The notes under the pieces were generated by a model. The model did not search any database. It was not told the origin of the DNA and saw nothing but the letters and a program-made list of their open reading frames with translations. This document shows, in pieces, positions 1-64,000 of a stretch of DNA of 64,000 nucleotides (the stretch's first letter is position 1; every line of letters begins with the position of its first letter). Source of the stretch: an uncultured Pseudodesulfovibrio sp. (GTDB taxonomy: Bacteria > Desulfobacterota > Desulfovibrionia > Desulfovibrionales > Desulfovibrionaceae); NCBI RefSeq assembly GCF_963664965.2, contig NZ_OY761823.1, forward strand, positions 3,717,031 to 3,781,030. The letters are read 5' to 3'. The translations under genes and the position numbers were made by a program.

Positions 1-343
1 GGGCTTCGCCAATGGGAACGATCTTGTATTCATTGTCGATGGCCGTGGGCACCACCGCGAAATTATTGAGTTGAAGAATGGCCTCAAACGCCTTGTAGGC
101 TTCTTCCAAAGAGAGCTTGGACGGAGAATAGGCTGTCACACGGCCATTGGTCCGGTTGTCGACGATGAAGTTCCTGCCCGTCAATTCACTCATGAACTTG
201 ATGAGAATGTGAATATCTACATTCTTGAAGTCCATGCTGATGGTTCGCGGCGACACAGTTTTTTGCGCCCTCGCGGTCACCGGAGGAACCACGCAGAAGA
301 TGATGAGTGCATAGGTGAGGAACAGGCAAAGTGTCTTTTTCAT
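1..343 (-). CDS. gspD: Type II secretion secretin GspD, N-terminal fragment (gene runs off the window start)
   Basis: Not in the ORF track because it is truncated by the window edge. The reverse complement from ATG at 343 reads MKKTLCLFLTYALIIFCVVPPVTARAQKTVSPRTISMDFKNVDIHILIKFMSELTGRNFIVDNRTNGRVTAYSP... This is a signal peptide followed by a secretin N0-type signature. It lies 2 nt downstream of the gspC-like gene. Confidence 0.75.
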   Translation of the reverse strand, partial: MKKTLCLFLTYALIIFCVVPPVTARAQKTVSPRTISMDFKNVDIHILIKFMSELTGRNFIVDNRTNGRVTAYSPSKLSLEEAYKAFEAILQLNNFAVVPTAIDNEYKIVPIGEA

Positions 344-345
344 AT

Positions 346-1194
346 TTATCCCGTGATGATCAGGACAAGCTGCATGGGTTTGCCGTCCCGGAGAATATCC
401 ACGACCACCCGATCCTGATCGAGCAGCCGCATGAGGGCCAGAGGATTGGCTCCCTTGGCGACAGGGGTTCCGTCGAGTTTCAGCAGGACGTCATCCTTTC
501 GCAGTCCAACTTTACTAAACATACTCCCTTGGCGCAACCGCCGAATCCATAAACCTTTCTGCTTCCCCCGCGTAGCCGGGGCGAGCTGAATATCTCTGGA
601 AAGGGCATCAAGATCCTGAAATTTGGCTTTCAAATCCTTGCGGGCTACGGTCGAACGGGAATTCGCACTTTTGGCCGCGATTTTCTTGTCAGCATTGTCG
701 ATCAGCAGCAACTGCCGATCCTTGCCCCGCCGAAGCACGATGGCCCTGCGTTGGATTTCGTCAATGACGAAACCACTCAGCTTGTCCCCCACCTTCACCA
801 TTTTCTGTTTGTTCCCATCCAGAGTCACCGCCCGGGACAGACCGACAAAATCGGAATACATTGTCCCAAGCAACCGGATGTTCAGCTTGGCTATGGCCAG
901 TTGGTCAATGGATTTCTGTTTCGGTTTGGGTTTCGGCTTGGCCTTGCGCTTGGGACGCGCGGCATTGAACGGGTTCCGGCTCCAGATGGAAGAAAAATAG
1001 GAAAGCGGAGGAATGGAAATCTTGTTTTTGAGGGATACGGAGACTTCGTTGCCGCTTGCCGAAACCGGCAAGACCGGGTCGACCACAAGCACGGCTGCCG
1101 CGCAGGCAAGGAAGTAGGCCACCACAGCGGTGACCAGCAGGTTCAGGACGACCCGTGGAAGGCGTCCGTCAAGATGAGCATCTAATCCTCGCAT
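346..1194 (-). CDS. gspC: GspC-like inner-membrane PDZ-domain protein of the T2SS
   Basis: N-terminal TM helix (VVLNLLVTAVVAYFLACAAAVLVV), a Lys/Pro linker and a C-terminal PDZ-like segment (GLWIRRLRQGSMFSKVGLRKDDVLLKLDGTPV...). It sits immediately upstream of gspD. Confidence 0.6.
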   Translation of the reverse strand: MRGLDAHLDGRLPRVVLNLLVTAVVAYFLACAAAVLVVDPVLPVSASGNEVSVSLKNKISIPPLSYFSSIWSRNPFNAARPKRKAKPKPKPKQKSIDQLAIAKLNIRLLGTMYSDFVGLSRAVTLDGNKQKMVKVGDKLSGFVIDEIQRRAIVLRRGKDRQLLLIDNADKKIAAKSANSRSTVARKDLKAKFQDLDALSRDIQLAPATRGKQKGLWIRRLRQGSMFSKVGLRKDDVLLKLDGTPVAKGANPLALMRLLDQDRVVVDILRDGKPMQLVLIITG

Positions 1195-2153
1195 TTCCCA
1201 GCCGATTGATATTTTTCCAGAGCTTCGCAGTATCCCAATTCACAGGCGCGACGCAAATCATGGCACCCCTTGGCCTTCTGGCCGAGCAGGTAACTCATTT
1301 CCCCACGATTGATGTACGCTTCCGGGAAATTCACCTTACGGGAGATGGCACGCGTATAATCCAGCACGGCTTCCTCGTACTTGAGGGCAGCTTGATATCC
1401 CTGAGCCCGATTATAGAATATTACCGCACTTTCTCCGTTCAGGGAAACGGCTTCATCAAAATCCTTCATGGCGTCTGCCTGACGCCCCAGCTTCATGTAG
1501 CAGAGCGCCCTGTTGCAGTAGGCATTGGCCTTTTGCTCGGTCTCGTCGGACAACCCGATATATGCGGTGTATCCTTTGGCCGCGTCCTTCCACAGCCCGT
1601 TTTTCTGCGCGGAATAGGCTTCCATGAACAGACTCTGGATGTTCATGGGGTCAAGGGCCACAGCCTTCATGAAATAGTTATACGCAATCTCCAACTCATT
1701 CAGGTACAAATACAGGACACCAAGACCGTAAACGGCACGTCCATGGCTCGGGTCGAGTTGCAATGCGCGATCAAAAAAGGTCTCCGCCTTTTCATAGTCT
1801 TCCAGCTTTATCAGGGCAAAGCCCGCATTGACCAAATAGGACGGATTTTCCGGGGCACGAATCGATGCACGTTCAAAGGCTTCAGAGGCCGCATCGGGTT
1901 GACCGGACTTCAACAGCAACACGCCCATGTTGTTCAGATACACGGCGTTATCCGGGTCCTTGTCGAGAAGTTGCCGATACAACTCCAGCCCTTTCCCGTA
2001 ATCTCCTTCATCATACGCGCCCCCGGCCTGTAGGCCGAGTTCTTTCATCCCCGCATCCTCGGCAGGGGAAGGAGTCGTTTTTTTAGCCGCGCACCCCGTA
2101 CACAGTAAAAAAACGGCAAGCAGGAACAGGCTATATCGTTTTCCTCTTTCCAT
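1182..2153 (-). CDS. TPR-repeat lipoprotein
   Basis: Lipobox LLCTGC after a signal peptide. Repeated TPR consensus (A..Y..G..Y...G.Y..A...F..AL.L.P) runs through the protein. It is embedded in the gsp operon. Confidence 0.75.
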   Translation of the reverse strand: MERGKRYSLFLLAVFLLCTGCAAKKTTPSPAEDAGMKELGLQAGGAYDEGDYGKGLELYRQLLDKDPDNAVYLNNMGVLLLKSGQPDAASEAFERASIRAPENPSYLVNAGFALIKLEDYEKAETFFDRALQLDPSHGRAVYGLGVLYLYLNELEIAYNYFMKAVALDPMNIQSLFMEAYSAQKNGLWKDAAKGYTAYIGLSDETEQKANAYCNRALCYMKLGRQADAMKDFDEAVSLNGESAVIFYNRAQGYQAALKYEEAVLDYTRAISRKVNFPEAYINRGEMSYLLGQKAKGCHDLRRACELGYCEALEKYQSAGKCED

Positions 2154-2161
2154 ATATATCC

Positions 2162-2620
2162 TTAATCCATGAAATCGTCGAAACGGGCAGTGCCTTTTCT
2201 GTAATCCACACGCTGGATCACCGGACTGACCAGAAAACTGTACATCGTGGAACCAATTTCCACCCGGACAATCGTCGTGGACGTAATGCCCTGCCGATTG
2301 AACACAAGCCGAGTTTCTTCACTCTCCTTTTCGGAAGGAAAGACCAATTCCTTAAACCGGGCCGAAGGCGGAAACCGCAACGGCTCCTTGCTTCCATCGA
2401 TGGAAAGCGAGTTTTGGTGGAACCGCAGCACCACGTCGGTACGTCCGAGCTGCGCCTGCATTCGGCAACGATCCACCGATCCACGCAGGAATTTCTGCAC
2501 GGCCTCGACGCCAGTTCCGCCAAAATTCATGTCCAGTTGCGGAACCACAAGCCCTGCAACCACGGCCAGCAAAGCCATGACGACAAGGAGTTCAAAAAGC
2601 GTGAACCCCTTTTTCCTCAT
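2162..2620 (-). CDS. Minor pseudopilin (GspH-like), prepilin-type N-terminal methylation motif
   Basis: KKGFTLFELLVVMALLAVVAGLVVPQ prepilin cleavage/methylation motif. The start was moved to the internal ATG (MRKKGFTLFE) so the gene no longer overlaps gspG, which ends at 2625. Confidence 0.65.
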   Translation of the reverse strand: MRKKGFTLFELLVVMALLAVVAGLVVPQLDMNFGGTGVEAVQKFLRGSVDRCRMQAQLGRTDVVLRFHQNSLSIDGSKEPLRFPPSARFKELVFPSEKESEETRLVFNRQGITSTTIVRVEIGSTMYSFLVSPVIQRVDYRKGTARFDDFMD

Positions 2621-2624
2621 CGCG

Positions 2625-3089
2625 TCAGCTGATTTCCCAACTGTTGACATCGGCATCGCCCCCGGTTCCTCCGGCAGCACCGTCGGCACCGTAGGAAATC
2701 AGGTCAAAAGGACCGTGCTTCCCGGGCGACACGTAAACGTAATGCGTTCCCCACGGATCCTTCGGCACCTTCGGCAAATAGCCGGAAGGCGAATAATTCT
2801 TGGGCGTACGTCCCACAGACGGCTTGGTTACCAAGGCCTGCAACCCCTGTTCAGTGGTCGGGTAGAAGCCGTTGTCGATGTAAAATTTCTTCAATGCGGT
2901 GGAAATGCTTTCGATCTGCATCTTCGCCTTGACCACGCGGGCTTTTTGCGGCTCGTCCATAAATTGGGGAACGATAAGTCCGGCGAGCACACCAAGGATC
3001 ACGATGACCACCATCAGCTCAATGAGGGTAAAACCTTCGCGCCCCCGGCGCGTCTTCTTCAGGCTCCGTCCGGTCTGACTGAAAGACAT
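2625..3089 (-). CDS. gspG: Major pseudopilin GspG
   Basis: [29 protein letters not shown]...KAK..I..I..AL..F..DNG.YPT.EQGL.AL...P ... PKDPWG..Y.Y..PG.HG.FDL.SYGADG. This is the canonical GspG signature. Confidence 0.9.
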
Positions 3090-3106
3090 TGTTGTAAACT
3101 CCCAAA

Positions 3107-4660
3107 TTATCTTGAAATGACTCGTTTATACATTTTGCCTCCATACTCAAGGAGGACAGACTCCTGACCTATATCGATTACCTTAACCCCGTCAAGCATT
3201 TCCCCCTCCCGCAACAGCTTCGAATTAATCACCACAATGCGTTCGGAAGGGACCTCATTCCAGGCAATGGCCCCAAGCACCAGTTCACCGACCACGTCAT
3301 GCGATTCACCGTCCAAAGGACCTTCAGCAGCAGTTCCCGGCACGGCAACGGCAGGTTGGGGAGAACCGGTTTCCGGCCCCCCAGCCGGAGAAGCTTCGGA
3401 CGGAGGAGAGGCCTCGGCCCCCTCTTCGACCACCACGACAAACTCAGTGTCATCATATTCCCCGCTCACGGTCCGCGAAGCCGGGGCACTGCTCTTTGTA
3501 GCATTGCCTGTGACAACCTTCGTGTCCGGCTCGTATGTCCACTCGCTCCGGGCGGAAGAGGAGACGGCAGACGGGGGCACGGACTCACCAGTCGGCCCAG
3601 CCGCAGTTCGAGTTGCAGCCTTTCCTTCGGAAGCAGTTGACACAACGTCGGATTCAGACGGTTTCTCCGCAGGGGAATCCGGCGTTCCGACTGCCGTTTT
3701 GACCACCGTCGAGACCGGGGTTCTCTGCATGGCGAAATCATTGCCGCGGTTCAAGAGCAGGGATACGCCGATCCCCGCGACTACCAACAGGGCTGCGACT
3801 CCGCCCGCCAGCCAAGCCCAGTTTCTGGACGACGACTTGCGGGTGCGAGCCTGAAACAGGCCGGAGTAAACCGAATCCTGACAGACTTCCTTGACCATCT
3901 CGTCCGAGACGACCTTGCTGCCGGTAAAGGCGAGAGCGTCCAACGTATGGGCGCAGACATGATTGATGAGCCGGGGCAGTCCGCCACTCTCCTTCCAGAT
4001 ACGCTTCACGGCATCCCGGGAAAAAGAAATCAACTCGGGAGTACCGCCCTTTTCCAACTTGAAATCGATGTATTTATTCGTGTCATCCAGAAGCAGCGGC
4101 GACAATTCGCACCGAACGCCGATACGCTGGTTGAGCGCCTCCATGCCTTCGGTGGCCAGCAGATCAAGAATCTCCAACTGCCCGACCAGAAGAATCTGGA
4201 CCAGCGGCCTGTCACCCGCACGGAGGTTGGAGAGAATATGAATGAGACTGAGATGGCGTTTGGTCAACAGGTGACTCTCGTCGAACACAATCACCGGACG
4301 CTTGTCCACTTCCTGCAATTCCCGGAAATGCTTTTCCAGAACACCCACGCAATCATGAATGGAGCTGAGCCCCGCTGTATCCAGACCAAACTGTTCGCAA
4401 CAATGAAAGACCTGCTCCAACGGCGTCTGATAAGGGTTGCCCAACTCCACGAATGCGAACCCTTCGGCAAGAAAGGACTGGATGTAGCGCGAAAGCGAGG
4501 TTTTGCCGATGCCGATCTCCCCAGTAAGCAGGATCAGGCCGCAATCGGATTCCAGCCCGCGCACAACGCGGTGAACTCCCTTCTTGTGACTCAAGGAAGG
4601 GAAGAAGACAAAATTCTTCGAAGAATCCCCAAAGGGGTTGTGCCTACTTTTCGCTACCAC
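3107..4660 (-). CDS. ExeA/GspA-type AAA ATPase fused to a TM segment, a low-complexity linker and a GspB-like C-terminal domain
   Basis: Walker [14 protein letters not shown] and Walker [11 protein letters not shown] helix [23 protein letters not shown]. The linker is rich in P/S/A/T/E. The C-terminus [51 protein letters not shown] resembles the GspB/ExeB C-terminal motif. Confidence 0.7.
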
Positions 4661-4673
4661 TGCGTATCCTTAC

Positions 4674-5177
4674 TCAGCCGACCTTTTGAAGCGTCATCTG
4701 CGTGTTCAAGTTCTTTTTGTCGTCCTTCTTGATAGTGATGGTCTTCACGTAGATTTCCTTTTTCTGAACTTCTATCTCGTAAAGGAACCGCACGAATTCA
4801 TCGAGGGTTATCCCCTTGAAGGCCACATGCACGACCTCCACGATCCGGCCTTCGTCGTCAGTCCTGTTTTCAGGACGGACATAGTCGATCCGACGGGCCA
4901 ATTTCAGGCGGGAAGTAATCCGCTCGACATACGGAAAAAGCCGTTCGTTGAGCACCACCGACTTCTTGCCCTTGCCCTGCTTCAAAGACTGGTAATCACG
5001 GGCCAGGGAAAGCGCTTCGAGGTATTCGATCCGCGCCGATTGCGTCTCTTCGCGTATTGCGCGCTGGGCGTTCACCATGGGCATACCGATGCCGAACACG
5101 AGCAACAACACGAAAAACACGCCGATCAGTATCTTGACTGGACGACTGATGGAAATATCCAGAGAAAGGACGCTCAT
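4674..5177 (-). CDS. gspM: GspM-like bitopic inner-membrane T2SS assembly protein
   Basis: 167 aa with a single N-terminal TM helix (ILIGVFFVLLLVFGIG). It sits between the gspL-like and exeA-like genes, and its start is translationally coupled to the gspL stop (5174-5177 overlap). Confidence 0.5.
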   Translation of the reverse strand: MSVLSLDISISRPVKILIGVFFVLLLVFGIGMPMVNAQRAIREETQSARIEYLEALSLARDYQSLKQGKGKKSVVLNERLFPYVERITSRLKLARRIDYVRPENRTDDEGRIVEVVHVAFKGITLDEFVRFLYEIEVQKKEIYVKTITIKKDDKKNLNTQMTLQKVG

Positions 5178-6688
5178 CGCGTCACCTCGATTTCAAAACG
5201 AATCTTGTTGGTCCTCTTCTCCACAATGGCATTCTTGATCTTGACGTCCTCAAAGATTTTCGTCTTTTCAAAAGCCTTGCGGACCCCTTCTACTTCATTC
5301 ATGGAACGCGTTTCGCCCTGAAGGCCAATCCGCTTGCCGTCCAGGCTCAGGCTGAAAAATTCCACATGTATCTTCCTGTCCAACACGGAGCTGATGGCCC
5401 GCAAAGCCTCGATCACGGACACAGACATAGTGCCCCCATCGACTTGCTCACCAGTCAACATCGCCATTCGAGACGACAAGATGCTCCGATACTGCACCGT
5501 GGCCATTCCGTCAGACACACCGGGGAGACTGTCCCGGTAAACCTGGGCCGTGGCCTCTTCCAGATACGCCAACTCCCGCTCCCCGGCGATCATCGACGCA
5601 TACGAATATATTCCCCATGACAGGAACATCAAAATCAGCAGGCAGGTCGCGTACCAAAGCTGTTTCACCTGTACGGAAGCATGCGTGTTGCCGGCAAATT
5701 CTCCCTTTCGCAGGTTGAAGCGGCACCCGGAATCTTCGGCGACCCCATAGGCTGTGGCAAGACCGCTGCCCCGCTGCCCGGTATCCACTTCGCCGCCAAG
5801 CTTGAAATAGGATTCATCCCAAATGTCCAACCGGCTCTCGGCCACGCCCTCAAAGCATTCCTTGAACCCGTATGCCCTGACGATTTCGCCGCTCAGGATG
5901 AAATGGGCTGGCCATTCCGCACTACCGAGCAAACGGTACACCTCACGCATGAGACGATCGACGAAACCTTCCAGATGTTCACGGAAAGAGTCCTGCATTC
6001 CCTGCCCGTTTTCCCCGGCATCCCGCTCGGGAAGAACCATGATCCTGTCCACTTCATCTTCCGGCAGGCCGTGCTTCGCAGCAAAATCCCGGACTAGTCG
6101 GGATTCACCCCAGGGGATAATGCCCAGTTGCCGGACCGTTCCTTCGACTATATGACAAAAAAGCGTACGTTCCCGCCCGATATCCAGCCCGACGCAGGGT
6201 TCCCCGCCGGTAGCCTGAGTCAGGCAGGCACGAGCAAAGGCGGCCACATCCACGTCCAAGGACTCCACCTCCACACCCTGTGTTTCAAAAAGGGAAAGGA
6301 GATCGGCAAGTTGATCCTTCCGCACAACAACGGCGGAGACATAGGAAATACCATCGGACAGACCGCCCCGGAAATGGTCGCTGATGATTTCATTGGACTC
6401 GAAGGGAATATCGTCGTCCATTTCGAACTGCACGGCCTGATCGAGTTGCCGCCGACGCTGGATCGGCATGGCATAGTTTCGCAACATGCAGTGACGCCCG
6501 TCCATGGCAACTACGGCCCGGTCAAGCTCGATATCGTTGTCCGAAGCAAATTGCACAACCATGCGCGGGATATCGTCGTCAGACTGCACCGTAGTCGAAA
6601 GCATCAACGGATCGGCATTCCTGTCCCGGCGATAGAGGAAATGCATTTTGTCGTCAGACAGAGTAATATAGACCAGACCGTTTTTCAT
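5174..6688 (-). CDS. gspL: GspL/PilM-like T2SS assembly protein (actin-like cytoplasmic domain, TM, periplasmic domain)
   Basis: 504 aa. The cytoplasmic part is followed by a TM helix (LWYATCLLILMFLSWGIYSYA) and a roughly 150-aa periplasmic domain. Gene order K-L-M matches gsp operons. Confidence 0.55.
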   Translation of the reverse strand: MKNGLVYITLSDDKMHFLYRRDRNADPLMLSTTVQSDDDIPRMVVQFASDNDIELDRAVVAMDGRHCMLRNYAMPIQRRRQLDQAVQFEMDDDIPFESNEIISDHFRGGLSDGISYVSAVVVRKDQLADLLSLFETQGVEVESLDVDVAAFARACLTQATGGEPCVGLDIGRERTLFCHIVEGTVRQLGIIPWGESRLVRDFAAKHGLPEDEVDRIMVLPERDAGENGQGMQDSFREHLEGFVDRLMREVYRLLGSAEWPAHFILSGEIVRAYGFKECFEGVAESRLDIWDESYFKLGGEVDTGQRGSGLATAYGVAEDSGCRFNLRKGEFAGNTHASVQVKQLWYATCLLILMFLSWGIYSYASMIAGERELAYLEEATAQVYRDSLPGVSDGMATVQYRSILSSRMAMLTGEQVDGGTMSVSVIEALRAISSVLDRKIHVEFFSLSLDGKRIGLQGETRSMNEVEGVRKAFEKTKIFEDVKIKNAIVEKRTNKIRFEIEVTR

Positions 6689-6701
6689 ATCTTACTTCGA
6701 T

Positions 6702-7694
6702 TTAATAGATATTCTGGAACAACACAACAGGTCCTTTGGTCGAACGCTTAACTATTGACGTCGACCGGAGCAGCCCAACCCCGACAGTTGCGTTCACAGT
6801 CACTCGGAAGGCCTCACTCTTGACGCCGAGAGCCTTGCTGGGGAACTTCGACATGTCGATGCCCTGAGCTGCGGCAATGCCCACAAACCACGGGGACGAC
6901 AACTGGTTGGCACCGTTGCTTCTGTAATTTTCAACCGATGCGACGTACGCTTCCCGCTTGTCTCCGTCCGACACGATGGCATAGAGGATTTCCGAACGTG
7001 CCGTATTCATGTTGATCTTGCCATTTCCCCAGATGGTCACGAATTCACGCAACCCCGGAACCGATTCAGTGCCGTTGTAAACTTTGGCAACGCTTTCCCG
7101 CGTCATGCCTTCCCAGCGAACCAGCAACAACTCGTCCGGCGACCGAAAGGATACGCCGCTCAAAGAATACGGGGGATCCTGTTCGGCATACCACCGCTTG
7201 TCTCCTTTCTTGTCCGGGCCACCAGTCCATGCCTTGATGGACTCCAGATACGGCTTGGGATTGCAACGGATGCCCTGTTGCGAGCACACACCGGAAACCA
7301 ACCGGACAAAAACCTCGCCCAACTGCACACTCTCTGGAGAGTTTCCGACAAGGCGGTTTACGTTGATCCTTCCCTCCTCCGGTTCAATGTTCCCGGAAAT
7401 CTCCCCCGACTCTAAAGAACCGGAGACAGACTGTAAGAATTCATCAAAATCATACCACCCGTCGAACTTGTGATCCGCGCCGTCCGAATGTTTTTTCAGG
7501 TCATCCATCAACAGTTCCTGTGCAACGGCAACCCCGGACCGCACAAGACCGCCACCAGCGACGAGGGTCCGCTGATATGCGCTGTTGGCATAGTCGATCC
7601 GGATGAGTCGGGCACTCTCGATGATCAGAAAAGTAGCTGTGGCCAGTACGATCAACACGATGACGAGCACCGCGCCTTCCCTGTCCTTTCTCAT
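6702..7694 (-). CDS. gspK: Minor pseudopilin GspK
   Basis: N-terminus MRKDREGAVLVIVLIVLATATFLIIES is a GspK-type hydrophobic segment without the conserved Glu5-type prepilin motif. Size is about 330 aa and it lies after gspJ. Confidence 0.65.
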   Translation of the reverse strand: MRKDREGAVLVIVLIVLATATFLIIESARLIRIDYANSAYQRTLVAGGGLVRSGVAVAQELLMDDLKKHSDGADHKFDGWYDFDEFLQSVSGSLESGEISGNIEPEEGRINVNRLVGNSPESVQLGEVFVRLVSGVCSQQGIRCNPKPYLESIKAWTGGPDKKGDKRWYAEQDPPYSLSGVSFRSPDELLLVRWEGMTRESVAKVYNGTESVPGLREFVTIWGNGKINMNTARSEILYAIVSDGDKREAYVASVENYRSNGANQLSSPWFVGIAAAQGIDMSKFPSKALGVKSEAFRVTVNATVGVGLLRSTSIVKRSTKGPVVLFQNIY

Positions 7695-8329
7695 TGACCA
7701 GCCCCCCGTCCTGTCGCAGCAAGGGACGATTCCACCACAAAGAAATATTCGTTCTTCTTGACGTGGGTCAGGGTCACAGCCACGGCCTGCGGATAGGACC
7801 CCGCACTACCATCCCATTCGGAAACAAACGTGTTGTCAAACGAATCAAGGTATTCCAGCTCAAGCTCGGACACATTTTCCAACACCGGAACCTCGACGGA
7901 ATCCCATTCCCCGGCAACACCACAATACGGCCTTTCGCTCCTGAAAACAGTCTTGCCGTTTTCGCCATCTTTCAAGGAATAGGCCACACGATTCATGGCC
8001 AGCGAAGCCGAAGTGCCTACCACGGAAAGGGACGCCGATGTGCAAAACTCAAGGAACTCCCCATCGTCGCCGAGAAACGAGCCGCTCCTGCCCACGAAAC
8101 GGAAATCCTCCCCCTGCCCGGAACACATGGAGCGTAGGTCATTGAAAAGAATCGCTTCGAAGGTGGTCTGGCCGTGCGCCACCTCCCCCCGAGTCCGCAC
8201 ATGCGCGGCCACGTCCACCACGCCGCTGAACATGGCGAAAAGTGCCAGCATGACCACGGATGACAAGGTCACGGCCACCAGCATTTCCACCAGAGTGAAA
8301 CCGGCTGTCCTGCATTGGCGGCGACTCAT
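7691..8329 (-). CDS. gspJ: Minor pseudopilin GspJ
   Basis: AGFTLVEMLVAVTLSSVVMLALF prepilin motif. The start was set at the internal ATG (MSRRQCRTAGFTLVEM), which gives the ATGA overlap with the gspI stop at 8326. Confidence 0.65.
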   Translation of the reverse strand: MSRRQCRTAGFTLVEMLVAVTLSSVVMLALFAMFSGVVDVAAHVRTRGEVAHGQTTFEAILFNDLRSMCSGQGEDFRFVGRSGSFLGDDGEFLEFCTSASLSVVGTSASLAMNRVAYSLKDGENGKTVFRSERPYCGVAGEWDSVEVPVLENVSELELEYLDSFDNTFVSEWDGSAGSYPQAVAVTLTHVKKNEYFFVVESSLAATGRGAGQ

Positions 8330-8679
8330 AGTTCTTCCCGGAAGATGCGTTCGACCGAAACCGAGCGTCCGGTGTCCTTGCGGAACACAGTCAGGACCAA
8401 AACATGCCAACCACCATCCCGCAATTGGCGGGTCCCCATCTTCCATGCATAGCCGGGAGCGTCCTCAAAATCTCCGCTGCCGGACATGCCCGAAGACAGA
8501 TCGTCCTCAAGAACTTCGACGAGCTTGATCTGGGCAAGCCGGGACAGGGTTTCGACATGTACGGCCTCGGCCATGGAGTCCTGCGTCTGGGTGGCAAACT
8601 TCATTACCGCCACCGCCCCGATACTCAGCACGGCCAGGGTGACCAGCACCTCCAGAAGAGTAAAACCGTCCCGCTTCAC
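8326..8679 (-). CDS. gspI: Minor pseudopilin GspI
   Basis: MKRDGFTLLEVLVTLAVLSIGAVAVM prepilin motif. The 117-aa size is typical of GspI. Confidence 0.7.
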   Translation of the reverse strand: MKRDGFTLLEVLVTLAVLSIGAVAVMKFATQTQDSMAEAVHVETLSRLAQIKLVEVLEDDLSSGMSGSGDFEDAPGYAWKMGTRQLRDGGWHVLVLTVFRKDTGRSVSVERIFREEL

Positions 8680-9578
8680 TGAGCAGCCTCCTGCCCGTCA
8701 AGAAAGGACTCCACCACAGTGAAAAGCATGTCGGACTTGTCCCAGACCACTGCATGTCCGCATGACGGCAACTCCACTACCTCCCCATGCTTCAACGCCC
8801 CGGCCAGCTTACGGATCTGCTCTTGGGGAACGATGGCATCATGGTCACCGTACACGATAAGCGCAGGGCAGTTCACTCGCTGCAATCCGCGCCGCAACCC
8901 CCTTCCCACCGATTCGAGTTCCCCAGCAAATTTGGGCAGGGCCTCAAAGACCCGCGTAGTCCTGTCCCAATGCGACTTGAGAAAAATCTCCGGCACGGGC
9001 GGTGGAGTCTCAAAAATCCGGTAATAGAATTCCTTGCCGGGATTACTCGTGAGAAATTCCATCTGCGCCACCCGCCTCCAACCGTCGGGACTGAATGGAG
9101 AGACCAATACAAGGGCGTCGACCTTGGCCGGTTCGGCAATGGCCTTCTGCATGGCGGGCCACGCCCCAAAGGAAAGTCCTACCAGGGAAGCATGAGACAC
9201 CCCGCATTCCCGGTAAAGGATATCGAGCAAAAGCTGCTCATGACCGATGCGGTAATCGGAATTCACCAGATCGGGCAGGTTGGCAAAAAACAAGTCCGGC
9301 GCAATGACGTGATAGCGATCGGCAAGTTCGGGCAGCATCCGGAACCACGACGTCTGGGCATTCCCGCCGACTCCGTGCAACAGAATCACGGTCTGACCGT
9401 GCTCCTCGCCCCCTTCGAACCAATGGACGCGAGTGCCGCCGGTTCCCTCATATATGTTTGAATGCACGCCGTGGACAGCCAGCCATCCCCGAAGGGCGGC
9501 ATTAAAAAGAGCCTCCCCTTGCCAGAAGGCTCCTGCAATAACTAATGCCGAAAGGGCTATCGCCGTTATTTTCTTCAT
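8676..9578 (-). CDS. Secreted alpha/beta-fold hydrolase (esterase/lipase-like)
   Basis: Signal peptide MKKITAIALSALVIAGAF. Motifs are an oxyanion-hole HG (ILLHGVGGN), a nucleophile elbow GLSFG, acid GDHDAIVP and His CGHAVVWD. The start was set at the internal ATG at 9578, which overlaps the stop of the upstream gene by 1 nt (TGATG). Confidence 0.8.
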   Translation of the reverse strand: MKKITAIALSALVIAGAFWQGEALFNAALRGWLAVHGVHSNIYEGTGGTRVHWFEGGEEHGQTVILLHGVGGNAQTSWFRMLPELADRYHVIAPDLFFANLPDLVNSDYRIGHEQLLLDILYRECGVSHASLVGLSFGAWPAMQKAIAEPAKVDALVLVSPFSPDGWRRVAQMEFLTSNPGKEFYYRIFETPPPVPEIFLKSHWDRTTRVFEALPKFAGELESVGRGLRRGLQRVNCPALIVYGDHDAIVPQEQIRKLAGALKHGEVVELPSCGHAVVWDKSDMLFTVVESFLDGQEAAQ

Positions 9579-10042
9579 CACACCGTCATCCAGACAATCG
9601 AGCCTGTCAGACAGGCAAATACAACGGTGACCGCGAACCAACACCGTCCACGCTCAATTTCCGTAACCACAACCACAGCAAGCACGAATGCGGCAACCAT
9701 CCCCGCAGCCCAAACCACAATACTCTCGCTCCGAAGAAACAGCACCACGGATGCGGCCATGAGTCCCAGCTCCACAAGAAGATACCGGAGACCGATATCT
9801 TGTCGGCAATATCTGCATTTACCACGGAGAAGACAATAGCTCAGAAGAGGGATGTTATCATACCATCGAAGCGTGGCACCGCATCCGGGACAAAAGGACC
9901 GGGACGGCGAAAAAATGGACTTGGCTGCCGCCGTCCGATACGCCAGACACCCTGCGAAGCTTCCCAAAATCAATCCTATGACGGCAAATAGAAAAATCAT
10001 TGTCACCTTGGACACGTATCGACAACCGCGCGTTCCCATCAT
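9578..10042 (-). CDS. Prepilin peptidase (GspO/PilD) N-terminal domain only, lacking the A24 aspartyl-protease domain
   Basis: Contains the Zn-binding four-Cys module FCPGCGATLRWYDNIPLLSYCLLRGKCRYCRQ. The protein ends about 60 aa later, with no GxGD-type second catalytic Asp. The likely true start is MIFLFAVIG at 10000. Confidence 0.6.
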   Translation of the reverse strand: MMGTRGCRYVSKVTMIFLFAVIGLILGSFAGCLAYRTAAAKSIFSPSRSFCPGCGATLRWYDNIPLLSYCLLRGKCRYCRQDIGLRYLLVELGLMAASVVLFLRSESIVVWAAGMVAAFVLAVVVVTEIERGRCWFAVTVVFACLTGSIVWMTV

Positions 10043-10364
10043 GAACCGACATTCGATTCACCGATATCGTTAAAATTCATATCCCCTCGCCGTAGAATTG
10101 TCCACCCCGCCAGTGTCTGGAACCGAAGCCACGACAGGGACAAAAAAGCCCTCCCCGCCAAGACGGCCTCCTGTTTTCGCAGCCTCACAAACCGGCATCG
10201 GGGTCCCTGTGCACGACAAGCCGATACAGCACAATCTGAAAGACGTTACGGGAAACATCTGCAAGACCGCTTGGCCCAACGATATGCCGCAACCGGCACC
10301 GAAAACGGCTCGTCGGAAGCGGCGGACACATAGCGGACATATTCCCAAAATCCGCCATTAGGCA

Positions 10365-10400
10365 CGAAAAAAGGGTTCCAAGTATTCACTTGAAACCCTT
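10365..10400 (-). terminator. Rho-independent terminator downstream of the displaced tRNA-Ala 3' fragment
   Basis: 13-bp stem AAGGGTTCCAAGT / ACTTGAAACCCTT with one mismatch and loop ATTC. On the minus strand it is followed by TTTTTT. Confidence 0.55.
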
Positions 10401-10410
10401 AACTTTCTTA

Positions 10411-10458
10411 TGGTGGAGCTGGAGGGAATTGAACCCACGACCTCTTGAATGCCATTCA
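10411..10458 (-). repeat. Direct repeat: 48-nt exact copy of the 3' half of tRNA-Ala(GGC) (distal att-like site)
   Basis: TGGTGGAGCTGGAGGGAATTGAACCCACGACCTCTTGAATGCCATTCA is identical to 16692-16739. Confidence 0.9.
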
Positions 10459-10621
10459 GAAAGACTAGAGGGTAAAGCTTGAAATACTTTAACTTTTTAT
10501 CTTAAGCCGACAAATGATCAGTAATTTTGGAGGTGTATTGAATGCCCCGGTTGATCAGAATTATGCTGTCAATTTAAGCAGTTTCACATGATCGAGCTTT
10601 ATATACAGAAACAAAAAACAA

Positions 10622-11515
10622 TCAGAGCATATCAGGCTTTGCAAATCCCGCTTTGCAAATACCTTCAAACCGAACTTTCTTCCCATAACCATACACCCTG
10701 CCGTCTTCTTCATTCCTAAATGTCTCTACTTCATCATAACCAGCCTCTTCCATCATTCTCTTAAGTGCTAATGGAGAGGGTAAAAACCAATTCCACCCGC
10801 CTCTGTTTAGCTCCTCTTTACAACTTCCATCTGCATGGTAAATCCGACTTCCTTCAAATTGACAAATAGATTCTTCTGAATTGATTCCTGCTGACTCAAC
10901 AAAAATATCTCCGCCTATTTTTGTTGAGTTGTAAAGTATGCGTAGGCCCAAAACAGGGTCAGACAGATGGTAAACGACACCAGGGAAATAAACTGAATCA
11001 AACATTCCATAGTATTTTTCATCGTCCATGTTGAACAGTGAATCATTAAGTACTGAAATCTGTGTGCTAAGGTCAAAACAATCTGCCAGGTAGTTCACCA
11101 TTTCAGCATATTTTTTTACTTCTTCCACGGCTGTTACGCGGGCACCAAGTCTTGAAAGAAGTAAAGTTGTCCCACCTGTCCAACACCCGACATCCAAGAC
11201 GTGTTTGTTTTGAAAATGATCAATTCCAACCCCATTATTCGTTATGAAGTTAGTCATCAATTGTAAATGGCGCTCCCCCATCCTGCCTTTCAATGAGAAA
11301 CTTCCAAAATCATGATCATGCCCCCAATGAAATTTTATTGACAAATCCCGCTGCCGATCAAGCTCCTCAGCAGAGTATCCTTCCATTCTGGCATCTACAA
11401 CTTCAATTCTTTTCGATAATTCATCATGAAATTCTTCCTTTGTCACACTATGCAAATTAGAAACTGTAAACCATGAAAACTCTTCTTTCAATTTTGCATA
11501 TATATCACTATTCAT
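10622..11515 (-). CDS. Class I SAM-dependent methyltransferase (CmoB/DUF1698-like)
   Basis: SAM motif I VLDVGCWTGGTTLLLSRLGA..V.AVE. Also an HWGHDHDFG segment and GGWNWFLPS near the C-terminus. Strongly AT-rich compared with its flanks. Confidence 0.7.
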   Translation of the reverse strand: MNSDIYAKLKEEFSWFTVSNLHSVTKEEFHDELSKRIEVVDARMEGYSAEELDRQRDLSIKFHWGHDHDFGSFSLKGRMGERHLQLMTNFITNNGVGIDHFQNKHVLDVGCWTGGTTLLLSRLGARVTAVEEVKKYAEMVNYLADCFDLSTQISVLNDSLFNMDDEKYYGMFDSVYFPGVVYHLSDPVLGLRILYNSTKIGGDIFVESAGINSEESICQFEGSRIYHADGSCKEELNRGGWNWFLPSPLALKRMMEEAGYDEVETFRNEEDGRVYGYGKKVRFEGICKAGFAKPDML

Positions 11516-11767
11516 TTACGATACCTCCACAAGCTTTTACCGACACATGCTAACCAAACAATCTTTCATATTGCACAGTAAAATAGCTAACAAAAAACTC
11601 AATACATATAAAATAGCGACAAAGACAACTCACAAAATGTGATTAACAAAACCAATTAAAAAGATTCTTGTTTCAACTGTGGAGCTAAACTGACAGCCGA
11701 AGCAGCAATTATGCACCTTACCAAAAATGGTTGGGTTATCTTGCTTTTCTGGCTGATAGCTAAAATC

Positions 11768-12470
11768 TTGGGGCTGACATAGATCTCTCTCCATATTAGG
11801 GGGAACAATGAGGTTAAAAAGATCGCGTTTGTCAGGGCGTATTTCAGGTCGCCTTATTGAGCATTTTGTAGCTGGGACTCCGGCTAGGACGGCCAATGAA
11901 TTGTTAGGCGTGAAACGCAATACAGCGATTAGTTTTATCATAGGTTACGGCATATTATCGCCGAGCAAATGCCTTCGATGAAGAGGTTGAAGTCGACGAA
12001 AGCTACTTTAGCGGATATCGGCGTGGTATTCGAGGCCGTAGAGCTGCTGGTAAAGTTGCAGTACTTGGCATCCTTAAACGCAATGGCAAGGTCTACGCGC
12101 AGATACTTTCGGACACCAAATCAAAGAATTTAAAGGAGATAATTGACTCCCAGGTACGCCAGACAATGTGGTTTATACGGATGGTTTATCGTCTTACAAG
12201 GTACTCGATCTGTCTGAATTTAAACGCTATCGTATCAACCACCTGAAAAAGTATGTGGACGATCATAACCACATCAATGGGATTGAAATTTTTTGGAATC
12301 AAGCCAAGCGTCATTTGAGAAAATACAACGGCATTCCTCGCAAGCATTTTTGGCTGTATTTGAAAGAGTGTGAATACAGGTTTAATTACGGCTCGCAAAA
12401 AGAGCAGTTAACAACTCTGAAAAATTGGATAAAAAGACATAATGGGGCATAGCACCTATGTCTGCCCCAA
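11768..12470 (+). mobile_element. IS1595-family (IS1016-size) insertion sequence, decayed
   Basis: Imperfect terminal inverted repeats TTGGGGCTGACATA (11768-11781) and TATGTCTGCCCCAA (12457-12470), 13/14 complementary. They bracket a roughly 700-bp unit that encodes only the transposase. Confidence 0.6.
11808..12452 (+). pseudogene. IS1595-family (ISXO2-like DDE) transposase, disrupted by several frameshifts
   Basis: Recognisable pieces lie in different frames: MRLKRSRLSGRISGRLIEHFVAGTPARTANELLGVKRNTAISF, then YHRLRHIIAEQ, then AFDEEVEVDESYFSGYRRGIRGRRAAGKVAVLGILKRNGKVYAQILSDTKSKNLKEII, then VVYTDGLSSYKVLDLSEFKRYRINH...HINGIEIFWNQAKRHLRKYNGI. Confidence 0.7.
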
Positions 12471-12925
12471 AATCTTCATATAGTGCTGATTGGACTCCTT
12501 TTGAGACGATATTGTTTCAGAAGAAGTCCTTTCTCTTTTTTGAATGGCAGATGTGCTTCACCACCTTACAAAATACGCCGTTATCACATTACAAAACAAA
12601 TGGATAGATCAAAACTTCGGTCAACCTAAATCCAATAGTCCATCCACATTATCCAGCTCCTGGAGCCTACCCTCCTGCCAAAATCCTCCACCCAAAATTC
12701 GCGCAAAATCATCCCAGAAACGCATCCAAACGAAAAGCCTAAAACCCCGCCCCAATCCCCAAAGCGGGCAGGAGGAGCGCAAATATCACGCCTCCAAAAA
12801 ATCGCCGCAAAGCACTGGCTAAAACCAATCTTACCTCATGCATCCTCAAACACAGTTCATACACGCCTTTAATCTGTGATCTCAAACACTTTGGTCAACA
12901 ACCGGTTGACCAATTGGTTCACCAC

Positions 12926-12971
12926 CAAAAAGAAAAGGACCGCATAGCCTATCAAGCTAACCGGTCCTTTT
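12926..12971 (-). terminator. Terminator-like hairpin downstream of the middle tRNA-Ala fragment
   Basis: Stem AAAAGGACCG / CGGTCCTTTT with a 19-nt loop. A T-run (CTTTTT) follows on the minus strand. Confidence 0.45.
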
Positions 12972-12987
12972 TCTTAGGAAATTTAAG

Positions 12988-13037
12988 TGGTGGAGCTGGA
13001 GGGAATCGAACCCACGACCTCTTGAATGCCATTCAAG
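12988..13037 (-). repeat. Direct repeat: 50-nt copy (1 mismatch) of the 3' half of tRNA-Ala(GGC)
   Basis: TGGTGGAGCTGGAGGGAATcGAACCCACGACCTCTTGAATGCCATTCAAG compared with 16692-16741. Confidence 0.9.
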
Positions 13038-13336
13038 GCGTGTGTTTTATATTTGCTGAAATCATTGACAAAATTTTCAGGCGGATAACTTTTCTTGGCG
13101 AAAAGCGGCGATTTTGTGCTGGCGGAGGTTATCCAGACCACCCAAAAATCATCAACTTCATCCTGCGCTTTATGTCCTGATTTGCGGTTGAGGTCCGTTT
13201 TAGCTGGACGCGTTAGGTGCTATAAATGCCTGCCCTTTTCCCCTACACAGTTTTAATGGGTAAGCCCTAGAGTCGAGAGATGACGTTTTTTAATCAAATT
13301 AATGAGCCCCTTCACAGCGAAGTCGGATAATTCCGC

Positions 13337-14236
13337 CTATCGCCATGGGGGCGGTGTAAATGCCTGGCGCAATGCTTCCAAGAACATGCGCATCCGGGCT
13401 GTACGTCGGTGGTTGAGCCCGAGCAGGGCCACCACGGAAGCATCTGGAATACCCCAGTCCGGCAACAGCCGGATAAGCCGCCCTGACGCAAGAGCATCTG
13501 CCACATCCCATTCTGACCGTAAGATGATACCGAGCCCGCTCAGTGCCCAGTCGAGGATAACGTCACCGTCATTGCTGGATATCCCCTCTGTAATACGTAC
13601 GGTTTCGGTTTTACCGCCCACGTGAAAACGCCACAGCGTCACATCTTCATCGTTTTCCCGTAACGTAAGACAATCGTGGTTTACGAGATCATGAGGCGTA
13701 CGCGGCGTTCCATTGACCGAAAGGTAGTTCGGTGAAGCGCACAGGATTCGATCATTGGGAGCGAGCGTGATCATTTTATACGGTTGAGAGCGCAGTTCAC
13801 CGATGTGGATAATGATATCGCACGTGTTGGGCTTGAGAGCTATGGGATTGTCCGACAGCTCAAGGTTTATGTTCACCTGCGGAAATTGGGTACGAAATTC
13901 CCTGACAACCGGAGCAATATAACGGCGCCCAAAACCCGTGGGCCCCGAGATGTACAGATGCCCCGAAACCACACCTTTGCGTTTCTGCAACTCCTCGATG
14001 AGCTTGTCCACATCATTAAGAATCCCTTTTGAACGCCTCGCCAACAAATCTCCTTCGTTAGTGAGAACGAGCAAGCCGCCCCCCCTCTCCACAAGCTGTA
14101 CCCCGAGGCGTGACTCCAGCGATTGAAGACGCTGCGTAACCGCCGGAGGGGTCACATTAAGCATTCGCGCCGCAGCCGCGAGAGAAGCCGAACAGCTGAT
14201 AGCAACCATAAAAAGCATGTCATCTGACTTTATCAT
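13337..14236 (-). CDS. LysR-family transcriptional regulator
   Basis: N-terminal HTH SLAAAARMLNVTPPAVTQRLQSLESRLGVQLVER and a roughly 200-aa substrate-binding domain. Divergent from the 14322 operon. Confidence 0.85.
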   Translation of the reverse strand: MIKSDDMLFMVAISCSASLAAAARMLNVTPPAVTQRLQSLESRLGVQLVERGGGLLVLTNEGDLLARRSKGILNDVDKLIEELQKRKGVVSGHLYISGPTGFGRRYIAPVVREFRTQFPQVNINLELSDNPIALKPNTCDIIIHIGELRSQPYKMITLAPNDRILCASPNYLSVNGTPRTPHDLVNHDCLTLRENDEDVTLWRFHVGGKTETVRITEGISSNDGDVILDWALSGLGIILRSEWDVADALASGRLIRLLPDWGIPDASVVALLGLNHRRTARMRMFLEALRQAFTPPPWR

Positions 14237-14251
14237 TAAGCTCAGCTTAAT
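14235..14251. promoter_or_regulatory. Perfect 17-bp palindrome in the LysR divergent intergenic region (candidate LysR box)
   Basis: ATTAAGC-TCA-GCTTAAT. It overlaps the first candidate start codon of the LysR gene. Confidence 0.35.
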
Positions 14252-14321
14252 TGTTAATTTGCAAACTGTAAATTGATAATTTACTCACCTTTTCGTATTT
14301 TGCATCGAAAAGGAGTTTGAC

Positions 14322-15497
14322 ATGCTGAATACATTTCCATCCCCTCAGGGGGAATCCATACTCAACAAGGAGTTGATGGGCTTGCCCACGCCATGCCTCC
14401 TCTTGGATCAAAATCGAATGGAGAACAACATTCGCCGTCTTGGAAAGAGGCTTTCACGTGCCGGAGTTGGCTTTCGGCCTCATCTGAAGACAGCAAAGTC
14501 GATTGAAGTCGCCCGACGGATGGTCGATGGAGCAAATGGCCCTGCCACGGTTTCCACTCTGCGCGAGGCAGAGGAATTCGCAGCGGCGGGCATCACGGAC
14601 CTGACCTATGCAGTAGGCATTTCGCCATGCAAATTATCGCGAGTATTGTCACTCAGGGATCAAGGCGTGGACCTGTCGATAATTCTGGACAGTACAGAAC
14701 AGGCAGAAGCGGTTGCAGCAGCATCCCCGGCAAACAATCCCATTCCCGTACTTATCGAAATTGATTGCGACGGGCATCGCTCCGGGGTGGCCCCGGAAAA
14801 TTGTGAATTGATGCTCGCCATCGCCAACAGACTTGAGCCGTCCGCATCTTTGCACGGTATTCTCACCCACGCAGGAGAAAGCTACTCCGCCCACAATACA
14901 CGCGAACTCGTCGAGGCGGCAAAGAACGAACGCAAAAGCACTGTCGCTGCGGCGATATTCATGCGCGCCCAAGGATTCGCCTGTCCGGTCGTGAGTGTTG
15001 GCTCGACACCAACCGCGCATTTTGCTCCAACCTACAAAGGAGTTACCGAAGTCCGAGCGGGAGCCTTTGTGTTCTTTGACCTGGTGCAGGCTGGCATCGG
15101 CGTATGTACTTTGGATGATATTGCGATCTCCGTACTGACAACAGTCATCGGCCACCAGCGCGAAAAGGAATGGATAATTATTGATGCAGGCTGGACAGCC
15201 TTGTCATCAGACAGGGGGACCGTAGATCAATCCGTCGATCAAGGGTATGGCGTTGTTTGTGATATGGCGGGAAGGCCTATTTCAGGCCTTAACGTAGTCA
15301 ATGTGAATCAAGAACACGGTGTTATCGCCAAGCGATCTAGTAGTTCGGGACCTGTACCGGATCTGCCGATCGGCACACGTCTGCGCATATTACCCAACCA
15401 CGCCTGTGCAACGGCAGATCAATTTGAGAAATACCACGTGATCACACCGAACAAAGACGGCATCATTGCCGAATGGCCCCGATTCAGGGGATGGTAG
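14322..15497 (+). CDS. PLP-dependent D-amino-acid aldolase/dehydratase family enzyme (alanine-racemase-N fold; D-threonine aldolase / D-serine dehydratase-like)
   Basis: FRPHLKTAKS PLP-lysine motif near the N-terminus and RILPNHACATADQF near the C-terminus. About 380 aa. Confidence 0.65.
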   Translation: MLNTFPSPQGESILNKELMGLPTPCLLLDQNRMENNIRRLGKRLSRAGVGFRPHLKTAKSIEVARRMVDGANGPATVSTLREAEEFAAAGITDLTYAVGISPCKLSRVLSLRDQGVDLSIILDSTEQAEAVAAASPANNPIPVLIEIDCDGHRSGVAPENCELMLAIANRLEPSASLHGILTHAGESYSAHNTRELVEAAKNERKSTVAAAIFMRAQGFACPVVSVGSTPTAHFAPTYKGVTEVRAGAFVFFDLVQAGIGVCTLDDIAISVLTTVIGHQREKEWIIIDAGWTALSSDRGTVDQSVDQGYGVVCDMAGRPISGLNVVNVNQEHGVIAKRSSSSGPVPDLPIGTRLRILPNHACATADQFEKYHVITPNKDGIIAEWPRFRGW

Positions 15498-15507
15498 GGA
15501 GATTTCC

Positions 15508-16467
15508 ATGTTTTTTGTCAGTGAAGAAAGAGCGAAAAGGGTTGTCTCCACAGCCGATGCGATAGAGACGATTGAAGATATGTTTCGCGAGTATGGCCAG
15601 GGAGAGGCTGTTGTGTTTCCTGTCGTGATGGGGAAAGGGCCGGATACATCAAATAAATTCAGCATGAAAAGCGGCCTGATGCAGGCGCGTGGTGTCGTGG
15701 GACTCAAGGTTGGGAGCTATTGGCCTGGAAACCGCGAACAAGGCAAAGAAGCCCATGCCTCATCAACACTCTTGCTGGACCCTGAAACAGGGTACCCACA
15801 TGCGTTCGTGGCGGCTTCCAACCTGACGGCTTTACGCACGGCCGCTGCTGATGCGGTTGCCACAAAGTATCTTTCCCGCGAGGACAGCACCACGTTGGCC
15901 ATTTTCGGCGCGGGGCATCAAGCGTGGTTTGAGCTTCTTGCCGTCCACGAAGTTCGTCCGATAAAAAAAGTTTTGATCGCCAACCGCTCTCAGGCCAGTG
16001 CCATAGCATTTGCAAAACGAATAAGAGACGAGCTTGGGCTTGACGCCGAATGTGCCGAAGCGAAAATCGCTGCAAAGTCTGCCGACATAATTGTTACGGT
16101 TACTGCAGCATGCGCCCCTCTTTTCAAAGCAAGCTGGGTACGTCCGGGAACGCATATCTCCGCCATGGGTGCCGATAGTGAGGGGAAACAAGAGCTTGAT
16201 CCCTTTTTGATATCAAAATCAACCTTGTTTACAGATGTCGTTCATCAATCCGTTTCAGTAGGTGAATATGAAGCGGCATATAAGGCAGGCTTGATTACCA
16301 TGGATCAAATCACGACATTGGGAGAAATACTGAATGGAGCTCAAGGCCGAATATCAAACGACGACATCACAATTTTCGATAGCTCTGGAATGGCATTGCA
16401 AGATCTTGCCATATGTTCATTAGCCTTGAACAAAGCCTGCAAACAGGGAAAAGCTATTAAAATATAG
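15508..16467 (+). CDS. Ornithine cyclodeaminase / mu-crystallin family NAD(P) enzyme
   Basis: Rossmann motif LAIFGAGHQAWFELLA, plus GTHISAMGADSEGKQELD and IFDSSGMALQD. The start was set at an ATG preceded by AGGGAG. Confidence 0.75.
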   Translation: MFFVSEERAKRVVSTADAIETIEDMFREYGQGEAVVFPVVMGKGPDTSNKFSMKSGLMQARGVVGLKVGSYWPGNREQGKEAHASSTLLLDPETGYPHAFVAASNLTALRTAAADAVATKYLSREDSTTLAIFGAGHQAWFELLAVHEVRPIKKVLIANRSQASAIAFAKRIRDELGLDAECAEAKIAAKSADIIVTVTAACAPLFKASWVRPGTHISAMGADSEGKQELDPFLISKSTLFTDVVHQSVSVGEYEAAYKAGLITMDQITTLGEILNGAQGRISNDDITIFDSSGMALQDLAICSLALNKACKQGKAIKI

Positions 16468-16644
16468 TCAGTAATACTATCACTTCGGGAGAAATGGATC
16501 TAAGGAACCGGCCCACGCCATCAGACGAACACAGAGGACAAGGAGTCCTCTTGCTCAGAATTCAAGCAGCCTTGCCTTCTGACCGGGTACAAACACTGGC
16601 TTTTCCAATCCTGAAGAGACGCAAATGTTATCCAGATAACACCC

Positions 16645-16683
16645 AACAAAAAAGAGGTTATCCAAACTAATGGATAACCTCTT
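16645..16683 (-). terminator. Rho-independent terminator of tRNA-Ala
   Basis: Perfect 13-bp stem AAGAGGTTATCCA / TGGATAACCTCTT with a 6-nt loop. TTTTTTG follows on the minus strand. Confidence 0.65.
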
Positions 16684-16691
16684 GAAATTCT

Positions 16692-16767
<76 letters not shown>

Positions 16768-16977
16768 ACGTCGTTGGGAAAGTCAATTTGCAGAATGCAG
16801 TGAATGATGTCAACCAAAAATATGAGAGAAATACAGTTGATTGTCACATACCAAGTGCGGATGGATAAAAACGGCGTACAAAGACATATATTCTGCCAAA
16901 ATAAGAATGAAATAAGATCAGTGATTCCCTATGCCATAAGGGTGATTACTGACGCTTCTTCTGATAGGCTCTCCGCA

Positions 16978-17463
16978 ATGAAGCACCTATGTCATACCAT
17001 ACTGTTGATCGGAGCATGGTTTCTTTTCATGGCTTCAACTTCGCTTGCTGCCGAAACTCTGTACGTACAGGTCCGCTCTGGGCTGATCAAAAACAAACCG
17101 ACCTATCTCGGTGTTGTCATCGCTTCACTCCCTTATGGAGACAGTGTTCGACTCGACGCAAAACAAGGAGATTGGCGAAAGATCACATCCCTCAAAAAGA
17201 AGAAAACAGGCTGGATGCATGTTTCTGGCCTGACTGAAAAAAGAATCGTTCTGCGCCCTACCAACAACGACATACAAGCGGCTCATGAAAGCAATCTTTT
17301 ACTCTCCGGCGCAGGAGCCAGCAAGGAAATCGAGAAACAGTATCAGGAACGCACGGAACTGAATTACTCAACAGTGAACCAGATGGAAAACACCCCGGTC
17401 TCCGCCGAGGATGTCAGCGCTTTCATCCGGTCAGGAAAACTCGGAAACGGAGGCGTGAAATGA
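16978..17463 (+). CDS. Secreted SH3b-domain protein
   Basis: Signal peptide MKHLCHTILLIGAWFLFMASTSLAA, then an SH3b-like LYVQVRSGLIKNKPTYLGVVIASLPYGDSVRLDAKQGDWRKI...GWMHVSGL. The stop overlaps the next gene (ATGA). Confidence 0.6.
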   Translation: MKHLCHTILLIGAWFLFMASTSLAAETLYVQVRSGLIKNKPTYLGVVIASLPYGDSVRLDAKQGDWRKITSLKKKKTGWMHVSGLTEKRIVLRPTNNDIQAAHESNLLLSGAGASKEIEKQYQERTELNYSTVNQMENTPVSAEDVSAFIRSGKLGNGGVK

Positions 17464-18365
17464 TTCGGAAACCGCTTCTCACTTTCCTGATTACAACAAT
17501 ATTCTTCCTTGGCACGACAACTCAGCCACATGCATTTGACATGGACTTCAGTCTTCCGGGAGGCGTCAAGCTCAATACAGCCCAGATGGAGAAATTCGGG
17601 CAAAAAAGGCAAATGTCGCATGGTGATTTCAGAGACATTACGCCTGAGCAGGAATATTACATAGGACGCTCTGTCTCCGCAGTCATCCTAAGCAAATACG
17701 AGACGGCAACCAACAAACGCACCCGCCAGTACCTTAACACCATGGGGAACGCTCTGGCTCAGGCCTCGGATCGACCGGAGACATTTTCAGGCTACCGTTT
17801 TCTGGTGCTCGACAGCGATGAAATCAATGCCATGGCCGCGCCCGGTGGATTCATTTTCGTCACTCGCGGCCTCCTCGCCTGCTGCAAGACCGAGGACGCC
17901 ATAGCCGCAGTGCTGGCCCATGAGATCGCACATATTCAACGTAAACACGCCCTGCGAGCCATTCACAAATCCAGACAAACAAAACTTGCAAGCGACCTCG
18001 TCATTCCGGGAACCTCCACTTATTCCAAGGGCACCCTTTCAGACCTGACCCACACTTTTGACAAATCAATCAGCGACATCATGACAACCCTGACAGACTC
18101 TGGCTATTCTCACAAACAGGAAGATCAGGCAGACCGTGACGCCGTGGCCATCCTGCAACGGCTCGGGTACAATCCGAACTGCTTCATCGACGCCCTGCAA
18201 CTCATGCAGTCCCGCTCGAAAACCGGCGACAAGGGGTTTCCAAAGACCCACCCCAATCCGGGCGAACGCATCAGGCTCATAAAAGAAATCATCGGCGGCT
18301 ACACGAAACCGAAAATCCCTGCCGCACGCACATTCCGCTTCATGGCCATGACCGGCGGCATGTAG
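17460..18365 (+). CDS. M48-family Zn metallopeptidase
   Basis: HEIAHIQRKH (HExxH) motif, an upstream INAMAAPGGFIFVTRGLL segment and an N-terminal signal/TM region. Confidence 0.8.
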   Translation: MIRKPLLTFLITTIFFLGTTTQPHAFDMDFSLPGGVKLNTAQMEKFGQKRQMSHGDFRDITPEQEYYIGRSVSAVILSKYETATNKRTRQYLNTMGNALAQASDRPETFSGYRFLVLDSDEINAMAAPGGFIFVTRGLLACCKTEDAIAAVLAHEIAHIQRKHALRAIHKSRQTKLASDLVIPGTSTYSKGTLSDLTHTFDKSISDIMTTLTDSGYSHKQEDQADRDAVAILQRLGYNPNCFIDALQLMQSRSKTGDKGFPKTHPNPGERIRLIKEIIGGYTKPKIPAARTFRFMAMTGGM

Positions 18366-18372
18366 TCACGCG

Positions 18373-19197
18373 CTACAGCGTAACCCTGCCGACAGTACCG
18401 CCGGGACGCTGTACCGTCCTGTGATACTTCACTGCGGGTTTGCCAAATGCCATCACGTAACCGACGACGTGGCCTTCCGGGATTCCCAACATGTCCCCGA
18501 CTTCGGGCGCGACGTCGAACAACGCCCATTTGGCAAAACCGTTCCAGACAGTCCCGAGACCGTGTCCGGCGGCAAGCAATTCAAAATAGGTCAGTGCGAT
18601 AAGGCAATCCGCCACGGCAGACGGACCGTCGGCAGGTGCCGATGCGACAAGGAGGTGCGGGGCTCCGCGATAGACAAGGTCATTCCCCCGATCCCAAGCG
18701 TCCGCGACTCCCTTGAAGAACTCCAAGCCCTCAGGCAGGGTCCCGGTGTCCACCGCACGCCGTATTCCCGCGTAGGTCCGGTCGCGCAGCTCTTTCATGA
18801 TCGCAGGATCGTCCACCAGGGCAAAATGCGTGGCTCTGGTATTTCTTCCTGTGGGTGCAGTGCGAACGACTTCGAGAATATGCTCGATCAATTCCGGCGC
18901 AACAGGCTCCTCCCGATACCGTCGAACAGACCGACGGCCCATCATCAAGACTTCAAGACTCTCCGGCGCAGGCATATTCCCTTTCAACTGTATTGAATCC
19001 GCTGGATTCAAACCCAATATGGAAAGCGCCCCCGGCTTGCAAACCGCGAGACAGTGCTGACATTCAAGACAGAGATGCTCCTTGTCTTTCAAAATTTCAG
19101 GCTCACCGTCCACCATTTGAATGATATCCATTGGACAGTCCGCCGCGCATTCTCCGCACTTGATGCATGCGTCCCTATCCACTGAAAACTGCAACAT
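18373..19197 (-). CDS. 2x[4Fe-4S] ferredoxin-domain / nitroreductase-family fusion protein
   Basis: CIKCGECAADCP and CLECQHCLAVCKP clusters, followed by a nitroreductase-like RRSVRRY...PTGRNTR segment. The start was set at the internal MLQFSVD. Confidence 0.75.
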   Translation of the reverse strand: MLQFSVDRDACIKCGECAADCPMDIIQMVDGEPEILKDKEHLCLECQHCLAVCKPGALSILGLNPADSIQLKGNMPAPESLEVLMMGRRSVRRYREEPVAPELIEHILEVVRTAPTGRNTRATHFALVDDPAIMKELRDRTYAGIRRAVDTGTLPEGLEFFKGVADAWDRGNDLVYRGAPHLLVASAPADGPSAVADCLIALTYFELLAAGHGLGTVWNGFAKWALFDVAPEVGDMLGIPEGHVVGYVMAFGKPAVKYHRTVQRPGGTVGRVTL

Positions 19198-19654
19198 AAA
19201 CTCTCCCTTGACCGCGTGTTCTTGTTCTAATTTTGCCCTTTGGCCTCTTTTACCACGAATCAGCAAAAAGGGAAGCAGGCACCCTGTCGTACCTCAGGCA
19301 CCCAAAGGTAACCTTCCTGCAAATGAAACCGTATCAACCGGCTCAGCAAAACAGGGCATATCAGGATGACATTTTTCACACTACGCCCCATCCCCCCAAA
19401 AACATTCTTTTTTTAGAAACAAAAAATTCTGTCATTTTTTTAGCTTGTTACAGAACAAAAAGAACAGAAGCATCACGGGGATAACTCAATTTTGCCCATC
19501 TGCTTTTCAACATGTCGCTGTTGAAAACTATTAAACAATTAAAAAAATCGCTATTATCTGAAAAAACGAAAGATAAGCAACCATGCGCCACCTTCTCTAG
19601 GTACACAGTTTTTTTGCACAATATAACACCCCGAAATACAATTTTTTTTATCCA

Positions 19655-19683
19655 TTGACCATTTCTCGTTGCGATCGTATATA
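19655..19683 (+). promoter_or_regulatory. Sigma70-like promoter of the giant adhesin gene
   Basis: TTGACC, a 17-nt spacer, then TATATA, about 65 nt upstream of the ATG. AGGAGG lies at 19738-19743. Confidence 0.45.
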
Positions 19684-19748
19684 AATATACAAAAGCATAA
19701 AAAACAAATATCGCTCAAATTGCCGATAGTCTTTTGTAGGAGGAAGCT

Positions 19749-22700
19749 ATGGCTGAAAACGACACCACACAAGAACTGACAAGATTCCCCGTTTCCCTTC
19801 CGGGCGACGGACAGCTGAAGACGTACGAAGTTTCCGCAGACATGCTGGTCGTGTTTGATTTCGACGTAGCTGAAGCAATATTTTCCAGCAACGGCAACGA
19901 CCTCGTCATCACGGTAGAAGGCAAAGGAACAATAGTCTTTGAAGACTATCTGTTGCTGGCTCAAAATGACAATTTGCCGACCTTTGAACTGCTCGACGGT
20001 GAGCAGATCACCGGGGACGTCTATCTCTTTGCGTTCAATGAACTGGAAGAAGACGTTGAAACCGCAGCCGGTGCAGGAGCAGGCGGTGCTGGAGCCGGAG
20101 CATATATCGACGATCACGGCGACCTTTACCGCAGCCTGGACAGCTTGCAAGGCCAAGAAGATCCCAGCGAAGACGCAGATCAACAGTCAGCCAGATTCGG
20201 CACGCAGGAGTTCGCAAACACGGACTCCACGGCAGCAGTCAATACCGCCCCGAAGATCAACGGCGAACTGAATTTGGACATGAACGAAGACGGCACAATC
20301 GTCATCCGGGACACCCAGATCCTTGCCCTTGTGACCGATGAACCGGGTTCTTTCGTAGCCGTTACTTCGTTAACCGTTTCCGGAGGCACACTGACACAAA
20401 TCGCAGCGGGCACCTGGGCTTTCACTCCGGATCAGGATTTCAACGGTTCCCTTGATGTCACCTTCTCGGTCAGCGACCGGGAGTTCACCGTGAACGGCAC
20501 CGGCAGTATCGACGTCGCCGCTGTCAACGATGCTCCCGTGGCCACGGACGACACCGGCGCCGTTGTCGAAGATTTCACCATTTCCGGTACACTCGCCGAT
20601 CATGCTTCAGACGTGGACAACGAAGCTGGCGAACTCACCTATTCCATCGTCGGGGACACCCCCGCCGGGTTCGTACTGACTGACGCGAACGGCTCCTACA
20701 CGTTCGACGCCTCCTCCTACGACCATCTCTCCGAAGGTGAGACCGAAGACGTTACCCTTACATATCAGGTAACAGACCCGGACGGGGCATCACATACCGC
20801 AGAGTTGACCATCACGATTTCCGGCTCCGACGATCCGATCGTCATCTCCGCCGCAGACACCGATCCCGACACCATCAACGAGGACACTCCATTCATCTCC
20901 GGGCAACTCACCGCGACCGACGCGGACGCGGCCGACAACCCGGACTTCGACGTACAGGACATCCCCGGCAAGTATGGAACCCTGCACATTAACGAAAATG
21001 GTTCATGGACATACACAACAAACGAACTGGCCCAAGGGCTTGACGCCGACAATCCCGGCACCGAGAGCTTCACCGTCACGGCACGCAACGGCGACAGCCT
21101 GACCGATACCGAAACCTATGAAATAAACCTGTCCGTCACCGGCTCCGAGGACCCGATTCTCATTACCGGAGACATTCAGGCGACGGTTTCCGAGGACTAC
21201 GTTCCGACTACCGTCACAGGCACACTCATCGCGACCGACGCGGACACAGCCGACACCCCTGACTTCGACGTTCAGGACCTTCCTGGCGAGTATGGCACGC
21301 TGCATATCAATGCAGATGGAACATGGACATACACTCCGGATGAACGCGCTCAGGCACTCGACGGTTCCGAAACCGAACCGATAGTCGAGAACTTCACGGT
21401 AACCGCCCGCAACGGCGATTCAACCACGGAAATCCAGACCCAGAATATTCAAGTAACAGTTCTGGGCCAAAACGATGCGCCAGAACTGACTTTCTCCTCC
21501 GACTTCATCAACAACGGCAGCTTTGAAGATGCCGAAATATCATCCACCGGGTACGCTCAGGGGCACACGCCTGAAGGCTGGAACCTTGTCAGCGGCAGTC
21601 ACTGGGAAGTCATCGGTGGCGAACGAGGCAGCATAGGCGCTTCCGACGGGAACAACGTGCTTGATCTGGCCATTGGCAGGTCCGCTCCTGAAATATCACA
21701 GGAAATCACGCATCTGGAACCGGGCGAATACGTACTTTCGGTCGACATGTTCGACCGGGGCGGCCAGCATCCGTCCGATGGTTCGCCCAGCGGCGATATC
21801 ACCATCAAGTGGAACGGCGTGATTGTCGCAACGTTCAACCCCGACTCCGTGGACTGGGAAACCGGCACCGTCACTGTCACCGTCAACGAAGGCGAGACCA
21901 GCGGCACACTGTCATTCTCATCGACCGATACGGACCATTACGGCAACGTCATCGACAACATCTCGCTTCGTCCCGCGGCTGGGACCGAGCAGGCTGTCAT
22001 CAATGAAAATGCTGAAAACGGGTCATATGTCGCTACGGCAGTCGGTTCGGATGTGGACAGCACCGGGCTGACATACTCCATCGACGAGAACTCTCCGTTT
22101 GCTATAGACCCGAACACCGGCGTCATCACGATCAAGGACAACACGTCTCTTGATTTCGAAACCAACCCGACAATAACCCTCGACGTGACCGTGACTGACG
22201 GGAATACTCCCGTCACCAAGCCGCTGACCATTCATCTGCGCGACATCAATGAAGCCCCCACGGGTGACGATGTGACGTTCAGGCCTCTTTCCGAAGATGG
22301 TGAGGGAGTCCATCCCGGAACACTGATATTCACGGAAGAAGCCCTGCTCAACATGAGCAACGCGGCAGACGAAGAAGGCAACCCGCTGTCCATTGAGAAC
22401 CTCACCCTGGCTGATGGCCGGGGGACTCTGGTTGAAGGGACCGATGCCAACGGCAATCCGCAGTGGACCTTCACTCCTGAAGATAATTACAATGGCGAAG
22501 TCAGCTTCAACTTTGACATAAGCGACGGTGTAAACACCACTTCCCTGACCGCCAATGTCAACGTCGAAGCCGTTAACGACGGCCCGGTCCTTGAATTCTC
22601 CGCAACACAGTCTGCCAACCTCATTCAGGACGGCAGCTTTGAAAGCGTGGACATCGACCAGTACGACTGGGCTGACGGGTACTCCCCGGCGGACTGGACC

Positions 22701-25700
22701 AGTGAAAGCGGCACGCACTTTGAAGTCATGGACGGCCAGCGGCACGGACTCGAAGGCGCATCCGACGGCGAGAATGTCCTTGATATGGCAGTGGGACGCA
22801 CTCCCATGGTCGTTTCGCAGGAAGTCCCTGTGTCGGAAGGCCAGTATGTCATCTCGCTCGACATGTTTGACCGAGGCGAGAACTATGCCGGAGACGGCAC
22901 GGACAGCGGTGTACTGGACATTCTCTGGAACGGCGAAGTTGTTGCCACCTATAATCCGGGTTCCGACGACTGGGACACCGGCAGCATCCTCATCACAGTG
23001 GGTGCCGATGACCCGTCAACCGGCACATTGACCATTGTCTCCCACGACGGCGACCATTACGGCAACGTCATCGACAACATCACCATGCATGCGGTGGACA
23101 CCCCGGCCGACAACACCGTCACCATTGACGAGAACTCCGCAGGTGGCACTTTCATCGCATCGGCAGTCGGTTCTGACGTGGACAGTACAGATCTGGAATA
23201 TTCCATCAGTGAAGGCTCCCCCTTTGTCATCGACAAGGACACCGGCGTCATCCGCCTCGCCGATGATGCTTCCCTCGATTACGAGGCCTCTACTGAATAC
23301 ACAATCACAGTCACAGTCTCTGACGGTGACGGCGCAACAACGACCAAGGACCTCACCATCAAGGTAGGCGACGTCAACGAAGGACCGTCGCTCTCATTTG
23401 ATGAAGGCACTTCCGTGAACGTGGCAGAGAACACCGCGGCCGGAACCGTCATTGCCACCGCAGCAGGGACCGACCCCGATGCGGGCGACACCCTGACATA
23501 TTCCGTGGCAGACGACAGCCCGTTCGCCATTGATTCGGCTACCGGCGAAATCTCCATCAAGGACGCATCGGTCTTCGATTTCGAAGGAGACAGCATCCCC
23601 ACTTCGGTCGAAGTCACCGTGACCGACGCCGACGGACTCTCCACGTCCCAGACGCTCGACATCAACGTCACCAACGTCAACGAAGGACCGTCGCTCTCAT
23701 TTGATGAAGGCACTTCCGTGAACGTGGCAGAGAACACCGCGGCCGGAACCGTCATTGCCACCGCAGCAGGGACCGATCCCGACGCGGGCGATACCCTGAC
23801 CTATTCCGTGGCAGACGACAGCCCGTTCGCCATTGATTCGGCTACCGGTGAAATCTCCATCAAGGACGCATCGGTCTTCGATTTCGAAGGCGACAGCATC
23901 CCCACTTCGGTCGAGGTCACCGTGACCGACGCCGACGGACTCTCCACTTCCCAGACGCTCAACATCAACGTCACCGACGTCAACGAAGGTCCGTCACTTT
24001 CCTTCAATGAAGGCACTTCCGTGAACGTGGCCGAGAACACCGCGGCCGGGACCGTCATTGCCACCGCAGCAGGGACCGATCCCGATGCAGGCGACACACT
24101 GACCTATTCCGTGGCAGACGACAGCCCGTTCGCCATTGATTCGGCTACCGGTGAAATCTCCATCAAGGACGCATCGGTCTTCGATTTCGAAGGCGACAGC
24201 ATCCCCACTTCGGTCGAGGTCACCGTGACCGACGCCGACGGACTCTCCACTTCCCAGACGCTCAACATCAACGTCACCGACGTCAACGAAGGTCCGTCAC
24301 TTTCCTTCAATGAAGGCACTTCCGTGAACGTGGCCGAGAACACCGCGGCCGGGACCGTCATTGCCACCGCAGCAGGGACCGATCCCGATGCAGGCGACAC
24401 ACTGACCTATTCCGTGGCAGACGACAGCCCGTTCGCCATTGACCCGAACACCGGTGAAATCTCCATCAAGGACGCGTCCGTCTTCGATTTCGAAGGAGAC
24501 AGCATCCCCACTTCCGTCGAGGTCACCGTGACCGACGCCGACGGACTCTCCACGTCCCAGACGCTCGACATCAACGTCACCAACGTCAACGAAGGACCGT
24601 CGCTCTCATTTGATGAAGGCACTTCCGTGAACGTGGCAGAGAACACCGCGGCCGGAACCGTCATTGCCACCGCAGCAGGGACCGATCCCGACGCGGGCGA
24701 TACCCTGACCTATTCCGTGGCAGACGACAGCCCGTTCGCCATTGACCCGAACACCGGTGAAATCTCCATCAAGGACGCGTCCGTCTTCGATTTCGAAGGA
24801 GACAGCATCCCCACTTCCGTCGAGGTCACCGTGACCGACGCCGACGGACTCTCCACGTCCCAGACGCTCGACATCAACGTCACCAACGTCAACGAAGGAC
24901 CGTCGCTCTCATTTGATGAAGGCACTTCCGTGAACGTGGCTGAGAACACCGCGGCCGGGACCGTCATTGCCACCGCAGCCGGGACCGACCCCGATGCGGG
25001 CGACACACTGACATATTCCGTGGCAGACGACAGCCCGTTCGCCATTGATTCGGCTACCGGCGAAATCTCCATCAAGGACGCATCGGTCTTCGATTTCGAA
25101 GGCGACAGCATCCCCACTTCCGTCGAGGTCACCGTGACCGATGCGGACGGACTCTCCACCTCCCAGACGCTGGGCATCAACGTCACCAACGTCAACGAAG
25201 GACCGTCGCTCTCATTTGATGAAGGCACTTCCGTGAACGTGGCAGAGAACACCGCGGCCGGAACCGTCATTGCCACCGCAGCAGGGACCGATCCCGACGC
25301 GGGCGATACCCTGACCTATTCCGTGGCAGACGACAGCCCGTTCGCCATTGATTCGGCTACCGGTGAAATCTCCATCAAGGACGCATCGGTCTTCGATTTC
25401 GAAGGCGACAGCATCCCCACTTCGGTCGAGGTCACCGTGACCGACGCCGACGGACTCTCCACTTCCCAGACGCTCAACATCAACGTCACCGACGTCAACG
25501 AAGGTCCGTCACTTTCCTTCAATGAAGGCACTTCCGTGAACGTGGCCGAGAACACCGCGGCCGGGACCGTCATTGCCACCGCAGCAGGGACCGATCCCGA
25601 TGCAGGCGACACACTGACCTATTCCGTGGCAGACGACAGCCCGTTCGCCATTGACCCGAACACCGGTGAAATCTCCATCAAGGACGCGTCCGTCTTCGAT

Positions 25701-28700
25701 TTCGAAGGAGACAGCATCCCCACTTCCGTCGAGGTCACCGTGACCGACGCCGACGGACTCTCCACGTCCCAGACGCTCGACATCAACGTCACCAACGTCA
25801 ACGAAGGACCGTCGCTCTCATTTGATGAAGGCACTTCCGTGAACGTGGCCGAGAACACCGCGGCCGGAACCGTCATTGCCACCGCAGCCGGGACCGACCC
25901 CGATGCAGGCGACACACTGACCTACTCCGTGGCAGACGACAGCCCGTTCGCCATTGATTCGGCTACCGGCGAAATCTCCATCAAGGACGCGTCCGTCTTC
26001 GATTTCGAAGGCGACAGCATCCCCACTTCCGTCGAAGTCACCGTGACCGACGCCGACGGACTCTCCACGTCCCAGACGCTCGACATCAACGTCACCAACG
26101 TCAACGAAGGACCGTCGCTCTCATTTGATGAAGGCACTTCCGTGAACGTGGCTGAGAACACCGCGGCCGGAACCGTCATTGCCACCGCAGCCGGGACCGA
26201 CCCCGATGCGGGCGACACACTGACATATTCCGTGGCAGACGACAGCCCGTTCGCCATTGATTCGGCTACCGGTGAAATCTCCATCAAGGACGCGTCCGTC
26301 TTCGATTTCGAAGGAGACAGCATCCCCACTTCCGTCGAGGTCACCGTGACCGACGCCGACGGACTCTCCACGTCCCAGACGCTCGACATCAACGTCACCA
26401 ACGTCAACGAAGGACCGTCGCTCTCATTTGATGAAGGCACTTCCGTGAACGTGGCAGAGAACACCGCGGCCGGAACCGTCATTGCCACCGCAGCAGGGAC
26501 CGATCCCGACGCGGGCGATACCCTGACCTATTCCGTGGCAGACGACAGCCCGTTCGCCATTGACCCGAACACCGGTGAAATCTCCATCAAGGACGCGTCC
26601 GTCTTCGATTTCGAAGGAGACAGCATCCCCACTTCCGTCGAGGTCACCGTGACCGACGCCGACGGACTCTCCACGTCCCAGACGCTCGACATCAACGTCA
26701 CCAACGTCAACGAAGGACCGTCGCTCTCATTTGATGAAGGCACTTCCGTGAACGTGGCTGAGAACACCGCGGCCGGGACCGTCATTGCCACCGCAGCCGG
26801 GACCGACCCCGATGCGGGCGACACACTGACATATTCCGTGGCAGACGACAGCCCGTTCGCCATTGATTCGGCTACCGGCGAAATCTCCATCAAGGACGCA
26901 TCGGTCTTCGATTTCGAAGGCGACAGCATCCCCACTTCCGTCGAGGTCACCGTGACCGATGCGGACGGACTCTCCACCTCCCAGACGCTGGGCATCAACG
27001 TCACCAACGTCAACGAAGGACCGTCGCTCTCATTTGATGAAGGCACTTCCGTGAACGTGGCAGAGAACACCGCGGCCGGAACCGTCATTGCCACCGCAGC
27101 AGGGACCGATCCCGACGCGGGCGATACCCTGACCTATTCCGTGGCAGACGACAGCCCGTTCGCCATTGATTCGGCTACCGGTGAAATCTCCATCAAGGAC
27201 GCATCGGTCTTCGATTTCGAAGGCGACAGCATCCCCACTTCGGTCGAGGTCACCGTGACCGACGCCGACGGACTCTCCACTTCCCAGACGCTCAACATCA
27301 ACGTCACCGACGTCAACGAAGGTCCGTCACTTTCCTTCAATGAAGGCACTTCCGTGAACGTGGCCGAGAACACCGCGGCCGGGACCGTCATTGCCACCGC
27401 AGCAGGGACCGATCCCGATGCAGGCGACACACTGACCTATTCCGTGGCAGACGACAGCCCGTTCGCCATTGACCCGAACACCGGTGAAATCTCCATCAAG
27501 GACGCGTCCGTCTTCGATTTCGAAGGAGACAGCATCCCCACTTCCGTCGAGGTCACCGTGACCGACGCCGACGGACTCTCCACGTCCCAGACGCTCGACA
27601 TCAACGTCACCAACGTCAACGAAGGACCGTCGCTCTCATTTGATGAAGGCACTTCCGTGAACGTGGCTGAGAACACCGCGGCCGGAACCGTCATTGCCAC
27701 CGCAGCCGGGACCGACCCCGATGCAGGCGACACACTGACATATTCCGTGGCAGACGACAGCCCGTTCGCCATTGATTCGGCTACCGGTGAAATCTCCATC
27801 AAGGACGCATCGGTCTTCGATTTCGAAGGCGACAGCATCCCCACTTCGGTCGAAGTCACCGTGACCGACGCCGACGGACTCTCCACGTCCCAGACGCTCG
27901 ACATCAACGTCACCAACGTCAACGAAGGACCGTCGCTCTCATTTGATGAAGGCACTTCCGTGAACGTGGCAGAGAACACCGCGGCCGGAACCGTCATTGC
28001 CACCGCAGCAGGGACCGATCCCGACGCGGGCGATACCCTGACCTATTCCGTGGCAGACGACAGCCCGTTCGCCATTGATTCGGCTACCGGCGAAATCTCC
28101 ATCAAGGACGCATCGGTCTTCGATTTCGAAGGCGACAGCATCCCCACTTCGGTCGAAGTCACCGTGACCGACGCCGACGGACTCTCCACGTCCCAGACGC
28201 TCGACATCAACGTCACCAACGTCAACGAAGGACCGTCGCTCTCATTTGATGAGGGCACTTCCGTGAACGTGGCAGAGAACACCGCGGCCGGAACCGTCAT
28301 TGCCACCGCAGCAGGGACCGATCCCGACGCGGGCGATACCCTGACCTATTCCGTGGCAGACGACAGCCCGTTCGCCATTGATTCGGCTACCGGCGAAATC
28401 TCCATCAAGGACGCATCGGTCTTCGATTTCGAAGGCGACAGCATCCCCACTTCGGTCGAAGTCACCGTGACCGACGCCGACGGACTCTCCACGTCCCAGA
28501 CGCTCGACATCAACGTCACCAACGTCAACGAAGGACCGTCGCTCTCATTTGATGAAGGCACTTCCGTGAACGTGGCAGAGAACACCGCGGCCGGAACCGT
28601 CATTGCCACCGCAGCAGGGACCGATCCCGACGCGGGCGATACCCTGACCTATTCCGTGGCAGACGACAGCCCGTTCGCCATTGACCCGAACACCGGTGAA

Positions 28701-31700
28701 ATCTCCATCAAGGACGCGTCCGTCTTCGATTTCGAAGGAGACAGCATCCCCACTTCCGTCGAGGTCACCGTGACCGACGCCGACGGACTCTCCACGTCCC
28801 AGACGCTCGACATCAACGTCACCAACGTCAACGAAGGACCGTCGCTCTCATTTGATGAAGGCACTTCCGTGAACGTGGCTGAGAACACCGCGGCCGGAAC
28901 CGTCATTGCCACCGCAGCCGGGACCGACCCCGATGCGGGCGACACACTGACATATTCCGTGGCAGACGACAGCCCGTTCGCCATTGATTCGGCTACCGGT
29001 GAAATCTCCATCAAGGACGCGTCCGTCTTCGATTTCGAAGGAGACAGCATCCCCACTTCCGTCGAGGTCACCGTGACCGACGCCGACGGACTCTCCACGT
29101 CCCAGACGCTCGACATCAACGTCACCAACGTCAACGAAGGACCGTCGCTCTCATTTGATGAAGGCACTTCCGTGAACGTGGCAGAGAACACCGCGGCCGG
29201 AACCGTCATTGCCACCGCAGCAGGGACCGATCCCGACGCGGGCGATACCCTGACCTATTCCGTGGCAGACGACAGCCCGTTCGCCATTGACCCGAACACC
29301 GGTGAAATCTCCATCAAGGACGCGTCCGTCTTCGATTTCGAAGGAGACAGCATCCCCACTTCCGTCGAGGTCACCGTGACCGACGCCGACGGACTCTCCA
29401 CGTCCCAGACGCTCGACATCAACGTCACCAACGTCAACGAAGGACCGTCGCTCTCATTTGATGAAGGCACTTCCGTGAACGTGGCTGAGAACACCGCGGC
29501 CGGGACCGTCATTGCCACCGCAGCCGGGACCGACCCCGATGCGGGCGACACACTGACATATTCCGTGGCAGACGACAGCCCGTTCGCCATTGATTCGGCT
29601 ACCGGCGAAATCTCCATCAAGGACGCATCGGTCTTCGATTTCGAAGGCGACAGCATCCCCACTTCCGTCGAGGTCACCGTGACCGATGCGGACGGACTCT
29701 CCACCTCCCAGACGCTGGGCATCAACGTCACCAACGTCAACGAAGGACCGTCGCTCTCATTTGATGAAGGCACTTCCGTGAACGTGGCAGAGAACACCGC
29801 GGCCGGAACCGTCATTGCCACCGCAGCAGGGACCGATCCCGACGCAGGCGACACACTGACATATTCCGTGGCAGACGACAGCCCGTTCGCCATTGATTCG
29901 GCTACCGGTGAAATCTCCATCAAGGACGCATCGGTCTTCGATTTCGAAGGCGACAGCATCCCCACTTCGGTCGAAGTCACCGTGACCGACGCCGACGGAC
30001 TCTCCACGTCCCAGACGCTCGACATCAACGTCACCAACGTCAACGAAGGACCGTCGCTCTCATTTGATGAAGGCACTTCCGTGAACGTGGCAGAGAACAC
30101 CGCGGCCGGAACCGTCATTGCCACCGCAGCAGGGACCGATCCCGACGCGGGCGATACCCTGACCTATTCCGTGGCAGACGACAGCCCGTTCGCCATTGAT
30201 TCGGCTACCGGCGAAATCTCCATCAAGGACGCATCGGTCTTCGATTTCGAAGGCGACAGCATCCCCACTTCGGTCGAAGTCACCGTGACCGACGCCGACG
30301 GACTCTCCACGTCCCAGACGCTCGACATCAACGTCACCAACGTCAACGAAGGACCGTCGCTCTCATTTGATGAAGGCACTTCCGTGAACGTGGCAGAGAA
30401 CACCGCGGCCGGAACCGTCATTGCCACCGCAGCAGGGACCGATCCCGACGCGGGCGATACCCTGACCTATTCCGTGGCAGACGACAGCCCGTTCGCCATT
30501 GATTCGGCTACCGGCGAAATCTCCATCAAGGACGCATCGGTCTTCGATTTCGAAGGCGACAGCATCCCCACTTCGGTCGAAGTCACCGTGACCGACGCCG
30601 ACGGACTCTCCACGTCCCAGACGCTCGACATCAACGTCACCAACGTCAACGAAGGACCGTCGCTCTCATTTGATGAAGGCACTTCCGTGAACGTGGCAGA
30701 GAACACCGCGGCCGGAACCGTCATTGCCACCGCAGCAGGGACCGATCCCGACGCGGGCGATACCCTGACCTATTCCGTGGCAGACGACAGCCCGTTCGCC
30801 ATTGATTCGGCTACCGGCGAAATCTCCATCAAGGACGCATCGGTCTTCGATTTCGAAGGCGACAGCATCCCCACTTCGGTCGAAGTCACCGTGACCGACG
30901 CCGACGGACTCTCCACGTCCCAGACGCTCGACATCAACGTCACCAACGTCAACGAAGGACCGGTTGCCGTGGATGATGTCTTCGGCACCACAACCGTCGT
31001 TGATGGCGAAACCATCGACGTGACCACACCCGATTCCGGCGTCAACGTCACCACCGTCGTCAACGAATGGGCTGGCAACGGCGTCAACGTCTCGGCGCAC
31101 ACCGGCAACGGTCTGGACCCGGATACCTGGGAAGATGCGAACATCGGAACCAAGAACGTCTCCTTCAATGAAGGCGGGCAGCACTATGCATACTCCGGCA
31201 TCGCGGCCAGCGCCTCAGGCCAGATCGACGGCGGCGAAACCGACACTCTCGACGGCAGCGAAACCACGGACACCGAAATCATGTCGGTCTCCTTTGACAA
31301 GCCCATGGAAACGGTCACTCTGGAACTCTCCGCCCTGTTTGACGGACTCGAAGAATCGCCGAACGACGGCGTGGACAATCGAGGCCCGTACGACAGCGGT
31401 TATGTGGAAATGGCCCGTGTTGCGGTCTATGACACTGACGGTGTCCTGCTCGGCTATGTGGATGTATCCGGAACGAACAACGGTCTGGCGACCGTCACCA
31501 TTGATGCCGCAGATTACGGCCTGCCCATCGGCAGCGTTGCGGTCATGCCGCTCGACGACGGCGCGGGTGACAGCGGAAACAACTCCGACTTCCTGCTCCG
31601 CAGCGTGAGCGGCGAGGCTGTGGACGAAGTGACCGGCACCTATCTTGAGGACCAGCCGATCGAACTCACCGCAAACGACCTGCTCACCCATGCCAACGCG

Positions 31701-34700
31701 CAGGGTGAAACCGACTCCGACGTGGATGGCGACACACTCTCCGTCACTTCGGTCGGCAACGCCACGCACGGCACGGTCAGCATGGACGACGACGGAAACA
31801 TCACCTTTGAACCCGAAGACGGATTCTCCGGTGCGGCTACCTTTGAATACACCATCAGCGACGGCCACGGCGGCACCGATACCGCAACCGTCACGCTGAA
31901 TATCACTCCGGTCAACGATGCTCCGGTCATCGACCTGAACGACACCGGCCAACATCTGGACATCAATGCGGCAGACTCCGACTCATGGGGCTACAACCTC
32001 GTCGGCATGTATGTCACGGACGATGCGGGCAACCCGGTCGCAACCGAGGTGCTCTACCATCACACCGACGTCAACGGTCCCGAAGGGTTCGCCATCGGCG
32101 AACTGCTGACACATGTCGAAGACGGACAGACTCCGCACTTCTTCTTCCTGAACAGCGGCAACGCACGCAACAGCGTTGAGCTTACCGGCGAGGAAGGACA
32201 CACCTTCAGAGAAGACACAAGCATCACCTTCACTCAGGGCGCTGACGGCCAGTGGTACGGTACCGGCATCGACGAAACCGGCAACCCGCTGACCTTTAAG
32301 GCGTTCTTTGATGACAACTCGCTCAACCCGGACAACCACAACCGCTTCACCTACTCCGTTACCGACGAAAACGGTACCCGGACCCTGAGCATCGAGGAAT
32401 ACAACGGCCATGCCATTGACCGCGACGACATGCGGCTGACCATCACCCCGCAGGAAGACGACAGCTCCGGCTACACCACTTCCTTCACTGAAGGCGGCAG
32501 CGCCGTGTCCATTGTGGGCAACATGACCATCACCGACACAGATTCGCCTGACATGAGCAAGGCGGTCATCACCCTGACCGGCGCGCAGGCAGGCGATGTA
32601 CTCGACACCAGCGGCGTGTCCGGCCTGTTCGTAGACACCGATATCACCGAATCCGGCGACATCGTGGTCACCCTCAGCGGCAAGGCGACCCTGGCCGAAT
32701 ACCAGAACGCCATCAAGGCCATCACCTTCGACAACACCAGCAATGATCCGGTCGAAGGAACCCGCACCATAACAGTGCAGGTAACCGACGCCGCAGGCAA
32801 TGAGTCCGACGTCAGCAACTCTGCGACATCCTCCATCACTGTTACCGCACTGAATGAAGCGCCCACCAGTGACGCGGTCACCATCTCTGTGGACGAAGAC
32901 GGCTCCGTCACCGTGACGCAGGCCATGCTCCTCGCCAATGCACAGGATGCGGACGGCGACACCATGACCGCCACGGACCTCACGGTCACCGGCGCGGACG
33001 GCACCACTTACGCACTCACCGACAACGGAAACGGCACCTGGACGTTTGAACCGGGCGACAACATCGAAAGCGACTTCAGCTTCAGCTTCAACATCGACGA
33101 TGGAAATGGCGGCGTCACTCCGGTCAACGGCACCTTTGACGTGCAGCCCCTCAGTGACGCACCGACCAGCGATGCAGTCACCATCAATGTAACCGAAGAC
33201 GGTTCCGTCACCGTGACGCAGGCCATGCTCCTCGCCACCGCACAGGATGCGGACGGCGACGCCATGACCGCAAGGAACCTCACGGTTACCGGCGCGGACG
33301 GCACGACCTACGCCCTCACCGACAACGGAAACGGCACATGGACGTTCGAACCGGGCGACAACGTCGAAAGCGACTTCAGCTTCACCTTCGACATCGAAGA
33401 CGGGACCGGCGAAAGTACGCCTGTCAGCGGAACCTTCGACGTACAGCCCGTCAACGACGCTCCGGTCATCGACGGATCGGGCGCAACAGCCACTTACGAG
33501 GACGGAGACGGCGCTCTCGCCATCCTGAACGGCATGTCCATCTCGGACGTGGATTCCGACAATCTCAGCGAGGCGACCATCACCCTGAACGGAACGGAAG
33601 CGGGGGATATCCTCGACACCAGCGGCGTATCCGGCCTGTTCGTGGACACCGACACCAACGCTTTCGGCGACATCGTGATCACCCTGAGCGGCACGGCCAG
33701 CGTTGCTGAATACGAAAACGCAATCAAGTCGATCACTTTCAGCAACAACTCAGGCGACCTTGACGACGGCACCCGCACTGTTTCCGTGCAGGTGACAGAC
33801 GCCGAAGGAACCGACTCGAAGCCCAGCACGGTCGCCACCGCCACCATCGACGTGGAAGGCGGGACTGATCCCGGCATAGTCAACTACGACGTGCATGGTC
33901 AGGCGGTGACCTTCCACTCCGAAAAGGCTGACTACCAGAACATGCTCGGCATCTACACCATCGTGAATGGCAAGCCGTCTGATCCCGAAATCATCCTCAC
34001 GAACAGTAATGACGAGAGCATGCTCAAGGAAGTCATTCACACCTTTGCCGAAGATGCGGAAGTCCACTTCTTCTTCCTTCCGAACGTGGCAGGAAAGACC
34101 TTCGACACTGACGGAAACCTCCACTTCATTGCTGACGGCGACGGCTATCTCCTCGCCTCCGGAAACGACCATCTGGACGCCAAGTTCGACATGCCGCAAT
34201 TCAACCACGCCGGAGAGGAATACGGCTTCAAGTTCTCCGGCAATGCAGAAGCAGGGTTTACCGCTGAACACAGGGAAACGGTCACCGTCGGCATGGACGA
34301 CCAGTTCGTGCCGGGATTCAAGACTCCCGGTGATGACGATGACTTCAACGATCTTGTCGTCAAGGTCCAGCAAACCGATGACGGCCTGTTCGAAGGCGGC
34401 TCCGGCAACGACTACGCTGTTGGAGGCAAGGGTGACGACACACTCATCGGTGGCCGAGGCAACGACACCCTGTACGGCGATGACTGGTACGGCCAAAGGC
34501 AGGGCAATGACCATCTGGATGGCGGCAAGGGCGACGACCTCATGTACGGAGGGCGCGGCGATGACCAAATGGACGGAGGCGAGGGCCATGACATCATGTA
34601 CGGAGAGTCCGGTCATGATCTGATCAACGGAGGCTCGGGCGAAGACCTCATCTACGGCCAGTCCGGCAATGACACCATTGATGCAGGCGACAACGACGAC

Positions 34701-35198
34701 CTTGTCTATGCAGGTTCAGGAAACGACCTCCTTAACGGCGGTGCGGGTGACGACATCCTGTACGGTCAGTCCGGTGACAACCTGCTGGTCGGTGGTGCAG
34801 GCGACGATACCATGTACGGCGGCTCTGATGACGATCTGTTCATCGCAGGCGACGGCGCGGACGTCATTTACACAGGTGCCGGCAACGACACCATCTTCAT
34901 CGACCAGTCCGTGCTCGGCGAAGGGCACAACACCATCGAGGTCAGGGACTTCCATGTCGGCAAGGATGTGCTGGAATTCGGCGACAACGTGGTCAAGGAA
35001 ATCAACATCGACGACCAGAACGGCATGTCCCTTGTGGTCGGCAATGACGAAAACTCCAACGACGACGTGGTGGTCAAGCTGCTCGGCGTCACCCCGACCC
35101 AACTGGAGAACCACGGTTCCATCCACGACACCGACACCACGGCTGACGACCTCATCCAACATATGATTGACTCGGCCCACAACGGTCACAACAACTAA
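19749..35198 (+). CDS. Giant (5,149 aa) RTX-type, T1SS-substrate-like adhesin with cadherin-like, VCBS-like, lectin-like, DUF4114-like and Ca-binding nonapeptide repeats
   Basis: Single uninterrupted ORF with a strong RBS. The N-terminal roughly 100-aa module is followed by ETAAGAGAGGAGAGAY. Many VNDAPV-bounded Ig/cadherin-like units are present. There are 25 identical-length 101-aa units. A DDDDFNDLVVKV motif is present. About 17 GGxGxDxUx repeats lie at 34393-34900. The acidic C-terminal non-cleaved secretion-signal-like tail contains IEVRDFHVGKDVLEFGDNV. Confidence 0.9.
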   Translation: MAENDTTQELTRFPVSLPGDGQLKTYEVSADMLVVFDFDVAEAIFSSNGNDLVITVEGKGTIVFEDYLLLAQNDNLPTFELLDGEQITGDVYLFAFNELEEDVETAAGAGAGGAGAGAYIDDHGDLYRSLDSLQGQEDPSEDADQQSARFGTQEFANTDSTAAVNTAPKINGELNLDMNEDGTIVIRDTQILALVTDEPGSFVAVTSLTVSGGTLTQIAAGTWAFTPDQDFNGSLDVTFSVSDREFTVNGTGSIDVAAVNDAPVATDDTGAVVEDFTISGTLADHASDVDNEAGELTYSIVGDTPAGFVLTDANGSYTFDASSYDHLSEGETEDVTLTYQVTDPDGASHTAELTITISGSDDPIVISAADTDPDTINEDTPFISGQLTATDADAADNPDFDVQDIPGKYGTLHINENGSWTYTTNELAQGLDADNPGTESFTVTARNGDSLTDTETYEINLSVTGSEDPILITGDIQATVSEDYVPTTVTGTLIATDADTADTPDFDVQDLPGEYGTLHINADGTWTYTPDERAQALDGSETEPIVENFTVTARNGDSTTEIQTQNIQVTVLGQNDAPELTFSSDFINNGSFEDAEISSTGYAQGHTPEGWNLVSGSHWEVIGGERGSIGASDGNNVLDLAIGRSAPEISQEITHLEPGEYVLSVDMFDRGGQHPSDGSPSGDITIKWNGVIVATFNPDSVDWETGTVTVTVNEGETSGTLSFSSTDTDHYGNVIDNISLRPAAGTEQAVINENAENGSYVATAVGSDVDSTGLTYSIDENSPFAIDPNTGVITIKDNTSLDFETNPTITLDVTVTDGNTPVTKPLTIHLRDINEAPTGDDVTFRPLSEDGEGVHPGTLIFTEEALLNMSNAADEEGNPLSIENLTLADGRGTLVEGTDANGNPQWTFTPEDNYNGEVSFNFDISDGVNTTSLTANVNVEAVNDGPVLEFSATQSANLIQDGSFESVDIDQYDWADGYSPADWTSESGTHFEVMDGQRHGLEGASDGENVLDMAVGRTPMVVSQEVPVSEGQYVISLDMFDRGENYAGDGTDSGVLDILWNGEVVATYNPGSDDWDTGSILITVGADDPSTGTLTIVSHDGDHYGNVIDNITMHAVDTPADNTVTIDENSAGGTFIASAVGSDVDSTDLEYSISEGSPFVIDKDTGVIRLADDASLDYEASTEYTITVTVSDGDGATTTKDLTIKVGDVNEGPSLSFDEGTSVNVAENTAAGTVIATAAGTDPDAGDTLTYSVADDSPFAIDSATGEISIKDASVFDFEGDSIPTSVEVTVTDADGLSTSQTLDINVTNVNEGPSLSFDEGTSVNVAENTAAGTVIATAAGTDPDAGDTLTYSVADDSPFAIDSATGEISIKDASVFDFEGDSIPTSVEVTVTDADGLSTSQTLNINVTDVNEGPSLSFNEGTSVNVAENTAAGTVIATAAGTDPDAGDTLTYSVADDSPFAIDSATGEISIKDASVFDFEGDSIPTSVEVTVTDADGLSTSQTLNINVTDVNEGPSLSFNEGTSVNVAENTAAGTVIATAAGTDPDAGDTLTYSVADDSPFAIDPNTGEISIKDASVFDFEGDSIPTSVEVTVTDADGLSTSQTLDINVTNVNEGPSLSFDEGTSVNVAENTAAGTVIATAAGTDPDAGDTLTYSVADDSPFAIDPNTGEISIKDASVFDFEGDSIPTSVEVTVTDADGLSTSQTLDINVTNVNEGPSLSFDEGTSVNVAENTAAGTVIATAAGTDPDAGDTLTYSVADDSPFAIDSATGEISIKDASVFDFEGDSIPTSVEVTVTDADGLSTSQTLGINVTNVNEGPSLSFDEGTSVNVAENTAAGTVIATAAGTDPDAGDTLTYSVADDSPFAIDSATGEISIKDASVFDFEGDSIPTSVEVTVTDADGLSTSQTLNINVTDVNEGPSLSFNEGTSVNVAENTAAGTVIATAAGTDPDAGDTLTYSVADDSPFAIDPNTGEISIKDASVFDFEGDSIPTSVEVTVTDADGLSTSQTLDINVTNVNEGPSLSFDEGTSVNVAENTAAGTVIATAAGTDPDAGDTLTYSVADDSPFAIDSATGEISIKDASVFDFEGDSIPTSVEVTVTDADGLSTSQTLDINVTNVNEGPSLSFDEGTSVNVAENTAAGTVIATAAGTDPDAGDTLTYSVADDSPFAIDSATGEISIKDASVFDFEGDSIPTSVEVTVTDADGLSTSQTLDINVTNVNEGPSLSFDEGTSVNVAENTAAGTVIATAAGTDPDAGDTLTYSVADDSPFAIDPNTGEISIKDASVFDFEGDSIPTSVEVTVTDADGLSTSQTLDINVTNVNEGPSLSFDEGTSVNVAENTAAGTVIATAAGTDPDAGDTLTYSVADDSPFAIDSATGEISIKDASVFDFEGDSIPTSVEVTVTDADGLSTSQTLGINVTNVNEGPSLSFDEGTSVNVAENTAAGTVIATAAGTDPDAGDTLTYSVADDSPFAIDSATGEISIKDASVFDFEGDSIPTSVEVTVTDADGLSTSQTLNINVTDVNEGPSLSFNEGTSVNVAENTAAGTVIATAAGTDPDAGDTLTYSVADDSPFAIDPNTGEISIKDASVFDFEGDSIPTSVEVTVTDADGLSTSQTLDINVTNVNEGPSLSFDEGTSVNVAENTAAGTVIATAAGTDPDAGDTLTYSVADDSPFAIDSATGEISIKDASVFDFEGDSIPTSVEVTVTDADGLSTSQTLDINVTNVNEGPSLSFDEGTSVNVAENTAAGTVIATAAGTDPDAGDTLTYSVADDSPFAIDSATGEISIKDASVFDFEGDSIPTSVEVTVTDADGLSTSQTLDINVTNVNEGPSLSFDEGTSVNVAENTAAGTVIATAAGTDPDAGDTLTYSVADDSPFAIDSATGEISIKDASVFDFEGDSIPTSVEVTVTDADGLSTSQTLDINVTNVNEGPSLSFDEGTSVNVAENTAAGTVIATAAGTDPDAGDTLTYSVADDSPFAIDPNTGEISIKDASVFDFEGDSIPTSVEVTVTDADGLSTSQTLDINVTNVNEGPSLSFDEGTSVNVAENTAAGTVIATAAGTDPDAGDTLTYSVADDSPFAIDSATGEISIKDASVFDFEGDSIPTSVEVTVTDADGLSTSQTLDINVTNVNEGPSLSFDEGTSVNVAENTAAGTVIATAAGTDPDAGDTLTYSVADDSPFAIDPNTGEISIKDASVFDFEGDSIPTSVEVTVTDADGLSTSQTLDINVTNVNEGPSLSFDEGTSVNVAENTAAGTVIATAAGTDPDAGDTLTYSVADDSPFAIDSATGEISIKDASVFDFEGDSIPTSVEVTVTDADGLSTSQTLGINVTNVNEGPSLSFDEGTSVNVAENTAAGTVIATAAGTDPDAGDTLTYSVADDSPFAIDSATGEISIKDASVFDFEGDSIPTSVEVTVTDADGLSTSQTLDINVTNVNEGPSLSFDEGTSVNVAENTAAGTVIATAAGTDPDAGDTLTYSVADDSPFAIDSATGEISIKDASVFDFEGDSIPTSVEVTVTDADGLSTSQTLDINVTNVNEGPSLSFDEGTSVNVAENTAAGTVIATAAGTDPDAGDTLTYSVADDSPFAIDSATGEISIKDASVFDFEGDSIPTSVEVTVTDADGLSTSQTLDINVTNVNEGPSLSFDEGTSVNVAENTAAGTVIATAAGTDPDAGDTLTYSVADDSPFAIDSATGEISIKDASVFDFEGDSIPTSVEVTVTDADGLSTSQTLDINVTNVNEGPVAVDDVFGTTTVVDGETIDVTTPDSGVNVTTVVNEWAGNGVNVSAHTGNGLDPDTWEDANIGTKNVSFNEGGQHYAYSGIAASASGQIDGGETDTLDGSETTDTEIMSVSFDKPMETVTLELSALFDGLEESPNDGVDNRGPYDSGYVEMARVAVYDTDGVLLGYVDVSGTNNGLATVTIDAADYGLPIGSVAVMPLDDGAGDSGNNSDFLLRSVSGEAVDEVTGTYLEDQPIELTANDLLTHANAQGETDSDVDGDTLSVTSVGNATHGTVSMDDDGNITFEPEDGFSGAATFEYTISDGHGGTDTATVTLNITPVNDAPVIDLNDTGQHLDINAADSDSWGYNLVGMYVTDDAGNPVATEVLYHHTDVNGPEGFAIGELLTHVEDGQTPHFFFLNSGNARNSVELTGEEGHTFREDTSITFTQGADGQWYGTGIDETGNPLTFKAFFDDNSLNPDNHNRFTYSVTDENGTRTLSIEEYNGHAIDRDDMRLTITPQEDDSSGYTTSFTEGGSAVSIVGNMTITDTDSPDMSKAVITLTGAQAGDVLDTSGVSGLFVDTDITESGDIVVTLSGKATLAEYQNAIKAITFDNTSNDPVEGTRTITVQVTDAAGNESDVSNSATSSITVTALNEAPTSDAVTISVDEDGSVTVTQAMLLANAQDADGDTMTATDLTVTGADGTTYALTDNGNGTWTFEPGDNIESDFSFSFNIDDGNGGVTPVNGTFDVQPLSDAPTSDAVTINVTEDGSVTVTQAMLLATAQDADGDAMTARNLTVTGADGTTYALTDNGNGTWTFEPGDNVESDFSFTFDIEDGTGESTPVSGTFDVQPVNDAPVIDGSGATATYEDGDGALAILNGMSISDVDSDNLSEATITLNGTEAGDILDTSGVSGLFVDTDTNAFGDIVITLSGTASVAEYENAIKSITFSNNSGDLDDGTRTVSVQVTDAEGTDSKPSTVATATIDVEGGTDPGIVNYDVHGQAVTFHSEKADYQNMLGIYTIVNGKPSDPEIILTNSNDESMLKEVIHTFAEDAEVHFFFLPNVAGKTFDTDGNLHFIADGDGYLLASGNDHLDAKFDMPQFNHAGEEYGFKFSGNAEAGFTAEHRETVTVGMDDQFVPGFKTPGDDDDFNDLVVKVQQTDDGLFEGGSGNDYAVGGKGDDTLIGGRGNDTLYGDDWYGQRQGNDHLDGGKGDDLMYGGRGDDQMDGGEGHDIMYGESGHDLINGGSGEDLIYGQSGNDTIDAGDNDDLVYAGSGNDLLNGGAGDDILYGQSGDNLLVGGAGDDTMYGGSDDDLFIAGDGADVIYTGAGNDTIFIDQSVLGEGHNTIEVRDFHVGKDVLEFGDNVVKEINIDDQNGMSLVVGNDENSNDDVVVKLLGVTPTQLENHGSIHDTDTTADDLIQHMIDSAHNGHNN
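23376..30950 (+). repeat. Tandem array: 25 x 303 bp (101 aa cadherin-like unit), with a superimposed 1,818-bp (6-unit) higher-order repeat
   Basis: The unit NEGPSLSF[D/N]EGTSVNVAENTAAGTVIATAAGTDPDAGDTLTYSVADDSPFAID[SA/PN]TGEISIKDASVFDFEGDSIPTSVEVTVTDADGLSTSQTL[D/N/G]INVT[N/D]V recurs exactly every 303 nt from 23376 to 30950. Variant markers recur at 1,818-nt spacing. Confidence 0.95.
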
Positions 35199-35220
35199 AA
35201 TCCGGTAACAAGATACAGCA

Positions 35221-35256
35221 AGGCCCGACTTCACACGAAGTCGGGCCTTTTTCTTT
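35221..35256 (+). terminator. Rho-independent terminator of the adhesin gene
   Basis: AGGCCCGACTTC-ACAC-GAAGTCGGGCCT (12-bp perfect stem) followed by TTTTTCTTT, 23 nt after the TAA stop. Confidence 0.8.
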
Positions 35257-35370
35257 GCAGGCAGGAAAATCTGCTATCTTCCGGTTTTCACAAATCAGGA
35301 CTTTCCCACTTTTTCTCTCTGCAGGGTTACAGAAAAAAACCACATCTGATATGCTGAACTCAACTCAGCA

Positions 35371-35688
35371 TTGAAGCTGCCTTTTGCCCAGTTATCAGAA
35401 ATGAGGAGAAACGGTGTGAATGAACATATCTGGCATGATTTCATGGAGCGGCTTGTAGCCGATGAAATCAAACTGAAAGAGTTCTGCAACCTCGACGCCG
35501 ATGACATCGACGCATGGCTCGCAAAACACCACATGGGTGTTACCCTGACTCAATTGCTTGAGTCGTCGCCGCGCATGCCTCAAACTGAAGACAAGGGCCA
35601 TATAGGCCGGTACGCCGAACGCCGCCTGCAACAGGAAGTCGAGCGAAACGCATTGCACCTGTCCCCGGACTCTCCCTTATCTGATTAA
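35371..35688 (+). CDS. Hypothetical small protein (start uncertain)
   Basis: ORF only, with no recognisable motif. A possible internal start at MNEHIWHDF is preceded by AGGAGA. Confidence 0.3.
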   Translation: MKLPFAQLSEMRRNGVNEHIWHDFMERLVADEIKLKEFCNLDADDIDAWLAKHHMGVTLTQLLESSPRMPQTEDKGHIGRYAERRLQQEVERNALHLSPDSPLSD

Positions 35689-35859
35689 CTCACCGTCTTC
35701 ACATCTATTTCCCGACATATTTCACTTCGTCGACAAAACCGTCGACTCTCAAGGCATTCCCATAAATCGGGAAATTTTCCCGTTTTTCATGATTCCCCCA
35801 TTTACAATCCCGTCTGACGGATTATCTTTTCGCTTCCGGGACAAACAAACAGGAGAATC

Positions 35860-37092
35860 ATGGGAAAACATATCATCGAGGAAGCCAAGCGCTGCCTGCA
35901 ATGCAAAAATCCTCTGTGCAGCAAGGGCTGTCCCAACAGCACCCCAGTCAATGAAATGGTCCGCCTCCTCCTTGAGGGGAAAATGCTCGAAGCGGGCGAA
36001 ATGCTGTTCAACAACAACCCGCTGTCCGTGGTTTGTTCGCTTATCTGTCCGCATGAAAATTTCTGTGAAGGACACTGTATTCTGGGCAAGAAAGGTTCAC
36101 CCGTTCAGGTCAGCGACATCGAGAACTATATTTCCCGCTATTATCTCGAACAGTTCCAGCCTCAAAAGCCCAAGCACGAAAACAACGGCAAGCGGATAGC
36201 CATCGTCGGTTCCGGCCCCGCAGGAATCACCGTGGCCTTCATCCTTGCCTCCAACGGCTTTGACGTGACCATCTTCGAATCCGAAGACAAGATCGGCGGC
36301 GTCCTCCAGTACGGCATTCCCGATTTCCGCCTGCCCAAGGAACTCCTCACCCAGCTCAAGACGATGCTGGAACGGCTCGGCGTCAAAATCCGTCCGAACA
36401 TGGTCATCGGCCCGGTGGTCACCCTCGAAGACCTCCTGCGCGACGACTACAAGGCCATTTTCATCGGAACCGGGGTCTGGAGTCCGAAACCCCTGCGCCT
36501 CAGAGGCGAAACCCTCGGGCATGTTCATTACGCCATCAACTACCTCAAGAACCCGGACGTCTACACGCTAGGGCGCAAGGTCGCTGTCATCGGCGCAGGA
36601 AACGTGGCCATGGACGTGGCCCGCACGGCACTGCGAAAAGGCGCGGAAGAGGTAACCGTACTCTATCGTCGCGGCGAAAAGGACATGACCGCCACCCAAT
36701 ACGAATACCAGTACGCCCGACTCGACGGCGTGAAGTTCGAATTCTACCGCTCCCCGCTCGAAATCGTGGATGAGGGCGTGATCTGTACGGAAACACGCAA
36801 GGAAAAGGACGGCGACGTCGTCCGCGTCGTGCCGATTGAAGGCTCGGAAAAACTCTTTCAGGCTGACTCCGTTTTCATCGCCGCGAGCCAGAACCCGCGC
36901 AACAACCTCACCGGCATCGAGATCGGAAAGACCGGCCTCATTCTGGTCAACGAGGATGGACGCACCACCCGCGAAGGCATTTTCGCTTCCGGCGACGTGG
37001 TCACCGGAGCCAAGACCGTGGCGGAAGCGGTCAACCTCTCAAAAAAATCCGCGCAGGCCATCATGGACTATGTGGCAGGACTGCCGGATTAA
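35860..37092 (+). CDS. NAD(P)H-dependent FAD/Fe-S oxidoreductase, glutamate synthase small-subunit (GltD) family
   Basis: N-terminal Cys clusters CLQCKNPLCSKGCP and CPHENFCEGHC. Dinucleotide motifs IAIVGSGPAGITVA and VAVIGAGNVAMDVA, plus GIFASGDVVTG. Confidence 0.8.
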   Translation: MGKHIIEEAKRCLQCKNPLCSKGCPNSTPVNEMVRLLLEGKMLEAGEMLFNNNPLSVVCSLICPHENFCEGHCILGKKGSPVQVSDIENYISRYYLEQFQPQKPKHENNGKRIAIVGSGPAGITVAFILASNGFDVTIFESEDKIGGVLQYGIPDFRLPKELLTQLKTMLERLGVKIRPNMVIGPVVTLEDLLRDDYKAIFIGTGVWSPKPLRLRGETLGHVHYAINYLKNPDVYTLGRKVAVIGAGNVAMDVARTALRKGAEEVTVLYRRGEKDMTATQYEYQYARLDGVKFEFYRSPLEIVDEGVICTETRKEKDGDVVRVVPIEGSEKLFQADSVFIAASQNPRNNLTGIEIGKTGLILVNEDGRTTREGIFASGDVVTGAKTVAEAVNLSKKSAQAIMDYVAGLPD

Positions 37093-37122
37093 AGCACAAC
37101 ACAGCCACCCCACGGGAGCGTC

Positions 37123-37554
37123 ATGAAAATACTGTTTCTCTGCACTGGCAATTCGTGCCGCAGCCAGATGGCCGAGGGCTGGACCCGTCACCTCAAGGGC
37201 GACGAAATGGAAGTCTGGTCCGCAGGCGTGGAAACACATGGCCTCAACCAAAGAGCTGTCACCGTCATGAAGGAAGCGGGGGTGGATATTTCCACCCACG
37301 CTTCCAAACTCATCTCCGACCTGCCGGACGGCATGGAATTCGATTACGTTGTCACGGTCTGTGACAACGCGCGGGAAAGCTGCCCGTTCTTTCCCGGCAA
37401 AAGTGAGGTCGTGCATGTCGGTTTTGACGACCCGCCCGCATTGACCAAAGGGATGGAGGATGAAGAAACGGTCCTCGACGTCTACCGACGCGTGCGGGAC
37501 CAGATCAGGGAATTCGTACTCACCCTGCCGGATGGACTGACAAGGCAACGTTGA
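37123..37554 (+). CDS. arsC: Arsenate reductase, LMW-PTPase (thioredoxin-coupled) type
   Basis: MKILFLCTGNSCRSQMAEGW P-loop (CX5R) and a downstream CDNARESCP Cys pair. Confidence 0.8.
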   Translation: MKILFLCTGNSCRSQMAEGWTRHLKGDEMEVWSAGVETHGLNQRAVTVMKEAGVDISTHASKLISDLPDGMEFDYVVTVCDNARESCPFFPGKSEVVHVGFDDPPALTKGMEDEETVLDVYRRVRDQIREFVLTLPDGLTRQR

Positions 37555-37627
37555 CGGTAGACATCCGCACCGCATTCGTTTACCCCGAACTCATCTCGCA
37601 CAACGATTGCAGCCTCAGGAGAACGAC

Positions 37628-38236
37628 ATGCCCCAGCAATTCACTACCGACACTCTTTCTCTTTCTTTCGGAATGCCCCAGTGGGCTGTCTCGGCACTCA
37701 ACGATCTCCCGGAGTACCTTCCTTCACACGAAGAACGCATGGCGGCAGTCATCGAATTTTCTCGCAAGAACTTCCAAAACGGCACGGGCGGCCCATTCGC
37801 GGCAGGTGTATTCGAGCGCGACTCCGGCAGGCTGGTGGTCATCGGTGTCAACCGCGTCATGCCCTACAACTGTTCGTCAGCCCATGCCGAAATCATGGCC
37901 ATGTCCCTGGCCCAGAAGATGCTCGGAGTGTATGACCTCGGCGGGGAAGGGCTGCCTGCACACGAATTGGTCGTCAACTGGCGGCCCTGCGCCATGTGCT
38001 TCGGCGCGGTGCTCTGGTCCGGCGTACGTTCGCTGGTCATCGCAGGCGACGGGCCCGAACTGGAGGAAATCACCGGGTTCGACGAAGGTCCGGTTCATGA
38101 GGACTGGCGTGGCGAGCTTGCCCGACGCGGCATCGCACTGACCGAGGACGTGCTCCGGGACAAGGCCATCGAAGCCTACCGGGAATTCAACGCATCGCAG
38201 AACGTCGTGTACAACGCCCGTCAGGGAGAAGCATAA
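37628..38236 (+). CDS. CMP/dCMP-type zinc nucleoside/nucleobase deaminase
   Basis: HAEIMA ... PCAMCFGAV zinc-binding signature. The start was chosen at an ATG preceded by AGGAG. Confidence 0.7.
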   Translation: MPQQFTTDTLSLSFGMPQWAVSALNDLPEYLPSHEERMAAVIEFSRKNFQNGTGGPFAAGVFERDSGRLVVIGVNRVMPYNCSSAHAEIMAMSLAQKMLGVYDLGGEGLPAHELVVNWRPCAMCFGAVLWSGVRSLVIAGDGPELEEITGFDEGPVHEDWRGELARRGIALTEDVLRDKAIEAYREFNASQNVVYNARQGEA

Positions 38237-38348
38237 CGCGCAAACCGCTTGTCGCCTCAAGAAGAGACTGCAACCACACGTTCCTATTGACAAAACCTGT
38301 CGCCACTGACATCCCGGAACCGTTCGGCCTTCAACATACGGGGACATC

Positions 38349-39233
38349 ATGGCACGCGGTTTCATCTACTCCATCATCTCCGCCATCTGCCTCGGCAGTC
38401 TGGCCATTTTCGCCAAGACAGGTCTCGCCATGGGCATGGCCCCCATGCAGATCGTGCAATACCGCTTCTTCTTCGGCGCACTGCTCCTTTTATCATGGAT
38501 TGGCGCGACACAACCGCACCTGCTGAGAATCCGCCCCAAGGGACTGCTCAAGGCCGCGGTTCTCGGTGCAGGCATCTACCCCGTCCAGTCATGGCTTTTC
38601 ATCAAGGCGCTCCAGCATCTTCCCGCATCCACCACGTCACTCATCTATTATCTCTATCCAGTGGTCACCACGCTAATCGCGGTCATCTTCACCGGCCTGA
38701 AACCGAACAAGACAATATACCAGTCGCTCCTTCTCATCCTCGCCGGGTGTGGACTGGTTTTCTACAACGCATTCACACAGGCAGTGGATATCCGTGGCAT
38801 ATGGTTCATACTCGCCTGCATGGTCACATTTTCCATCTACCTGACACTGGTTCAGCGCTTCACGAAAAACGACGAAGCCCAACGCGTCTCCATATGGGTC
38901 ATTTTCTTTATGGCTGCCGCGGTCAGCTGCATCTCCCCGCCGACGACCATCCTTAGCCAGCCCCTCAAGGGGTGGGGCATCGCCATAGGACTCGGCCTGA
39001 TCCCCACAGCCGTTGCCATCAGCCTGCTCTACCGGGCCATAGAAAAAATCGGCAGCGCCTACGCAGCCATGTTCTCCACAGTGGAACCCGTGACCACGGT
39101 ACTGCTCGCAACCCTGATCCTTGACGAACCCATGGACATCATCCAGCTCGCGGGCATGGTCCTCATCATCACGGGGATCATCATGCCCAACCTCGGCCTC
39201 ATACGGGAAAAAACGATCGTTTCCGCAAAGTAA
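38349..39233 (+). CDS. DMT-superfamily (EamA-like) transporter
   Basis: About 10 predicted TM helices in two similar halves. 294 aa. Confidence 0.7.
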   Translation: MARGFIYSIISAICLGSLAIFAKTGLAMGMAPMQIVQYRFFFGALLLLSWIGATQPHLLRIRPKGLLKAAVLGAGIYPVQSWLFIKALQHLPASTTSLIYYLYPVVTTLIAVIFTGLKPNKTIYQSLLLILAGCGLVFYNAFTQAVDIRGIWFILACMVTFSIYLTLVQRFTKNDEAQRVSIWVIFFMAAAVSCISPPTTILSQPLKGWGIAIGLGLIPTAVAISLLYRAIEKIGSAYAAMFSTVEPVTTVLLATLILDEPMDIIQLAGMVLIITGIIMPNLGLIREKTIVSAK

Positions 39234-39333
39234 CACAAAATTGGCCGCACCCGCTTGACGGGTCCCCTTTTCTGCGGAACATTGAATGATAGCCGATATC
39301 CCGGCATTCATGTGATCATTCAAGGCAGGCCCC

Positions 39334-40824
39334 ATGCAGACCGATGCGCCCCACAGCGACGCCAGAACCGTTCAGGAATACATTGACGAGACTCCCTACT
39401 GGGCTGACGGCACACCGTCACGCGACGTTCCGATGACCGGCATGCAGTGGCGCATCTGGACTCTCGCCTCGGCAGGAAAATTTTTCGAGGGGCTGGTCGT
39501 GTTCATGACCGGCGTGGCCCTGCCGCTCATCGTGCAGGAGTTCCAGCTCGACGCCATGAGCAAAGGCATGGTGGGAGCCGTCCCGCTTGTGGGCATCCTC
39601 ATCGGGGCCACGGCGCTGGGTGGTCTGGCTGACCACTTCGGCAGAAAAACGATGTTCATCATGGAAATGATCCTGTTCGCCATCTGCCTGACCCTGTTGG
39701 TCTTCAGTCCAAACTACGAATACCTGCTCGCCGCTTTGTTCGGAGTCGGGCTGTCACTTGGCTGCGACTACCCCACGGCGCACATGATCATCTCCGAGTC
39801 CATCCCGAGCAGCAACCGGGGACGGCTTGTTCTCGGCGCTTTCGGATTTCAGGCCATCGGGGCGCTTGCGGGAACAGGCGTGGGCTACCTTATCCTCATG
39901 GATGTTCCGGACATCAGCGCATGGCGCTGGATGTACGCCACAGCGGTCATTCCCGCCGTAGTCGTCGTTCTGGCACGCTTCTCCATTACGGACTCGGCAC
40001 CATGGCTCGCCTCCGTAGGAAAAATGAAGGAAGCCCGACAGGAAACCTCCCGCCTGCTTCGGCGCGAACCACCGTACCCCTCAGAAATACACCTCGCCGC
40101 CCCTCAAACACACACCAACAAAAACGACTTCACCAACAGTTACGGCAGACTTTTCACCGCACAATTCCGCAGAGCTACCATACTGGCGTCCGTCCCCTGG
40201 TTTTTGCAGGACCTCAGCACTTACGGCATCGGCATCTTTACTCCCACCATTCTCGCCAAGGCCGTCGGTGGCAGCCACGAACATGCCCACAATCTCGCAA
40301 CCCTCATTCATCAAGACATGGTGGCAGCCAAGGGAGCCGCGTTCATCGACATCCTGCTGCTCGTCGGCATAATAGGAGCCGTGCTTCTGGCTGACAGGCT
40401 CGGGCGCATCCGGCTTCAGGTATTCGGATTCATCGGCTGTGCTGCGGGCCTGTTCATCGCGACCCTGTCGCTGGATGCCCACGGAGAAATGCAGACGTTC
40501 CTTCTCTTTGCCGGATTCATGCTGTTCAGCCTCATGACCAACCTCGGGCCCAACGCCATGACATACCTCATCGCAGGTGAAGTCTTTCCCACCGCCATAC
40601 GCGGCAAGGGGGCCGGAGTCGCTGCCTCGGCAGCCAAGATTGGTGCCGCCCTGACGGCCTTCCTCTTCCCCGTCCTGCTGGCCGACCTCGGCACGAAAAC
40701 AATTCTCTACATTCTTATGGGCACATCGTTTCTCGGAGCCGCGACCACATGGCTCTATCGGATCGAAACCACAGGCATCAATCTGGACACGCTTGAGTAC
40801 GGTGACAGACAAGACTGTTCTTGA
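39334..40824 (+). CDS. MFS transporter (sugar-porter-like)
   Basis: 12-TM pattern. GLADHFGRKTMF and FPTAIRGKGAGVA motifs are typical of MFS loop 2-3 and loop 8-9. Confidence 0.75.
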   Translation: MQTDAPHSDARTVQEYIDETPYWADGTPSRDVPMTGMQWRIWTLASAGKFFEGLVVFMTGVALPLIVQEFQLDAMSKGMVGAVPLVGILIGATALGGLADHFGRKTMFIMEMILFAICLTLLVFSPNYEYLLAALFGVGLSLGCDYPTAHMIISESIPSSNRGRLVLGAFGFQAIGALAGTGVGYLILMDVPDISAWRWMYATAVIPAVVVVLARFSITDSAPWLASVGKMKEARQETSRLLRREPPYPSEIHLAAPQTHTNKNDFTNSYGRLFTAQFRRATILASVPWFLQDLSTYGIGIFTPTILAKAVGGSHEHAHNLATLIHQDMVAAKGAAFIDILLLVGIIGAVLLADRLGRIRLQVFGFIGCAAGLFIATLSLDAHGEMQTFLLFAGFMLFSLMTNLGPNAMTYLIAGEVFPTAIRGKGAGVAASAAKIGAALTAFLFPVLLADLGTKTILYILMGTSFLGAATTWLYRIETTGINLDTLEYGDRQDCS

Positions 40825-40898
40825 CTCCACCGCCGTGCTTGCCTATTCCTAATAATAGGACAAATTCCTATTTACTTTTTTGCCCTGTGAGGATGGAA

Positions 40899-42590
40899 AT
40901 GAGCCCGGTATTCGCCAAAGAAAGCAATGACGACTGGTTCCTGCCCGCCGATGTACGCGAACAACTGAAAAAAACCTTCAAGGACCTCGACAATCCGGTC
41001 ATACTTGAGACGTTCACCCGTCCCGGTTTCAATGACGAATTCAGCCAATACATGATCCGTTTCTGCACGGACCTCGCCAGACTCTCGGACAAAATCACTG
41101 TCCGCACATTCCAGATACCGTCCAGTCGGGCGGAACAACTCGGCATTACGGCATCCCCCACCCTGTGCGTCAACCCGGACGAATACCACATCCGGTTTCT
41201 CGGTGCGCCGATTGGAGAAGAAGGCAAATCATTCATCACGGCCATCATGCTCGTATCACTTGGCATGAGCGGCCTGTCCGAAGCATCCCGCCCCATTCTG
41301 GAGGCATTGAATGGAGAACGACTGGCACAGGTATTTGTCAGCCCCACCTGACCCTATTGTCCCGGCCAGGTTATGAACGCCGTCAAGTGCGCCATAGCCC
41401 GCCCCGGCCTGGTTCAGGCCGAATGCGTTGAAATGAGTGAAAACCCGGACCTCACCGCGCAACACAATGTCGGCTCGGTACCACACACCATTTTCAATCA
41501 GGGAAAGCATGACGCCCTTGGACTCATGCCCGAAGAGCGTTTCGTGGTGGAACTCGTCTACCTCAAATCGGCAGAAGAACTGCTGGCCGATGGCAAACTG
41601 CCAAAAATGGAGGCCGAAAAAACGGCATCCGGCTACGGCACCATCGAACCGGGCGAAATGGATCTCGTCATCATCGGGGCCGGACCGGCCGGTCTGACCG
41701 CGGGCATCTACGCTGTCCGGGCCGGACTCAAGGCCGTGGTCCTCGAAAAAAACATTGTCGGCGGTCAGGTCGCGCTGACCCCGGTAGTGGAGAACTATCC
41801 CGGTTTCTCCACCGTTCCCGGCAAACAGCTCATGGACATCATGAGCGAACACGCGCGCGAATATCTTCCGGTCAACGAAGGCGAAGGCGTGGAATCCATC
41901 ACGCTCGGAGACATTGCCGCCGGAGAAACCATCACCCTCACGACCAACCGCGGCATATACTCGGCCAAGGCGGTCATCCTCGCCACAGGCTCGGCATACC
42001 GGCAGATAGGAGTACCCGGTGAAACCCGTTATTTCGGGCGCGGCATCAACTACTGTGCTTCCTGCGACGGCTACCTGTACAAAGGCAAGAAAGTCGCCAT
42101 CATCGGCGGCGGCAACACGGCCCTGACCGACGCGCTACACCTGAAAAACCTTGGCGTTGACGTTACGGTCATTCATCGGCGCGATACCTTCCGCGCACAA
42201 AAGCCCTTGCAGGACTCCCTTGCCCGCGAGGAGATTCCGGTCATCTGGAATACGGCTGTCGAAACGATTGAAGGAGATGAAAAGCGAGTGACCAGTCTCC
42301 GGCTTCGAAACCTCAAGGACGATTCCATAACAGACCTTCCGGTAGACGGCTGCTTCATCGCCATCGGTCAGGTCCCCAGCACGGACCTCGCCAAGACACT
42401 CGGCGTGAAAATCAAGGAAGACGGATTCGTTGAAGTCGACACTGCCATGCGGACCAACGTTCCCCACGTCTATGCCGCAGGCGATCTCACGGGAGGACTC
42501 CAGCAGATCGTCACCGCCATCGGGGAAGGCTCAATCGCCGCAATGAGTGCATTTGAAGACATCAGCAATCCATACTGGAAAGATAAATAA
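40899..42590 (+). CDS. Probable selenoprotein: PDO/AhpF-N-terminal-like double thioredoxin-fold domain (U-P-Y-C) fused to a thioredoxin-reductase-like flavoprotein; TGA at 41349-41351 read as Sec
   Basis: Track ORFs 40821..41351 and 41373..42590 share one frame. Reading through the TGA gives VFVSPT-U-PYCPGQVMNAVKCAI. Downstream motifs are VIIGAGPAGLTAG, CASCDG, IIGGGNTALTDA and YAAGD. Confidence 0.65.
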
Positions 42591-42683
42591 TTCAAGATTA
42601 TTCAAGCCATTCCTTTCAGAGGAAAATCATTCATGCCCCCGCTCTCAAAAACCTCAAGTTGACAACAAAACATAAATTATGCT

Positions 42684-44672
42684 TTGTTGCATACTTTAAG
42701 AACTGGAAACTTAACGCATTATTTAGATAGACTATACATAAAACAAAAATCGATAGACGCATACATGCCCATTCCTTCCCGCCCATTCGCCAACAAGGAT
42801 ATACCTCTGTCCTCCGAGGAAACAGGTTTTACCGACATGGAAAACCACTCTCCGCCGCACCCGGAAATGGTAGACATGGACCACGATGGCGATATGGACA
42901 TATCGGTCTCTTCCGAGAAAAAGGGAGTAAACTACTGGCTCGAAAACACTCTGGATGAAAAAGGGAACCGATTTCTCCAGCACAGTATTTTCAAGCAAAT
43001 CACTCCCACGGCGATCGGTTACGGAGACCTGAACGGAGACGATGTTCCGGATATTGTTCTGGGCCATATCTCGGGAGCCAAGGTCTTCATGGACAACGGC
43101 AAGTGGGAAATGACGGACCTTTCACTCTCCCTGCAATCACCCAGGGCTATCCTGATAGAAGACATCGACGGAGACTACCGGAAAGACCTGCTCATCAGGG
43201 ACTCCCACGATTTCTTTCTCATCAAGAATCTTCCGGGGCTCCTCGGCAGCCAGATCCTTTCCTGGCCGAATCTGGGAAACAGCAACGTGCTTTCCGTCGG
43301 TAATTTCAATGTAGCCACGGTTTCTCTCGAAATACTCACAATGGACGAGAAAAACGGTACCCTTGTGATGATCGAACATGACGGCAGGCATTGGCAGCCT
43401 GCCAAAGTCGTGACGGAAACCACAGTCAGAACACTCTCGGCGCACGACTTCGACAACGACGGTTTCACGGATGTCATTATAGGAAACGAGAACGGCGACA
43501 TCTCACTGCTGAAAAATGACGGGACCGGGAATTTCACTCGAATCGCCAATTCCGAAAAAGCCGACTTCGATATCCCTGTAGAACACTTTGAAACCGCAGG
43601 CGGGACATGGGACAACTTCCATGGGTTTCCCTCCGAGGAATTGGACGGAGTTCAAAACGTACTTTCTCCCCCGATGCACGGGTTTGAATGGTCGCACGCC
43701 CCCCGATTCACGGTTACCTCTTCGACGTCAGGAGTGGAGATACCTGACACGTCCTTTCTGAAAACGCTGCCTGATGATTCCTTTTCCATCGAAAAGTCCG
43801 ATTCATACACTTCTTCCGATCTTCTCCCCTTCACCGCCTCGGTAATCAGCGAACAGGAAAAGGATCAAAGCGGCACGGAGCAGGGCTCCGACACCATCCA
43901 AAGGGCGGACGATTCTGATGCCCAGCTTCCCCTCCCCACGGCAGGAGAAGAACTCAGGGAATGGGGACTGGAGACGCATGAACAAAACGACATGCACTCA
44001 ATTCAGGGCAGGATGGTCGACGGTTCTTCCCTCAACGACCTGTACGTACTCGGACACGACAACGACAGTGCCGACGGGAACCAAGGGAGTGATTTCATTT
44101 TCGGCAAAGGCGGAAACGACACCCTCACCGGCGGGGAAGGCAATGACGCCCTCTTCGGCGGAGACGGACGGGATGCCCTTTTCGGCGATGCAGACGATGA
44201 TTACCTCCGGGGAAACAACGGAAGCGACGCCCTTGTCGGTGGCGAAGGAGATGACTACCTCAACGGCGGTAAAGGCGACGACCTTTTATTCGGCGGACAA
44301 GGCGACGACTTTCTTTTCGGAGATAGCGGCGACGACACGCTGTATGGCGGTAACGGGCAGGACACATTCTACTATCACTCCCCCCAAGAAGGGACCGACA
44401 CCATCCGCGATTTCAACTTACAAGAAGACCTATTCGTGTTTGATTTCGAAATCGACACATACTGCTGTGTCAGGGACGAATATGACGGCAGTCTAGGCAC
44501 AAACGGTTCAGCCCTCATATGGGCCGTCTCCGAAGACGGAACTGCTGACCTCTATTACGACAGCGACACAAGCCAGACGGGCGGCGAGTATTGCATCGCC
44601 CACGTCGAATTGACCGACGGATTGCAGAACGAGACCTGCGAAGAACTCACTCCCGACGACATCCTGTCATAA
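42684..44672 (+). CDS. FG-GAP/VCBS-repeat beta-propeller-like protein with C-terminal RTX Ca-binding repeats (start uncertain)
   Basis: FG-GAP-like DxDxDGxxD loops (DMDHDGDMD, GDLNGDDVPD, EDIDGDYRKD, HDFDNDGFTD ... NDGTGNF). About 10 nonapeptide repeats, GGNDTLTGGEGNDALFGGDGRDALFGDADDDYLRGNNGSDALVGGEGDDYLNGGKGDDLLFGGQGDDFLFGDSGDDTLYGGNGQD. The track start is a TTG; ATG alternatives exist at 42765 and further downstream. Confidence 0.7.
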   Translation: MLHTLRTGNLTHYLDRLYIKQKSIDAYMPIPSRPFANKDIPLSSEETGFTDMENHSPPHPEMVDMDHDGDMDISVSSEKKGVNYWLENTLDEKGNRFLQHSIFKQITPTAIGYGDLNGDDVPDIVLGHISGAKVFMDNGKWEMTDLSLSLQSPRAILIEDIDGDYRKDLLIRDSHDFFLIKNLPGLLGSQILSWPNLGNSNVLSVGNFNVATVSLEILTMDEKNGTLVMIEHDGRHWQPAKVVTETTVRTLSAHDFDNDGFTDVIIGNENGDISLLKNDGTGNFTRIANSEKADFDIPVEHFETAGGTWDNFHGFPSEELDGVQNVLSPPMHGFEWSHAPRFTVTSSTSGVEIPDTSFLKTLPDDSFSIEKSDSYTSSDLLPFTASVISEQEKDQSGTEQGSDTIQRADDSDAQLPLPTAGEELREWGLETHEQNDMHSIQGRMVDGSSLNDLYVLGHDNDSADGNQGSDFIFGKGGNDTLTGGEGNDALFGGDGRDALFGDADDDYLRGNNGSDALVGGEGDDYLNGGKGDDLLFGGQGDDFLFGDSGDDTLYGGNGQDTFYYHSPQEGTDTIRDFNLQEDLFVFDFEIDTYCCVRDEYDGSLGTNGSALIWAVSEDGTADLYYDSDTSQTGGEYCIAHVELTDGLQNETCEELTPDDILS

Positions 44673-44748
44673 CCTTCTTCCTTTTCCACTTTTCTTTCCC
44701 CCTCTTGACACTGTCAAAATCTCCGTGCTAGCTGTGAACTTCAAAAAA

Positions 44749-44779
44749 TGACCATGGGTCACTTTTCGACCCTCGGTCA
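44749..44779. promoter_or_regulatory. Two adjacent palindromes upstream of the TetR gene (candidate operators)
   Basis: TGACC-ATG-GGTCA (44749-44761) and GACC-CTC-GGTC(A) (44768-44779). They are flanked by an AAAAAA / TTTTTT inverted pair. An additional palindrome, TTGACA-C-TGTCAA, lies at 44705-44717. Confidence 0.4.
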
Positions 44780-44840
44780 TTTTTTCAAAAAAACCAAACA
44801 TCTGACCACACGGCCCAGCAAACCGGAGAACGCACGGAAC

Positions 44841-45434
44841 ATGTCGAAAAAACAGCAGGAAAAATCGCAGCAGACCATGCAGGAGCTCATGGAATCCGCC
44901 AGAGAACTGTTCGGTTCCAAGGGATTTTCGCAAACGTCCGTGGCTGAGATCACCGAACATGCGGGATACGCCAAAGGGAGCTTCTACCGCCACTGGAACA
45001 GCAAGGACGAACTCTTTCTCCAGATTGTCGAGCAGAAATTCAAAACCTACCGTGCCGAACGGGATGGGCAACTGAAAACTCCTCGCAATCTCGAAGACGC
45101 CATGAACCGCATCTGGGACTTCCTCGAAACCATCGTGCGTGACAAAAGCTGGTCATCCATATTCCTCGAATTCACCGTCTATTCGGCTCACAGCGAAATA
45201 CTCCGCAAGCTCATGAACAAATCAGACTACCGCCTTTCCAACCGGATATTCGCGGAACTGGTCCGCGACCATGTGGAGACTGATTTCCCGCCGGAAAAAA
45301 TCGGCGCAATCAATACCGCACTGTTCGAGGGCTACCTCATCCACAGTTCACTGGAAACGCAGATTCTCACATTCGAGGATGTCCGGGCATCCGCTATCGC
45401 ACTGGCCCTCAGCAACGGGACAAGACAGGACTAA
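44841..45434 (+). CDS. TetR/AcrR-family transcriptional regulator
   Basis: HTH segment ELFGSKGFSQTSVAEITEHAGYAKGSFYRHWNSKDELF. The start was set at the internal MSKKQQEK. Confidence 0.8.
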   Translation: MSKKQQEKSQQTMQELMESARELFGSKGFSQTSVAEITEHAGYAKGSFYRHWNSKDELFLQIVEQKFKTYRAERDGQLKTPRNLEDAMNRIWDFLETIVRDKSWSSIFLEFTVYSAHSEILRKLMNKSDYRLSNRIFAELVRDHVETDFPPEKIGAINTALFEGYLIHSSLETQILTFEDVRASAIALALSNGTRQD

Positions 45435-45485
45435 CCGGCGCGGACTTCCCGAGCCGAAAGAGACATTTTTACAAGGACTGAAACC

Positions 45486-46496
45486 ATGAAAAAGCTTTCA
45501 CTGACCCTGGCCGCAGTTTTCATCGCGTCACTCGCGTTCGCTTCCATCGCCCTTGCCGGAAGTGTACGGCTAACCTACTCCAACTTTTTCCCGCCCACCC
45601 ACATCCAGTCCAAGCTGGCTGACCAATGGTGCCGCATGGTTGCAGAGCGCACAGGCGGTAAGGTCGTCATCGACTACTTCCCCGGCGGCACGCTGACCAA
45701 GGCCAAACAGAACTACGACGGCGTAGTCGAAGGTATCTCCGACATCGGCATGTCCTGCCTCGCCTACTCGCGCGGGCGCTTCCCGGTCATGGCCGCAGTG
45801 GACCTGCCCCTGGGCTACACCTCCGGCACACAGGCCACAGCCATGGCCAACGCCGTGTACGAAAAATTCACGCCCCGTGAACTGCGCGACGTCAAGCCCA
45901 TGTATTTCCACGCCCATGGTCCGGGCCTGCTCTTCACAGCTCCCCGTCCCGTTGCGACGCTGGAAGAACTGAAAGGTTTGAAGATTCGCTCCACCGGCAA
46001 CTCGGCAAAACTCGTCAAGGCTCTCGGCGGCACCCCGGTTGCCCAGTCCATGCCCACGTCCTACCAGTCCCTTCAAAAAGGCGTGGTGGACGGTTCCATG
46101 AACCCCATCGAATCCAACAAGGGCTGGAAGCTCGCCGAAGTGGTCAAATTCGGCACCGAATCCTTCCCTGTGGCCTACACCACCACATTCTTCGTCGTCA
46201 TGAACAAGGACAAATGGGACATGATCGACCCGGATTCCCAGAAGGCCATTGAAGAGCTGAACAAGGAATGGGCCGTGATGCATGGCAAGGCATGGGACGA
46301 AGCCGATGCAGTGGGCAAGCAGTTCTTCCTCGACAAGGGCGGCAAAATGGTCCCGCTTGCCGATGACGAGGCAGCCCGCTGGGTCGAGGCCGCCAAGCCG
46401 GTCATGCAGGATTACATCGACACCGTTTCCAAAAAGAAGATCAACGGAAAGGAAATTCTCGACTACATCCAGTCCAAAATGGCCGAACTCCGATAA
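45486..46496 (+). CDS. dctP: TRAP transporter substrate-binding protein (DctP family)
   Basis: Signal peptide and a 336-aa periplasmic binding protein. It is followed by small and large TRAP permeases. Confidence 0.8.
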   Translation: MKKLSLTLAAVFIASLAFASIALAGSVRLTYSNFFPPTHIQSKLADQWCRMVAERTGGKVVIDYFPGGTLTKAKQNYDGVVEGISDIGMSCLAYSRGRFPVMAAVDLPLGYTSGTQATAMANAVYEKFTPRELRDVKPMYFHAHGPGLLFTAPRPVATLEELKGLKIRSTGNSAKLVKALGGTPVAQSMPTSYQSLQKGVVDGSMNPIESNKGWKLAEVVKFGTESFPVAYTTTFFVVMNKDKWDMIDPDSQKAIEELNKEWAVMHGKAWDEADAVGKQFFLDKGGKMVPLADDEAARWVEAAKPVMQDYIDTVSKKKINGKEILDYIQSKMAELR

Positions 46497-46604
46497 TAGG
46501 CACACGACACCCGATCCAGGAACGACTTCCCGACTCACACGCGAACACAACCAATCGGCGGGACAGGCACAGCGCCTGTCCCGCACTTTGCAAGGAAACA
46601 GATA

Positions 46605-47093
46605 ATGGAATCAGCGAAACCGTCCGCTCTATCCAGAGTGGAACGCATCATGCGAAACATAGCGGCCGTCTGCCTGCTCGGCATGGCCCTTGTGACCGGA
46701 GCGGACGTCCTGCTTCGGGGGGCGCTCAATACTCCCATCTTCGGCAGCGAGGAAATCGTGGGAATCCTCGGCATCATCGTTGTCGCCTTCTCCCTGCCCT
46801 ACGCGCATTACCAGAAAAGCCACATCGGCGTTGAAATTCTGGTTCGCAGATTCTCCAGAAAAACCCGCAGGCGCATCAAGCTCGTCACGGACACGGCGAC
46901 CGTCGGCCTCATCGGTATCGTGGCATGGCGCATGTTCCTCTACGCCCAGTCACAGGCCGAAACCGGCGAAGTGTCCATGAACCTCGAGTTGCCCGAATAT
47001 CAGGTGATCTACGTGCTCGCCTTCGGCTTCCTCATCTACACGTTCTGTCTCCTCGGGGACATCGTGAAATTCTTCAAGGGAAGCGAGGACTAG
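46605..47093 (+). CDS. dctQ: TRAP transporter small permease (DctQ family)
   Basis: 162 aa with 4 TM helices, located between dctP and dctM. Confidence 0.75.
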   Translation: MESAKPSALSRVERIMRNIAAVCLLGMALVTGADVLLRGALNTPIFGSEEIVGILGIIVVAFSLPYAHYQKSHIGVEILVRRFSRKTRRRIKLVTDTATVGLIGIVAWRMFLYAQSQAETGEVSMNLELPEYQVIYVLAFGFLIYTFCLLGDIVKFFKGSED

Positions 47094-47094
47094 C

Positions 47095-48408
47095 ATGGAC
47101 CCGACAATGGCCGGTATCATCGGCATCATCATCATGGTATTCCTGTTCATGACCCGCATGCCCGTTGCGTTCGTCATGATGCTCGTGGGCTTCATCGGAT
47201 TCTCAATGCTCACCTCATGGCGCGGCGGGCTGAACCTGATGTCGCGCAACATCTACGATGCCTTCGCGTCCTACGAACTTTCCACCATCCCGCTGTTCAT
47301 CCTCATGGGCCAGATCGCATTCAACTGCGGCATTTCCAGACGGCTGTACAACACGGCCTACTGTTTCCTCGGCAATGTCAGGGGCGGCCTCGCCATGGCG
47401 ACCGTCTCGGCCTGCACCGCCTTCGGCGCGGTCTGCGGCTCCAGTCCGGCAACCGCCGCGACCATGTCCACCGTGGGCATCCCGGAAATGAAACGATACG
47501 GCTACGCCAACTCCCTTGCCGCGGCATCCGTGGCGTCCGGCGGCGGGCTGGGCATGATCATGCCGCCCAGCGTGGTGCTCATCATCTACGGCGTGCTCAC
47601 CGAGCAATCCATCGGCGCGCTGTTCGTGTCCGGCATTCTCCCGGCCATCCTGCTGACCGCGCTGTTCGTGGTCGGTATCTACATCCAGTGCAAAATCAAT
47701 CCGGCTCTCGGTCCCAAGGGCGATTCCTTCCCATGGTCGGCCAAGCTGAAATCACTGGCCGGACTCATCGACACACTGCTGGTCTTCGCCCTTGTCATCG
47801 GCGGCCTGTTCTACGGCTGGTTCACGCCCACGGAAGCGGCGTCCATCGGCGTCCTCGGCGTGCTGGCTCTGGCAATCATTAAACGACAGCTCACATGGCA
47901 GGCGTTCGTGAATTCGCTCTACGAAACGCTTCGCACCTCCTGCATGGTACTGGTGCTCATCGCAGGCGCGGTGGTGTTCGGAAAATTCCTTGCCGTGACG
48001 CGCATCCCGTTCGACATCGCAAGCTGGGTCTCGGCATTCGACATGCCGCCCTTCGCCATCATGGGCGCGATCATCCTGATCTACTTCATCGGCGGCTGTT
48101 TCATGGATTCACTCGCCCTCATCATGCTGACCATCCCGGTCTTTTTCCCGGTGGTGATGGACATGGGCTACGATCCGATCTGGTTCGGCATCATCATCGT
48201 GCTCGTCACGGAAATGGGCGTCATCACGCCGCCCGTGGGCATCAACGTCTACGTGGTCTACGGTATGTGCCAGAAGATCGCCCCGGACGTCACGCTGGAA
48301 GACGTATTCAAGGGCATCATGCCGTTCCTGCTCTCCATCGTGGTGGGTATCGGCCTGTTATTCCTGTTCCCGCAGATTATTCTGTTCCTGCCGGGACTGA
48401 TGTATTGA
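47095..48408 (+). CDS. dctM: TRAP transporter large permease (DctM family)
   Basis: 437 aa and polytopic. The start is 2 nt after the dctQ stop. Confidence 0.85.
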   Translation: MDPTMAGIIGIIIMVFLFMTRMPVAFVMMLVGFIGFSMLTSWRGGLNLMSRNIYDAFASYELSTIPLFILMGQIAFNCGISRRLYNTAYCFLGNVRGGLAMATVSACTAFGAVCGSSPATAATMSTVGIPEMKRYGYANSLAAASVASGGGLGMIMPPSVVLIIYGVLTEQSIGALFVSGILPAILLTALFVVGIYIQCKINPALGPKGDSFPWSAKLKSLAGLIDTLLVFALVIGGLFYGWFTPTEAASIGVLGVLALAIIKRQLTWQAFVNSLYETLRTSCMVLVLIAGAVVFGKFLAVTRIPFDIASWVSAFDMPPFAIMGAIILIYFIGGCFMDSLALIMLTIPVFFPVVMDMGYDPIWFGIIIVLVTEMGVITPPVGINVYVVYGMCQKIAPDVTLEDVFKGIMPFLLSIVVGIGLLFLFPQIILFLPGLMY

Positions 48409-48547
48409 TGAAAAGTCAAAAGGAAACCGCGCGCGGCACTATCCTGTCGGGCGCGGTCCTGCGGCTTGTGTACGTGTCGTAATCGGGGAATCAAAGAAGC
48501 CTTCTTTGTTACGAACTTCCAAACAATTGCTTTCATCAATGCCAGAT

Positions 48548-48907
48548 TCATTTTCGGGAAATATAGCAAAGTAAAGCTGCTGAGAATATCCATAGGCACC
48601 CAGTAAAAATGACCACACCTGATGGATTATAATACAAGATCACCGTCGAAGCTCCAAATAACGCAAGCAACAACTTAAGGAGATTAATGGCAAGGACATA
48701 TTTTTGAACAGAAAAAAAGGCTATTGAAATACATATAAAAAACAGCAGGCTGTGGTCTACTGGGAAAAAGCCACCTGAACGATGTAATAGATTTATATAT
48801 TTGAAAGATAACGGAAAGATGAAAACAAAAACGATACACCACAAAACAATATTGTTGTTTTGTGTCAGTTTCAATTTCCTCAACACTTCCCGCCTCCATG
48901 TAACCAC
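48548..48907 (-). CDS. Small 4-TM membrane protein, candidate immunity protein for the adjacent Rhs C-terminal toxin
   Basis: 119-aa ORF (GTG start, no internal Met) in very AT-rich DNA, immediately downstream of the rhs stop. Four hydrophobic helices are present. Confidence 0.4.
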   Translation of the reverse strand: MVTWRREVLRKLKLTQNNNIVLWCIVFVFIFPLSFKYINLLHRSGGFFPVDHSLLFFICISIAFFSVQKYVLAINLLKLLLALFGASTVILYYNPSGVVIFTGCLWIFSAALLCYISRK

Positions 48908-48942
48908 TGGGGCGGTCTACCCGCCCCAGTGGTTTATTTTGT

Positions 48943-50142
48943 TTAATTGCCTATTCTTTCTTTTGCTTTATTGATTCTTTTTTTAAGAATATCCTCATCT
49001 GTATCTGTAAAATATGAATCAATAAAAGCCTTTGTCTTGCTATAGGTATCAGCTTCACGGTCCAATTCTTTACGCATCTTCCAATCATTTTCGTCGGTAT
49101 AATTCGCTTTTTGATCACGAAGGCCTTTTTGTACTTTTTCCTTCGTATAATGACTCATAAAAGGCGAAACTAAAGGGTCAGCAAATACTTCAACAATACT
49201 TCTTCCAGATGGAATTTTTTCACCATATTCATTTTTCAACAACCCCAACGGATCATTCGCATTAACAGGATCATCCAGACAATACCCATACCAGTCCGAA
49301 TCCCCGCCCGCATCGCCTATCGGATCAGGCACGGTCCAACGGCTTGTGTACGTGTCATAATCCCGAAAGCCGAACCTGACGAATCCCAAATCGCGGTCAT
49401 GCAGGCCGCCTGCGAAGCCGAGGGGGATGGCAAAACCGGGATTGCTGTCCTCGATGATGCCGCCGAACGGGTCGTACTGGATAGCCTTTATCACGTTGCC
49501 GCTTGTGTCGGCAACAACGCGGAGGCTGCCGACCTGATCGTGGAAGAGGTAGGCTACAGCTCCGTCGTCACGGCGCATGGCGTAGGGTGTGCGTTCGCCG
49601 TCTTCGTAGGCGAATTCGTAGGACTTTCTGCCATCCCAGTATCCGGCGAGGCGGATGAAATCGAGCCATTCGTATGCCTCGACCAGTTCGCCGTTGCAGT
49701 ATTTCGCGATACGGCGGCCTTCGTCGTCGTGGCGGAAGGTGAAGGTGCGGCCTGCGTCTTTCTGGTCGGCTTTCAGCAGGCGATAATCCGGGGCGTATTC
49801 ATAGAGCGTATACTTCCCTTTGTGGTTCCACATGCTGCGGAAGCCGTTGTTATCGTGCATGTAGCTGTTTTTCCCGGCGCGCGAGAGGCGGTTGTCCATG
49901 TCGTATTCGTAGCGACGAAGGTCGCCTTCCACGGATTTTGGGAAGCTGTCGCATGCGCGGCGTCCGGCGCGGTCATACCAGCAATCGCACACGGGCCAGC
50001 CATTGCGTTCGCATTTGGCGAGGCGGCCCGCCTTGTCGTAAGCGTAGGTCCATTTGACGGGTTCGCCCACCACGGTTTCGGTTTTCTCGATAATGCGACC
50101 CTGTGGGTCGTGGCTCAACGTATAACTGTAAGGATTTTTCAT
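48943..50142 (-). CDS. Short RHS repeat-associated core protein with a variable C-terminal (toxin-like) domain
   Basis: YD/RHS repeats (YAYDKAGRL, YDRAGRR, YEYDMDNRL, FRHDDEGRRI). Core end: QYDPFGG....GFAGGLHDRDLGFVRFGFRDYDTYTSRWTVPDPIG ... DPLGL. A 98-aa Lys/Asp/Glu-rich tail follows. The start was set at MKNPYSY, preceded by TAAGGAGGG. Confidence 0.8.
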   Translation of the reverse strand: MKNPYSYTLSHDPQGRIIEKTETVVGEPVKWTYAYDKAGRLAKCERNGWPVCDCWYDRAGRRACDSFPKSVEGDLRRYEYDMDNRLSRAGKNSYMHDNNGFRSMWNHKGKYTLYEYAPDYRLLKADQKDAGRTFTFRHDDEGRRIAKYCNGELVEAYEWLDFIRLAGYWDGRKSYEFAYEDGERTPYAMRRDDGAVAYLFHDQVGSLRVVADTSGNVIKAIQYDPFGGIIEDSNPGFAIPLGFAGGLHDRDLGFVRFGFRDYDTYTSRWTVPDPIGDAGGDSDWYGYCLDDPVNANDPLGLLKNEYGEKIPSGRSIVEVFADPLVSPFMSHYTKEKVQKGLRDQKANYTDENDWKMRKELDREADTYSKTKAFIDSYFTDTDEDILKKRINKAKERIGN

Positions 50143-50289
50143 TAGACCCTCCTTAGAGTTTCGTCTTTGCGGACCATTCCGAAAGATCGCGGAGAGTATA
50201 CCCCCGGTTTTAGGGGCAGGATGAAAACGGGCGAAAAGGACCCCATATAGGGCGAAAAAAGCATAACTTGGAGGGTTGACAGGGTTTTT

Positions 50290-50965
50290 GAAAGGCAGGA
50301 AAGGCAAAATGCAGAAATCCAGTCGCTTTCGCTCCTTCCGTGTCCTGCGCGGACGGCGGTCCTTTCTTTTTCCAAAGCAGAAAAGAAAGGACGAAAGAAA
50401 CTGCTTTTGTTCGTAACTTCACCGCCTGGTAGCTTCGAAGCCAAGAATCTGATCAAACCGGGCCGCTCCCGAATCCAGTCGCCGGGGACGGCTCCGGATT
50501 CGATAGAGCCGCGGCTTCCGTTTTGTCAGCTTCTAGGCTCCGAAGCTAAGGGCTATTGCCGGTCTTCGTGTAGAACAAACATGAAAGGCAAGCAGGGAAA
50601 CAATAGATGGATTTTCGTTGCAGCACTTGCCTTTCGCTCCCTTAACAATCGAAGTGCCCCGATTAGCCAATTAAACCTCACAAGCCTTAGAAGCTGACTG
50701 AGAGGGGAAGGCGGATTTGGTGACGGGATATGTATGAATCAACATAGTCCCGTACCTGCCGGAATGGCAGGGACTACGCTTTTCATGGAGGGGAGCCGCC
50801 CCGATCAGATCAGATTCTTGGCGGTGAGGGCCTGGCGGGTAAATCAAGGAATCGGGGGTTTCTTTCGTTCTTTCTTGGGCCCCAGCCAAGAAAGAACCGC
50901 CGTCCTCGTAGGACATGGAAGGAGCAAAAGCGACTGGATTTCTGTCTTTTGCCTTTTGCCTTTTG
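50290..50965. repeat. About 660-bp nested imperfect palindrome (foldback/MITE-like element or long structured RNA)
   Basis: The outer arms, 50300-50370 and 50890-50958, are about 90% complementary. Further complementary blocks are 50385-50400/50858-50876, 50441-50470/50791-50820, 50524-50542/50682-50700 and 50585-50593/50624-50634. Local hairpins lie at 50471-50501 and 50745-50778. Confidence 0.75.
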
Positions 50966-50987
50966 CTTTTTGCTTTTTGCTTTTTGT
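50946..50987. repeat. Heptanucleotide microsatellite, 6 units (CTTTTGC x3, TTTTTGC x2, TTTTTGT)
   Basis: Read directly from the sequence. It lies at the right edge of the palindrome, 44 nt beyond the stop of the rluD-like gene. Confidence 0.85.
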
Positions 50988-51030
50988 CTTTCCCCCCAAA
51001 AAGCCAAGCAATCAACAACCAACCGACAAC

Positions 51031-51933
51031 CTACCCGTCAAAAAGCATCCCCAACGCCTCACGCAGGACCTCCTCCGAAACCGCCCATTTCCCAGTCCAT
51101 GGCGGAAGCAGCGAATGCGTCACCCCGTCCACACACATGGCGCAGCAGTGCAGCCGCATGGCACCGCGCACGTTGCCGAAGCCGTACTTCCTGTCACCGA
51201 GGACCGGGTGTTTCCGCGAGGCAAGCTGCACACGAATCTGGTGCGTCCGCCCCGTGAGCAACCTGACCGCGACAAGGCTCTGCTTCGAACCGGAGACAAG
51301 CCCCTTCACGCGGGCAAGCGCTGTCTTGCCGGAGCCTGTATGGACCTTTTCCTGCCCCGGCGCTCCCTTCTTTTCCATGCGGTCCTCAAGCAAGACCTCG
51401 CCCGATTCCCGCCACTGGCCCTTGACCCATGCGAGATAGAGCTTGCCCACCCCGCCGGACGCGAACTGATCGTTCAGTTGCCGCAAAGTTTCGTAATCCT
51501 TTGCGACCAGCAACAGACCGGAGGTGTCGCGATCCAGCCGGTGTGCGAGCGTGGGCCGGAAATCGGCATCCGGGTACATGGCTGCCAGACGACCGGCCAC
51601 GGAATCGGTGACCTTGTCGCCACCGTGCGCGGCCAGACCGGCGGGCTTGGCAACGGCAAGGATATGCTCGTCCTCGTATGCCACCACGAGCGTACCGCCC
51701 GCCTCGACCGGCTTCACGTCACCGGGAGTATAGGGCGGAATACGCACGACCTGACCTTCTTGAATACGGTCGAACGGCTTTTTGCGGCCCTTGTCCACAC
51801 GCACCTGTCCTTTGCGAATCCATCGCTGGATCGCGGACCTCGGCACATCGCCGGTCAGACGGCGTTCAAGGAACTGCAAAAGCTTCTGGCCGGATTCGGC
51901 CTTGCTCACAGTGACAAATCGAACTTCGGGCAT
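51031..51933 (-). CDS. RluA-family 23S rRNA pseudouridine synthase (RluD/RluC-like) with S4 domain
   Basis: HRLDRDTSGLLLVAKD catalytic motif, GRTHQIRVQL, and an N-terminal S4-like segment. An alternative start lies at 51972. Confidence 0.8.
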   Translation of the reverse strand: MPEVRFVTVSKAESGQKLLQFLERRLTGDVPRSAIQRWIRKGQVRVDKGRKKPFDRIQEGQVVRIPPYTPGDVKPVEAGGTLVVAYEDEHILAVAKPAGLAAHGGDKVTDSVAGRLAAMYPDADFRPTLAHRLDRDTSGLLLVAKDYETLRQLNDQFASGGVGKLYLAWVKGQWRESGEVLLEDRMEKKGAPGQEKVHTGSGKTALARVKGLVSGSKQSLVAVRLLTGRTHQIRVQLASRKHPVLGDRKYGFGNVRGAMRLHCCAMCVDGVTHSLLPPWTGKWAVSEEVLREALGMLFDG

Positions 51934-52013
51934 AACGTAAAAAGATCGGCGGCGCGGGTGCCTCAGGGACACTGCGCCGCCATGGTTATTCGTTCATGTG
52001 CCGGGAACGGCTG

Positions 52014-52376
52014 TTATTTCTGATACCACTTTCCATCCGCACCCTGAAGCCAGGTTCCGGCAGGAGCCTTCTGGGCGATCTTGGCGGCTCGGCGCTGTCC
52101 AACGACGTTCACGGTTGTCCCTGTCTTCTGGGCGATGGCCTTGTAGACGATCAGGCGGTCCGCATTTTCCGAACGCACGACCTCGATCTCCTGTTTCACG
52201 GAGATGTACTCAAGCAAACCGACATTGCTCTCGCCCACCACGCCCTGCGCCTTGAGGGAATTGATAGCTGGGACACGAGCCCGCATGCGGTCCTTGAGTC
52301 CTCCGGCCAGAGCGACCGAACCGATCAGACAGACAACAAGCGTGAGTATGGATATTACATAAATTCTATTTCGCAT
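52014..52376 (-). CDS. ydbL: YdbL-like (DUF1318) periplasmic protein
   Basis: Signal peptide, then LKAQGVVGESNVGLLEY...VVRSENADRLIVYKAIAQKTG. Its position after ynbE matches the E. coli ydbH-ynbE-ydbL order. Confidence 0.65.
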   Translation of the reverse strand: MRNRIYVISILTLVVCLIGSVALAGGLKDRMRARVPAINSLKAQGVVGESNVGLLEYISVKQEIEVVRSENADRLIVYKAIAQKTGTTVNVVGQRRAAKIAQKAPAGTWLQGADGKWYQK

Positions 52377-52575
52377 TTTCGGCCTCCGGGCTGGCTGCGG
52401 CATCGTCGATGTCGGAGAAGAAGTCGTCAAGTTCCTTGTCCACCTTGACGTTGACGTCAATGGTGATGTGGATGGGTTTGACCTCCACCGGAGCGACCTC
52501 GACCCTGTGACTGGTCGAGCATCCCCACACGGCGAGCAGCAGGATGACAAATGTCAGTGCCATGATGTTTTTCAT
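52366..52575 (-). CDS. ynbE: YnbE-like small lipoprotein
   Basis: Lipobox LLAVWGC. 69 aa, with a PIHITIDVNVKVDKELDDFF segment. The start was set at the ATG preceded by AAGGGGA. Confidence 0.65.
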   Translation of the reverse strand: MKNIMALTFVILLLAVWGCSTSHRVEVAPVEVKPIHITIDVNVKVDKELDDFFSDIDDAAASPEAENAK

Positions 52576-52585
52576 GATGTTCCCC

Positions 52586-54961
52586 TTATTCAATCCTCTT
52601 TATGAGGTTTTTATACAGCAAAATACGGTCCAGCGGTAATGAGAAATTCACATCCAGTCGCAGTCCCTGAAAATTGGACCCCTTGACGTCACCTTCGACC
52701 ATGGCGAACCCGCCGAATTCCTTGCGATACACAAAGGGCAGCGTGCTGACTGGCTTGCCGTCGAGCGACAGGCGCACAAGCAGGTCCCTGCCTACGGTAT
52801 CGGCCTTGATGCGAACCCACTTGTATTCGAAATCCTTGATGGCGGCACGCGCCAGTTCCAACTGTCCACGCTGCGGCGTTCCCTTGGGAATGGACTGCAC
52901 CAAATCTTCCATGGCCTCAACCTGAATGACGCCGCCCTGCCCCGGAGTCGAGTGCAAAAATCCGTCGTTGAACGAAATCTGCCCACGCTTCCACGTCACC
53001 GGAAGCTCACCCGACAACGCGGAGTCCCCTTTGGCCTTTGCCAATCCGAGCTGATGCAGCAGTTGCGTCAGTTTCAGATTGGTACAGAACAAGGTCACGT
53101 CATATTCGTCCAGCCCCGGCACCACGCGAAACGCCCGACTCTCGACGAACCCGTCGCACCACTTGAAACGTCCGCGCTCCACAAGCACCACGCCCCTCGG
53201 TTCCAACTGAAACGTGACCAGCCCGTTCTCCACACGAATCCCTTCAGCCGTGAATGAATCAAAGGCAAATACCTGCGCCGGAGAACTGTGAAAATCAATT
53301 ATGTCAGGCGATTCAAAGTAAATCCGAATGCCGTCTATCTTCATGCCGCCTTCGCCGAACGAGGCAGAACCGCCCGTGAGAAAAACCCCGAGCCGACTGT
53401 CGATACCGTCCTGACTGACATCCACCCCGCCCTCGATATTCAGATTGCCGGTGAAGGCAATATCCTTGAGGGACACATGCAGCTTCGACGCATCAAACCC
53501 CTCTGGCAGAGCATATCTGGGCACCTTGAATTTCAGGGTGGCTTCACGCCCGGTCATGGACGAACTGCCGGAAAACGAGACACGCAGACCGGGAAGCAGT
53601 TCCGTTGCGAACACGCCGCCGAACCCGACGTTCGTGCCCTCCTGACGCAGCTTTGCATGCACCGAACCGAGCCGCATTTTCCCATGCCGCAGACTGGAAA
53701 CCGACAGATTGCCAGTCGTATTTTTCTCCGGCGCGGGCCATTTCAGCGGAAGCGAAAGTTTGACCCTGCCGGTACGCAGGCCAGTCCCGTCCAGATTGAT
53801 CCGTCCGGTTGAGGCCTGCACGACCATGTCCGCCCCGTCATTTGTCGCCGTCCCTTTTGCCGAAAGAGACAACCCGCCGAGACCGATGGCACGCCCATCG
53901 GTCTCAAGCCGCTGGGAGACCGAATTATCCGCAGCAAGTTCGAAAGCCCACTTCCCGTCAGCAAGCTTCGCAGAAAATTCACCGGGCATCTCGATTCCCA
54001 TTGCCGCGACGGAAAAGGCGGCATGCACCGCTTCCTGCGACAGGCGCACCTCGGGCAATTGAATCGTCACCGGATGTGGGGCGGCAAGCGAGACAGGGGC
54101 AAACGAGAGCGCCACACCCCGCTCCGCCACGGTCCCATTGACGGCAAGCACGGTCTCCGGAGCGAACCTGATACCGGAATCAGGACAGCCGGGATGATCG
54201 ACAGACAGGGTGAAAGCTGCTTGCACATCTTCCGGCGCGTCCAGATCCGCATTCACCGTGCCGCTCAGGTTCAGCCCGCCGCGAACCGAGACGGGCAACA
54301 GATCAGCAAGACTGCCGAGCCGGAAATCATGCGTCTCCAGCTCCACGGCCAGTTTTTTCCCTGCCGGTCCGAGAGCGCCGCTGAAGGTCAGCAACTGATC
54401 GCGCAAACGCACGTCCCCGGCAAAAGACAAACCGCGCCCCGGGGTCACGGTAGCGGAAAACGGCAAAACCAGGCGGGTTCCGAGGTAATCGAAAAACAGG
54501 AAGGAATCCTCGATAACCAACGTCCCGAACGGCAGGTCCGGCAGCCCCCCGGAACCGGCGGCATCGTCTTCGCCCTTGGGGAGCAGGTCGAGCAACGGCA
54601 GGACAAATGACTTTCCGTCATATTCGGCATCAATCTCAAGACCGCTCACCGTGATCGAATCCACCCGCTCGGCCTTGAGCGAGGCCGGGGAATACGAAAC
54701 CTGCACGTTGTTCACCCGAAGGCCGTCCTCTTCCGAGCCGATACGCACAGGGCCGATGTCAGCGGAAAACAACCCGGCATCACGGATATGAAATTCCTCA
54801 AGCGGCACGCCCAGTTCGTCTGCCAGATTCGGGACAAGCCGTTCAAGATACTGCGGAGTCCACACGGAAATCGCCCACCCTACGGCAAGGCACAGGGACA
54901 ACACCCATGGGGTGAGGAGAATGATCCATTTCAGGACACGGCGGCGGACGGTATCGGACAT
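52586..54961 (-). CDS. ydbH: YdbH-like AsmA-family large periplasm-spanning protein
   Basis: 791 aa with a single N-terminal TM anchor. The rest is long, beta-rich and repetitive. It sits upstream of the ynbE and ydbL homologs. Confidence 0.65.
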   Translation of the reverse strand: MSDTVRRRVLKWIILLTPWVLSLCLAVGWAISVWTPQYLERLVPNLADELGVPLEEFHIRDAGLFSADIGPVRIGSEEDGLRVNNVQVSYSPASLKAERVDSITVSGLEIDAEYDGKSFVLPLLDLLPKGEDDAAGSGGLPDLPFGTLVIEDSFLFFDYLGTRLVLPFSATVTPGRGLSFAGDVRLRDQLLTFSGALGPAGKKLAVELETHDFRLGSLADLLPVSVRGGLNLSGTVNADLDAPEDVQAAFTLSVDHPGCPDSGIRFAPETVLAVNGTVAERGVALSFAPVSLAAPHPVTIQLPEVRLSQEAVHAAFSVAAMGIEMPGEFSAKLADGKWAFELAADNSVSQRLETDGRAIGLGGLSLSAKGTATNDGADMVVQASTGRINLDGTGLRTGRVKLSLPLKWPAPEKNTTGNLSVSSLRHGKMRLGSVHAKLRQEGTNVGFGGVFATELLPGLRVSFSGSSSMTGREATLKFKVPRYALPEGFDASKLHVSLKDIAFTGNLNIEGGVDVSQDGIDSRLGVFLTGGSASFGEGGMKIDGIRIYFESPDIIDFHSSPAQVFAFDSFTAEGIRVENGLVTFQLEPRGVVLVERGRFKWCDGFVESRAFRVVPGLDEYDVTLFCTNLKLTQLLHQLGLAKAKGDSALSGELPVTWKRGQISFNDGFLHSTPGQGGVIQVEAMEDLVQSIPKGTPQRGQLELARAAIKDFEYKWVRIKADTVGRDLLVRLSLDGKPVSTLPFVYRKEFGGFAMVEGDVKGSNFQGLRLDVNFSLPLDRILLYKNLIKRIE

Positions 54962-55071
54962 TCAATGACTATAACGGGATAGAGCAGACCTTGTCCATAC
55001 GCGCCGTTCTTGCAGGAGGCGGGCAAAATGCGTATGTAGAAAATGTCTAGAAAGTATCCAAGGGAGAACCC

Positions 55072-55629
55072 ATGCATAGATTGACTACACTGCTCATGCT
55101 CCTCAGCCTCTTGATGGCGACAACTCTTTTCAACGGCTGCGCGGTCTACGATGTGGCGGTCGAGGAACGCAATGTCGGCGACTGGGCAGGCGATGAAAAA
55201 ATCGGCCTGACCATTGAAAAGGATTTCCTGGCCGACGATACGGTCAAATACCTCGACTTTGACGCCGCCTGTTACGAAGGCCATGTCTACATCACCGGCG
55301 AATATGAAAGCCATGATCAGGTAACACGGGCCGTGGAAATCGCCAAAGCGGTCAAGGGCGTACGGCAGGTGACCACCTACCTGCTACCCAAGAAGGAAGA
55401 CGACGACTGCTCTACTACCGACAGCCTCGATATCCACACACGCCTCTGGAACAAGCTGATGACCGACAAGGAAATCTGGTCCACCAACATCAATGTCGAA
55501 ACAGTGCAGTGCAACGTCATCCTGCTCGGCATCGTGGGGACCCAGACGGCCAAGGACCGGGCCGAGGCACACGCCAAGGCCATTCCGGGTGTGAGAAGCG
55601 TCAAATCCTATCTCAAGGTGAACAAATAA
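55072..55629 (+). CDS. Lipoprotein with two BON domains (OsmY/DolP-like)
   Basis: Lipobox LFNGC. There are two BON-like modules, each ending in ...A..I.GV..V. Confidence 0.65.
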   Translation: MHRLTTLLMLLSLLMATTLFNGCAVYDVAVEERNVGDWAGDEKIGLTIEKDFLADDTVKYLDFDAACYEGHVYITGEYESHDQVTRAVEIAKAVKGVRQVTTYLLPKKEDDDCSTTDSLDIHTRLWNKLMTDKEIWSTNINVETVQCNVILLGIVGTQTAKDRAEAHAKAIPGVRSVKSYLKVNK

Positions 55630-55641
55630 TCGGAGGTTGCA

Positions 55642-56169
55642 ATGCCTGCACGTCGTGCCCTTCTCCACAACCTTTTGCGAGGATTGGGGATACTGTGCGC
55701 GCTTGCACTCCTCCTCCCGGCAGGCGGCTGCGCCACCAAATCAGCCGCACCACCGGGCGCGCATCCCGCCCGTGTGCAACACGCTCCGGCATCGGGCAAA
55801 GCGGCGGCTGTCATCCGCACAGCTCGCACCATGATCGGCGCACCTTACAAATGGGGCGGCAACTCGCCCCGCGAAGGTTTTGACTGCTCCGGCCTCATCT
55901 GGTTCACCTACCAACAGCACGGCATTACGCTGCCGCGCGTCTCATGGCAGCAATTTTCCGCAGGCCGCGCGGTCTCCCGCTCCAACCTCCGTCCCGGCGA
56001 CCTCGTCTTTCACAAGGTCACCAAGAAAAGCAAAACCCTGCATGTCGGTATCGTCACCGACCGGGGCACCTTCATACATGCCCCCAGTTCCGGCAAGCGC
56101 GTCATGGAGTCGTCACTTTCCTTGCCGTATTGGCAAACCCACTACATCGGAGCCCGCCGCGTGCTGTGA
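55642..56169 (+). CDS. NlpC/P60 (C40) family peptidoglycan endopeptidase lipoprotein
   Basis: Lipobox PAGGC. Catalytic segment GFDCSGLIWFTYQQHGITLPR ... HVGIV ... FIHAPSSG. Confidence 0.8.
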   Translation: MPARRALLHNLLRGLGILCALALLLPAGGCATKSAAPPGAHPARVQHAPASGKAAAVIRTARTMIGAPYKWGGNSPREGFDCSGLIWFTYQQHGITLPRVSWQQFSAGRAVSRSNLRPGDLVFHKVTKKSKTLHVGIVTDRGTFIHAPSSGKRVMESSLSLPYWQTHYIGARRVL

Positions 56170-56243
56170 TGCCTTGGAATTTCCCCGACCCAAAAAAGCC
56201 CGAAGATTTTCATCTCCGGGCCTTCCTTCATCTGTATATTTGA

Positions 56244-56702
56244 TTATTCCTTGGGAATAAGCGGCTTGTAATACATGCCGATCTTGATGCGATCAGTGGA
56301 ATACTGGCTCTTGAGCTTGATCTTGAGATTCTCATTTTCCCACTTGTAGATATCCCAGCCATCGCTTTTCTTGTGATCGGGCAGACCGTAATCATCCATG
56401 AGAATGGCAATGACGTTCTTCACATCACGGGCTTTCTCGATTTCAACGATGGTGGTGTACAGCTTGTTTTCCCGAAAACCATACGTGACGCGGGTGTCTT
56501 CTATCTTGGAAATACCGCACGCCTTGACTTTCTTGACAAGATAATAGCGGATGCCGCCCGCAGTATGGGAATACTCGATTTCCTCGACAGACGACAACGC
56601 TTCGCCCCAGGGAATGGCGTTACATTTTTCAGCTTGTGCCGTAGCAACGCCAACAGTCAGCAGCATAAGCAGCAACGCGGGTAAAAGTACTATCTTCTTC
56701 AA
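56244..56702 (-). CDS. Hypothetical secreted protein
   Basis: Signal peptide LKKIVLLPALLLMLLTVGVATAQA. A probable TTG start follows AGGAG. No recognisable domain. Confidence 0.5.
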   Translation of the reverse strand: MKKIVLLPALLLMLLTVGVATAQAEKCNAIPWGEALSSVEEIEYSHTAGGIRYYLVKKVKACGISKIEDTRVTYGFRENKLYTTIVEIEKARDVKNVIAILMDDYGLPDHKKSDGWDIYKWENENLKIKLKSQYSTDRIKIGMYYKPLIPKE

Positions 56703-56894
56703 AACAGGCTCCTCATCATGGTGTATGCACAAAATTCAACCGATAGGAGGCACTGTCACGGACGATGCGCGCCCTGTCAACCCGTTTAACAGAATGAAAC
56801 CGATACCCGGCAGGAATGTGTCCTCTCCTGTACAGTCTCATTTTTCTTTTTTTCCTCTGGAAACGATTCTGCAAACGTTGTAAAGGTCATCCCT

Positions 56895-57818
56895 ATGGAT
56901 ATCGATTGGCTTATGAACGAATGCAATGATCCGTACACTCTGGAACGGCTGTTCTATGTAGAGCGGTACGCATGGCTGTCGCTTTCACCCGACATGTGCG
57001 CGGTCATTTCCATCGACGGTCAGTTCGAAGATGTGAATACCCATTGGGAACGCGCCACCGGCATCAGCCGCGAAGAATTGCAGGGACGATACCTTATCGA
57101 GCACATCCATTTCGATGACCGTGAGCGCGTTTTTGCCGACATGCAAAAACTCATAACCTCGGATATCGGGTCAACGACCTTCTCGTTCCGTTTTCTGTGC
57201 AAAAACGAGAAGCATACCCGCCTCAACTGGAACACGATCTTTTCCCCGGACCACAATGCCTATTTCTGCACCGTGCATGATCCGACACAGGAAAAGGCCG
57301 CAGACCAGCGAGCCTATCGGGACATGCTCACAGGCCTGAGCAACAGACTGGCTCTGGAAGAAACCCTGCCCGACGTATTGGCGGAAGCGGAAGAAGCCCA
57401 GTCGCAGGTGGCGGTGCTGTTCATCGACCTCGATGGCTTCAAGGAAGTCAATGACACCCTTGGCCACAAGGCCGGAGACACGCTGCTTGTCCGCACGGCC
57501 CGACGCATGAAATTCGTTGTCGGCCAACAGGGAAAGGCCTACCGGCTCGGCGGCGACGAATTCATCGCAGTCCTGCCCAAGGCCCCGGACCGGGGATTCA
57601 TTTCAGGAATAGCCGGACAGCTGGTGGAAAAACTGCGAACTCCGTACGACATAGACGGTCATATGGTGAACACGGGCGCATCTCTCGGCATCGCGCTCTT
57701 CCCGACTGACGCGGACACTCCCGGCGGCCTGCTCGAAGCCGCGGACAAGGCCATGTATGACGTCAAACGCGGCGGCAAGAACAACTTCGCATTTCACCGG
57801 GTGAAAGCGAAAGCCTGA
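56895..57818 (+). CDS. PAS-domain diguanylate cyclase (GGDEF)
   Basis: Intact RLGGDEF active-site motif. DLDGFKEVND and an I-site-like RTARR lie upstream, and the N-terminal segment is PAS-like. Confidence 0.8.
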   Translation: MDIDWLMNECNDPYTLERLFYVERYAWLSLSPDMCAVISIDGQFEDVNTHWERATGISREELQGRYLIEHIHFDDRERVFADMQKLITSDIGSTTFSFRFLCKNEKHTRLNWNTIFSPDHNAYFCTVHDPTQEKAADQRAYRDMLTGLSNRLALEETLPDVLAEAEEAQSQVAVLFIDLDGFKEVNDTLGHKAGDTLLVRTARRMKFVVGQQGKAYRLGGDEFIAVLPKAPDRGFISGIAGQLVEKLRTPYDIDGHMVNTGASLGIALFPTDADTPGGLLEAADKAMYDVKRGGKNNFAFHRVKAKA

Positions 57819-57841
57819 CCTGCCCCCGAGAACAACCACGT

Positions 57842-58075
57842 TCAGCCGTTCGTCTTGGTTCCCTTGTAGGTAAACGCCTTCTTATCCATGGTATAATAGG
57901 AACCTCGGTCAATGCCCACGGCCCTGCCGCAGGCGCAGAAGACCTTGCCGTCCTTCTCGACCATGTTCCAGACCTTCTTGATTCGGTCCTTGTGGCAGCG
58001 ATGCACTTCGCCCTGCCCGATCTTGTAATATTTCCAGAGTTTCCGGCGGCAGTCCGCGCATTTGAGTGTGAGCAT
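57842..58075 (-). CDS. Small Cys-rich (zinc-ribbon-like) protein
   Basis: 77 aa with CADC ... HRCH ... CAC spacing. Confidence 0.45.
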   Translation of the reverse strand: MLTLKCADCRRKLWKYYKIGQGEVHRCHKDRIKKVWNMVEKDGKVFCACGRAVGIDRGSYYTMDKKAFTYKGTKTNG

Positions 58076-58204
58076 GAAAAGAGCCTACCCCAAACAGGGA
58101 GCAGGCTCAAATGGGAGGATCCGGTCAATGGCCGAAGCAACAACCCGCAAACTGCAATTCAAGCCTGAACAGGCTTTATGCAGGCCGTTCCCCGGCAACC
58201 GAAA

Positions 58205-58537
58205 TCAGTGGACGATCGTTTTGGAGAAATAGTTGATTATGCATACGCCGGACAGGATCAGTCCCATACCGATTGTTGCTGGCAAATCAGGCACCTGATG
58301 ATACAGAATCATGCTTGTGACGGTCACAAGAACAATGCCCAGTCCGCACCAGATGGCATAAGCCACGCCAACAGGCATCGTTTTCAGAACAATGGAGAAA
58401 AAATAGAATGTCGCGGCATATCCCAGCACGACGATCAGGCTGGGAAGCAGTTTCGTGAATCCGTCAGACGCTTTCAGCGCGCTCGTCGCCACCACCTCGA
58501 ATACGATTGCCAGAGTAAGATACATGTATGCGGTCAT
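58205..58537 (-). CDS. SMR-family (EmrE/Qac-type) multidrug efflux protein
   Basis: 110 aa with 4 TM helices. MTAYMYLTLAIVFEVVATSALKASDGFT contains the conserved membrane Glu. The start was set at the internal Met of the track ORF. Confidence 0.8.
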   Translation of the reverse strand: MTAYMYLTLAIVFEVVATSALKASDGFTKLLPSLIVVLGYAATFYFFSIVLKTMPVGVAYAIWCGLGIVLVTVTSMILYHQVPDLPATIGMGLILSGVCIINYFSKTIVH

Positions 58538-58994
58538 GTTCTTGCCTTTATTTTGTCTCCCGCGATCCGTTATGCGGGCAACGCAGTTAAACCACGATTT
58601 CGAAACCATGCCGCTCCATTGGGAAGCTTTTGAAGCAGATTCAATTCGACTGGCTGAAATCAATTTACCAATAAATATAAACGGTTATAAGCAAATCAGA
58701 TACACAGCCGCAAGAAAATGTCTGACAAAAACAAATTAAGCAAACGAATCTTTCTTATCCGAAGCATAAGACAATCTGATGTCACAAATTCAAGAACCAT
58801 CCACTTCGAACTATCAAGAAATGAAGGGGTGATCGGGGAAGGTGAATTGCTCCACAGCACAGGCGAAGAGTCCCGTTCCGAACAGAAGCCGAAACGCGGT
58901 ATGCATGCTCTCGCAAAGGGCTTGGCCGTCCTGATGAAGTGGTGGCACACCGAACAGAATAAGCAGCCTGAAGAAGAAAACAGGATTAGGCTCT

Positions 58995-59018
58995 TACAAA
59001 AGGGGAGAAGGCCCCCTT
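58995..59018 (-). terminator. Possible terminator of otsA
   Basis: AAGGGG / CCCCTT 6-bp stem with a 7-nt loop. TTTTG follows on the minus strand, 26 nt after the stop. Confidence 0.3.
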
Positions 59019-59043
59019 ATATTCAACCCCTCTTCATATATTT

Positions 59044-60516
59044 CTATCCCGGTTCATATTCCAGCGATTCCACCTCGGGGAAGTCGTCCAGACTCTTGGC
59101 GATTCCCGCCTGAAGAAATGAATCGACCCACCAATAGATGTTGTTTTTCCGCACCTGATCGCGCAGGCCGACCATGTGTTCGCGACGCTCTGCCTTGTCC
59201 CAGTGAAGCGCCCTATTCATGGCCTTGGCAATGCCTTCCATGTCGTACGGATTGACGAGATAGGCATCTTTCTGCAACTGCGCGGCCGCTCCCGCGAATT
59301 CACTCAAGATGAGCACACCGTCTTCACTCGTGTTGCTCGCGCAGTATTCCTTGGCGACAAGGTTCATGCCGTCACGCAGAGGAGTGACCAGCCCGATGTC
59401 GGCAGCGGCATAGTATGCCACCAGTTCGTCATGGGGAAAGCTCTTGTAATGGTAGTGGACCGGAACCCAACCCGGGAAGGAGAATTCACCGTTGACGCGT
59501 CCCACGAGCTGCTCGATCTCGGTCCGCAATTCCTTGTATTCATCCACTTCCTCACGGCTTGGAACGGCAATCTGGACAAAATTCACACGACCGGCCAGTT
59601 CGGGATACCGGCTCAGCAATGTGTGAAACGAACGAATGCGCTCAGGAATTCCCTTGGTGTAGTCGAGCCGGTCCACACCGAGAATGATCTTCCTGTGCCG
59701 AAGCGCCTCTCGTATGCGGAAGGCCTTCTGCGCCACTTCAGGATTCTCAGCCATCGAATTGAACTGATTGAAGTCGATGGAGATAGGAAATGCTCCAAGG
59801 CGGAATTTCCGGGAACCAATTTTCACACTAATGACCGCACCGCGCCCTTCGAACCGGACTTCGGGAACAAGACGGCGCAAACATTCGGCAAAGTTCTTTC
59901 TATCCTGCAACGTCTGAAAACCGACGAGATCGAATTCGGTAAGGGCCTGAATCAGCTTCCACCGCCACGGAAGTTTCATGAAAATGTCCGGCGGCGGAAA
60001 CGGGATATGCAGGAAAAAGCCGGTCGACCGCTTCACACCCATGCTTTTCAGGAAAAAGGCCTGGTGCATGAGATGATAATCGTGAATCCAGACATAATCG
60101 TCCGGTGACGTCTTACGCGCCACGACTTCCGCGAACTTGAAATTCACTTCCAGATACATGCGCCAGTATTCCGGCGCAAAACGGCAACGGGTCTGGAGAT
60201 CATGAAAAAGAGGCCAGATGATCTCATTGGAAAAACCGAAGTAATAGCCGTCCACTTCTTCCCGCGTCAGGGGAACGGTAAACAGGTCATAGCCCGCTTC
60301 GGAGGAGAAATTGGAAAGCAGCCCGTCAACATCCAGCGTGGGGTCGGACGCCCCGGACCAGCCGATCCAGACACCGCCGCGATTTTTGAGCACCGGGGCC
60401 AGGGCCGTGACCAGACCGCCTGCTCCCGCTTTGACCTTCCAGCAGTCACCCTCCTTCTTGAGAGCTGCCGGGAGTCGATTCGACACCACCACCAATCGCC
60501 GCAGGCCGGGTTCCAT
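59044..60516 (-). CDS. otsA: Alpha,alpha-trehalose-phosphate synthase (GT20)
   Basis: VVVSNRLP...GGLVTAL...[19 protein letters not shown], and [16 protein letters not shown]...[11 protein letters not shown]. Confidence 0.85.
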
Positions 60517-60726
60517 TACTTCTTCTCCTTCATGAAAGAAATAGGATTTTTTACATTAATAGCTTGTTACCGGGGTTCACACACAATTTCAAGGGGGAGC
60601 ATGAAACGACTTCGCAAAAATAATGCGCTCAAACTGTTGACAACAAACACAGGGTTCTTATCTCTGTCCGCAGTCAATATCGACACGCACCCCAAAACGG
60701 GGACATCATTTCATAAGGAGTTTAAA

Positions 60727-60987
60727 ATGGGTTTGAAACCGCTGAATGACCGTGTGATCGTCAAGAGAAAGGCTGAAGAAGAAAAGACTGCCGGGGGCAT
60801 CTACATCCCGGATTCCGCCAAGGAAAAGCCGCAGGGCGGCGAGATTCTGGCTGCCGGTCCCGAATGCAAGACCGTCAAGGCTGGAGACGCCGTACTGTTC
60901 GCCAAATATGCAGGCAGCGAATTTTCCATGGATGGTGAGGAACTCGTCATCATGCGTGAAGACGACATCCTCGGCGTATTTGCTTAA
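60727..60987 (+). CDS. groES: Co-chaperonin GroES (short, 86 aa)
   Basis: [44 protein letters not shown]...[43 protein letters not shown]. Confidence 0.9.
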
Positions 60988-61015
60988 TTTTTCAAACTGA
61001 ACTTCATAGGACTGA

Positions 61016-62611
<1,596 letters not shown>

Positions 62612-62637
62612 CTCCACCGCTCCAAAGCGAACCATCA

Positions 62638-62669
62638 GGGCCGGACGATCATTCGTCCGGCCCTTTTTT
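62638..62669 (+). terminator. Rho-independent terminator of groESL
   Basis: GGGCCGGACGA-TCAT-TCGTCCGGCCC (11-bp stem) followed by TTTTTT. Confidence 0.85.
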
Positions 62670-62742
62670 GATACATTGGAATCCAACTATAACACTATGG
62701 TCCCCACCTTTCGTCCGTGTTACCTTTAGAGACAAAGACAGG

Positions 62743-64000
62743 ATGAAAGACATGTTCACGCTTCTTACACCACTAATCTACTGGCTCCTCACCGCTGTTT
62801 GGGCAGCGGTGCTGTGCTTTTGCATCAAGCGCCTGTCCAGCAGGAAAATCCAAAGTGCCTTCTTTGTCACCGTCCTGTTGATCCTCACTATCGATGCAGG
62901 TCGCACGCTGTTCGAAAGCGTGTACTTCGGTATATGGAGAACGGCGCAGATAGGGGCGCTGCCGACATGGTTCAGAGACCTGCTCGGCCGCCCGGAAATG
63001 GTTTTCATTCCCAAGGCTGTCAACCTGCTTACCGGAGCATGGGTCGTTTACATGCTCATAAACAAACTCCCCGTTGAAACGGGTGAACAGCTCAAGGCAG
63101 AAGACCACCTCAGGGAATTGGAAATAAAAACCGAGCAACAGCGCCAAACCGAAAAAGCGCTCCGGGCTTCAGAGGAACAGTTTCGCAACATCGTGGACTC
63201 CTCGCCCATGGGCATCCACCTATACACGCTCAAGCCCAACCAGGACCTCATATTCACCGGCTCAAACCCGGCGGCAGACATCATTCTCGGCATTGACCAC
63301 ACCCCCCTTATCGGCAAAACCATAGAAGAGGCCTTCCCGGCCCTTGAATTCACAGGAATCCCTGATCACTACAGGGAAGCCTGCACTTCCGGAAGAGCTT
63401 GGCAGACCGAAGACATCCGATACCGCAACGGCGAAATCAACGGGGCGTATCAGGTCAATGCGTTCCGCATACAACCGGGACAACTCGCGGTCCAATTCAT
63501 AGACATCACCAACCTCAAACGTTCGGAAGAAGCGCTGACGCTGACAAAATTCACTGTGGATAATGCCGCAGTCAGCATCTTCTGGGTCAAGCCGGACGGA
63601 TCGTTCACCTATGTAAACAACGCGGCATGCGAGCTGTTCGGCTACAGCCGTGACGAGATGCTCTCCATGCAGGTTCCCGACCTTACGCCGGATGCCGCCA
63701 TCCGCACGATGGTATGGGAAAAACTCACTTCCATCCATCACATGACCTTTGAAATCACAGGCCGCAAAAAGGACGGCACCATATTCCCTCTGGAGGTAAC
63801 CAGCCATTACATCAAATTCGACGAGAAGGAATTCGAATTCGCGTTCATCGTGGATAGGACCAAACGCAGGGAATCCGAAAAGGCCATCGCATCCCTGAAC
63901 AAGAATCTTGAGAACCTGATCATCGAACGAACTCAGGCGCTTGAGCACAAAGCGGCGCAGCTTGAAGAGGCCAACGCCCGACTGACGGAAGTGGACAGAC
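62743..64000 (+). CDS. Membrane-anchored multi-PAS sensor (probable histidine kinase), 5' part; runs off the window end
   Basis: Not in the track because it is open at the window edge. The frame from ATG 62743/62752 reads MFTLLTPLIYWLLTAVWAAVLCF..., with 3 TM helices and a coiled coil. Two PAS-like units follow (EEQFRNIVDSSPMGIHLY...; FTVDNAAVSIFWVKPDGSFTYVNNAACELFGYSRDEML...), then a coiled coil leading toward a kinase domain. Confidence 0.7.
   Translation, partial: MKDMFTLLTPLIYWLLTAVWAAVLCFCIKRLSSRKIQSAFFVTVLLILTIDAGRTLFESVYFGIWRTAQIGALPTWFRDLLGRPEMVFIPKAVNLLTGAWVVYMLINKLPVETGEQLKAEDHLRELEIKTEQQRQTEKALRASEEQFRNIVDSSPMGIHLYTLKPNQDLIFTGSNPAADIILGIDHTPLIGKTIEEAFPALEFTGIPDHYREACTSGRAWQTEDIRYRNGEINGAYQVNAFRIQPGQLAVQFIDITNLKRSEEALTLTKFTVDNAAVSIFWVKPDGSFTYVNNAACELFGYSRDEMLSMQVPDLTPDAAIRTMVWEKLTSIHHMTFEITGRKKDGTIFPLEVTSHYIKFDEKEFEFAFIVDRTKRRESEKAIASLNKNLENLIIERTQALEHKAAQLEEANARLTEVDR

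Follow-up and report, generated by a model that had tools for sequence, protein, structure and literature searches.

A Predicted AhpF-like Selenoprotein Gene of Pseudodesulfovibrio with UGA at the Position of a Catalytic Cysteine

Two open reading frames on the + strand of the window (the whole 64-kb stretch of Pseudodesulfovibrio DNA analyzed here), 40821..41351 and 41373..42590, share a common frame and are separated by a TGA codon (41349-41351) and seven sense codons (41352-41372). The question raised by this arrangement is whether the TGA ends one gene ahead of another or is decoded as selenocysteine (Sec) within a single gene, as a sequence-only reading of the locus had proposed; the coordinates and the read-through product that it gave (...AQVFVSPT-*-PYCPGQVMNAVKCAI...) were reproduced. 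Homology and comparative data make it highly likely that 40899-42590 is one gene, predicted to encode an AhpF-like disulfide reductase of ~61 kDa, with Sec specified by the UGA at 41349. TGA is a normal stop codon in this DNA, ending 12 of the 32 long open reading frames of the 64-kb window, and a scan judged by context revealed no other credible in-frame TGA associated with a redox motif in this stretch.

A Single Reading Frame and the Domains It Encodes

The TGA is in frame with 40899-41348 upstream and 41352-42590 downstream. ATG 40899 is the likely start codon, as judged from a Shine-Dalgarno-like GAGGA read from the sequence at 40889..40893 (+ strand), 5 nt 5' of the ATG, and from the N-terminus that it would provide (MSPVF...; MSPLF or MTPLF in homologs); the TTG at 40821, assigned as a start by the ORF tool, overlaps the 3' end of the preceding gene. 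The predicted selenoprotein gene so delimited (40899..42590, + strand) comprises 563 codons, including the UGA for Sec151, and ends at a TAA (42588-42590). Its predicted product is ~60.9 kDa, and its Cys-containing orthologs are full-length proteins of 557-570 aa with 70-80% identity. Residue 151, the putative Sec (41349..41351), aligns with a Cys that is invariant in 45 Cys orthologs (Cys151) and with Cys129 of E. coli AhpF, in agreement with the earlier placement of the TGA at the first Cys of a CPYC motif. The resulting U-P-Y-C motif (41349..41360), in the predicted peptide ...VFVSPT-U-PYCPGQVMNAVK, would form a selenenylsulfide center where the Cys forms have a CPYC disulfide.

The N-terminal PDO- or AhpF-N-terminal-like domain (40899..41564) consists of two thioredoxin-fold units, the first without CxxC, and PDB alignments with PDO place the U/CxxC in the second unit, which is the architecture of the TIGR02187 (PDO_seleno_TRX) family. 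That model matched residues 18-219 with 154.1 bits, covering profile positions 3-206 of 209; the score lies below the curated NCBIfam equivalog cutoff of 185 bits, the protein being 563 aa in length and the model 209 positions. PF13192 matched residues 144-220, and PDB matches of the domain included the PDO/glutaredoxin-like proteins 2ywm, 1a8l, and 2hls and the AhpF N-terminal domain 1zyn. These matches uphold the initial description of the N-terminal half as a double thioredoxin fold of the PDO/AhpF-N-terminal type.

Residues 253-556 (41655..42566) constitute a low-Mr thioredoxin reductase (TrxR)-type flavoprotein module, identified with PF07992 (192.6 bits), TIGR01292 (331.2 bits, slightly below its cutoff of 343.45), TrxR structures in the PDB (E 1e-73), and Foldseek. 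It contains the FAD-binding motif GAGPAG (41676..41693), the redox-active CASC of the pyridine-nucleotide domain (Cys386/Cys389; 42054..42065), which is invariant in 45 orthologs and aligned with C345-P-H-C348 of E. coli AhpF, and a TrxR-like pyridine-nucleotide binding segment, GGGNTA ... HRRD (42105..42185), placed by the AhpF alignment. The low-Mr TrxR motif set (GAGPAG, CASC, GGGNTA, HRRDTFR) is complete, and the module is as entire as had been concluded from GAGPAG, CASCDG, GGGNTA, and YAAGD, all of which were found. According to established TrxR motifs (HRRD), its nucleotide preference is probably of the NADPH type.

Over its length, the protein resembles AhpF, with an N-terminal double thioredoxin fold, a TrxR-like module, and both CxxC centers. 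BLASTP aligned residues 14-553 with E. coli AhpF, setting Sec151 on Cys129 and CASC386-389 on Cys345/348. The AF2 model of a Cys ortholog with 80% identity, which stood in for the window protein, had intact AhpF as its top structural matches (4xvg, 4o5q, 1hyu; E 1e-45). The score against the AhpF model TIGR03140 was 299.9 bits, short of the curated cutoff of 502.9.

Recurrence of the UGA and Conservation Across It

Among the 120 best protein clusters, 96 were continuous ~560-aa proteins with CPYC and 21 were ~404-aa proteins beginning at the Met after the TGA; inspection of the latter at the DNA level revealed a TGA at the identical codon and an open upstream frame in 10 of 10. Both states envisaged at the outset for codon 151 of homologs, Cys and TGA, were encountered. 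TGC or TGT was present in 79 of 80 genome loci, in a scan seeded in part on a Cys-containing pattern, and a set of 19 distinct orthologs from other assemblies had TGA at the codon of the catalytic Cys, a recurrence that is not due to chance. Additional orthologs accounted for 18 of 61 metagenome pattern matches, and all 18 were fused to TrxR. Sec forms occurred in at least three separate lineages of a midpoint-rooted neighbor-joining tree, which carries no support values, and within Pseudodesulfovibrio they are interleaved with Cys forms.

The same TGA also bears on the prospect of a pseudogene, or of a sequencing or assembly error that created a nonsense codon from TGC or TGT, from which TGA is one base away. 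That independent assemblies yielded 19 distinct sequences with this TGA, and that dS reaches values >1 in comparisons of the window gene with orthologs, argues against such an origin, as do the intact frames and low dN/dS values in both halves: 0.08-0.30 in the N-terminal part and 0.055-0.115 in the C-terminal part. Both halves of the gene are under purifying selection, with dN/dS of about 0.06-0.30, and the pseudogene or error explanation is effectively refuted by the comparative data.

A division into two genes, in which the UGA ends an N-terminal protein of 150 residues and ATG 41373 is the independent start of a TrxR-like protein of 405 residues, is how gene callers treat all Sec forms (150 aa + 404 aa), and the downstream products are deposited in RefSeq and GenBank as 404-aa entries (WP_321513688.1, "FAD-dependent oxidoreductase"; BDQ38597.1, "hypothetical protein"). 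BDQ38597.1 comes from a Sec ortholog in Pseudodesulfovibrio nedwellii. The main clade furthermore keeps an ATG 24 nt downstream of the TGA. However, three divergent Sec forms (loci L098, L106, and L141) lack Met at this position, and no convincing Shine-Dalgarno sequence precedes ATG 41373. The split would also cut the second thioredoxin fold and deprive it of its CxxC, so that the sequence-only reading was right to object that the second frame starts in mid-fold without a clear ribosome-binding site. The 21-nt "spacer" evolves as coding sequence in the TGA frame. Among 12 Sec orthologs, the P-Y-C-P-G-Q that follows the TGA is invariant as protein while five of the six third codon positions vary and none of the 12 first and second positions does; the only residue change among the seven codons is at the seventh (V/S/T). 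The segment 41352..41372 is therefore part of the coding sequence and not an intergenic spacer. Finally, the Cys orthologs are all fused: homologs are single continuous genes, and not the pairs of genes ending at this position that had been named as grounds for abandoning the proposal. Division into two genes is consequently most improbable. One continuous gene agrees with two features looked for in selenoproteins, namely protein conservation to either side of the UGA and UGA-bearing orthologs in other organisms.

RNA Structure Downstream of the UGA and the Means of Decoding

A third such feature, a selected RNA element 3' of the UGA, was sought in synonymous sites and RNA folding, and is indicated by a synonymous minimum confined to Sec forms together with conserved hairpins, with weak covariation. 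The strongest synonymous-site constraint of the gene (rank 1 of 552 windows along it) lies at 41388..41423 (+ strand), codons +13..+24 after Sec and 40-75 nt past the UGA. In Sec forms, z at these codons was -3.8 to -4.1 and robust to window size; the constraint was absent in three Cys control sets (z -0.35 to -0.77).

Two adjacent hairpins occupy this region. Hairpin 1 (41364..41404; core 41369-41399, GGUUAUG..CGCC-GUCAA-G(U)GCG..CAUAGCC) is a candidate for part of a SECIS or for a spacer helix. Within the window's clade its folding energy ranges from -15 to -24 kcal/mol, and 93% of its cells are paired, with changes on both sides at one pair only. Its distance from the UGA suits the bacterial SECIS (bSECIS) model, but its upper stem is interrupted and relatives have no conserved loop G. 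Hairpin 2 (41405..41421; CGGCCUG-GUU-CAGGCCG) is the best candidate for a SelB-binding element. It includes the GGCCTG-GTT-CAGGCC hairpin first noticed by eye at 41406-41420, which was recovered where synonymous constraint on the gene is strongest in Sec forms and which amounts to 7 bp when C41405/G41421 is counted. The deepest constraint (codons +16..+23) coincides with hairpin 2, most relatives have a GGUCA loop there, and in one ortholog (L155) a compensatory change replaces a G-C with an A-U pair. A small number of closely related Cys orthologs (L003, L004) have hairpin 2 as well, and it may for that reason be partly due to the G-L-V-K-A codons.

The bSECIS model calls for a loop of 3-9 nt with a G in its first two positions, an upper stem of at least 4 bp, a location 16-37 nt after the UGA, and a minimum free energy of -7.5 kcal/mol or lower. 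With these published constraints re-implemented, no consensus hairpin was detected in the window gene or in most of its clade, which bears out the initial caution that no SECIS could be identified by eye with confidence. Hairpin 2 begins 57 nt past the UGA and has a loop spacing of 60 nt versus the 16-37 nt of the model. Sister clades (L084, L086, L109, L155-L158, L098, L106) conform to the model, with hairpins of the canonical bSECIS type that lie 17 nt after the UGA and bear GGUCA or GGU loops. Overall, 7 of the 20 Sec sequences and 14 of the 46 Cys sequences matched the re-implemented model, which was dropped as a criterion for Sec because it failed to separate the two kinds of gene, the window gene itself having failed it. 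A subset of genuine bSECIS elements likewise departs from the consensus, according to a review (PMC13188914). Covariation analysis with RNAalifold and pair counting detected one pair changed on both sides and a score not above that of shuffles; conserved but hardly covarying, the hairpins are therefore no proof of structure. The mean folding energy 3' of the codon did not differ between Sec (-19.5 kcal/mol) and Cys (-19.2 kcal/mol) genes, and Rfam searches matched no family, SECIS-like or otherwise, at gathering score in the whole window, nor at E <= 10 around the site.

We infer that an mRNA element within the 75 nt downstream of the UGA directs its recoding; this element would be non-consensus in this clade and would most likely involve the adjacent hairpins 41364-41404 and 41405-41421. 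A tentative extension, which we hold to be possible but doubtful, is that the window's clade lost the proximal canonical hairpin and uses a distal G-U-loop hairpin 57-73 nt past the UGA in its place, so that orthologs would have arrived at different SECIS solutions. In that arrangement, some 12 single-stranded nt would separate the UGA from the structured block, in which the 41-nt hairpin 1 could serve as a folded spacer, with the distal hairpin abutting its closing pair. If true, bacteria would offer here a natural example of a relocated SECIS and of Sec recoding over a long distance. The clade-specific shift in the position of the conserved downstream hairpin offers a tractable test of the maximal SECIS-UGA distance in bacteria.

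Decoding of the UGA in the absence of Sec-tRNA, through near-cognate insertion of Trp or Cys or low-level leaky termination, would accord with the missing consensus SECIS and with the gene content of the 64-kb window, within which selA, selB, selD, and a tRNA-Sec gene were not found. E. coli SelA, SelB, and SelD likewise had no tblastn match in the window and 1.2 Mb of fetched loci. In the same sequences ARAGORN detected a single tRNA-Sec, in L145, where the gene (Rfam RF01852, 78.7 bits) and a Sec-form ortholog lie 6.2 kb apart on contig PPCM01000028.1; Desulfovibrio species are on record as users of Sec (PMC1794560). This linkage weighs against read-through of that kind, as do the canonical bSECIS-type hairpins 17 nt after the UGA in sister clades and a structure-like synonymous constraint limited to TGA-bearing genes. 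Moreover, the UGA coincides exactly with a catalytic Cys in a CxxC motif, which is where Sec and Cys classically replace each other and where Trp would inactivate the redox center. Read-through by other means is thus very unlikely, and insertion of Sec at UGA 41349 is the decoding we infer.

Predicted Function and Relation to Known Systems

In the proposed mechanism, electrons would pass from NAD(P)H, probably NADPH, through FAD to Cys386/Cys389 of the CASC motif, and from there to the redox center Sec151-Pro-Tyr-Cys154 of the N-terminal PDO-like domain, which would reduce a protein disulfide or a peroxiredoxin. Sec151 would occupy the site of the attacking, solvent-exposed residue (Cys129 in AhpF). 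A peroxiredoxin or other partner gene was not found adjacent to the selenoprotein gene, and no AhpC homolog was present in the window or in the Sec-clade loci; AhpC-like genes were found only near some Cys orthologs of the Solidesulfovibrio type. As predicted, the window protein would carry out NAD(P)H-to-selenenylsulfide reduction as a self-contained enzyme. Very probably, annotation missed a genuine selenoprotein here, although one of a fairly ordinary type. Together with its Sec-type orthologs the gene is recorded as a truncated "FAD-dependent oxidoreductase" or "hypothetical" protein of 404 aa or less (e.g., WP_321513688.1, WP_319542182.1, BDQ38597.1). As a consequence, neither databases nor selenoproteome tallies for sulfate reducers include the N-terminal redox domain and its selenocysteine.

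The domain containing Sec falls within a known kind of selenoprotein, the "AhpF N-terminal domain homolog" (PMC1794560 and PMC13188914), which has the same double thioredoxin-fold PDO-like domain with Sec as the first residue of the CxxC in the second unit, and likewise represents a Cys/Sec exchange in a thiol oxidoreductase. The model for that protein has 209 positions, corresponding to residues 18-219 here, and the window protein adds a full TrxR module. What is new is the joining of the Sec-bearing domain with a TrxR module, together with the distal candidate for a SECIS. A literature search found no description of a Sec-containing AhpF-like/TrxR fusion, and the fused form was not found as a listed selenoprotein by term searches of two reviews (PMC13188914, PMC9312934) or among the 120 best database clusters. 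With the consensus bSECIS, of which E. coli fdhF provides the type (PMC13188914), the locus has in common a stem-loop located 3' of the UGA in coding sequence. The small apical loop opens with G-G-U or G-U both in hairpin 2 and in the hairpins of the sister clades.

AhpF of E. coli and Salmonella (PDB 4O5Q, 1HYU), the top structural match, has the same full-length three-part architecture and equivalent CxxC positions. Its identity to the window protein is 28%, and it differs in having Cys129 in place of Sec and LLEF in place of the TrxR/NADPH-type HRRD; unlike AhpF, the window gene and the Sec clade have no adjacent ahpC. The Cys orthologs, annotated as "FAD-dependent oxidoreductase / thioredoxin reductase" in Pseudodesulfovibrio, Salidesulfovibrio, Megalodesulfovibrio, and others, share the same domains and motifs at 53-80% full-length identity, but have TGC or TGT at codon 151 and no synonymous constraint 3' of it. 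The Cys versions are close relatives of the Sec form and make up with it a natural Sec/Cys pair with which the benefit of selenium to a thioredoxin-fold center could be studied in strict anaerobes.

The PDO and TrxR pairs of archaea and thermophiles and the mammalian Sec-containing TrxR and TGR all pass electrons from NAD(P)H through FAD and a dithiol to a second, more reactive redox center. In the window protein, the two partners of the PDO and TrxR pairs are covalently fused. In mammalian TrxR and TGR, the second center contains Sec in a C-terminal GCUG tail, whereas the window protein would be a low-Mr TrxR of the bacterial type with Sec in a thioredoxin-fold domain at its N-terminus.

Reading frame and domain architecture

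The gene at 40899-42590 on the forward strand, in which codon 151 of 563 is an in-frame TGA (41349-41351), is very probably a genuine selenoprotein gene. A sequence-only reading had proposed a missed selenoprotein here, and this proposal is supported by homologs carrying Cys or TGA at the site, by coding-type conservation across the UGA, and by synonymous constraint confined to Sec forms. As that reading held, the ORFs at 40821..41351 and 41373..42590 share one frame and are separated only by the TGA and seven sense codons; read-through yields ...AQVFVSPT-U-PYCPGQVMNAVKCAI..., and the GAGPAG, CASC, GGGNTA, and YAAGD motifs that it listed are all found in the product, together with HRRD. The most likely start codon is ATG 40899 (MSPVF...), which follows a GAGGA sequence (40889-40893) by 5 nt and gives an N-terminus in agreement with the MSPLF/MTPLF of homologs, for a product of 563 residues and ~60.9 kDa. 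TGA terminates 12 of the 32 long ORFs in the window, and the upstream transporter ORF likewise stops at TGA (40822-40824); TGA is therefore an ordinary stop codon here, and a reassigned genetic code was rejected as the explanation.

Profile, PDB, BLASTP, and predicted-fold matches identify the protein as AhpF-like, with a PDO-type double thioredoxin fold joined to a low-Mr TrxR, bearing out the proposed PDO-like/AhpF-N-terminal plus TrxR-like architecture. The C-terminal module contains Pyr_redox_2 (residues 254-544; Pfam) and matches TrxR TIGR01292 with 331 bits (NCBIfam), and in the N-terminal domain Thioredoxin_3 (residues 144-220; Pfam) extends across the TGA. Two further NCBIfam matches fall under their cutoffs, TIGR02187 'PDO_seleno_TRX' at residues 18-219 (154 bits, cutoff 185) and AhpF TIGR03140 over the full length (300 bits, cutoff 503). 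In the PDB, the N-terminal 234 residues match PDO/glutaredoxin-like proteins of archaea and Aquifex as well as the N-terminal domain of AhpF, and the full protein matches intact AhpF (4o5q, 1hyu). BLASTP alignment with Escherichia coli AhpF covers residues 14-553, placing codon 151 on Cys129, within C129-H-N-C132, and CASC386-389 on Cys345/Cys348; within the N-terminal CxxC, the UGA occupies the position of the attacking residue. The AlphaFold model of a Cys ortholog (80% identical) has a pLDDT of 82.6, and its three best PDB matches are all intact AhpF (~547 columns, E 1e-45).

Orthologs and evidence for translation across the UGA

The 120 best protein clusters include 96 of continuous ~560-aa CPYC proteins, none with an annotated U, and 21 of ~404-aa proteins whose first residue is in every case the Met just behind the TGA (M[NSH]A[IV]K...). 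When 10 of the ~404-aa clusters were checked at the DNA level, all 10 had TGA at the same codon and an open upstream frame, which gene callers had called as a separate 150-aa ORF. A genome scan found TGC/TGT at this codon in 79 loci and TGA in one, a ratio biased by partial seeding with a Cys-containing pattern. Metagenomes scanned with CCN-NNN-TGA-CCN-TAY-TGY-CCN-GGN-CA gave 61 matches. Of these, 18 were true orthologs, in each of which the frame continues into a TrxR of ~405-411 aa (shorter where the contig ends); the remaining 43, which lacked ORF context, were discarded as chance matches. The homolog alignment that the sequence-only reading had suggested thus shows Cys orthologs fused at ~560 aa and TGA at the same codon in a total of 19 distinct sequences. 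TGA forms occupy at least three separate lineages of a midpoint-rooted NJ tree without support values, and Sec and Cys forms are interleaved within Pseudodesulfovibrio. This scatter is the dynamic exchange of Cys and Sec that PMC1794560 describes for thiol oxidoreductases. Full-length Cys orthologs with ~47-52% identity (L027, L038, L045, L054, L068-L071, L073) were also observed on contigs labelled as archaeal MAGs (Thermoplasmata, Hydrothermarchaeota, Methanobacteriota), by either lateral transfer or mis-binning.

Selection was assessed by comparing the window gene with 11 Sec orthologs (dS 0.3 to >2), which gave dN/dS values of 0.08-0.30 ahead of the TGA and 0.055-0.115 after it. The protein encoded by the first six codons after the TGA (P-Y-C-P-G-Q) is invariant among the Sec orthologs compared, while third positions vary in five of the six codons and first and second positions in 0 of 12; the seventh residue (V/S/T) does change. 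At the codon level, this pattern reads as the signature of in-frame translation across the supposed intergenic spacer. Termination at 41351 with re-initiation at 41373 was rejected as incompatible with such coding-type variation, and the divergent Sec forms L098, L106, and L141 have no Met at the position of ATG 41373. Relative to its closest relative, the window copy is under purifying selection (dS 0.30-0.39, dN/dS 0.06-0.09), which would not be expected had decoding been lost.

Desulfovibrio species are established Sec users (PMC1794560). The 64-kb window contains one tRNA gene (Ala) and neither a tRNA-Sec nor a homolog of SelA, SelB, or SelD. Contig PPCM01000028.1 carries a Sec ortholog (L089/L145) and, 6.2 kb upstream on the same strand, a tRNA-Sec (L145 10823-10916, minus strand; ARAGORN anticodon TCA; Rfam RF01852, 78.7 bits), to which selA and selB are not adjacent.

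RNA elements downstream of the UGA

The published bacterial SECIS (bSECIS) model (PMC13188914) has a loop of 3-9 nt with G in its first two positions, an upper stem of 4 bp or more, a spacing of 16-37 nt from the UGA, and an MFE of -7.5 kcal/mol or lower. As re-implemented, it found no fitting element in the window or most of its clade, and it fails to tell Sec from Cys genes here, matching 7 of 20 of the former and 14 of 46 of the latter. Rfam gave no match at the site or in the window, mean folding energy did not separate Sec from Cys forms, and covariation is weak in the hairpin region. Synonymous-site diversity in the 12-sequence Sec clade is lowest, over the whole 563-codon gene, at codons +13..+24 after the UGA (41388-41423; rank 1 of 552 windows, z -3.8 to -4.1), a rank that changed neither with the window sizes tried nor when the L084 subclade was left out, whereas in three sets of Cys orthologs this stretch does not stand out (z -0.35 to -0.77, rank 128-197). 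The presence of this constraint in the Sec clade and its absence from the Cys sets point to an overlapping functional RNA element downstream of the UGA only where the UGA exists. We conclude that a SECIS exists and that it is non-canonical in the window.

Two forward-strand hairpins lie in this region: hairpin 1 (41364-41404; -15 to -24 kcal/mol across the clade) and, directly after it, hairpin 2 (41405-41421), which reads CGGCCUG-GUU-CAGGCCG in the window, while most relatives have GGUCU-GGUCA-AGGCC. The sequence-only reading had pointed out hairpin 2 and doubted that a SECIS could be recognized; the doubt stands insofar as the window has no consensus-model element. The noted hairpin coincides with the deepest 8-codon constraint (+16..+23); which hairpin binds SelB is something we infer. 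The sole frequently varying site of hairpin 2 is nt 60 (C/U), which pairs with G70 in both states.

A Sec subgroup with the protein motif 'P[DE]LV', whose substitutions break hairpin 2, was predicted from protein sequences to have the proximal hairpin of Sec forms L084, L086, and L109. The prediction held in all three newly fetched members, which carry CGG(A/G)CA-GGUCA-UGUCCG at 17-nt spacing, a hairpin that fits the consensus bSECIS model. The 'P[DE]LV' member L155 retains hairpin 2 through a compensatory change of G59-C71 to A59-U71, arising from Gly-to-Asp and Ala-to-Val substitutions. Other proximal hairpins, with GGU loops, occur in L098/L106 and L141, and each of the 10 distinct sequences in the window's group has both hairpin 1 and hairpin 2 and no proximal canonical hairpin; these hairpin-distribution groups represent only about four lineages. 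Two closely related Cys orthologs, L003 and L004, have hairpin 2 as well. Another Cys form, L005 (MAG Pseudodesulfovibrio sp. MAG6; TGC at 4451), is nested within the Sec clade and has lost the two hairpins (-5.9 and -0.9 kcal/mol), which fits a reversion from Sec to Cys with later decay of the RNA element.

Proposed mechanism, genomic setting, and relation to known systems

Established features of the mechanism are the order of the domains, the two redox centres, and the cofactor motifs. By analogy with AhpF/TrxR biochemistry, NAD(P)H would reduce FAD, which would reduce Cys386/Cys389; this dithiol would pass electrons to the Sec151-Cys154 selenenylsulfide of the N-terminal domain, and the selenolate would then attack the disulfide of a substrate. 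AhpF has LLEF where the window protein has the TrxR-type HRRD, a motif that argues for NADPH as the electron donor.

The neighbours of the window gene encode an MFS transporter, an FG-GAP/RTX protein, a TetR regulator, and a TRAP transporter, and neighbours vary between orthologs. AhpC-like genes occur near some Solidesulfovibrio-type Cys orthologs only: peroxiredoxin genes are found on the opposite strand, 1-3 kb downstream of Cys-type L034, L039, L046, L051, L061, and L064 (mostly labelled Solidesulfovibrio, some unclassified MAGs), hinting at a physiological partner. The gene directly downstream of the selenoprotein gene (42684-44672, +) encodes a 662-aa protein with FG-GAP and RTX calcium-binding repeats, and the MFS-selenoprotein-FG-GAP/RTX order is common to L085 (GCA_942491395.1) and not to other Sec orthologs. 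Upstream by 3.8 kb, a 410-aa Fer4_20 plus Pyr_redox_2 protein (35860-37092, +), syntenic with L081/L082, resembles the small subunit of glutamate synthase or dihydropyrimidine dehydrogenase.

Elsewhere in the window, a single ORF of 5149 codons (19749-35198, +) resembles the gene of a giant adhesin, which a type I system probably secretes; it encodes cadherin, Big_9, and bacterial cadherin-like repeats, with RTX nonapeptide repeats at the C-terminus. The ORFs at 10600-12850, including a methyltransferase-like ORF (10622-11515, -) and short fragments, have third-position GC of 0.34-0.49, versus 0.55-0.84 in most other ORFs, and may be horizontally acquired. At 48548-50307 (-), a small ORF with a low GC3 of 0.38 comes after a 454-aa fragment of an RHS/YD-repeat (teneurin YD-shell) protein, and the two could be a toxin tip and its immunity gene.

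The literature searched was not found to cover the Sec-bearing fused AhpF-like architecture, the systematic database truncation of Sec forms (WP_321513688.1, WP_319542182.1, BDQ38597.1), or the clade-specific shift from a canonical to a distal SECIS candidate. The kind of selenoprotein is already known, and replacement of Cys by Sec at a CxxC motif is the expected pattern.
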